Assembly: GCA_964640365.1 (NCBI GenBank)
Contig: CAZXHO010000001.1
Location: forward strand, 1-34,949
Origin: an uncultured Sangeribacter sp.
GTDB lineage: Bacteria > Bacteroidota > Bacteroidia > Bacteroidales > Muribaculaceae
Direction: 5' to 3'
Length of the DNA stretch: 34,949 nt
How positions within the stretch are numbered: position 1 is the stretch's first letter; each line of letters starts with the position of its first letter. Shown piece by piece: positions 1 through 34,949 of this stretch. A model generated the notes under the pieces. The model did not search any database. It was not told where the DNA came from and worked only from the letters and a program-made list of their open reading frames with translations. A program made the position numbers and the translations under genes.

Positions 1-1877
<1,877 letters not shown>

Positions 1878-3335
1878 TTACAATTTCAAAATTTCAGACT
1901 GTTTGTAAACTCCAAATGTGTGAAGAGCCGGAGTTGCGTTGCCATCAAGAATACGGAGTCGCACGTACTTAGCTGTAACCGGAGAAAAGCGCACAATCCA
2001 TTTGTGGCCCACCGACTGAAGTGCCGATGCCTCCGGAATCATGGTCCAGTCTTTACCATTCTGAGAATATTCCACACACCACGATGTAGTACGATGACCT
2101 AATTCTATCACTTCCTGAAGCATAAGACAATCGAAAGTCTCCTTTTTAGGTAGAGCGAATATAAGATCGGATTTAACTTCTCCGTCTTGTCCGGCATAAT
2201 ATGTCGTCTCATCTTCATCTATTAGATTACGAGCATCGAATTTTTTACCTCGTGAATTGGTGGTAATGATCTTTGCACCTTTAAGAAGATTCTTGCCAAA
2301 AGTTTCATCCAGCCCCTTGCGAAGCGTCACAACGTTCAGAGAATCAATAGAATTCAATAATCCTCGACGGTCAGGAGGAAGATTTAGGAGCAAGACGCTA
2401 TTACGACCGACAGAGTTACAATAGATGTCCCAAAGTTCACTCACAGGTTTTACTCTCGAATCCTCTTCAGGATGATAGAACCAACTTGGGCGAATGGATA
2501 CGTCAGTTTCAGCCGGAATGTAAGCATTGCCATTTTTCACTCCATTGTTGAGACCCTCATAATGGCTTGCCTCGTCGCGGATAGCAATAGAATCGGTAGT
2601 CGACCAGCAGGGGTCGCCGCATTGTCCCGCCTCGTTGCCCATCCAACGAACATCTGCGAAGGGATAGGAGTTTTTTGTTCCAAAAATCACGCAATCCGGT
2701 TGTGCTTTCCTTACTATCTCATACCATTCCGTATATAATGGGGTTGTTAGCTCATCAGCCCCGGCACCATCCCACCATGTTTCCCATATTTTACCATAAT
2801 CGGTCATGAGTTCTCCGAGTTGCTTGGCATAGTAGTCTTTATATCGGGAAGTAGAATAATCCGGATGAAGATGTTCATGGCGATCGTGTGGACCGAGATA
2901 AATGCCGGCTTTAATTCCGTTCTCTTCACAAGCATCGGTAAATTCACGCACCACATCACCTTTACCCCTCTTCCATGAGGAGTTCTTCACGCAATAGTCA
3001 GTATACTTACTTGGCCATAGGCAAAAACCATCGGCATGTTTAGCAGTCAGAATAGCGGCAGGAATACCCGCATTCTTGAGAGTTTCCATCCATTGATTAC
3101 AATCAAGTGCAGTAGGATTGAAAATAGCTGCAGGAGCCTTACCGTCGCCTTCGTTCACAAAATCTTCGAAAGTATTAATTCCGAAATGAAAAAAAGCTAT
3201 CATCTCACGGTCATACCATTCCTTTTGGCGTTCATTGGGAATTGGACCGTATGGCTTTGGTGCATCCTGAGCCTGACCGGTTGTCGTGGCAGAAAGGGTG
3301 AGCAGGATGCCCGATAGTATCTTGTCAAGTTTCAT
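1878..3335 (-). CDS. GH29 alpha-L-fucosidase with C-terminal F5/8 type C (CBM32-like) domain
   Basis: Motifs FFHFGINTF, LTAKHADGFCLWPS, WWDGA (nucleophile), DVSIRPSWFYH, SVGRNSVLLLNLPPD; signal peptide. Confidence 0.95.
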   Translation of the reverse strand: MKLDKILSGILLTLSATTTGQAQDAPKPYGPIPNERQKEWYDREMIAFFHFGINTFEDFVNEGDGKAPAAIFNPTALDCNQWMETLKNAGIPAAILTAKHADGFCLWPSKYTDYCVKNSSWKRGKGDVVREFTDACEENGIKAGIYLGPHDRHEHLHPDYSTSRYKDYYAKQLGELMTDYGKIWETWWDGAGADELTTPLYTEWYEIVRKAQPDCVIFGTKNSYPFADVRWMGNEAGQCGDPCWSTTDSIAIRDEASHYEGLNNGVKNGNAYIPAETDVSIRPSWFYHPEEDSRVKPVSELWDIYCNSVGRNSVLLLNLPPDRRGLLNSIDSLNVVTLRKGLDETFGKNLLKGAKIITTNSRGKKFDARNLIDEDETTYYAGQDGEVKSDLIFALPKKETFDCLMLQEVIELGHRTTSWCVEYSQNGKDWTMIPEASALQSVGHKWIVRFSPVTAKYVRLRILDGNATPALHTFGVYKQSEILKL

Positions 3336-3435
3336 GGGTTGGTTGCTGGTGTTTGAATGTTGAATTTAGAGAAATAGGAAGATTTTAAAAAAGTAGAAAA
3401 AACGAGGAGAGAGAATCGGTTTCAGAACTTGATGG

Positions 3436-3481
3436 CAAAATTACTCATATGTGATTAGACAAGGGATTAACCCGAGGTTAA
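3436..3481 (-). promoter_or_regulatory. Promoter of GH29-GH2 operon: -7 element TAATTTTG preceded by three direct repeats
   Basis: Minus strand reads TTAACC-tcggg-TTAATC-ccttgt-CTAATC-acatatgag-TAATTTTG; TAnnTTTG is the Bacteroidetes -7 consensus. Confidence 0.75.
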
Positions 3482-3577
3482 TTTACTCTAAATTTTAAAG
3501 AAATTTCATTAATCTTCCTCTACTCCCGAATAAAGGGATGCGCCAGAACCGCTAAATTTTGATCAAGCTCACGACAG

Positions 3578-3626
3578 TAGGGGGTTAATTATTTTTTAGG
3601 GGGTTAACGCAATTATTAACCCCTAC
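3578..3626. repeat. Direct and inverted TAGGGG(G)TTAA repeats
   Basis: TAGGGGGTTAA at 3578-3588 and 3597-3607; inverted copy TTAACCCCTAC at 3616-3626. Confidence 0.8.
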
Positions 3627-3661
3627 TTAATCTTATGATTAATAAGCCATATCTAATTTTG
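3616..3661 (+). promoter_or_regulatory. Promoter of susCD operon: -7 element TAATTTTG preceded by three direct repeats
   Basis: Plus strand reads TTAACC-cctac-TTAATC-ttatga-TTAATA-agccatatc-TAATTTTG; same spacing as 3436-3481. Confidence 0.75.
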
Positions 3662-3758
3662 CGCTCAGTTTCAGAACCCTATGGGGCATAGCAGTAATTT
3701 CTCACCAATAACTGCTGCACCTTAAAATTACAAAAATAATTCTATTCATAAACCAATC

Positions 3759-6700
3759 ATGAAAAAACCGAAACCACTTAACACTATCAGAGTACCCCTC
3801 GCCATAGCACTCGGCATTGGACTGATTCCTTCCATTACTCCGGGTGTAAGGGCGGAAGAGGGAACTTTATCCTCTGTATCCATAAATAACGAACAGACAC
3901 TTATTACTTATAAAGGAATAGTGCTCGACACGCAGAATGAAGGTTTACCCGGCGTCACCATACAGGTTGCAGGAACTAAGAAAGCTACCGTCACAGATAT
4001 TGACGGTGGATTCTCCATCGCTGCTCCACGCGGAGCACGCCTTACTTTCACTATGGTTGGTCTGGAGCCAAAAACAGTGACACTCGGATCTGACACCAAT
4101 CTTAAGATACAAATGCTTGAATCTTCACTGTCTCTTGATGAAGTAGTGGTAGTAGGATACGGCACTCAAAAGAAAGAGAATCTAACAGGTGCCGTGTCCG
4201 GTGTGACGGCAAAGGAACTCGAAGACCGTCCTATTACAAATCTTAGCCAAGGTCTGCAGGGTCTTATAGGCAATTTAAATATTTCAGCAAGTGACGGCAC
4301 ACCCGGCCGTGGATTCGGGTTCAATGTCAGGGGTACTACTTCTGTAAACTCTTCCGGTCCGCTTGTATTGGTCGATGGTGTTCAGATGGATCCCAATATG
4401 ATCAATCCTGCAGACGTAGAGAGCGTGTCTGTGCTAAAGGATGCGGCTTCCGCAGCTATCTATGGAACACAGGCCGCTTACGGTGTCGTGCTTATAACCA
4501 CCAAGAAAGGTAAGGAACAGAAGCCAAAACTTACTTTTTCGGCAAATCTCTCATGGAACAGACCTACCAAGATCCCTGAGTACATAGACTCCTGGACATT
4601 TGCAAATTTCCATAATCTCACCAACAGGAACTCAGGCGGAGGCGACTACTATGACCAGACTCAAATGGATCATATATATGCCTATTATACAGATCCATCT
4701 CATAATCTTCCCGTTTACATCGATCCGTCAAATTCCGATAAGTATCTTTATTGCGGCAACACAGACTGGATAAATGAGACCAGAAAGACCACTACACTCA
4801 CTCAACAATATAACGTCTCCATTTCGGGAGGCTCAGGAAAAACCACTTACTACGGATCGGCAGGATTCATGAATCAGGAAGGACAGCTGAAGCACTATGA
4901 TGATAAATATCAGCGTTTCAATGCGTCCTTGAATATCAACTCTCAGGTGTTATCTTGGCTCAACATAGGGATGAAAGCCAATTATAACTATGCTAACCGC
5001 GACACTCCATACGGATCTCACAATAATGACATGGGCTCATCTTTCTATGGTGCTGACCTTCGACCCTTCATGCCCGTATATCATCCCGATGGCAACTATT
5101 CCGGACAAGGAAGCTGGACCAACATGGTGGCAACCCAGGCTCTGTCAGGAAGCCGTATACATAAGGAAAATGACCTATGGCTCACAGGCATTATCCGGAT
5201 TCAGCCACTTAAAGACTGGAATATAAATCTTGATTACACACGCAACATATATTCCATCAACAAGAAATATCATGGCAAAGAAATAATAGAGCACTATGCC
5301 AATCCGGAAGTCACAACTATCTTCCCGCACATCACTCCCAGTACAGTGAAATATACCAACGACAATAACTATTATGATGCCGTAAATATTTATTCAGATT
5401 ATGTTCGTGACTTCGGACTACATAACATTAAACTGTTGCTTGGTTATAATTATGAACACCATAGCTGGGCTTGGTTTGATGCAGAACGTCAAAATCTGAT
5501 AAGTCCCGACATCGCATCTCTCGGAATGGCATATGGAGAGAAATACAATGGCAGCGGTTCACACGCAAGTGCTACAGAGGGCTTCTTCGGGCGTATAAAC
5601 TATAATTATGACAACCGCTATCTTCTGGAACTCAACGGCAGATACGACGGTTCATCGAAATTCCCCAAAAAGAAACGCTATGCTTTCTTCCCTTCTTTCT
5701 CATTAGGATGGAGAATCTCCGGCGAAAAATTCTGGGAACCTATTATTCCCTACGTCAATGAACTAAAGATACGCGGTTCTTATGGTAAGCTAGGAAATCA
5801 ATCGGTTGGTGGAGACTATCCTTATATCGCTACAATGGGTGCCAACGGCGAGATGGGTTATCTAATAGATGGTAAAAAGATTGCCTGTGTAGGCACGCCC
5901 GGACTCGTCAGTCCGTTTCTCACTTGGGAAACAGTTAAACAGGTGGATTTAGGTATCGACTTCGGTGCTTTGAACAACCGTCTTTTCGGTTCATTCGACT
6001 GGTATCGCCGTCTAACCGTAGATATGGTCACAAGCGGAACTCCTCTTCCCGCTGTTCTCGGAACGGGAGCGCCTCAAGCAAACACCGCCGACCTGAGAAC
6101 CGATGGTTGGGAACTTACCATCGGATGGCGCGACCGTCTGCCTTTCGGATTATCATATGATGTAAGCCTCGTACTTTCTGACTATCAGGCTACAATCACC
6201 AAATTTAATAATCCGGAAAACATTATCTCCAACCATTATGTGGGCAAAAAGTGGGGAGAAATCTGGGGATTTGTAACCGAAGGTCTCTTCCAAAGTGAAG
6301 AGGAAGTGGCTGCACATGCCGATCAGAGCGAAATTTATGGTGGGGGATGGTATCCCGGAGATGTGAAATACCGCGACCTTAACGGTGACAACAAGATCAC
6401 CTATGGTAAAGGCACACTCGATGATCCCGGAGACCAAAAAGTGATTGGCAACAGTGAGCCTCGCTACGCTTACGGCATAAAAATCAACGCCGAATGGAAA
6501 AACTTCGATCTCAATCTCTTCTTCCAAGGCATCGGCCAGCGAGATGTAGTGCTTGGAGGCAACCAGTTCTGGGGATTCGGAAACGAATGGCACGTCCCGT
6601 TCAAGCATGCCCTTGATTCATGGACAGAAGATAATCGCGATGCATATTTCCCCCGTTCAACCTACGATAATGTGACAGGAAACCGTAAAACCCAAACCCG

Positions 6701-6929
6701 GTATCTTCAAGATGCATCTTATTTCCGTCTGAAGAACATTACCCTCGGATATACACTGCCTGAAAAATGGATGAAGACTATCGGTTTTGACACCGTAAGA
6801 TTCTTCTTCTCAGGACAGAATCTATTCACCTACGACCACCTCTTCAGTATTTATGATCCCGAAACCCTCGGCCTGAACTCTTACCCACTTCAGAAGTCGT
6901 TTGCTCTCGGCGTAACTGTTACACTCTAA
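3759..6929 (+). CDS. susC: SusC/RagA family TonB-dependent transporter
   Basis: VVVGYGTQKKENLTGAVS, VLKDAASAAIYG..GVVLITTKKG, LTWETV, PGDVKYRDLNGD; 1056 aa; immediately upstream of SusD. Confidence 0.97.
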   Translation: MKKPKPLNTIRVPLAIALGIGLIPSITPGVRAEEGTLSSVSINNEQTLITYKGIVLDTQNEGLPGVTIQVAGTKKATVTDIDGGFSIAAPRGARLTFTMVGLEPKTVTLGSDTNLKIQMLESSLSLDEVVVVGYGTQKKENLTGAVSGVTAKELEDRPITNLSQGLQGLIGNLNISASDGTPGRGFGFNVRGTTSVNSSGPLVLVDGVQMDPNMINPADVESVSVLKDAASAAIYGTQAAYGVVLITTKKGKEQKPKLTFSANLSWNRPTKIPEYIDSWTFANFHNLTNRNSGGGDYYDQTQMDHIYAYYTDPSHNLPVYIDPSNSDKYLYCGNTDWINETRKTTTLTQQYNVSISGGSGKTTYYGSAGFMNQEGQLKHYDDKYQRFNASLNINSQVLSWLNIGMKANYNYANRDTPYGSHNNDMGSSFYGADLRPFMPVYHPDGNYSGQGSWTNMVATQALSGSRIHKENDLWLTGIIRIQPLKDWNINLDYTRNIYSINKKYHGKEIIEHYANPEVTTIFPHITPSTVKYTNDNNYYDAVNIYSDYVRDFGLHNIKLLLGYNYEHHSWAWFDAERQNLISPDIASLGMAYGEKYNGSGSHASATEGFFGRINYNYDNRYLLELNGRYDGSSKFPKKKRYAFFPSFSLGWRISGEKFWEPIIPYVNELKIRGSYGKLGNQSVGGDYPYIATMGANGEMGYLIDGKKIACVGTPGLVSPFLTWETVKQVDLGIDFGALNNRLFGSFDWYRRLTVDMVTSGTPLPAVLGTGAPQANTADLRTDGWELTIGWRDRLPFGLSYDVSLVLSDYQATITKFNNPENIISNHYVGKKWGEIWGFVTEGLFQSEEEVAAHADQSEIYGGGWYPGDVKYRDLNGDNKITYGKGTLDDPGDQKVIGNSEPRYAYGIKINAEWKNFDLNLFFQGIGQRDVVLGGNQFWGFGNEWHVPFKHALDSWTEDNRDAYFPRSTYDNVTGNRKTQTRYLQDASYFRLKNITLGYTLPEKWMKTIGFDTVRFFFSGQNLFTYDHLFSIYDPETLGLNSYPLQKSFALGVTVTL

Positions 6930-6945
6930 TATCGACCTCAATCAC

Positions 6946-8619
6946 ATGAAACTTCATATTAAAATAGCTGCCATTTGTGGCATAGCACTTTTCGCATCAT
7001 GCGAAGATAATCTTAACCTTTATCCCGAAGATTCAATTTCTGAAGAAACTTTCTTCAATAACGTAACTGATCTGGAACTCTTTGCAAACGGATTTTATGG
7101 TCTGCTTCCCGGTGCTCAAGGTCCGGGAGCCGACGATCAGAGTGATTGTTTCGTAAATGAAAAACCTAATACATGGATATTCAATCAAGAGACAAAACCA
7201 ACCTCAGGCGGCGGATGGGGAAGCGGAGACTGGGGTAACATCCGCTCATTGAACTTCTTCATGCAGCGTTATGGCAAAGCATCCGGCAATGAGGATCAGA
7301 TAAATGCCCAAGTGGCGGTGATCCGGTTTTTCCGGGCTTGGGAATATTTCTATAAAATCCGCCGCTTCGGAGATGTGCCGTGGTATGAAACGGATCTCAA
7401 CATCGACTCTCCGGAACTTTTTAATGGAAGAGACAGCCGTAAAGTAGTTTTTGCCCACATGCTGGAAGACATAGACTTCGCTATTGACAACCTGCCCTCC
7501 TCTCCGGCTACCGGCAGACTACACAAGTATGCCGCTCTGGCTTACAAATCGCGCATATGTCTTTATGAAGCGGCATTCAGAAAATATCACGGTCTCGGTG
7601 ATTACGAAGAGATCTACGAGCAGTGTGCAGATGCTTGTAAAAAGATCATAGAATCAGGAAGATATCAAATCTATACCAACAACCATCCTGAAAGCGATTA
7701 CTACAATCTTTTTATTCAGGAAGACCTCTCTACAAATCCTGAGTGTATAATGCCAAGGGTATATGAGGCAAAACTCCTCACGCATAACAATACACGCCAG
7801 TTGGAGGAATCGTACACCGGCATGAGCCGTGCAATGTTCGAGCAATATCTTTGTGCTGACGGTCTTCCAACTGCAGTAAGTCAGGATTATGGAACGGAAG
7901 CTGAAATACCTGCTGATGAACTGGCGAAGCGAGATCCACGTCTTTCTCAAACCATCGACAACCCCGGACTGGCATATAAACTTAAGGGTGATGGGACTCC
8001 AACCTACAACGATGTACCATCCATAGACACCAAATACTGCACCACGGGTTATCACGTAATGAAATATCATTCTCCCGACCCGGCACAATGGAACATCGGT
8101 CTATCCACTCTCGATGTCTTCATCTTCCGCTATGCAGAAGTGCTTCTAAACTATGCCGAGGCTAAAGCTGAACTGGGTGAATGTGATGATGATGTTCTCA
8201 ATCAGACCGTTAATGAATTGCGCGACCGTGTTGGCATGCCCCACCTCGCCGCAAATATAGGCTTCACGGATCCTAATTGGCCGGACTATGGCTATACTCT
8301 TAGCCCGTTGCTGTATGAAATAAGAAGAGAACGTGCCGTGGAGCTCCTCGGTGAGGGTTTCCGTTGGGATGATATTGTTCGATGGAAAGCCGGTAAACTT
8401 CTCGAGAACCCAAAGTCTATGCTCGGCATGAAGGTATCCGACAAACTGCGCGACCAATATGAAAATTTTAACCGCACTCTCAACAGCGAAGGATTCCTTG
8501 TAGTCTATCCCGACAAGAATTCCCGCACATGGGACGACAAACTGTATCTCCATCCGATCCCAATTGAGGAGACTGTAATGAATCCTAATCTTCTTCCCAA
8601 CAATCCCGGATGGGAATGA
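6946..8619 (+). CDS. susD: SusD/RagB family glycan-binding lipoprotein
   Basis: Lipobox FASC; RFFRAWEY, FGDVPW, FRYAEVLLNYAEA, IRRERAVELLGEGFRWDDIVRW, C-terminal NNPGW. Confidence 0.96.
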   Translation: MKLHIKIAAICGIALFASCEDNLNLYPEDSISEETFFNNVTDLELFANGFYGLLPGAQGPGADDQSDCFVNEKPNTWIFNQETKPTSGGGWGSGDWGNIRSLNFFMQRYGKASGNEDQINAQVAVIRFFRAWEYFYKIRRFGDVPWYETDLNIDSPELFNGRDSRKVVFAHMLEDIDFAIDNLPSSPATGRLHKYAALAYKSRICLYEAAFRKYHGLGDYEEIYEQCADACKKIIESGRYQIYTNNHPESDYYNLFIQEDLSTNPECIMPRVYEAKLLTHNNTRQLEESYTGMSRAMFEQYLCADGLPTAVSQDYGTEAEIPADELAKRDPRLSQTIDNPGLAYKLKGDGTPTYNDVPSIDTKYCTTGYHVMKYHSPDPAQWNIGLSTLDVFIFRYAEVLLNYAEAKAELGECDDDVLNQTVNELRDRVGMPHLAANIGFTDPNWPDYGYTLSPLLYEIRRERAVELLGEGFRWDDIVRWKAGKLLENPKSMLGMKVSDKLRDQYENFNRTLNSEGFLVVYPDKNSRTWDDKLYLHPIPIEETVMNPNLLPNNPGWE

Positions 8620-8679
8620 TAAGATGGATATTCTCTCTATATTATGAAACCGGGGTGAACCAAATAAAGCAATAATATC

Positions 8680-9627
8680 ATGCAAATTAATAAATTCTCA
8701 GCATTCTTCCTACTTGCAGCATCTCTTTGTAGCTGCTCTGAATCAGGAAGCGACAACACTGTCTATATTCCCAATGCGGGAGCCTTGGTGAAAGCCAATT
8801 TCTATATCACAGATGAACCGGATGTGCGATCATTCACTGTTAAACTTACACCACGCTCCTATCCTGAACTCGTTGTATCCGGTCTCTCTTCAGATGCAAC
8901 AATCCATATGGCTCCCGATCCGGAAAAAGTGGATGCCTACAATCAGACTCACAATACGGATTACATGCCACTTCCCGAAGGTAGCTACAGCGTAACGGAA
9001 TCGGTAATTATGCCGGAAGGCACCAATGAATCTGAACCGATCTATATTACAGTGAATGCAAAAGGAAAGATAGAACCTTTCAAGGAATATCTATTTCCGG
9101 TAAGCATTACCGGTGCTGAAGGAATAGACTGCAGCGATTGTTGTCAGACTGTCTACTTCCTATACCGTGGAAGCATTGATGCCAGCTCGATGACGTTGCT
9201 CGATCGCTCCGCTTGGACTGTGCTTGATGCCTCATCAGAAGAACCGCGTGAGGGCGACTGGGGGCATAGCGGTCTAAAGGAAGCTTGTATTGATGATGAT
9301 CTCAATACATTCTGGGGCACAGACTGGGCTACTTCCCATCCACAACCACCACACTGGATTATTGTGGATCTTGGAGGCATAACTCATATTCAGGGTGTAG
9401 CGGTACAAGCTCGTGAAGAAGGGTATGACGGACCAAAAACCATGTATCTTGAAGTGAGCAACAACAGTTCAGACTGGACAATGGCAGGGGAGTTCAAGGA
9501 TATACCCGCAGCCGGACAGTTCAGAAGCTTCCTGCCGGAGGCAATAGAGGGACGCTACGTTCGTCTCACCATCACTTCAGTAAACGGGGGACCTCATGTT
9601 ACGGTCAGTGAATTCAATCTTTTCTGA
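8680..9627 (+). CDS. Surface lipoprotein, DUF1735 plus F5/8 type C (CBM32-like) domain; probable surface glycan-binding protein
   Basis: Lipobox LCSC; VDAYNQTHNTDYMPLPEGSY (DUF1735-like); IDDDLNTFW, PHWIIVDLG, GRYVRLTIT (discoidin). Confidence 0.85.
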   Translation: MQINKFSAFFLLAASLCSCSESGSDNTVYIPNAGALVKANFYITDEPDVRSFTVKLTPRSYPELVVSGLSSDATIHMAPDPEKVDAYNQTHNTDYMPLPEGSYSVTESVIMPEGTNESEPIYITVNAKGKIEPFKEYLFPVSITGAEGIDCSDCCQTVYFLYRGSIDASSMTLLDRSAWTVLDASSEEPREGDWGHSGLKEACIDDDLNTFWGTDWATSHPQPPHWIIVDLGGITHIQGVAVQAREEGYDGPKTMYLEVSNNSSDWTMAGEFKDIPAAGQFRSFLPEAIEGRYVRLTITSVNGGPHVTVSEFNLF

Positions 9628-9703
9628 TAGCAAGTAAACTAGAAATAAGAATCTAATAAGGTAAAAAAGAATAAAACATTAGTGCAGGTTTAATTATTCC
9701 GAA

Positions 9704-9741
9704 AATAGGGTGATATCCGGTATGCGTGGTATCACCCTATT
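9704..9741. terminator. Hairpin between convergent genes, probable bidirectional terminator
   Basis: Perfect 12-bp arms AATAGGGTGATA / TATCACCCTATT. Confidence 0.65.
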
Positions 9742-9760
9742 ATATAAAATTGGTAGGCTC

Positions 9761-12400
9761 CTATGAATGCTCAATCTCCGAAAACTTGACTTGATATGTC
9801 TCTCCGTATACCTTATGGTAGTTGGCAATAAAAGTGTCATAAAGATTTCGGGCGCGGGTCTTGTTGCCGGTTGCTTCATACGCCTTCACCCCATACTGCA
9901 TAGCCGATTCATTTAAGGCGTCTGTGAGCAACGTAAGATGACTGAACCGGATCACTTCTTTCCATTGTCGCTTCGCTGAGAACTTTTCTATAGTTTTCAA
10001 CATCACATCGAGCATGAATGCTTCAACCGGGGCCTTGTAGCGATCAAGCTCCTCAGATTCCATGCCCTGCAAAAATTTACCTTGCAGAATAATTGTTTCA
10101 ACTTCAGCTTGAGCCTCCTTCCCCGATGGTTCCTTTTGCAGGTCATTAGTCAAAGCGAATAACCTGTAAATATCCACATAACAATTCTCTCCGCTTCTAA
10201 CCATGAACCTTCCATTATCATAAACTATCTCAAGACCACTGAAATCAGAGAGTATTTTCCTTAGCTTGGCAATTGTTACATTGCGCAGATTTTTTATTTT
10301 ATCCGGTTCCTTATCCGCCCAAAACACAGCACTCAGCTCAGAAGCTGTCACACCACTCTTTTTCCATGTGCCAAGAAGAATATATATGAAAATAGCTCGT
10401 AATTTAGGACTGAAAAGATGTGTCACGTCATGTCCGGAGTTATCTATGGCAATGAAAGGACCGAAGAGCGATATTCTGTTTTCATACGGCAAGTCGGGTC
10501 TGGCAGGATTCTCCGGCTCATCACTCGGCAACGTAAACGGCATATTTTCCTGCACCGATTGTTCAGCATCAACGCCACTCTTGAGTACGGAGGATGCTTC
10601 CACGCTATCATTTACGTTGGTAAGAGCGGCATTCTTAATTTCTTTCTCAATAGGCTTTATGCGTTTTCTGTTCCTTCTGACTAAGACAAACATTACACCC
10701 ACGGCAACCAATATCAATACACCTCCAATCCAAAGCCAACACCAGTGAGCTGCTTCCGTATTTGTATCGTAGATGCTTAGTTCAGCTTTAGACACAGGAG
10801 GAGCCACTATGGAATAGATACGCGTATTTGTCGCACCCTCTTTTTCGAATTCCTGCAACACGCAATAAATCACCTCACCGTCTTCGGGCATATATAAAGA
10901 TACATTTGTGGCAATTTCCTCCGAAATCATAGGTATGGTATCGCCAACAGCTATCTCACTTCCGTCAGAGATTGATATTTGATATAGCTGAAGAGTAGTA
11001 TGAGGCTTGTATTCCGCATATGTCATGGCATACATAATGCCACGAGAACCGTCTACAAGAAGAGTTCTTGCCGGCACCCTCTCTTTGTCCGGAGTTTTAT
11101 GTGTCCACAACTTTCGTGCCGTGGAATCACTAAGGGTGATCCGATAAAAATCATAAAAATATTTCACTCCCAAATCCTGTTTACCTTCCTGATTACCCTT
11201 ACCTCCGTAAAGATAAAGCGTATCGCCCGATTCGGAAGCATCCATTGAAGCAAAGAAGCGGGGAGCAATAAAATCACCCTTTAGAGGAATAGTATCAAAC
11301 TTATGTGTGTAAAGATTAAACTTTACAAGCTGATTGGAGTATTTCCGGTCGCCATAACCGCCAAAAAACAACATCGCGCTGTCGTTGGAACACCAAACAT
11401 GGGCATGATGATGAATGGCTTTGTTGTCAACTGTCGCCAACAATTCCCTCCATCTGCCCGAAGCGGGATCAATCTCATAGCTGTAGTTGTCGTAATAAAT
11501 CTCATAAGGATAAATTCGTTTTTGCTTCCCACTATAGAAATTCATGCCATGTTTGACAGGCAACAATCCGGTCCCCGTAAGTGCAATGCGTGTTGTCTCC
11601 CCCTTGATATCATCATAGATGGCGAGTGTATCGGCATTATAAGAATAAAACTTTCTGGCAATGGGATCAAAAGAACAACCTGAGGGTGTCGGTGAACTGA
11701 ATTCCACAAGTTTCTCCCAATAATACGACCGATTTATTTGCCAATTGGGATTGAACACCCTACCGGCTACTTTTCCCCTCGAATCATGAACCCGGGTTCC
11801 TGTACTTTCATTGAGAGGGATTTCAGTTCTCGTCCCGTCTACCTCGATTTCAAGGTCGGAAACTGTCACAGACGCGGTTTCCACTATATAGCGTGTAAGA
11901 CCAAAATTTATTTGAGGAAGAAAATCTCCCGAATCAAGGCCAAGGTTAGTCAAAGGAAATTCTTTACCATCTATAATAGCCTTACCACCGTCCTTACTCC
12001 TGTCTATCCACACTTCCACACCAATTTTTCGGCTCAGAAGTTCTGTGCCGGTAAAACCCACGCTGCAGAATTCGCGCTCACCCTCTCGGTTGAGAGATAT
12101 ATAAAACATATCCTCTTCCCGGCCTTTCCACATCATCAAATTGAGCATGTTCGAAGAATCACGGTCTTTTATACCGAAAATAAAGCCGGAACTATTGACA
12201 TTGTTAACCTTTAATGAAAATGATACTCTGATTTTATCGGCAGAGTTCACCTTGCTGTCAGGGTCAGGCAATATGAGTCCGGAGCGGTTGGCTATATCCG
12301 TTTCATTCCCATGAAACAACAAGCCTTGGCATCGGACTTGCGGTACGTATACTGCCACAATAATAATCAAGACTGATAAAGCTCGTATAAGTCTGTTCAT
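9761..12400 (-). CDS. Membrane-spanning one-component regulator: periplasmic Kelch-like propeller, TM helix, cytoplasmic SARP-like wHTH plus BTAD
   Basis: Signal peptide; Kelch-like FFGGYG and YLYGGKG repeats; TM WCWLWIGGVLILVAVGVMFVLV followed by RRNRKR; ISLFGPF..LRAIFIYILL..ELSAVFW..NLRNVTIAKLRKIL; DALNESAMQYGVKAY..G..ARNLY. Confidence 0.75.
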   Translation of the reverse strand: MNRLIRALSVLIIIVAVYVPQVRCQGLLFHGNETDIANRSGLILPDPDSKVNSADKIRVSFSLKVNNVNSSGFIFGIKDRDSSNMLNLMMWKGREEDMFYISLNREGEREFCSVGFTGTELLSRKIGVEVWIDRSKDGGKAIIDGKEFPLTNLGLDSGDFLPQINFGLTRYIVETASVTVSDLEIEVDGTRTEIPLNESTGTRVHDSRGKVAGRVFNPNWQINRSYYWEKLVEFSSPTPSGCSFDPIARKFYSYNADTLAIYDDIKGETTRIALTGTGLLPVKHGMNFYSGKQKRIYPYEIYYDNYSYEIDPASGRWRELLATVDNKAIHHHAHVWCSNDSAMLFFGGYGDRKYSNQLVKFNLYTHKFDTIPLKGDFIAPRFFASMDASESGDTLYLYGGKGNQEGKQDLGVKYFYDFYRITLSDSTARKLWTHKTPDKERVPARTLLVDGSRGIMYAMTYAEYKPHTTLQLYQISISDGSEIAVGDTIPMISEEIATNVSLYMPEDGEVIYCVLQEFEKEGATNTRIYSIVAPPVSKAELSIYDTNTEAAHWCWLWIGGVLILVAVGVMFVLVRRNRKRIKPIEKEIKNAALTNVNDSVEASSVLKSGVDAEQSVQENMPFTLPSDEPENPARPDLPYENRISLFGPFIAIDNSGHDVTHLFSPKLRAIFIYILLGTWKKSGVTASELSAVFWADKEPDKIKNLRNVTIAKLRKILSDFSGLEIVYDNGRFMVRSGENCYVDIYRLFALTNDLQKEPSGKEAQAEVETIILQGKFLQGMESEELDRYKAPVEAFMLDVMLKTIEKFSAKRQWKEVIRFSHLTLLTDALNESAMQYGVKAYEATGNKTRARNLYDTFIANYHKVYGETYQVKFSEIEHS

Positions 12401-12479
12401 TGTTTGCGTACTGTCATATTTTACTTGTCAGTAGTGATCGGCTAATTCCCAGGGGGGGGTGGACTCACGGTTTCGACCA

Positions 12480-12487
12480 CAAATATA
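12480..12487 (-). promoter_or_regulatory. Candidate -7 element for the Kelch/SARP regulator
   Basis: TATATTTG on the minus strand about 80 nt upstream of ATG 12400. Confidence 0.5.
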
Positions 12488-12733
12488 TACAAAATTTATC
12501 GTATTTCAACTTATCAGGTTGAAATACTGATTATGGAGGGACTTTAGTTTGTTTACAAATGAGTGAAAAATAAAACAAAATACAGAGAAATTAGGAATAA
12601 AATATCTATGCTTCATATATGAAAAACTATGTCCCGTAGTTGTTTGTAATATTATGAGGAAGGTAACGTTTTCTTCCTGATTAATTTAGTTATTTGTTCA
12701 AGTTGACTTTAAGGAAGTCTTAAAAATAAAATT

Positions 12734-13267
12734 ATGGAATTTGAGAAAAAACTGGTGGATGACCTCCACAAATATCTTGTAAGTGAAGGGAAAGTAGATG
12801 AAAAACTTCCGGAATGTCCCGATTTGGAAGATCTTTGGCGTCCTGTAGTTAAAGCCTATATACCCGACGGAGTAAAGGAATTTCAGGAATATCCTGTGTC
12901 CTCTTTAGGATGGATCATGTTCATTGGAATGGCTTTGGCAAAGTATTGGGATGTGGATTGGACAAAATATTCCGGAGAGTCGGGAGAAAGTCTTTATAAA
13001 TCGCTGCGCGATGCCAAAGGTTATGACAATCTCGATGACTATATTCTTGAGGATGTCCTCGGTCTTGATAAAGAAGAGGCAGAAAAAACAGGAGCCATAG
13101 TAGGGGAGTGTGCAGCACGAAGCCTTAGCGCTCTTCAGCATTCGGGAATAGAACCGGGTACAAAAGAAGCCTCACAGGCCTACATATCAGCATTACATGC
13201 ACTCTATACAATGGGCATAGCATTGGAACTTAACGCCCTCGGATACCATATGACAAAAATAGGGTAG
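12734..13267 (+). CDS. Hypothetical acidic cytoplasmic protein
   Basis: 177-aa ORF with AT-rich leader and natural-looking composition; no motif recognised. Confidence 0.75.
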   Translation: MEFEKKLVDDLHKYLVSEGKVDEKLPECPDLEDLWRPVVKAYIPDGVKEFQEYPVSSLGWIMFIGMALAKYWDVDWTKYSGESGESLYKSLRDAKGYDNLDDYILEDVLGLDKEEAEKTGAIVGECAARSLSALQHSGIEPGTKEASQAYISALHALYTMGIALELNALGYHMTKIG

Positions 13268-13320
13268 AAGAGCCAAGAAACTGTTCTCTCATAAGTCACA
13301 GCAACTCCAATATGATCAAA

Positions 13321-13363
13321 GCCATAGAGGGATTCATGGTCTACACAATGATCCCGCTATGGC
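13321..13363. terminator. Hairpin between convergent genes
   Basis: GCCATAG-a-GGGAT ... ATCCC-g-CTATGGC, flanked by AAA and ATTTT. Confidence 0.5.
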
Positions 13364-13454
13364 ATTTTCATATCCATCACCCCACAACTTATTACAAAAC
13401 TCAACTATTACACATTGCTCTACGATATTTCGTCCATTTGATTTATTAGATTAA

Positions 13455-16045
13455 TCATTTCTTTAAATAAACTGAGATCATGAACTCACGACCCCGCAAT
13501 ATGCTTGATCGTTCATGTTGAGCCAGCGCACCATAGGTAGTGTAACTGTAGGTTTTATGATTCAGGATATTAGTAACGGATGCAGAGATTTCAAAGCGCT
13601 TACCAACATTAAATGTTAATTTGGAATCAAGCATCAGGAGGTCTTTGTAACTATTTCCTACTATGCTGTTACGGTAGTATTCTCCGCCTATATAAAAAGT
13701 TAGAATGTCACAAGGTATTAGGGCGACACTCCCCGAATAGATATAATTTGATACTTCCCGTCCTGAAAGACCTGTCATATAGAGCCACGACTTATCCCAA
13801 GTAAATCTGAGATTCCAGTTGATTATGCCGGAAATATTTCCCCTCACATCCGGATTTAAACGAAATGAGTCATTCTTGTAGGCTGTCGCAGTTCCCTGCG
13901 ACACGATATTATTACTTATTCTATTGTAATTAGAATTCAGGCTAACCGATCCTCCCATGAAATCCAGTGTTTTACTTATATGTATCAGTGCAGTAGCGAT
14001 TCCTGAATCAGACGGACGAGAACGGTAAGAATGAAAGATATAATCTCCTACTATGTTTTGTACCATACCGGCTTTAGACTTATTCCATCCGTAATTACCC
14101 ATAGCCCTCAGGGAAAGTCCATTAAGGATGTTGGAATAAGTATAGGCTACTGCCACAGACTGTCCCGAAGTTGAATAATAGTCATCAACTCCGGCATTGA
14201 AAGACCTGTAATCGGTTAGGATTGAAGAGTCGTGAATGTCATGAAGGGAGGCGGGAGAACGGCGCAAGCTACCGCTCAGAATCATAGCCATAGATGGTGT
14301 TGGTTGATATCTCATCGTTAATGAGGGAGAGACAAAATATTCTACTCTATTACTTATACCTCCTGAAAAAAAATAGGAATAAAAATTGACAGGTATATCA
14401 AACGTAAGACCTATTTTTCTATGATTCCATTCTAATTTCGGTGAAGCAAATACACGCAAGTAGTTAGTAGTCAGTTCCTCTCCGTTTGATTGTCCTAAAA
14501 TCTCCAAACCAAATAAATCCGTATTCAGGTTACGCAGATAAGCTGATATACCGGCATTTAGAGATAGATACAAGGGTTTGAATACAAATCCCAAGGCAGC
14601 ACGTTCATCTGTAAAGAACGCATTTTGTTTTATACGTTCTCCGTAATTTTCATCATTGCGGACCACTTTCAGTTTTTCAGGGAGCGAACTCCATTTATTA
14701 CGGCTTGTAAATGTAACCAACTTGTTATTATTGAAACGTTTGATAACTTTCAATAAATTGTTAACATAACCTTCCCTTCTTTCTGCATGCTGGGAATTAT
14801 TAATATTACCTTTTACATCTAAGCTGCGGCTATCCCATGAAAAATCGGCATTGAGAGTATTGTTAAGAAAATAATATTTTTCATTCACCTCGTATGAAAA
14901 CTTTCCTGTGACCGCTTTTTTATGTGCAAGAGAGTTGATATCTTCAATAATTACCTTATCGCCGGAATCAAGGAAATAAGTTGTCTTATTAATGACCCCG
15001 GAGGTCACTCTATCTTGGTTATAGTCTACTTGAAACTTAATTTCCCCATTCTTCTTGGTTTTATAAGATGGCTCGAAGATACCATCCATGAGCGGTTTAA
15101 ATAAGTCCTGCTTCTTTGTAGGTTAGGTACAGCTACGGTGGAAAGGGAGATATAGCCTTTCAGATTCTCATCTCTATTATCGGAAGTGAAATCTATAAGT
15201 TGATCGGAAAGATTACGGCCCGTGTTGTTACCCTTTAACGTAGTAATCATTTGGTAGTTACCTTTAATCATCATGGTGAATATATCACCTTGCCATAGGC
15301 TTCCACACGGTTGTTGAGACCATCCGCCACCCAACATACCATGAACAAGAAAAGTAGCTTTAGCCTTATTTTTCATTTTCAGATTAATTGCTGCCTGCTC
15401 TGAGAAACTTAGCCCTCTTAAAACTTGCATGGGCTCATGTTTCTCCATCACTTCCACAGCCCCGACATCGTCATGGGCTATTCCATTCGTTGCTACTCCA
15501 TATTTTCCTCCAAGAAGGTCATTTCCTTCTATATAAAATTTATTTATATCCGTGCCTTGATACTGTATCTTACCATTATTAGCCACGTCAATCCCAGGTA
15601 ACCTCTTTAGTACATCGCCTATTGTTCGGTCTTGCTTTTGGGCAAAACTACCGACATTGTATACTATTGTATCACCGTTTTGACGTATTTTATCGGCTTT
15701 GACTACGACCTCTTCCAATCTCATAGCTCCAATCTCCATGGGTATGCTTATTGGCTGCCCATCAAATCTCACGACTTTGGAATATGGTTGATAATTCATC
15801 ATAGTAGCACTTATCACAATACTGTCAGCTAATTCCTTTGTCTTAATAGAAAAATTTCCGTTTTCGTCAGAAGAAGAATATCCAATAAGTTTTCCATTAA
15901 GGTTCTTAACTATTATATTAGATCCCACTACCGGCTGGTGAGAAATTTTTTCGTAAATATCACCATGAATTAGAGCCTGTGCCATAAGTAACGGACAGCC
16001 AATCAAAAACATGAATAATAAACTAAGATCCCTACTTTTCTTCAT
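13455..16045 (-). pseudogene. GLPGLI-associated outer-membrane beta-barrel/TonB-dependent-like receptor with N-terminal CarboxypepD_reg-like domain, split by a 1-bp frameshift near 15059-15062
   Basis: N-half from ATG 16045 (MKKSRDLSLL; LEEVVVKA, GDTIVYNV, DVLKRLPGIDV, INKFYIEG) stops at 15026. C-half continues in another frame to a barrel-like end LRGREFMISVYLKK. One extra A gives continuous SSHLIK-TKKNGEIKFQVDY. Confidence 0.8.
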
Positions 16046-16910
16046 GGGGATAATCGGTTTCCTCAAAATCATAGTTTGAATGGGGTTTATGAGCCCTTTT
16101 CTTTGCCTTTGAAGGATCAAGACCATATTTCCCTGACATAAAGATTTTATACCCAAGGTCTTCATGAAGAGCTTTGTACTTTCTTTGGAGAGCCTTTATC
16201 CTTTCAGACTTTGTATGGCCAGATCCCGGATGGAAATCCTTAACGTATCCTATACCCTCTGTTTCCACAGAAACTGCCTCATACCTGTAATCCTGCCGCA
16301 AGTCTTCGGCAAGAAGGATAAGACCCGGTAAGCCCCAGAGTTTCCAAGGACCATCAGATATCGGTATCTCAGGTGTGAAGTAGACTTTCCAGTTTCGTCC
16401 CCTAAAACTACATGTTGCCATTATGCACTCATAGTTTAGCATAAGAGCCGTAGAATCGGGATATACTTCCCAGGCAGGCTTTTCAAGAGACTCCGGTATC
16501 TTCCAGCCCATCAAATCAAAACGGTCATATGTGATCAGGGCTCCCTCACTAAAATTCTTGAACACCGCATCTCTCGGAAGACGGTAATGTCTCCTTGATG
16601 CCTCCCTGTCATCCCATAATGCGTGGCGGTAGGCTTCATTCTTGCGGATGATGGAATCCTCCTTAACACACTCTTCATTGAAAAATGAACTGATATTGTT
16701 TCCTATTTTAAGAGTCATCGGATACCTTTTGAAATCCCCGAGACGGTCAAGAGTATCAGTCACAATTGTTCTTTCGTATACCACCTTGACCAAAGCTTTT
16801 TCAATTATTGTATCGGTTTTGGCAGCCGACAGATTCAAACCACATTGCAGCCACACCAAGATGCCCAACGCAATTTCCCAACACATCCTGACTGTCTGTT
16901 TTTTTCTCAT
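16032..16910 (-). CDS. GLPGLI family protein
   Basis: C..ATCSFRGRNWKVYFTPEIPISDGPWKLWGLPGLILLAED signature; signal peptide; stop overlaps the start of the barrel gene. Confidence 0.93.
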   Translation of the reverse strand: MRKKQTVRMCWEIALGILVWLQCGLNLSAAKTDTIIEKALVKVVYERTIVTDTLDRLGDFKRYPMTLKIGNNISSFFNEECVKEDSIIRKNEAYRHALWDDREASRRHYRLPRDAVFKNFSEGALITYDRFDLMGWKIPESLEKPAWEVYPDSTALMLNYECIMATCSFRGRNWKVYFTPEIPISDGPWKLWGLPGLILLAEDLRQDYRYEAVSVETEGIGYVKDFHPGSGHTKSERIKALQRKYKALHEDLGYKIFMSGKYGLDPSKAKKRAHKPHSNYDFEETDYPHEEK

Positions 16911-16981
16911 ATTATAACTTTATCAGTTTAAAATTTTCGGACTAAAGTTATATTCAAATTTATGGTAACGGATAAAAAATG

Positions 16982-17027
16982 AGTTCAGTTTTTGTTCAGA
17001 AATTAGTGACCGAACAAAAACCGAACT
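16982..17027 (-). terminator. 18-bp inverted repeat: terminator of the TPR gene and/or operator upstream of GLPGLI
   Basis: AGTTCAGTTTTTGTTCAG / CCGAACAAAAACCGAACT; both mismatches are G.U pairs in the minus-strand RNA, followed by CAUUUUUU. Confidence 0.6.
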
Positions 17028-17049
17028 ATAAATATATTATATAATATTC

Positions 17050-18768
17050 TTATAATAAGTGAATTATATCATCAACAACATTAAGTTCCATCTTCTTGTC
17101 AAATAGCTTCAACCCAAGGACGTCTTTTCTATACACAATGGTAGATTTCGCCCTATCAACCAGGCAAGAGATATTAGTAGAGCTGATTCCACATTTAATC
17201 AGAAGCACAAGATGAAAATCTGTCGGTTTAATTTTACCACCTGCAAGGATATTGATTCGCTTTTTTAAATTGGGATAACTTTTAAGCACCACCTCCTCAA
17301 GCTTACTCCAAAGAGGATTGTTTTCCGTTAGAATACGGTTAGTGCGTACATATTCACAAAGTTGATGGTAAGCTTCAGAGTCTAATATAGCATAAGGAAC
17401 TGATTTTGAGGGTACACCGGTCTGTCGGAGAGCAAGAATTTTCTCTCTCATATCTGCCTGCATATTTTCCATCTTAACCGCATTCCCTACTAAAAAACAC
17501 TCTTGCAAATTAATCGGCTGGAAGCCTTCTATCAACTCCCTCTTTTCGAGGGAATCACAAAGCATGCTCACATATCCAATTGTCTGAGGCATTTCTAATA
17601 ATTGCGATTCATGCCTATTTCGTGATAATAACAAGAAAATTCCCATTATTAGCAATAGAAACACGCTGCCTCCAAGCACACAGTATAACCTACGGTTATC
17701 TGCTTGCGCCGGCAGCATTTTACTTTCGTGTATGTAATAGTTGTAAAAAGAATTTTGAATCAGTGCTTCCTGATTTCCGTTTATAAGGATAGATCTCTCC
17801 ATCTCATCCCAAAACTCATTGAGGTGGATTCTCAGACTGTCAGGCGATACAAATTTTTTTAATTCCGGAGAAAACATGAGCCCATATCCATATTTTCTAT
17901 TTGTAGAACCGGTCATGTTAAGAAGCTTGTTGGCAAATAACAAGGCTGAGTCGGGCATTTCCGCTTTTCTATATATTAAACCAGCGTATGAGAGAGTCAT
18001 GGCATTACTGAATAAGATGGAATCCCGCAAGGAGCTATGGATGAAATACAGAGCTGAGTCTATATCCTCCGCATTATATTTCAGGGCACCAAGATATACA
18101 TTATGCCTGGATGTATCTGAAGGCGATATGAGAGCTCCAAGCTTTTTTGCCTTCTTAATATTATTAGTTGACAGGATATATTCCTGCTTTTGTAAATATA
18201 TGTTTGCCAGAAGTTCAGTGGCATACATAAGTTTTATGGAATCTTGGTTCGCTACGTTACACTCAATTGTCCTTTCTACATAAGGGATCGCCCTATCATA
18301 TAGACGCAGTGTAGTAAACACACGGGCTGTTTGCCATAATATATTTCCCTTCAAGGTCACATCTTTTCCCGTCTCCCCAAACTTGTCTAAGGCAGTATGA
18401 TAGTAATTTAAGGCAGTTAAAAAGTCACCCATATCATGATAGACCCTTCCTGCGTAATACAATGCCTCGGTATATCTTCCAAAATGCTTATTATTTTCTT
18501 CGTAACCGATCACTCTCAATATGAGGCTGTCGGAGGTGTGCTCTATAAATGCCCTCTCTTTTGACTTTATCAATAAGAAGTCATAATAATGTCTATCCGG
18601 ATCCGACAGACGGTGGCAATTGATAGACACAAGCGAGTCAAGCGCTTCTTGTGGAGAATGCGATATCAGTTCTTCTATAGCAACCAGGCGCGGATCAGGG
18701 GGAGGGTGATTGCCACAACCGGAGAAGAATATGGAAAATAGAAAAAGTAGGATTATACCGACAATCAT
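17050..18768 (-). CDS. TPR-containing membrane-anchored putative transcriptional regulator (TPR sensor, TM, C-terminal HTH)
   Basis: Lipobox-like FFSGC; TPR EALYYAGRVYHDMGDFLTALNYYHTAL; TM LYCVLGGSVFLLLIMGIFLLL; C-terminal LLIKCGISSTNISCLVDRAKSTIVYRK (LuxR-like HTH). Confidence 0.75.
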   Translation of the reverse strand: MIVGIILLFLFSIFFSGCGNHPPPDPRLVAIEELISHSPQEALDSLVSINCHRLSDPDRHYYDFLLIKSKERAFIEHTSDSLILRVIGYEENNKHFGRYTEALYYAGRVYHDMGDFLTALNYYHTALDKFGETGKDVTLKGNILWQTARVFTTLRLYDRAIPYVERTIECNVANQDSIKLMYATELLANIYLQKQEYILSTNNIKKAKKLGALISPSDTSRHNVYLGALKYNAEDIDSALYFIHSSLRDSILFSNAMTLSYAGLIYRKAEMPDSALLFANKLLNMTGSTNRKYGYGLMFSPELKKFVSPDSLRIHLNEFWDEMERSILINGNQEALIQNSFYNYYIHESKMLPAQADNRRLYCVLGGSVFLLLIMGIFLLLSRNRHESQLLEMPQTIGYVSMLCDSLEKRELIEGFQPINLQECFLVGNAVKMENMQADMREKILALRQTGVPSKSVPYAILDSEAYHQLCEYVRTNRILTENNPLWSKLEEVVLKSYPNLKKRINILAGGKIKPTDFHLVLLIKCGISSTNISCLVDRAKSTIVYRKDVLGLKLFDKKMELNVVDDIIHLL

Positions 18769-18816
18769 ATAGGGAAACTATTTGGTTGAAATTCACACTA
18801 TCTGCAAGATTTCCCC

Positions 18817-18855
18817 CAAAGGTAAATAAAAAATCGCATTTATTATTTATATTTG
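18817..18855. promoter_or_regulatory. Back-to-back -7 elements for the TPR gene (minus) and GH43 (plus)
   Basis: TACCTTTG on minus at 18817-18824; TATATTTG on plus at 18848-18855. Confidence 0.5.
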
Positions 18856-18903
18856 CATAAAGAATTCTGTATATAGTCACATAACGGAATGTTGTAGAGT
18901 ATT

Positions 18904-19908
18904 ATGAATTTCAAAAATAAATCTATGAAACTATTTTCACCCCTTGTTGGCTTGGCTGTAGTGATGCTGTCTGTACCTGCTTTCGGACAGGCACACCGGC
19001 AGCCCAAGTTTAGAACTGATGTGCCCCGTGACTCCATAATTCTGAGTGATCCGGCAATCCTGGCAGACAAAGCTACCGGGACATACTATATGACAGGAAC
19101 CGGAGGAATGCTTTGGAAAAGTAAGGATCTTGAAAAATGGGACGGTCCGACAAAAGTGACAATTCCTGATTCACTTTCATGGACCGGGGCAAACCCTGCA
19201 ATATGGGCTGCTGAACTCCATAAATATGACGGCAAATATTATTATTTCGCTACTTTCACCAATGAAAAGACACGCCTTCCGGGAGATTTACCCAGAAGAA
19301 GTTCTGCAATTTTCTCATCCGATAGCCCGGAAGGTCCCTATACTCCGATAGCTTCCCGGAGCCAGACACCCGAAGAGAAACTGACTCTCGACGGAACATT
19401 CTGGGTTGAAGACGGTGTCCCCTATATGGTATATTGCCACGAATGGCTACAGAACAATGACGGGACGGTTGAGATGATTCCTCTCACTTCAGATCTTACA
19501 AAAGCCACCGGCGAACCAGTGCTTCTATTCCGTGCTTCCGAGTCCCCATGGAGCAGGGAGAAGATTGATGGTAAAGTTGGTCCTAACCGTGTCACCGATG
19601 GGCCTTGGCTGTTTCGTACCGGGACAGGGAGACTGGGCATGATATGGACAAGCTGGATATACGATGTCTATACTCAAGGTGTGGCATATTCTGAAAGCGG
19701 GACACTCGCCGGTCCGTGGATACAGGAGCCGGAGCCGATTACTCCGCCCAATTTCGGTCACGGAATGATATTCACCGATTTTGATGGGCGGACACTGCTT
19801 TCCTGCCATTCCCACCGTGTTGGTGAAAAAGGACGATACATTAGGGTTCCACACTTATTTGAGATCGATCTTTCAGGTGATAAATTAGAAGTAATCAGAC
19901 AACTCTGA
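18904..19908 (+). CDS. Glycoside hydrolase family 43 (five-bladed propeller), secreted; start may be 18925
   Basis: SDPAI, WAAELH, TLDGT, YCHEW, VTDGPW, FGHGMIF motifs; signal peptide. Confidence 0.9.
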   Translation: MNFKNKSMKLFSPLVGLAVVMLSVPAFGQAHRQPKFRTDVPRDSIILSDPAILADKATGTYYMTGTGGMLWKSKDLEKWDGPTKVTIPDSLSWTGANPAIWAAELHKYDGKYYYFATFTNEKTRLPGDLPRRSSAIFSSDSPEGPYTPIASRSQTPEEKLTLDGTFWVEDGVPYMVYCHEWLQNNDGTVEMIPLTSDLTKATGEPVLLFRASESPWSREKIDGKVGPNRVTDGPWLFRTGTGRLGMIWTSWIYDVYTQGVAYSESGTLAGPWIQEPEPITPPNFGHGMIFTDFDGRTLLSCHSHRVGEKGRYIRVPHLFEIDLSGDKLEVIRQL

Positions 19909-19965
19909 ACACATTAAGATCCCGACTAATAGAAAATCAGTTTGTCGGAGGTCGCAGCAGAATAT

Positions 19966-20005
19966 GAAATATCCCCTTTACCGGTTTTGTGAAAGGGGAT
20001 ATTTC
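19966..20005. terminator. Bidirectional terminator between GH43 and tolC
   Basis: Perfect 14-bp arms GAAATATCCCCTTT / AAAGGGGATATTTC. Confidence 0.75.
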
Positions 20006-20023
20006 GTATGGAATCTCAAACTA

Positions 20024-21331
20024 TTATCTTTGTCCTGTTTTATAGAATTCAAGTATGCGCGAGCGCAGAAGGTATTCATAATGCGCCTGTATACGGTTGA
20101 TCTCTGTTTTATATAAGTTATTCTTTGCCTGTTCATAATCAGCCTGTGTAGCACGTCCGAGATTGAACCGTTCACGGGTTGATTCAAATGAAAGATTAGT
20201 CTTCTGCAGGGTTTCCTCAGAGGTCAGGTAACGCTCACGAGCTCCCTTCGCCTGATAGTATGCCAACTGAATCTCTCTGTATAGATCTGTTTCCCTCTGC
20301 TCTAAGGTAAGTTCGGCATTAACTTTCTGGAGTTTTGCCCTACGGATACTATTACGGGTATTGAAAGCATCAAAAATGGGTATTCTTAACGAAAAACCGA
20401 GATACGTTGAAAAATTATGCTTCATCTGCGAACCGAAACTCTCTCTCGGCATTCCGCTAACGGTATAGAAACTTGAGCCGAGCCCTGCATTGAAACTCAA
20501 TGTTGGAATATATCCCGTTTTTGCCAAGGATATATTCTCATTGGCAACCCTTACAGCCTGACGAGCTCCAAACACACTATTATTGATGCCCATGGCTGAA
20601 GCATATACCTCATCCGGACCGGGAATAACAGGAATACTCTCGGGCAGGGACAGGATATCAAACTCCTCCACAGTAGGCAATTGAAGCATGTTGGCAAGGT
20701 TTACAAGTGCCGTCTGAATCTCATTGTCAGAAGTCACTACCTGAAGCTGATCCTGTGAGGCCACAGCCTCAAGATCATAGAGTGTGGCTTCGGCAACTTT
20801 ACCCGCCTGAATAAGAGCCTTCTGACGTTCTACTTCAAACGCCGACAATTCAGCCTGCGAACGTGCACTCTTCGCTACCTCCTTACAATAGAGCACCTGC
20901 AGATACTGCGACATAATGTTCAATGCAACGTTATCCTTTGTCGATTCATTCTCCAGAACATATTGCTGAAGAGACATCTCCGCGATTTTCACACGCTTAT
21001 AGGCCGCAGTGCCCTGAAAGAGCGGAAGACTCATACCTACGCTCCATGAGGAACTGGTGGTATTACGGTTGGCATAAGTGTTTTCAGCCGTAAGACCCCT
21101 TCCGAAACTGATAGACTCGGATACAGAACCATCAAGTGTGGGAAGATATCTGTCTTGGGCTTCTTTGATGGAGAGTTCACCTTCATTTATTCTCAAAACC
21201 TGTTGTCTGACATTGATGTTATGGGTCAGCGCATATGATATGCAGCTGTCAAGCGACCATACTTCCGCATCGGCAACAAAAGGGACAGCAGTAAGGCAAA
21301 CAGCAATTATCGTTTTATATAATCCTTTCAT
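20024..21331 (-). CDS. TolC family outer-membrane efflux protein
   Basis: WSLDSCISYALTHN, YLPTL, LRIPIFDAF, two helical repeats; last gene of the exporter operon. Confidence 0.93.
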   Translation of the reverse strand: MKGLYKTIIAVCLTAVPFVADAEVWSLDSCISYALTHNINVRQQVLRINEGELSIKEAQDRYLPTLDGSVSESISFGRGLTAENTYANRNTTSSSWSVGMSLPLFQGTAAYKRVKIAEMSLQQYVLENESTKDNVALNIMSQYLQVLYCKEVAKSARSQAELSAFEVERQKALIQAGKVAEATLYDLEAVASQDQLQVVTSDNEIQTALVNLANMLQLPTVEEFDILSLPESIPVIPGPDEVYASAMGINNSVFGARQAVRVANENISLAKTGYIPTLSFNAGLGSSFYTVSGMPRESFGSQMKHNFSTYLGFSLRIPIFDAFNTRNSIRRAKLQKVNAELTLEQRETDLYREIQLAYYQAKGARERYLTSEETLQKTNLSFESTRERFNLGRATQADYEQAKNNLYKTEINRIQAHYEYLLRSRILEFYKTGQR

Positions 21332-21344
21332 TTCTCAAAAAATC

Positions 21345-22445
21345 TTAGTTCTTCTCAATATTTCCGCGGAGTGGAGTAGTTTTCGTAATACTGTCTGACT
21401 TAACTTCCACTACGAGACCATTAGATATGCCTACCTTTATCTCTTTACGTTTAAACTGTTGTTTTGGAACGGAATCGGTCAGAATATAAACGTATGCCTT
21501 ATCAGCCTCATATTCCACTATGCTCTCTGACACGGCAAGAACACTGTCAACTTTTTCAAGTATCACACTTGCATTGGCACTGTAACCGGCACGTAAGTTT
21601 GAACTTTCAGCCTCTGAGAGAGCAGCCTTCACTTCAAAAGTATTCGCACCGTTATCATCAGAAGCCATAGGTGCAATCTTCTCTATTACAGCCGGATAAT
21701 CAGAATTTGCCACTGCACCCACTGATATTCTCACGTTCATACCCTCCTTAAGCAAATCTACTTCAGTTTCATCCACTTTCCCTTTGAAAATTAGGTCGGT
21801 CATATCTGCCACCTTAGCAATTGTAGTTCCATCGTTGAAAGTATTAGCCTGAATTACAGAAGAACCAACCTTTACAGGCACTTCAAGCACCACTCCTGTC
21901 ACCGTTGAACGTACGAGCGTGTTTGAACCCTGGGCATTGGCAGCCGACACTCCGTCGCGAACAATAGTAAGCTGGTCTTTAGCCTGCTCAAGATCCTTGC
22001 GGGCACGTGCAAGTGCAGTCTCATCTGTTTCGAATTTTTCACGGCTCTCATATTTCTTCTCATACAGTTCACGCGTACGATTGAAAGTACGTTCAGCCTC
22101 TCTTAGAGCGATTTCAGCCAACTCAACGCGGCTTTCTGCTGAAGAAAGCTGCGATTCTTCAGGGATAACCTTAATTTTGGCAATGATATCACCATTATTG
22201 ATATGATCACCGGCTTCCACAAGAATCTCGCTGATGATTCCGGAGATCTGAGGCTTAATATCTATCTCGTCTCTGGGTTCTATTTTTCCGGTAAGAACAG
22301 TAGTACGTTCTATGGATTCTACCGTTGGATAATTGAGGGTATAGACCTCCTCTTTTGCTTTAGAATTTTGATAAAGATAGAAGAAGGTGCCGATGAAAAC
22401 AATGCACACAATCACTATCAGAAGGATTTTGAAAAACTTTTTCAT
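21345..22445 (-). CDS. Efflux periplasmic adaptor (MacA/HlyD-like)
   Basis: N-terminal TM; TGKIEP..IKPQISGII.EILVEAGD lipoyl motif; coiled coil; VDETEV; GISNG. Confidence 0.93.
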   Translation of the reverse strand: MKKFFKILLIVIVCIVFIGTFFYLYQNSKAKEEVYTLNYPTVESIERTTVLTGKIEPRDEIDIKPQISGIISEILVEAGDHINNGDIIAKIKVIPEESQLSSAESRVELAEIALREAERTFNRTRELYEKKYESREKFETDETALARARKDLEQAKDQLTIVRDGVSAANAQGSNTLVRSTVTGVVLEVPVKVGSSVIQANTFNDGTTIAKVADMTDLIFKGKVDETEVDLLKEGMNVRISVGAVANSDYPAVIEKIAPMASDDNGANTFEVKAALSEAESSNLRAGYSANASVILEKVDSVLAVSESIVEYEADKAYVYILTDSVPKQQFKRKEIKVGISNGLVVEVKSDSITKTTPLRGNIEKN

Positions 22446-22515
22446 ATTGTCGGGATAATTAATTAGCTGTAATAAAGGATTTTTTATCAGTTATAAGTAA
22501 ATTTTCGGAAGTTCT

Positions 22516-23769
22516 CTATTTATCATTAATAGCTTCCACAGGTTTGATCCGCATAGCTTTTATAGATGGGATTAGACCGGCAAGCGTTCCGAGCAAAACA
22601 AACAGGCCCAATATACTGAGTGCGGCGGTGAAGCTCATTTGGAAATGAGCCTCCATAACTGCGTCTGCCGGATTATTGCTACTGTGAAGCACTCCGAGCA
22701 CTAATGCGGCGAAGCAAATGCCGGCAATTCCCGCAATTAATGTCAGGGCAATTCCTTCGCTCAGCACTTGTACGATTATATCGCGCGGCTTTGCTCCGAT
22801 AGCTCTTCTGATGCCTATCTCTTGCGTACGTTCCTTCACTATGACCCACATTATATTGCCAATTCCGATAACTCCGGCAAGCAATGTGGAAAGGCCAATA
22901 AACCAAGCAAGAAGGTCAACTCCTGTAAAGAGCACGTCAACTTGCTCAAATTCTTCAGCTATATTGATGACCCAAGAAGCAGCCTTATCATCCGGATGTA
23001 TGCCGTGACGACGGTATATTACCGATTGCATTCTCGGAAGTAACTGAGTCATGTTGGCTTTCGGTTTTCCTGTGACAAGGAGAAAATCTATCGTATTCCC
23101 ATATCCCCTCGATCTTCGGAAGGTAGAAGAAGGTATTACTACAGATTCATCCATGCTTCCGTTGATTTTGATTTCTGACACGTCTCCGGCAACTCCAATT
23201 ACAGAATATGCCATTCCTGCAACCTCCACTACTTTCCCAAGAGGATCCTCCCCGTCAGGGAAGAGCTGCGCCGCAACTTTCTTACCTATCACAGCCACTC
23301 GTCGTTCTCCCTGCACATCGGCTTCGTTGACAAACCTTCCTGAATATAGCTTAGGTTGTAAAATTTTAGTATAATCTGCTTCGGCACCCATAATCTGCCC
23401 TGCAAACGAATTCTTTCCATGTTTTATGCTGCCGGAAGAACTGAAAGAAGGCACAACAGCATCGAATTCAGGAAATGATTGCTTTATAAGAGCTACATCA
23501 GTCATATCCATCTGCCAATAGCGTCCTTTCTGATAACCCTTGTAGGGGATTGAAGTCTGATTAGTCACCATGCCACCGGTATTAGTAGCGAACCCAGCAA
23601 AATTACGTTTTAAAAGATCTTCACCTCCGCGAGCCCCTCCCGTAAGCATTGCCAGCATAGCCACACCCCAGAAGATGCCGAAGCCGGTGAGGAAAGTGCG
23701 GGTCTTGTTGCGCATCAGTGTGGCACCGATCTCTTTCCAGTTTTCAATATCGAAAATAGTCAGTTTCAT
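22516..23769 (-). CDS. ABC transporter permease (MacB/FtsX-like)
   Basis: RTFLTGFGIFWG; GIGNIMWVIVKERTQEIGIRRAIGA; IKPVEAI. Confidence 0.93.
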   Translation of the reverse strand: MKLTIFDIENWKEIGATLMRNKTRTFLTGFGIFWGVAMLAMLTGGARGGEDLLKRNFAGFATNTGGMVTNQTSIPYKGYQKGRYWQMDMTDVALIKQSFPEFDAVVPSFSSSGSIKHGKNSFAGQIMGAEADYTKILQPKLYSGRFVNEADVQGERRVAVIGKKVAAQLFPDGEDPLGKVVEVAGMAYSVIGVAGDVSEIKINGSMDESVVIPSSTFRRSRGYGNTIDFLLVTGKPKANMTQLLPRMQSVIYRRHGIHPDDKAASWVINIAEEFEQVDVLFTGVDLLAWFIGLSTLLAGVIGIGNIMWVIVKERTQEIGIRRAIGAKPRDIIVQVLSEGIALTLIAGIAGICFAALVLGVLHSSNNPADAVMEAHFQMSFTAALSILGLFVLLGTLAGLIPSIKAMRIKPVEAINDK

Positions 23770-23782
23770 ATTATTTTCCGGT

Positions 23783-25003
23783 TTATTCGTCTCGCAATGC
23801 TTCGACCGGTTTAACCTTTAATGCTTTAAGGGCAGGGAATAGTCCGGCAACAGCACCGGAAAACACTAATACTGCCATCACTTCGAGTGCTATGGCGATA
23901 CTTACTGTCGGATTCGTCATAACTTCTGCAGGAATTACCAAAGTAAGTAACTGGGTGACAATCATACCCAAGACTATTCCGATATATCCGAAAAGCAATG
24001 TTATTCCAATAGCCTCAGCTATTACCTGAACCAAAATTTTATATGGTTTAGCCCCAATGGCACGTCGGATGCCAATTTCATGGGTGCGCTCCCTCACTGT
24101 CACAAACATTATATTGCTTATGCCTACTATGCCGGTCAGAAGTGTCAGTATGCCCAACACCCATACACTCGTGTCAAGAATCACCATAGCTTTCCCGGCG
24201 GTTAGAGAATTGTTGAAACGGTTGGATATGTAAACGGCATTCTCATCCTCCGGATCAAAATTATGAACGTTAGACAAAGTGTTACGGATAGCTGTCTCAG
24301 CCTCAGTACCGTCTTGTTCGGTTTTTACATTTTTAAGCGATACGGTCAGTGATCCGAGATCTTCACGGTCTTTGGCAAGCATTCTTGCGGTCGTAAAAGG
24401 AATATACATCTGTCGGTTCCACCGGCTTTCGTATACTCCGACAACTTTAAACGATAACCCCATGCATTCAACATAGCTACCGAGTGCCCCGTTCCCGTCA
24501 GGGGGAAACAGCTGTTCGGCATAATATTGAGGAATCACAATCACCTTTGCCTTATCATTTAGATCTCTGTTGTTCAAAAGGCGTCCTCCTTTCATACTAT
24601 CTATGTAACTTGAGTTGAATGCTTCAGGAAAAACTCCCACGTAAGAACTGTTCACTTTTGCTTTAGGAGTAGATATATTGCCGCTCCCGGAAATTTGGGA
24701 AATAACCTTTTCGACATATTCAGAATTATTCTGAGGTAAAATCATCATGTCTCGATCCTTAAGGTATACCCGTCTGCCTTCTCGGTTTCCTCGGTAGGGT
24801 TTGGAAGTGCGTCCGCTCCATACCCTTATTTCTGCATTATTACGCGACATCATTCCCTCTTGGAAACTATTAGTGAGACCACGTGCAAGACTCAGCAATA
24901 CAATTAGCATAAACACACCCCATGTCACTGCTATGCCCGTCAATGCCGTACGCAGTTTATTAGTGCAGATAGTCTGCCATATTTCTCTTAAAAGATCAAT
25001 CAT
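23783..25003 (-). CDS. ABC transporter permease (MacB/FtsX-like)
   Basis: NKLRTALTG; GISNIMFVTVRERTHEIGIRRAIGA; VKPVEALRDE. Confidence 0.93.
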   Translation of the reverse strand: MIDLLREIWQTICTNKLRTALTGIAVTWGVFMLIVLLSLARGLTNSFQEGMMSRNNAEIRVWSGRTSKPYRGNREGRRVYLKDRDMMILPQNNSEYVEKVISQISGSGNISTPKAKVNSSYVGVFPEAFNSSYIDSMKGGRLLNNRDLNDKAKVIVIPQYYAEQLFPPDGNGALGSYVECMGLSFKVVGVYESRWNRQMYIPFTTARMLAKDREDLGSLTVSLKNVKTEQDGTEAETAIRNTLSNVHNFDPEDENAVYISNRFNNSLTAGKAMVILDTSVWVLGILTLLTGIVGISNIMFVTVRERTHEIGIRRAIGAKPYKILVQVIAEAIGITLLFGYIGIVLGMIVTQLLTLVIPAEVMTNPTVSIAIALEVMAVLVFSGAVAGLFPALKALKVKPVEALRDE

Positions 25004-25784
25004 GTAAGTCGTTGGTTAGAGATTCGCTATCGGAAATCGTAAACACGTCTTCTACGGATTTTTCCACCGGGTTATGGGCCACGGGGTGTCCGTTATGGTC
25101 AACTAAACCATTTGGCACGATAACACCGTCAGAAATGCGTATAAGACGGTTGGTTTGCTGGGCTACCCCGGGATCATGAGTTACGATTATTATGGTTTTA
25201 CCCTCTTTCTCGTTAAGCTCCCTGAAAATATCCATCACATCGTGAGATGTCTTACTATCGAGAGCACCGGTAGGTTCGTCGGCAAGTATAATCGAAGGAT
25301 CAGTGATCATAGCCCTGGCAATGGCAACCCTCTGTTTCTGACCTCCGGAAAGTTCTCCCGGCAGATGATGGGCCCTGTCGGCAAGTCCCATCTTCTCGAG
25401 TTGTTCCATAGCAAGGCGGTTACGCTTCTTCCTTCCTACTCCCTGATAAAAAAGTGGCAGCGCTACATTTTCTACCGCATTCTTATAATTAATCAGATTG
25501 AAAGACTGAAATACAAAACCGATCATCCGGTTTCGGTATTCGGCAGCCTTATTCTCACTGAGATTCTTTATCAAAGTATCGCCTATATAGTATTCTCCCG
25601 AATCATAGTTATCGAGAATACCAAGAATATTCAGTAGCGTAGATTTTCCGGAACCGGAAGCACCCATTATAGAAACCAGCTCACCCTTATATATGTCGAG
25701 GTTGATGCCTTTGAGCACATGGAGCGGCACAGCACCGAAATATGTTTTGTTGACGTCTCGCAGACGAATCATTTCTTCGTTCAT
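24996..25784 (-). CDS. ABC transporter ATP-binding protein (MacB/LolD-like)
   Basis: Walker A GASGSGKS, signature LSGGQKQRVAIARA, Walker B ILADEPTGALD, VTHD. Confidence 0.96.
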   Translation of the reverse strand: MNEEMIRLRDVNKTYFGAVPLHVLKGINLDIYKGELVSIMGASGSGKSTLLNILGILDNYDSGEYYIGDTLIKNLSENKAAEYRNRMIGFVFQSFNLINYKNAVENVALPLFYQGVGRKKRNRLAMEQLEKMGLADRAHHLPGELSGGQKQRVAIARAMITDPSIILADEPTGALDSKTSHDVMDIFRELNEKEGKTIIIVTHDPGVAQQTNRLIRISDGVIVPNGLVDHNGHPVAHNPVEKSVEDVFTISDSESLTNDLHD

Positions 25785-26002
25785 AACTCAGGTATTCTTA
25801 TTTTGATGTAATAAAACTACAGTAGCTCGCCTAAAGGTTATCCTTTCTTACGCTTCTGTTATTTGATATTACAATTTTTCATATTTTTATTGTTATCGAC
25901 TCGTACTAATATTCTCATTTTCAAATTGGGTCCATTGCTCTGTCTTGCCTCATCCTTGTAATAGAAATTCATCCATTTTAAAGAAATAAGCTTAGATCTA
26001 TG

Positions 26003-26024
26003 GTGTACTACAATATTAGTACAC
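26003..26024. promoter_or_regulatory. Palindromic operator, YtrA/GntR-like
   Basis: GTGTACTA-caatat-TAGTACAC, perfect 8-bp arms, directly downstream of the -7 element. Confidence 0.7.
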
Positions 26025-26026
26025 TG

Positions 26027-26058
26027 CAAAAGTAATACTTTATTTTAATTCCTACAAA
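26027..26058 (-). promoter_or_regulatory. Consensus Bacteroidetes housekeeping promoter of the exporter operon
   Basis: TTTG (26058-26055), 20-bp spacer, TACTTTTG (26034-26027). Confidence 0.75.
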
Positions 26059-26587
26059 TAAAAAATAAATATTTTTTTATATGGAAGAACTTTATTGTAA
26101 AATTTAGACATATCTAATTAGCATACAAATGATTATTAAAATCAAATTTCTTTTACATCCTTTGATATTTATAATTAGCGCCGGTGTATGACATGACAAT
26201 GATTCTAAGAGCGGTAATATCCTTTTTTGATTGATAGCATATCAGCTCTTGGTCAACCATAGACGTATCCATGAGATATAGCAAAATTCATCATTGCCTC
26301 ATTTAACCATTTCATATGCCTTTATTAGGTTGTCACTATTAAGACGTAACTATATTCGGATAGTTTCATTTTTTCTTAAAAAAATGACTTTCCCGTGTAA
26401 ATAATTTTATTAATCGGAGAGCAGTTAAACGAAAAGTAAGAATACAGAGTGAATTATTCTATGTAAAATTTGTTTCAATACAATATTTTAAATACCGCCT
26501 GAACCTTTTATTAGATGTAATTGAATGGGAACAAAAAATGGGGATCTTACTTTATATACCACTTTAGCAGCTAAAAAATGCTAAAAA

Positions 26588-26651
26588 TGAAAAATGGGTA
26601 AGAATAAAGGGAAAAATGGTTAGATAATTTAACAAATTGAATGTATATTTG
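26588..26651 (+). promoter_or_regulatory. Promoter of DUF362 gene with upstream tandem repeat
   Basis: GAAAAATGG(G/T)TA at 26589 and 26611 (22-bp period); TATATTTG at 26644-26651. Confidence 0.5.
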
Positions 26652-26805
26652 CATTATTAAGTAACTTTTTCAAATGACCCATCATTAGGGTTATTATTTG
26701 CTCAACTTTGGAATTGCTTATATTTCTATAATTTCTGTCTATTCGTGATTCTGAAAGTTGTTTAATCTCTAACTATCTCTGACATTCATTACACACTTTA
26801 TTCAA

Positions 26806-27804
26806 ATGAAGAAATATATATTTTTCGCATCATCACTGCTCATATCTTTAGGAGCATATGCCCATAATTATTCTAAGGTTCCGAGCTCGGAGCAGCCAGC
26901 GCAACCCGGCAATGAGACCCCGGCTAAGGTTTATTTCACTAAAGACATCACTCCCGAATCTCTTGTGGAAATCTATAAGGCTCTCGGCGCAGAGCCCACA
27001 GGGAAAGTGGCAGTAAAGATAAGCACGGGAGAATCTTCTCAAAGCAATCATCTTTCTCCCGAGCTAATCAAAGATCTCGTTAAGGAAGTGAACGGAACTC
27101 TGGTAGAATGTAATACTGCATACGGTGGCAACCGATCCAAAACAGAAAACCATCTTAAAGCCATCAAAGAACGTGGTTACGACAAGATTGCAGAGGTAGA
27201 TATCATGGACAGTGAAGGTTATATTGACATTCCTGTACAAGACTCAACATGGATTAAGTTTGATCGCGTAGGGAAAAATCTACAGAATTATGACTATCTT
27301 GTGAACCTTGCTCACTTCAAAGGTCATGCCATGGGTGGCTTCGGGGGCGTCCTCAAGAATCAGAGCATAGGCATTGCTTCAAGCGATGGCAAAGCTTATA
27401 TTCACACTGCCGGTGCACACGACGACATGGCGAATGCTTTCAAAAATCCCCACGGTCAAGATGCTTTTATAGAGTCTATGGCAGCCGCCGCACAGGCCGT
27501 GCATGATTATTTCAACGGAAAAGTTATCTACATAAACGTTATGAATAATCTCTCAGTGGATTGTGACTGCGATGGTCATCCTCATGCTCCCGAAATGAAA
27601 GATATCGGCATCCTTGCTTCTCTCGACCCGGTTGCTCTTGATAAAGCATGTGTGGATCTTGTGTTCAACTATCCTTCAGCAGACGGAGACAATGCCCAAG
27701 CCCTACAGGAAAGAATTAATACCCGCCACGGCACTCATATAATTGACCATGCCGAAGCAATCGGACTCGGGACAACCAACTATGAACTCATTACCATCGA
27801 ATAA
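26806..27804 (+). CDS. DUF362 domain protein with Sec-type signal peptide
   Basis: VAVKISTGE, ECNTAY, AHFKGHAMGGFGGVLKNQSIG, CDC, DIGILASLDPVALDKAC, HAEAIGLG. Confidence 0.85.
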   Translation: MKKYIFFASSLLISLGAYAHNYSKVPSSEQPAQPGNETPAKVYFTKDITPESLVEIYKALGAEPTGKVAVKISTGESSQSNHLSPELIKDLVKEVNGTLVECNTAYGGNRSKTENHLKAIKERGYDKIAEVDIMDSEGYIDIPVQDSTWIKFDRVGKNLQNYDYLVNLAHFKGHAMGGFGGVLKNQSIGIASSDGKAYIHTAGAHDDMANAFKNPHGQDAFIESMAAAAQAVHDYFNGKVIYINVMNNLSVDCDCDGHPHAPEMKDIGILASLDPVALDKACVDLVFNYPSADGDNAQALQERINTRHGTHIIDHAEAIGLGTTNYELITIE

Positions 27805-27864
27805 AACCCAATTCAAGTAATCCTTAAGGCTTAATAAAACCACGGGATTACTCAAGAAGAGAGG

Positions 27865-27927
27865 GGAGAGGCAAGTGGAGCTTGTGATTCCTTATAGAGC
27901 ATCAGCCTCTCCTTTTCTTTTTATTTT
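27865..27927 (+). terminator. Probable intrinsic terminator after DUF362 gene
   Basis: GGAGAGGC / GCCTCTCC arms followed by TTTTCTTTTTATTTT. Confidence 0.55.
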
Positions 27928-27955
27928 AGAATAACTCCAATTTAATATTATAGCT

Positions 27956-29566
27956 ATGAGGAAGCGACTTATCTTCTATGTCTTAGTTTCCGTAATGTGG
28001 AGTGTTTCCGCGATTCCGGTAAGTGCCCAAAATCCTTATTTGCCGCTTTGGGAATACATCCCTGACGGAGAACCCTACGTGTTTGAAGATCCAGATAAAC
28101 CCGGCGAATATCGTGTCTATATCTACGGTTCTCACGACTCACTTATCAAAGAATATTGTGGTAAGGAACAAGTGGTCTGGTCAGCTCCCGTCAACGATCT
28201 GAACGCATGGCGCTATGACGGCATAATATTTATTTCAGATAAGGACCGAGACGGAAAACCTTTGCATGAAGACGGGAAAGGAGATGTGCTTTATGCTCCT
28301 GACGTAGCGGTTGTGACAGAAGCTGACGGCTCGAAAACCTATTATCTGTATCCAAACAACCAGGCTGGAGGAAGACAAGGAATGGTGGCAAAAAGCAAGC
28401 GCCCTGACGGACCATTTGAAGTCTGCAATTGGAGTGCCGATGATCCTGCTGTCACAGACGGTGTGCTTCGCTTTGACCCTGCCGTCTTCGTAGATGATGA
28501 TGGAAGAGTATACGGGTACTGGGGATTTACCGAATCGTTTGCTGCAGAACTTGACCCTAACACCATGGCAACCGTTAAGCCCGACACCGAAATCGTAGAA
28601 TTTATGATTCCGGGCATGAATCAGGATAAACTGTATAAGTTTTTCGAAGCCTCTTCAATTAGAAAGATTAAAGATAAATACGTCTTCGTCTATAGTCGCT
28701 TCACTCATCAGGGAGATTTTGGTCTTCCGGCATCCAATTACACTCTTGCCTATGCTTACTCCGACAATCCGCTCGGTCCCTACACCTACGGAGGTACCAT
28801 AATTGACGGCAGAGCAAGAGGTAAAAACGAGAACGGAGAAGTGATCCCCACGGCATATCCGGCAGGCAATACCCACGGAAGTATCTGCGAAATTGACGGA
28901 AAGTGGTGGGTATTCTACCACCGCCAGACCGGAACCAACGAATTTTCCCGCCAGGCAATGGTGGCACCCATTGAGGTAACTGTAGAAGAGGGCCCCGGTG
29001 GAAAGGTTACTATCTCAGAAGGAGAGGTTACCTCTGAAGGTTTCACCACAACAGGATTAAATCCTCTTTATAAAACTCCTGCCGGGCTTGCCTGTTATTT
29101 GGTTGGTCCTGAAAAGTCGTATAATGATTTTCCCAATTTCTATTTTTCCGGGCCTTACATTCGTGCTACATATTTTGATCCTGCCTCTTACGAGGGACCT
29201 TTCAATCAGAAAATGCCCTTTGATCCTGTTGTCAACAATACTTCCGGTTCAACCGTAGGCTATAAATATTTCGATTTCTCTAAGATTGATCCTTCTAAAC
29301 CAACAGAATTCCTTTGTCACCTTGTTCCCGGAGGAATAGAAGGAACTGTCACTATCCTTGCCGGTAACCCTTATAAGAGCAAAGGGGGGAAGGAGATTGG
29401 GAAGTTCGAAATAAAGGGAGACATGCCGGCCACTCTCACCGAGATCCGCACTTCTCTAACCGGGATGTCAGCCCTATCCGGGAAGCAGCCTGTTTATCTT
29501 CTCTTTGAGTCTCCGGAAAAGGGAAAATCAATCTGCGATCTTTACGATCTGCAATTCCTACAGTAA
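27956..29566 (+). CDS. Glycoside hydrolase family 43 with C-terminal CBM6-like domain, secreted
   Basis: NPYLP..IPDGEP, YGSHD, YAPD, FDPAVFVDDDG, FFEASS, NTHGS, FYHR; VGYKYFDF. Confidence 0.88.
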   Translation: MRKRLIFYVLVSVMWSVSAIPVSAQNPYLPLWEYIPDGEPYVFEDPDKPGEYRVYIYGSHDSLIKEYCGKEQVVWSAPVNDLNAWRYDGIIFISDKDRDGKPLHEDGKGDVLYAPDVAVVTEADGSKTYYLYPNNQAGGRQGMVAKSKRPDGPFEVCNWSADDPAVTDGVLRFDPAVFVDDDGRVYGYWGFTESFAAELDPNTMATVKPDTEIVEFMIPGMNQDKLYKFFEASSIRKIKDKYVFVYSRFTHQGDFGLPASNYTLAYAYSDNPLGPYTYGGTIIDGRARGKNENGEVIPTAYPAGNTHGSICEIDGKWWVFYHRQTGTNEFSRQAMVAPIEVTVEEGPGGKVTISEGEVTSEGFTTTGLNPLYKTPAGLACYLVGPEKSYNDFPNFYFSGPYIRATYFDPASYEGPFNQKMPFDPVVNNTSGSTVGYKYFDFSKIDPSKPTEFLCHLVPGGIEGTVTILAGNPYKSKGGKEIGKFEIKGDMPATLTEIRTSLTGMSALSGKQPVYLLFESPEKGKSICDLYDLQFLQ

Positions 29567-29649
29567 AACCTAAAATTTAACAATCTAAAATAAACAATAT
29601 ATAAAATAATCTTAGACTCAGCCTTATAAACTATCCGCATATAGGATTT

Positions 29650-30465
29650 TCAGGCTTCTTCTTTATTCTTTTTCTTAGATGAAGATGTGGTTTTTACCAG
29701 AAGAATGCTTGCCTCGTAAAGCATCCACATCGGAAGCGAAACCACGAGCAGAGTAAACACGTCGGAAGTAGGTGTAATGATAGCGGCAACGATCAAAATT
29801 ATTACGATGGCATGTTTCCTGTATTTGCTCATGAAAGGTGCGGTCAAGAAGCCCAATTTTCCAAAGAGCCACGCTAATACCGGCATCTCGAATACAAGTC
29901 CGAGCGAAAGGCACATCAATATCAGTGTAGACATGTAAGAATCCAAACTGATTAGATTCTCCACATCGCTCGCAACCTGATAAGTGCCAAGAAACCGGAA
30001 GGTAAGAGGAAAGACAAGGAAATAACTCACCAAAACCCCGATTATAAACATCACATAGCCGCTTCCGACAACACCGACGGCATATTTCTTCTCATCTGCA
30101 TAAAGGGCAGGGGAGACAAATCGGAATAACTGATAAAGAATGTAGGGAGATGCACAGAGCACACCCGCACACAGCGCTGTTTTCATATGAATGATAAACT
30201 GCTGGGCAAGCCCTGTATTTATCAGCTGAACGGAAAAACCTGTGGCATCTTCATTAGAAAATATACCGCCAAGATAAGAAAGCCAACGGTAGGTGATGAA
30301 ATCTGAACTTTCGGGAGCAAGGACAATGTTAAACAGTTGCTCCTTGAATATGAATGCCACAACACCGAACAGCACAACAACAGCAACCACCTTGACGAGC
30401 ACCGAACGGAGCGCGTCAAGATGGTCCCAAAATGTCATTTGTGCCGAGTCGGAAACCTGACTCAT
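29650..30465 (-). CDS. tatC: Twin-arginine translocase subunit TatC
   Basis: [46 protein letters not shown]. Confidence 0.96.
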
Positions 30466-30656
30466 TCTTTATCTTTTACAGTTTCCTTTATATCTTTCTC
30501 AACCTCATTAATTCCCTCTTTAAACGACCTTACACCTTTGCCAAGTCCTTTCATGAGTTCGGGAATTTTCTTACCACCGAAAAACAGAAGTACAACGAGT
30601 GCGATAAGCAGAATCTCAGACATGCCAAGTCCGCCGATAAATAACAGCATATTCAT
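30462..30656 (-). CDS. tatA: Twin-arginine translocase subunit TatA/E
   Basis: [38 protein letters not shown]; ATGA overlap with tatC. Confidence 0.96.
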
Positions 30657-30657
30657 T

Positions 30658-31167
30658 TTATTTCTTTATTAACCAATTAATTACTAACCATCCCCCGATA
30701 ATCTGAAGAATCATTCCGGGGATTCCTATTCTAAAGTCCTGAAGCGCAACAAAGAGATCACCTTTCAAGATCCATTCAGCACAAGTGCCTATAATCTGAT
30801 AGGTGAGAACCACCACGAGTAGCTGCCATAAAGCCGCAGCATGAAATTTATGTGCAAAATAACCTGCTGAAACGGCAAGAATAACAGATTTGATCATGAT
30901 TGCCGGAAGTCCTGCAGCGGCAGGCATACCGAAAAATAGAGAATTCACCAATGGAGAAGCTATAGCCGTGAGTAGTCCGACACGCCAACCATACTTATAA
31001 GCTGCCACCAGTGTGAAGAAGTATATAGGTAGCCATGTCACTCCACCTTGAGGAATCTGATGGAACAACTGGGGCATCACTACATTTCCTATAACGAAAA
31101 GTGTGGCAAACAGATAGGTTCTGACATTATTATAGCCAAGCGAATAAAGTTTCAAAGTATTTTGCAT
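30658..31167 (-). CDS. ECF transporter S-component-like membrane protein
   Basis: 169 aa, 5-6 hydrophobic segments; [39 protein letters not shown]. Confidence 0.7.
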
Positions 31168-31179
31168 AATCTCATCTAT

Positions 31180-31596
31180 TTATTTTTTTAATTGAAGTTT
31201 CTCGATAAAATCTGCTATCAGGGGGAGACATTCCTCTGGGGTCAGACAATCGCCACATAAGGTTTCCACGGGACATACCCCATCACCTTTTCTATTGATG
31301 ATATGTGGAACCAAAGTGCCGTATGTCACTTTGACTCCCGCATCTTCGAAAAGTTTTAAAGCCGGTTCACTCACCACTTCTCCATACACTTTCCTGACAC
31401 CTCCGATTATCATAAGGGCTGCCGCACCTTTCCCTATCACTTTGTCAGCAGCCTCTGCTCCTTTCATAAAGGCAGGATCCTCATTAAGGAGCTTGAACAG
31501 ATCCGACACCCCTCTGCCGTCAAAAGTACGGATCTCACCGTTACGCATCACCAGTGAGTATGCCCCGGCAAAAAGAATTTCTTTCAGCTCCTCCAT
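31180..31596 (-). CDS. DUF1893 (TM1506-like) protein
   Basis: RGVSDL, ADKVIGKGAAAL, VVSEPA, IINR.GDGVCPVE; TGATG overlap with the upstream AKR gene. Confidence 0.85.
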   Translation of the reverse strand: MEELKEILFAGAYSLVMRNGEIRTFDGRGVSDLFKLLNEDPAFMKGAEAADKVIGKGAAALMIIGGVRKVYGEVVSEPALKLFEDAGVKVTYGTLVPHIINRKGDGVCPVETLCGDCLTPEECLPLIADFIEKLQLKK

Positions 31597-33029
31597 CAGA
31601 CAGTGTTCTGTTTAAGTTCTTCAACATATTTGTCGATTCTCTGAAGCTGCTTGGGTATCTTAATGTTCTGCGGACAATGGGGACCGCACTGATTACAGCC
31701 TATACAGTGGCTTGCCTGACGAAGCTTGGGAACACTACGGTCATAACCCACAAGAAATGCCTTGCGTGCCTCACGATAGTTGTCCGCCTGACTGCTTTCT
31801 GCCACTTGGCCTTGATTCACACACTTATTATAGTGTGCAAAAATAGCAGGTATATCGATACCATAAGGACATGGCATACAATATTTACAGTCCGTACAAG
31901 GAACCGTGGGATATTGCACAATCACGCTTGCCGTATCATGCAGATAATTTATCTCATCTTCAGAAAGGGGTTTGAGAGGACAATAAGATCTCAGATTGTC
32001 CTGAAGATGTTCCATATAGGTCATGCCGCTCAACACAGTAAGCACTTCGGGATAAGTTCCGGCGAAACGGAAAGCCCATGAAGCTACACTACGGTCGGGT
32101 TCCTTCTGTTTAAGGCGAGCCACAACGTGGTCAGGGACATTCGACAAGCGGCCGACGAGCAACGGCTCCATGATTACCACAGGAATATTCCTTTTCTCAA
32201 GCTCTCCATAGAGATATGCCGCGTCTGTGTTCGACGGATGTATCTCTTTAGCATGTTGCCAGTCGAGATAATTCATCTGAATCTGCACAAAATCCCATTT
32301 ATACTTATCATGGTTTGCAAGCAGATAATCGAAAACGGCAACATCGCCGTGATATGAGAAACCGAGATTACGGATCCTGCCGGCTTCCCTTTCCTTCATG
32401 AGATAGTCAAGAAGTCCGTTATCAATAAATCTCTCGTTGAGGGTATTGATCCCATCTCCTCCACCCACTGAATGAAGAAGATAATAGTCGATATAATCAG
32501 TCTGAAGTTTCTTGAGGGAATCGTGATAGAGTTTTACGGAAGAATCAAAAGTCTCTTTAGGTGAGAGATCCTTCCCCGCCACACTGAAATTAGACATTTT
32601 GGTGGCGATATAATAGGAATCACGCGGATGACGCTTTAGAGCTATGCCGGTTGCTTCTTCTGATTTACCACGGCAATATACAGGCGCGGTGTCGAAATAG
32701 TTAACACCATGCTCAATGGCATAGTCTACCAATTTATTGACCATCTCTTGGTCGATAATGTCATTTCCACCTTCCGGATCAGGCATGGTGGGCCAACGCA
32801 TACATCCGTAGCCGAGTATTGACACCTTGTCGCCGGTGTTGTGGTTGGTGCGGTATGTCATTTGATCCGTAGGTATTTCTCCCAACTCAGAGCCGGTTGC
32901 CATAGTTGAGGATTTACCTGAGCCACAGCTTGCCAAAGAAAGAGTAGAAACTGCGGCAGTACCCATACCGAGACGCTTGAGAAATTCTCTTCTGTCGATC
33001 TCCTTACTGTTTAAAATATTCTTTTTCAT
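31596..33029 (-). CDS. Aldo/keto reductase with Tat lipoprotein signal and C-terminal 2x[4Fe-4S] domain
   Basis: DRREFLK..LASC; VSILGYGCMR, FDTAPVY, IATK, DYYLLH (D/Y/K/H tetrad); CTDCKYCMPCP and CIGCNQCGPHCP. Start set at ATG 33029. Confidence 0.92.
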   Translation of the reverse strand: MKKNILNSKEIDRREFLKRLGMGTAAVSTLSLASCGSGKSSTMATGSELGEIPTDQMTYRTNHNTGDKVSILGYGCMRWPTMPDPEGGNDIIDQEMVNKLVDYAIEHGVNYFDTAPVYCRGKSEEATGIALKRHPRDSYYIATKMSNFSVAGKDLSPKETFDSSVKLYHDSLKKLQTDYIDYYLLHSVGGGDGINTLNERFIDNGLLDYLMKEREAGRIRNLGFSYHGDVAVFDYLLANHDKYKWDFVQIQMNYLDWQHAKEIHPSNTDAAYLYGELEKRNIPVVIMEPLLVGRLSNVPDHVVARLKQKEPDRSVASWAFRFAGTYPEVLTVLSGMTYMEHLQDNLRSYCPLKPLSEDEINYLHDTASVIVQYPTVPCTDCKYCMPCPYGIDIPAIFAHYNKCVNQGQVAESSQADNYREARKAFLVGYDRSVPKLRQASHCIGCNQCGPHCPQNIKIPKQLQRIDKYVEELKQNTV

Positions 33030-33042
33030 TGACTGTTGTAGC

Positions 33043-34548
33043 TTAGATAGTTCTATGATTCTCATGACCCTCGACATAGATTGCACTGAATGGACGCGAC
33101 GGACAAAGATTCTCACATGCGCCACATCCTATGCAACGCTCGATATTAACTGCAGGAATCTTGACAGACTCTTCATTATCGGGATCAGACGGAATCATCT
33201 GTATCGCACCCACGGGGCAATGGCGGGCACAGTTACCACATTCAACTCCATCGGTCAGAGGAACACAATTCTCTTTAACCCAAACTGCGTGTCCAACTTG
33301 TATTGAAGATTTATCAGCCACTGTGATGGGAATTATAGCACCGGCAGGACATACATCCGAACATGTCGTACACTCCGGACGGCAGTAACCGCGTTCATAC
33401 GAACTCTCGGGCTGCATAAGTCTTTCGAGGTCAGCCGATGGACGCAGAACGCCATTGGGACAAGATGCCACACAAAGCTGACAAGCCGTGCAATGAGATG
33501 TAAGATTGCGCAAACTCTGAGCTCCTGCAGGAACAATCGGAGTCTTTCGCACCGGAGCTTTCTTATCAATGATTTCAGCAAGACCTCCGTCAACTTTCTC
33601 CTGTGCCTTCATCGCAGCCGCTCCACCCGCAAGGGCTGTTATGGTGAGGAACTGACGCCGACCGTTATCTACTGTCGCAGCCTGTTTTTCATCTATCTGC
33701 CCAATCATATCCTGCTGTTTTCTACGCAAAGAATACGAAATTGCCTGGCGGCTGCACTTCCCTATACAATCCATACAGTCCACGCAACGTGAATAGTCGA
33801 TTGTATGATTCTTGCTGTCAATACACGCTGCCTTACAGTTTCTCGCACAGAGACCGCAACCATTACACTTGGCTGTATCGATCATCGGGCGGAATAGAGA
33901 ATATTTCGAGAAAAGACCCAGAACAGTGCCCACCGGGCAGATGGTATTACAATAGGTTCTTCCGTTTCTCCATGCAAGGAAACCAAGTACCACCAGAGTG
34001 ACACCGGCAACAATTATAGTCACTGCGCCACGCAGCCACACATCTACCGTATAAAAGGCATAACTGTCACGGCGTTCAGCCCAATAAGCAAGGAGATTAT
34101 TCCCCCATGCCCATATCGGGGCAAGGAACGACTGTGCTATTCTTCCATATGCACTGTAAGGAGCAAAGAGTGCTATAAACGAACCGATTCCCAAAACAAA
34201 AGCCACGATCATAAGCACTACCATAAGCCAACGGAGAACGGTCTTAGCCGGGGAATAGGTATATCGGTTTTTCTTACTTTTCTTGCCAAACCATGCAAAT
34301 ATATCTTGCATCACTCCCAAAGGGCAGATTACAGAGCAATAAACCCTGCCGAATAATAAGGTAAGTAGAATAAGACCCAGCACAACGGCCACATTCATTG
34401 CCAGAAGCGCCGGAAGAAACTGAATTTTTGCCATCCAACCAAGCCAAGCGTGGACTGTGCCGGTAAAATCCAGAAACAGCAAAGTTATGGAAAGAAAGAA
34501 TATAGCTGCAAGTGCGATTCTCACATTCCGCAAGACAGATGATTTCAT
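33043..34548 (-). CDS. Membrane polyferredoxin (NapH-like TM part plus NapF/MauM-like multi-[4Fe-4S] part) with internal twin-arginine motif
   Basis: FGRVYCSVICPLG and GRTYCNTICPVG; several CxxCxxCxxxC(P) motifs; internal GRRQFL. Start set at ATG 34548. Confidence 0.9.
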   Translation of the reverse strand: MKSSVLRNVRIALAAIFFLSITLLFLDFTGTVHAWLGWMAKIQFLPALLAMNVAVVLGLILLTLLFGRVYCSVICPLGVMQDIFAWFGKKSKKNRYTYSPAKTVLRWLMVVLMIVAFVLGIGSFIALFAPYSAYGRIAQSFLAPIWAWGNNLLAYWAERRDSYAFYTVDVWLRGAVTIIVAGVTLVVLGFLAWRNGRTYCNTICPVGTVLGLFSKYSLFRPMIDTAKCNGCGLCARNCKAACIDSKNHTIDYSRCVDCMDCIGKCSRQAISYSLRRKQQDMIGQIDEKQAATVDNGRRQFLTITALAGGAAAMKAQEKVDGGLAEIIDKKAPVRKTPIVPAGAQSLRNLTSHCTACQLCVASCPNGVLRPSADLERLMQPESSYERGYCRPECTTCSDVCPAGAIIPITVADKSSIQVGHAVWVKENCVPLTDGVECGNCARHCPVGAIQMIPSDPDNEESVKIPAVNIERCIGCGACENLCPSRPFSAIYVEGHENHRTI

Positions 34549-34650
34549 AATGAAAGAAAAATATAAAAAATCATGATGAAAGGTGATGCAATCACTCCAA
34601 CTCAAATGCTGGACTACGTTAAATGATAAACGTAAGGCATATATTATAAA

Positions 34651-34687
34651 TTATATCAATTTTACCTTTTCTTATACCAATATTACC
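34651..34687 (-). promoter_or_regulatory. Tandem 16-bp direct repeat (21-bp period) upstream of the redox/Tat operon
   Basis: GGTAATATTGGTATAA and GGTAAAATTGATATAA (14/16 identical); a -7-like TACGTTTA follows 16 nt later. Confidence 0.6.
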
Positions 34688-34949
34688 GTTAAAAAATATG
34701 TAGTTTTTCAAATTTAGCCTTCGTCTCATAAAAAAGCAGTTTGCTGATACCCGTAGCCTTAAGTTAACAAATAATAATATTTCTCAATACCTCCTCCGAT
34801 TTCACAAGCACTACCTCTTATTGAGCATGGGTAAAAAAACGGCAATACCGACATAAAATGTTTTTATTGGTGTATTTTTGAGTAATTATGGTGGTATACT
34901 TCAAAAACTGTTTTAACAAGACATGTCGTTTTTGTATTTTTGCTTATCA

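Follow-up and report, generated by a model that had tools for sequence, protein, structure and literature searches.

A conserved triple-repeat promoter box as the likely activator site of a membrane-anchored SARP-type regulator in a Sangeribacter PUL

The divergent operons and their linked regulator

The window, i.e., the whole stretch of DNA analysed (34,949 nucleotides of contig CAZXHO010000001.1 from an uncultured Sangeribacter sp. of the Muribaculaceae), carries a PUL in which a GH29/GH2 operon on the minus strand and a susC/susD/BT_3987-like operon on the plus strand diverge from a 423-bp gap. This gap contains both copies of a box made of three short repeats (R1 to R3), each box being followed by a -7 element (Table 1). 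The enzyme of the best PDB match of the GH29 protein is presumably an alpha-1,3/4-fucosidase, a name that several of the PDB matches after 3EYP bear.

Table 1. Genes, protein domains and promoter features of the PUL (positions in the window; residues for the regulator domains).
Feature	Position	Strand	Remark
GH2 beta-galactosidase-like protein with ricin-type lectin domain	3..1871	-	gene cut at contig end
GH29 alpha-L-fucosidase with F5/8 domain	1878..3335	-	best PDB match 3EYP
Palindrome GTTCTGAAAC	3419..3428	-	just downstream of the GH29-GH2 -7 element
-7 element TAATTTTG, GH29-GH2 promoter	3436..3443	-	predicted start 3431-3430, offset inferred from paralogous start sites
R3 CTAATC, fucosidase promoter	3453..3458	-	about -27 to -22
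R2 TTAATC, fucosidase promoter	3465..3470	-	about -39 to -34; overlaps expected -33 position
R1 TTAACC, fucosidase promoter	3476..3481	-	about -50 to -45; numbering by analogy with mapped start sites
Inverted fourth repeat GGGGTTAA (minus strand: TTAACC)	3600..3607	+	12 bp upstream of susC R1
R1 TTAACC, susC promoter	3616..3621	+	sequence
R2 TTAATC, susC promoter	3627..3632	+	sequence
R3 TTAATA, susC promoter	3639..3644	+	sequence
-7 element TAATTTTG, susC promoter	3654..3661	+	predicted start 3666-3667, offset inferred from paralogous start sites
Palindrome GTTTCAGAAC	3668..3677	+	just downstream of the susC -7 element
SusC-like TonB-dependent transporter	3759..6929	+	domain annotation
SusD-like protein	6946..8619	+	domain annotation
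BT_3987-like N-terminal domain with F5/8 domain	8680..9627	+	likely surface glycan-binding lipoprotein
Kelch-TM-SARP regulator, 879 aa	9761..12400	-	convergent with the susC operon
LamG-like domain of the regulator	residues ~22-222
Kelch propeller of the regulator	residues ~223-537
Membrane helix of the regulator	residues ~551-576
SARP domain of the regulator	residues 635-879

Hydropathy of the regulator reveals a hydrophobic N-terminus, likely a signal peptide, and one membrane segment beginning near residue 551-558. The AlphaFold model of the full-length protein, built on a 49-row alignment, reaches a mean pLDDT of 87; in this model, the C-terminal region 635-879 superimposes on AfsR from its transcription-activation complex (8jke_I) with Z 14.5 and rmsd 5.1 over 233 residues, this Z value being close to the noise range of the comparison tool for helical folds. 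Because the single-sequence model of the cytoplasmic domain is poor (pLDDT 55), the fold assignment leans mainly on the full-length model; AfsR is the top Foldseek match of the weak single-domain model (E 1.6e-3). The NCBIfam AfsR profile matches residues 632-756 with E 2e-4 and 19.5 bits, short of its equivalog cut-off of 1430, and the BTAD domain (PF03704), which has no call on the window regulator, is annotated in 6 of 58 homologs and reaches E 4e-4 in the L202 paralog. The modelled region would combine an OmpR-type winged helix with a BTAD, as in AfsR and the SARP family, in agreement with the preliminary description, which had recognised a Kelch-TM-SARP protein in this linked gene. Unlike AfsR and the usual SARP arrangement (an N-terminal domain in a soluble cytoplasmic protein), the window regulator is a predicted membrane protein with an exported Kelch sensor, and its SARP domain is C-terminal, behind the LamG/Kelch part and the membrane helix. 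No kinase, receiver or AraC Pfam domain matched it. The pattern of its predicted recognition helix (KNLRNVTIAKLRK in the window) is kept in 88 family members, and a single copy of the regulator was found in its own genome with the window regulator as query.

The triple-repeat box in the window and at orthologous loci

Direct reading of the window gives TTAACC-tcggg-TTAATC-ccttgt-CTAATC-acatatgag-TAATTTTG on the minus strand (3481-3436) and TTAACC-cctac-TTAATC-ttatga-TTAATA-agccatatc-TAATTTTG on the plus strand (3616-3661), with TTAACC-N5-TTAATC-N6-YTAATM-N9-TAATTTTG as the common formula. These strings match the preliminary description exactly in letters, coordinates and strands, and its statement that the spacers are alike in length and not in sequence holds as well: N5, N6 and N9 recur in both promoters, whose letters coincide at 16/18 box positions and 6/20 spacer positions. 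In both, the -7 element has the form TAnnTTTG of promoters of the housekeeping sigma factor sigma-ABfr, which is also the Bacteroides -7 consensus (PMC7366714). Among 674,541 pairs of AT-rich TAnnTTTG sites of the same genome, six reach at least 16/18 at the box positions (positions that were chosen post hoc), and 0.12% of these pairs reach the overall agreement of 22/38. A strict and a loose regular expression each return two sites in this genome (2,632,104 bases, an assembly 72% complete), both being the window promoters, and 100 shuffles of the window produced no box match with up to two mismatches allowed. The absence of a TTTG at -33, also put forward in the preliminary description, is real in both promoters but not distinctive: since only 17% of 1,162 AT-rich -7 sites of the genome carry a TTTG 17-23 nt upstream, it constitutes weak evidence.

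For the comparison across genomes, 57 genome loci and 80 metagenome loci were chosen by the regulator alone and then annotated. Judged by the nearest loci that bear a name (susC 85% identical), the host is likely of the Muribaculaceae; an ortholog in Bacteroides intestinalis (L014) is also known. When promoters of these regulator-selected loci are aligned on TAnnTTTG, the susC and GH29 promoters carry one common box, which is absent from the upstream regions of the regulators' own genes in the close group. Box scores over TAnnTTTG sites are bimodal, and scores of at least 14/16 are reached by 77 of 2,065 sites in the window and regulator-selected loci versus 2 of 3,065 in the window's own genome, both of them the window's. 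In 29 non-redundant sites, selected by box score, box columns rise up to 1.9 bits and spacer columns mostly stay below 0.5. A free-spacing search of the loci with a regulator identity of 32% or more led to 83 matches, 81 of them intergenic and 32 non-redundant, so the motif, which the preliminary description expected at orthologous loci, is indeed found there.

The spacings between R1, R2, R3 and the -7 element in these 32 orthologous promoters are 5/6/9 (n=23), 5/6/10 (n=6), 6/6/9 (n=2) and 6/6/10 (n=1). The 11/12-bp period first described for the window is retained, the R1-R2 step being 11 bp in 29 promoters and 12 bp in three, and the R2-R3 step 12 bp in 32/32. The distance to the -7 element, given as N9 for both window promoters in the preliminary description, is slightly less rigid elsewhere, with 9 nt in 25/32 and 10 nt in 7/32. 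This one-base shift of register does not define one clade (six changes on a quick tree), and at one locus (L011) both gaps occur with a single regulator. An inverted GG-TTAA upstream of R1 is present in 16 of 18 susC promoters versus none of 11 GH29 promoters, and in 15 of the 18 the inverted TTAA lies exactly 12 bp upstream of R1. In the window, another TAGGGGGTTAA (3578-3588), an exact copy of 3597-3607, precedes the inverted fourth repeat by 19 bp, out of helical phase.

A search with the regulator as single protein found a match in one of 60 other genomes (G028); this genome has no strict box match and its PUL is broken by a contig end. At four loci (L027, L033, L102 and L283), the regulator is split into two ORFs.

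Downstream of the box, 22 of the 32 orthologous promoters have the palindrome GTTYYRRAAC, in either orientation, 5-7 nt past the -7 element. This palindrome is not enriched after -7 elements genome-wide and is no general promoter feature. It could be the site of a second factor at the transcription start. Cur/BT4338 is unsupported as its owner: only the GTT-N4-AAC core agrees with wwwTATGTTnTAnAACATAwww, and neither window palindrome is among the 37 matches to this site in the window's own genome at up to two mismatches. These 37 matches (a raw count), several of them perfect (C48:189, C150:1046 and C254:1827), would suggest a Cur-like regulon.

Distribution of the box, its regulators and mapped start sites

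We searched in three directions, starting from the motif, the regulator or the cargo. The motif-first search of 400 other Bacteroidales genomes led to two matches, with none for the reversed control, and a family regulator lies 177 and 100 bp away from them. In 201 genomes of the genus Bacteroides (the genus of genome G441), 18 sites were identified in 12 genomes; for 16 of the sites, a family regulator is encoded at most 7 kb away. Each of these 12 genomes has a family regulator, versus 93/201 overall, some of these regulator matches being partial. No regulator is encoded within roughly 10 kb of the other two sites, one before an oxidoreductase operon (L200; G519:C142:275781-275825) and one before a GH30-led hydrolase operon (L201; G543:C3:368427-368471); the family regulators of their genomes lie elsewhere, and the two operons are candidate distant members of the regulon.

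The regulator-first search considered 58 paralog loci among the matches listed, or 55 once three already found motif-first were left out. When the box was slid against the -7 element over 17 offsets with a threshold of 14 bits, 19/55 loci passed at offset 0 and 10/55 at offset -1 (overlap not counted), and none at the 15 other offsets. In the control, one of 64 tiles of the window's own genome passed, the window itself. Many of the 55 loci fall below the threshold at both offsets; by eye, some of these carry degenerate or longer arrays and others none (L211, L226, L246). In eight loci of one paralog clade (L203, L236, L240-L243, L247 and L248), the middle repeat has decayed, the array stretches to about -61 and -49 relative to the -7 element, and this element often begins with TT, not TA. 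In a distant clade at 25% identity (L038, L039, L040, L042, L043 and L049), a compact divergent promoter carries GGGTTAATTAACCC and GGGTTAACC palindromes, common to the regulator gene and its neighbour, which would suggest autoregulation.

The cargo-first search started from 17 loci picked by GH29. The box is present in 10 of 12 loci with the regulator, in none of four with an ECF sigma/FecR pair and not in the one locus with neither; in two of the 12 regulator-plus-GH29 loci, the middle repeat has decayed. The four ECF loci, 83-100% alike, amount to roughly a single event, and there is overlap between the training set and several of the 12 loci with the regulator, so that these counts represent a single natural control and no statistic. 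PUL28 of B. thetaiotaomicron (BT2192 fucosidase, PDB 3EYP) has the same kind of cargo, with an orthologous GH29 (73% identity), a GH2 and a BT_3987-like protein, but is linked to an ECF sigma factor and a FecR-type anti-sigma factor, and the cluster contains neither a SARP regulator nor a box. Conversely, the box also precedes unrelated cargo (GH92), beside 29%-identical regulators. The box tracks the regulator, not the cargo genes. The fucosidase-galactosidase cargo occurs with ECF sigma/anti-sigma genes in one lineage (L261 and L279-L282) and with the SARP sensor in others, and the susC/D of these PULs are of several unrelated types (identity 85% or about 30%), pointing to a swapping of regulators and transporters within PULs.

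TTAA repeats spaced by one helical turn could bend DNA, and three box sites lack a nearby regulator. The box might thus serve an unlinked factor, be it a global regulator or a nucleoid protein, or act as a phased A/T structure, either bent DNA or an UP-like element without a specific activator. We regard this as improbable, since the window's genome has just two sites, both at the window PUL, the motif-first matches adjoin a regulator, the same cargo under an ECF sigma factor lacks the box, and the conservation of the C after TTAA(C/T) would be unexpected for bent DNA.

Mapped start sites are available for two paralogous systems of B. thetaiotaomicron. BT3853 is the sensor of its alpha-mannan PUL69 (bioRxiv 10.1101/2025.07.13.664583), and 'SARP-OmpR' has been named as a class of PUL regulators (PMC7641319). 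In genome G593, locus L260 has a GH99 identical to PDB 4ACY, which closes a cluster matching the published BT3853-BT3862 PUL. BT3853 resembles the window regulator in architecture and family (23% identity over 686 columns, E 4e-51), but its cargo consists of mannosidases, whereas that of the window includes a fucosidase and a galactosidase. The L260 susC promoter carries a variant of the box in the same register, TTAATC-N5-TTAATA-N6-TAAGGA-N9-TATATTTG, more degenerate than the window box (5.3 bits on the matrix of this analysis), and the same letters stand upstream of the primary start of BT_3854 in the start-site table (PMC7366714). Upstream of BT_2203, beside the paralog BT_2204, the same table has TTAACC-N5-CTAATA-N6-TTAACC-N9-TATGTTTG. 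In both cases, +1 is the fifth base after the TTTG, which places the repeats at -50, -39 and -27. The order of box, -7 element and start that had been predicted for the window is seen at these two paralogous promoters. The four rows of this table for the regulator genes BT_3853, BT_2204 and BT_1770 hold no triple box. The 2020 table and the part of the 2024 atlas covered list no start sites for two box-like promoters near BT1770 or for the orphan box described below.

The regulator BT3853 is reported to be needed for mannan induction of a PUL69 reporter (bioRxiv 10.1101/2025.07.13.664583), and according to another preprint, expression of BT_3853 itself is unchanged on mannan. The same regulator could also bind the box as a repressor operator, blocking the -33 region until a ligand releases it; R2 overlaps the expected -33 position, and the BT_3854 and BT_2203 starts were detected in rich medium, pointing to some basal transcription (PMC7366714). 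We give this reading little credence, because loss of BT3853 abolishes the induction, the strict phasing to the -7 element and the often weakened -7 element of paralogs (TTnnTTTG) suit activation, and SARP domains are described as activators (PMC10936776; PMC11301090).

With a loose one-mismatch pattern, G593 has six matches versus four for the reversed control, one of them at the promoter of an RNA methyltransferase gene, probably by chance. A perfect box without a regulator nearby (G593:C1:3982982-3983027; L268) precedes an acetylesterase gene that is divergent from a 944-aa gene resembling leucyl-tRNA synthetase; at L254 and L259, a family regulator stands beside a 944-aa gene. This orphan box is possibly a remnant, or else a distant target.

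Comparison with known systems and proposed mechanism

AfsR binds as a side-by-side dimer to the two 11-bp repeats of the afs box (-40 to -19), which overlaps the -35 element; the bases T-38 and T-27 are crucial in it, and sigma region 4 rests on the AfsR dimer rather than on the -35 element (PMC10936776; PMC11301090). As in the afs box, the direct repeats of the window box follow each other at about one helical turn (11 bp), stand a short and fixed distance before the downstream promoter element and extend over the -35/-33 region, and T-38 and T-27 of the afs box fall where R2 (-39) and R3 (-27) begin. Unlike it, the window box has three or four copies and not two, steps of 11 then 12 bp and not 11 bp, a TTAA(C/T)C core with an inverted extra copy on susC promoters, and a Bacteroidetes -7 promoter in place of -10/-35. 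By analogy, the box would work like the afs box, although the regulator and its box do not form a canonical SARP system.

Phylogenetic footprinting has also placed direct-repeat sites of HTCS and SusR-like regulators upstream of susC/D and hydrolase operons, but in these motifs the two sites are separated by 21 bp for HTCS and by 67/77 bp for SusR, and the motifs belong to other DNA-binding domains (PMC3878776). The window box corresponds to neither: its period is 11/12 bp, and its regulator lacks the domains of the kinase-receiver-AraC hybrids. SARP, BT3853 and BT2204 are not mentioned in the text or the five supplements of PMC3878776, and no DNA site of BT3853 was found described in the literature searched. 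For the SARP-OmpR class as a whole, we found no DNA motif in the portions covered of the literature searched, which includes PMC3878776, PMC4978465, PMC8121099, PMC4071793 and two preprints. The SARP-OmpR class is already recognised among PUL regulators; such a site is a moderate surprise, because the SARP model predicts one.

Taken together, the repeats form a conserved promoter box at a set distance from the -7 element and, to judge from its co-occurrence with this regulator family, very probably the binding site through which the linked membrane-anchored SARP-type regulator would act as an activator. It is highly improbable that the likeness of the two promoters merely records the copying of one from the other, without regulatory meaning: the downstream palindrome is common to both, but their spacers agree at only 6/20 positions, and across families the box persists whereas the spacers are free to vary, a column-wise conservation that largely refutes copying.

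For the activator site, we propose the following mechanism. The LamG/Kelch part would lie outside the membrane helix and the AfsR-like winged-helix-plus-BTAD domain inside. A fucosylated, galactose-containing oligosaccharide, a ligand suggested by the PUL cargo, would be imported by SusC/D and then bound by the periplasmic domain. The cytoplasmic SARP domains would be placed next to one another along R1-R3, at intervals of one helical turn, and the pair on R2 and R3, which spans the -33 region, would dock sigma region 4 and RNA polymerase in the manner of AfsR at the afs box. From the geometry of the AfsR dimer and the nearly equal positions of R2 and R3, we therefore infer a ligand-triggered SARP assembly that recruits the housekeeping holoenzyme. 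Both divergent operons would be turned on together, and the inverted fourth copy might be an extra site giving stronger or sharper induction of susC.

This box is a prediction at base level that can be tested in B. thetaiotaomicron, for which start sites, PUL69 and PUL29 reporters and a BT3853 deletion exist. If true, regulons could be predicted from sequence, distant targets included, a compact inducible promoter part would be at hand for gut bacteria, and the activation geometry of Streptomyces AfsR would extend to the unusual sigma factor of Bacteroidetes. A broader scenario is speculative and, in our opinion, rather doubtful: Bacteroidota might have made the antibiotic-activator module of Streptomyces into a membrane-tethered glycan receptor whose domains assemble in arrays of three or four, with the proximal step conserved at 12 bp and an additional inverted site, and which replaces the -33 element of the housekeeping sigma factor. 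As the box is almost uniform throughout the family, paralogs that coexist in a cell (G593 has at least three) could activate one another's PULs as well as distant orphan boxes, which would then form a hidden cross-PUL regulon.

Elsewhere in the window, a GH43 gene is divergent from a minus-strand gene (17050-18768) for a 572-aa TPR protein. This protein has a hydrophobic segment, its C-terminus may form a helix-turn-helix, and it is possibly another membrane-anchored regulator.

Follow-up and report, generated by a model that had tools for sequence, protein, structure and literature searches.

A predicted TTAA-repeat operator and a membrane-anchored SARP/OmpR-type regulator at a GH29-containing PUL of an uncultured Sangeribacter

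The 34,949-nucleotide stretch of Sangeribacter DNA analysed here (the window) carries a PUL with two divergent arms. On the minus strand lie a GH29 gene (1878..3335), close to PDB 3EYP (BT2192), and a gene combining a Ricin-B lectin with a GH2 beta-galactosidase-like part (3..1871), which runs off the contig. Reviews conflict on the side activity of BT2192, giving it as beta-galactosidase or as alpha-galactosidase. On the plus strand are a susC-like TonB-dependent transporter (3759..6929; TIGR04056), a susD-like lipoprotein (6946..8619) and a lipoprotein with a BT_3987-like N-terminal and an F5/8 domain (8680..9627), likely a surface glycan-binding protein. The regulator gene (9761..12400, minus strand) converges on this arm. 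Where the two genes converge, 9704..9741 holds a perfect inverted repeat of 12 bp, possibly a terminator common to both; a terminator scan did not call it. The ORF at 9761..12400 is a genuine gene. It encodes 879 residues, and homology makes it a SARP/OmpR-type PUL sensor-regulator of the BT2204/BT3853 family.

The protein, whose parts are all given on the minus strand, begins with a predicted signal peptide (residues 1-24, 12329..12400, from hydropathy), and the mature start Q25-G26-L27 is kept among homologues. The extracytoplasmic part of ~520 residues consists of two domains: an all-beta sandwich by DSSP (residues about 25-221, 11738..12328) and then a six-bladed Kelch beta-propeller found by Pfam, DSSP and fold search (residues 222-537, 10790..11737). 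The sandwich is likely ConA/LamG-like, which we offer as a lead only, taken from the Atlas result for homologue P0193 (score 0.93, 102 of 256 features common) and from PF13385 on 40% of the members of that homologue's Atlas cluster. The propeller has 24 strands and superposes on the Kelch domain of LZTR1 with Z 22.0 (rmsd 3.3, 273 aligned). Its best fold matches are peptide-binding Kelch proteins, and Kelch matches dominate the whole-model searches as well. Pfam places Kelch at residues 303-461 of the window protein and finds it in all 41 homologues, with H330-H331-H332 and the FGG/YGG motifs near-invariant. Homologues automatically carry the database label galactose oxidase. That enzyme has a seven-bladed propeller and a C-terminal domain supplying a copper ligand; the window protein has six blades with a transmembrane helix directly after them, and we reject the label. 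The helix (residues about 552-574, 10679..10747, from hydropathy and the model; hydrophobic peak at residues 556-574, nt 10679-10735) is followed by the basic stretch RRNRKR, and exactly one internal hydrophobic segment is present in 41 of 41 aligned homologues. Beyond it runs a cytoplasmic linker (residues 578-628, 10517..10669) that is disordered at pLDDT<50. A homodimer prediction for the periplasmic part (two copies of residues 41-539) scored 0.00, which makes no call either way.

By its modelled fold the C-terminus is a SARP-like module: an OmpR-type winged helix-turn-helix (wHTH; residues about 636-738, 10187..10495, from model and fold search) and a BTAD/TPR-like activation domain (residues about 743-878, 9767..10174, from Pfam in homologues, model and fold search). 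Linker and module fully account for the cytoplasmic part. Modelled alone, the 251-residue module reaches pLDDT 94.3, and all 6 Foldseek matches at E<=0.001 are AfsR or EmbR chains. It aligns with AfsR at Z 15.0 (rmsd 5.1, 231 aligned; the AfsR rmsd values, 5.1-5.9 A, are high) and with EmbR at Z 13.7 over about 230 residues. There is a profile match to AfsR 8hvr at E 9.4e-4, and a match to NF053617 at E 2e-4 lies far under that model's cut-off. By sequence, the C-terminal profile matched only TPR proteins and a PDB search with the single sequence gave nothing significant; the SARP match came through folding. Pfam BTAD matches 28 of 41 homologues at E<=0.05 and does not match the window protein itself. 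The predicted recognition helix, K703-N704-x-R706-x-V708...R714, carries the pattern N-x-[RK]-x-V...R that is retained across the SARP/OmpR regulator family. Kinase, receiver and AraC families are absent by Pfam from the window protein and from the 41 homologues. The initial annotation had already read a signal peptide, one membrane helix near 10680-10745, a Kelch-like periplasmic region, a SARP-like wHTH-BTAD output and the lack of kinase, receiver and AraC motifs. Hydropathy, Pfam and fold comparison with AfsR and EmbR bear this out, and the Kelch-like region is refined to a sandwich plus propeller.

That annotation also implied that the class was new, and here we disagree. By homology the protein falls in a class that already has a name, the SARP/OmpR PUL regulator family: 'SARP-OmpR' is among the predicted PUL regulator families listed in the accessible part of PMC7641319. 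The window protein shares 33% identity with BT2204 (868 columns, E 7e-157) and 22% with BT3853 (910 columns, E 9e-50), both compared as orthologues in the B. thetaiotaomicron genome G331 that were assigned by gene order against the available portion of PMC4071793 and by promoters matching published BT_2203/BT_3854 start-site rows. PUL69 induction is reported to need BT3853, whose deletion abolishes the P-PUL69 response to alpha-mannan; none of the tested di- or trisaccharides gives a response, according to the consulted section of bioRxiv 10.1101/2025.07.13.664583. BT_3853 itself is reported, again in a source available in part, not to be mannan-induced. In the literature searched, the class amounts to a name and one knockout: BT2204 and BT3853 are named, or in the case of BT3853 deleted, in the excerpts available to us, and we found there no domain model, DNA site or description of the operator presented below. 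SARP and BT3853 do not occur in the text of the B. thetaiotaomicron regulon reconstruction PMC3878776, nor BT3853, BT2204 or SARP in 5 supplements; BTAD, Kelch and SusR do not occur in the main text of the TTR survey PMC10269533. At E<=1e-30 the family counts 1,151 representatives. For 70 full-length loci, the fetched DNA holds at least one of susC, GH92, GH76, GH29 and GxGYxYP in 67 and susC in 57; the window's own regulator gene likewise adjoins a susC/susD PUL.

The BT2204 (PUL29) and BT3853 (Sensor-PUL69) systems resemble the window's in full-length homology, domain order, PUL adjacency and promoter boxes. Their PULs carry GH92/GH99 mannosidases, whereas this one carries GH29 and ricin-GH2 and has a pair of divergent promoters with additional inverted boxes upstream. 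In AfsR of Streptomyces and EmbR of Mycobacterium, too, wHTH is followed by BTAD. Unlike them, the window protein has its module at the C-terminus, anchored in the membrane and taking its input from a periplasmic sensor, lacks a NOD, TPR extension or FHA domain, and faces TTAA(C/T)C boxes at promoters of the Bacteroidota -7 type. A classical actinobacterial SARP is soluble with an N-terminal module, but here the module (residues 636-878) lies behind a membrane helix; the protein would work like a SARP and is not to be filed as a classical one. HTCS also join a periplasmic propeller-type sensor to a DNA-binding output in one chain, but they have the kinase, receiver and AraC domains that this protein lacks. 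ToxR/CadC-type transmembrane regulators have a membrane-bound OmpR-type wHTH as well. Theirs is N-terminal, so the topology is opposite, and the window protein adds BTAD. SusR and SusR-like proteins share its topology of signal peptide, periplasmic sensor, one membrane helix and cytoplasmic DNA-binding C-terminus (as far as PMC2757170 was available), but their folds differ, and the predicted SusR operators in the accessible part of PMC3878776 are pairs of sites spaced 67 or 77 bp from each other rather than 11-bp arrays.

The predicted operator consists of TTAA(C/T)C boxes ~11 bp apart before a TAnnTTTG -7 element and is found at both divergent PUL promoters. On the susC side (plus strand) the direct repeats C (TTAACCC, 3616), D (TTAATC, 3627) and E (TTAATA, 3639) span 3616..3644, at predicted positions -50, -39 and -27. 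Upstream, 3578..3607 holds two inverted boxes in GGTTAA orientation, with TTAA at 3585-3588 in A and at 3604-3607 in B. The -7 element is TAATTTTG (3654..3661), and spacing taken from B. thetaiotaomicron start sites predicts a start near 3666. The operator facing GH29 (3453..3514, minus strand, score 18.8) has C from 3481, D at 3470, E at 3458, an upstream box A at 3509-3514 and a degenerate B; the -7 element of the GH29-GH2 promoter is again TAATTTTG (3436..3443, minus strand), with a predicted start near 3431. A strict -33/-7 pattern has no match at the PUL promoters, and with the operator matrix the promoter of the regulator gene itself reaches just 3.7. A separate GTT-N4-AAC element lies at about +3..+13 of the susC promoter (3668..3678, plus strand), and the GH29 side has another copy at 3419-3428. 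We considered it as a Cur/BT4338 site. Its core resembles wwwTATGTTnTAnAACATAwww, its flanks do not, and only 2 of its 67 own-genome matrix matches adjoin a -7 element, so we make no such assignment.

Matched repeat boxes at both promoters had been noted before. Taken by itself, the simple 8-mer does not reach significance in the window (at least 3 matches in 8 of 100 shuffles). The boxes are nevertheless beyond chance: of 5.2 million genome positions, the susC promoter of the window scores highest with a matrix trained without the window, at 41.8 against 21.7 for the next. With a matrix from 19 orthologous promoters, a site of at least 17 occurs in 36 of 48 non-orthologous loci, which have other sugar genes, and 40 of the 48 reach p<=0.05 against 40 dinucleotide shuffles; these counts overstate independence because the loci are kin, roughly a dozen lineages in our reading of the FastTree tree. 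L143 and L144 duplicate L020 and L006 and are not counted as independent. None of 30 control susC loci, which reach ~1.5 kb upstream, has a site of at least 17. Within its own genome the operator is found at 1 of 16 susC upstream regions, the window's, and in 4 of 130 20-kb tiles, while four non-PUL sites score at least 17. The match C91:4294 was dropped from the regulon because it overlaps the start of an ORF that we take to be amidophosphoribosyltransferase-like. The best -7 element lies 38-40 nt past the scored box in 46 of 53 motif-selected promoters, and one repeat further in 6 more. Counted from published start sites at the homologues' targets in B. thetaiotaomicron, the boxes fall at -50, -39 and -28/-27. 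Five of five distant phylum loci (21-24% identity) fall below 17 (best 16.5, 13.2, 13.0, 9.9 and 7.8). The Flavobacteriaceae clade scores 12-14, as does the fourth B. thetaiotaomicron paralog clade, where TTAA repeats, degenerate but spaced in the same way, can be made out by eye.

We consider it probable that the one-TM regulator senses an imported oligosaccharide and activates both divergent operons, susC-susD-lipoprotein and GH29-GH2, through the TTAA repeats upstream of their -7 elements. The topology, folds, PUL linkage and conserved boxes are seen in the sequences and models; binding, ligand and signal transfer we infer. That glycan induction of the PUL would require the regulator comes from the literature on BT3853 only. 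In the accessible part of PMC10936776, AfsR has 11-bp repeats at -40..-30 and -29..-19, and the window's predicted ~11-bp repeats over the -35 region overlap AfsR's -40..-19. By position, boxes D and E (about -39 and -28) would carry protomers in head-to-tail order, in the manner of AfsR, and these would recruit RNA polymerase via sigma region 4, beta flap and alphaCTD; further protomers may occupy box C as well as the inverted boxes A and B. A ligand bound in the periplasm may cluster or rearrange the protein, and the flexible linker would let the membrane-tethered DNA-binding modules reach the promoter without phosphorylation. The complete sensor-activator-operator circuit of the initial annotation is supported, its operator more strongly than the letters alone could show, with binding still inferred.

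The TTAA repeats are likely the DNA site that the regulator binds to switch on the adjoining genes. One could argue instead that a general factor binds the array, or that it is intrinsic to the promoter, and that the SARP protein has its effect at another place or by an indirect route. TTAA is a common, AT-rich word, strong matches are missing from distant family members, and the four non-PUL sites would also fit. We nevertheless find this very unlikely: the control susC loci have no array, and neither does the B. thetaiotaomicron PUL with the same GH29 (72%) and GH2 (61%), which an ECF sigma/FecR pair precedes (no site >=12 in 20 kb), and the boxes stand before unrelated GH92, GH76 and GH29 operons that have the regulator gene in common. 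Repression is the least credible alternative and hardly to be expected. Boxes D and E do cover the -33 region, from which a ligand could release a repressor, but loss of BT3853 removes induction and gives no constitutive expression (in the available part of that report), and AfsR activates from the same position (PMC10936776, in part). The array and sensor could also be kept and the SARP module freed by regulated proteolysis rather than tethered, which we judge unlikely. A long, disordered, unconserved linker could serve as a cleavage zone, and CadC activation is reportedly cleavage-dependent, as we know from a paper title. However, the distance from the helix to N641 ranges over 16-109 residues in 150 homologues with no conserved residue, a pattern more in keeping with a tether than with a site of cleavage, and the accessible part of PMC2757170 describes SusR as spanning the membrane and binding DNA through a cytoplasmic C-terminus.

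The ligand is the least certain step of the activation we favour. We suggest only tentatively, at a little under an even chance, a Lewis-type fucosylated, galactose-containing oligosaccharide. A fucosylated ligand is plausible judging from GH29, though most family members adjoin mannosidases (GH92 in 38 of 70 loci, GH76 in 18 of 70). The signal may instead be a mannose-containing fragment, as in the relatives' PULs. A partner protein is another candidate, as the Kelch structures nearest to it are peptide binders. The BT3853 response, to alpha-mannan and to none of the tested di- and trisaccharides in the part of the preprint available, agrees with a signal other than a fucosylated sugar. We hold such a signal to be rather unlikely, as the clade of the window protein (23 rows, FastTree support 100) contains all 17 close-GH29 loci, and the GH29-GH2 pair stays with the regulator across loci as the susCD pair is exchanged. 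The tree carries long-branch warnings and no true root, and leaves out every partial or split gene along with 8 duplicate or near-duplicate loci.

Against the literature searched, what is new here is the predicted operator; the SARP/OmpR class was already known. Accounts of PUL control usually name HTCS, ECF sigma or SusR. We give about an even chance to this being a fourth, mechanistically distinct gut Bacteroidales PUL switch: a membrane-tethered SARP with a family-wide operator, TTAA(C/T)C at -50/-39/-28, AfsR-style activation of -7-type promoters and a lectin-Kelch sensor without phosphorylation, one clade having been re-tuned from mannans to Lewis-type host glycans and being interchangeable with ECF sigma control. 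If so, the structurally solved SARP activation mechanism would extend to a sensor bound to the membrane and to promoters of a non-standard type, the operator would allow the regulons of PUL29 and PUL69 to be predicted and rewired, and a compact single-protein glycan biosensor would be on offer. The predicted operator is testable in the model strain, where BT3853 mutants and PUL reporters exist. The domain layout also corrects the common 'galactose oxidase' and 'Kelch protein' labels on the family's representatives.

The regulator, the 879-aa product of a minus-strand gene at 9761..12400, joins a known but mechanistically undescribed class. The newness implied in the initial annotation does not hold, since 'SARP-OmpR' is already named among the PUL regulator families in PMC7641319, credited there to Terrapon 2015, and a deletion of BT3853 has been reported. 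A 2025 preprint (bioRxiv 10.1101/2025.07.13.664583) reports BT3853 to be needed for P-PUL69 induction by alpha-mannan, and none of the di- or trisaccharides tested there activated it. We found no domain architecture or operator for this class in the literature searched, and more could lie behind subscriptions, in closed supplements or on PULDB/RegPrecise pages; PMC3878776 predicts SusR and HTCS operators, and SARP/OmpR genes are absent from the available portions of its text and 5 supplements. What is new here is a well-supported predicted operator.

Our regulator aligns end to end with BT3853 (22%) and BT2204 (33%). Four paralogs are encoded in a B. thetaiotaomicron genome, G331. One heads susC, susD, a 231-aa product, GxGYxYP, GH92, GxGYxYP, two LamG-like proteins and GH99; this order agrees with the description in PMC4071793, so we take the locus to be the BT3853-BT3862 PUL. 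Promoters at the paralog loci match the BT_3854 and BT_2203 start-site rows published in PMC7366714 supplement 3.

The architecture originally proposed, a signal peptide, a Kelch-type extracytoplasmic region, a single TM helix and a SARP-like wHTH-BTAD output with no kinase, receiver or AraC motif, is borne out. Hydropathy gives a signal-like N-terminal stretch and one TM helix (nt 10679-10735), and 41/41 homologues have exactly one internal hydrophobic segment. The AlphaFold2 model (87 sequences, pLDDT 90.5) has an all-beta domain at residues 25-221, a 24-strand propeller at 222-537 and, between the TM helix and the compact C-terminal part, a disordered linker at 578-628. The propeller resembles Kelch domains (Z 22.0, rmsd 3.3, 273 aligned) and carries a near-invariant HHH at residues 330-332; the sandwich before it is probably ConA/LamG-like, judging from an Atlas lead for a homologue. 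Modelled alone, the C-terminal 251 residues reach pLDDT 94.3 and pTM 0.88. All 6 of their Foldseek matches at E<=0.001 are AfsR or EmbR, with superpositions at Z 15.0, 14.8 and 13.7 over ~230 residues; the next fold match is TPR-only (Z 10.6). Pfam detected no kinase, receiver or AraC domain in the regulator or the 41 homologues. The Atlas also lists clusters from Bacteroidota whose automatic name is 'putative AfsR/SARP family transcriptional regulator' (431 aa, LamG_3 on 68% of members, score 0.82), which may, as a lead only, be shorter, Kelch-less relatives.

The PUL occupies the left 12.4 kb of the window, from a 71.6%-complete Bacteroidota genome in which the regulator gene is single-copy. 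By Pfam/NCBIfam annotation a ricin-GH2 gene and GH29 make up the minus-strand left arm; beyond a 423-bp divergent spacer between GH29 and susC, the plus-strand susC, susD and BT_3987-like/F5-8 lipoprotein genes converge on the regulator gene. We compared promoters from 25 loci with a close GH29. Their susC- and GH29-facing promoters retain five boxes: two GGTTAA ~20 nt apart (A and B), TTAACCC 8 nt on (C), TTAATC 11 nt on (D) and TTAA after 11-12 nt more (E), followed by a TAnnTTTG -7 element. A matrix trained without the window gives the window's susC promoter the top score in its genome (41.8 vs 21.7 for the next), with 4 own-genome matches above 12.

A three-box matrix trained on 19 GH29-locus promoters was applied to 48 loci without the orthologous genes. 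Of these, 36/48 score >=17, and 40/48 outscore 40 dinucleotide-shuffled versions of their own intergenic DNA at p<=0.05. The loci are related and form about a dozen lineages as we read the FastTree tree, which carries long-branch warnings. Nearly all sites lie 65-314 nt ahead of the first gene of a GH92, GH76, GxGYxYP or susC operon. Among controls, a site occurs in none of 30 susC loci from relatives (DNA reaching ~1.5 kb upstream of susC), and in 4 of 130 own-genome 20-kb tiles. Of 16 regions upstream of susC genes in the source genome, the window's is the one with a site. The source genome has 6 sites >=17 in 5.24 million positions; two are the window promoters. The earlier claim of repeat boxes at both promoters is upheld.

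A natural swap supports the link between regulator and operator. A B. thetaiotaomicron PUL with the same enzymes (L142:2623-17690; GH29 72%, GH2 61% identity) stands behind an ECF sigma/FecR pair, and it has no site >=12 in 20 kb. This PUL directly adjoins the BT2204 PUL. The predicted recognition helix is kept across the whole regulator family, which fits one shared operator core. Some results count against the operator model: scores are 12-14 in a Flavobacteriaceae clade and in the clade of the fourth B. thetaiotaomicron paralog, where a degenerate array is visible, and five distant loci from a phylum draw have no site >=17.

In 46 of 53 promoters selected by the motif, the distance from the scored box to the -7 element is 38-40 nt; in 6 others it is 49-50 nt. 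In both PMC7366714 rows the 51-nt segment starts exactly at box C, which puts the -7 element at -12..-5 and the three boxes at -50, -39 and -28/-27. PMC10936776 places AfsR as a side-by-side pair on two 11-bp repeats, touching sigma region 4, beta flap and alphaCTD; its repeats lie at -40..-30 and -29..-19, compared with family boxes at -39 and -28/-27. A GTT-N4-AAC element at ~+3..+13 of both divergent promoters (3668-3678 and 3419-3428), kept in 16/24 orthologous promoters and not genome-specific, is possibly the site for a second, repressing factor.

The topology, folds, PUL linkage and boxes observed here, with the requirement for induction established for the homologue BT3853, are the frame for a proposed mechanism. 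Basal susCD import would bring oligosaccharide into the periplasm, where the sandwich-Kelch region may bind it. Membrane-tethered SARP modules would then load head-to-tail on boxes C-D-E, the inverted A/B boxes would contribute a second set, and the loaded modules would bring polymerase to each of the two divergent promoters. Expression of the regulator gene itself is likely constitutive, since its own promoter scores 3.7 and BT_3853 is reported to be uninduced by mannan.

The identity of the ligand is the least certain part of this mechanism. The window GH29 is very near PDB 3EYP (E 2.7e-254), identified as BT_2192, to which PMC4365749 ascribes specificity for Lewis-type branched fuco-oligosaccharides together with beta-galactosidase activity; a second review gives the side activity as alpha-galactosidase. 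All 17 tree loci with a close GH29 sit in the window's 23-row clade, and GH92 occurs in 38/70 loci and GH76 in 18/70. This distribution suggests that the family senses mannan and that one branch has been re-tuned, a direction inferred from an unrooted tree. PULs L002-L042, which share the regulator, GH29 and GH2, have susC/susD of two unrelated types (65-85% vs ~28% identity to the window's). The operator is retained ahead of both; transporter modules were swapped under a fixed regulator. In a rearranged locus (L005:5213-5225, L143:12133-12271) the promoter that faced GH29 survives with its boxes, aimed back at the regulator 3' end with no gene downstream, an orphan left by inversion.

With 1,151 representatives at E<=1e-30, the regulator family is a large one. 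It is nearly all Bacteroidota judging from record titles (77 loci), and patchy, with 2/60 congeners carrying it and at least 4/300 phylum genomes, a lower bound because three candidates were scored per genome. One locus from a record titled Lachnospiraceae (L056) clusters with Bacteroidales susCD/GH76 loci and is probably mis-binned. The regulator appears split, frameshifted or truncated in L012, L015, L021, L024, L030, L019 and L139, by assembly error or real inactivation.

Divergent from the regulator, a 177-aa ORF (12734-13267) has no Pfam or NCBIfam match. Genes for a 572-aa TPR protein and a GLPGLI protein lie at 15026-18768, together with a TonB-receptor-like gene that is apparently split between the overlapping ORFs 15026-16165 and 13455-15089. 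Outside the PUL there are two GH43 genes (18904-19908 and 27956-29566). They have no operator site >=17 nearby, and between them lies a MacAB-TolC-like cluster at 20024-25784.
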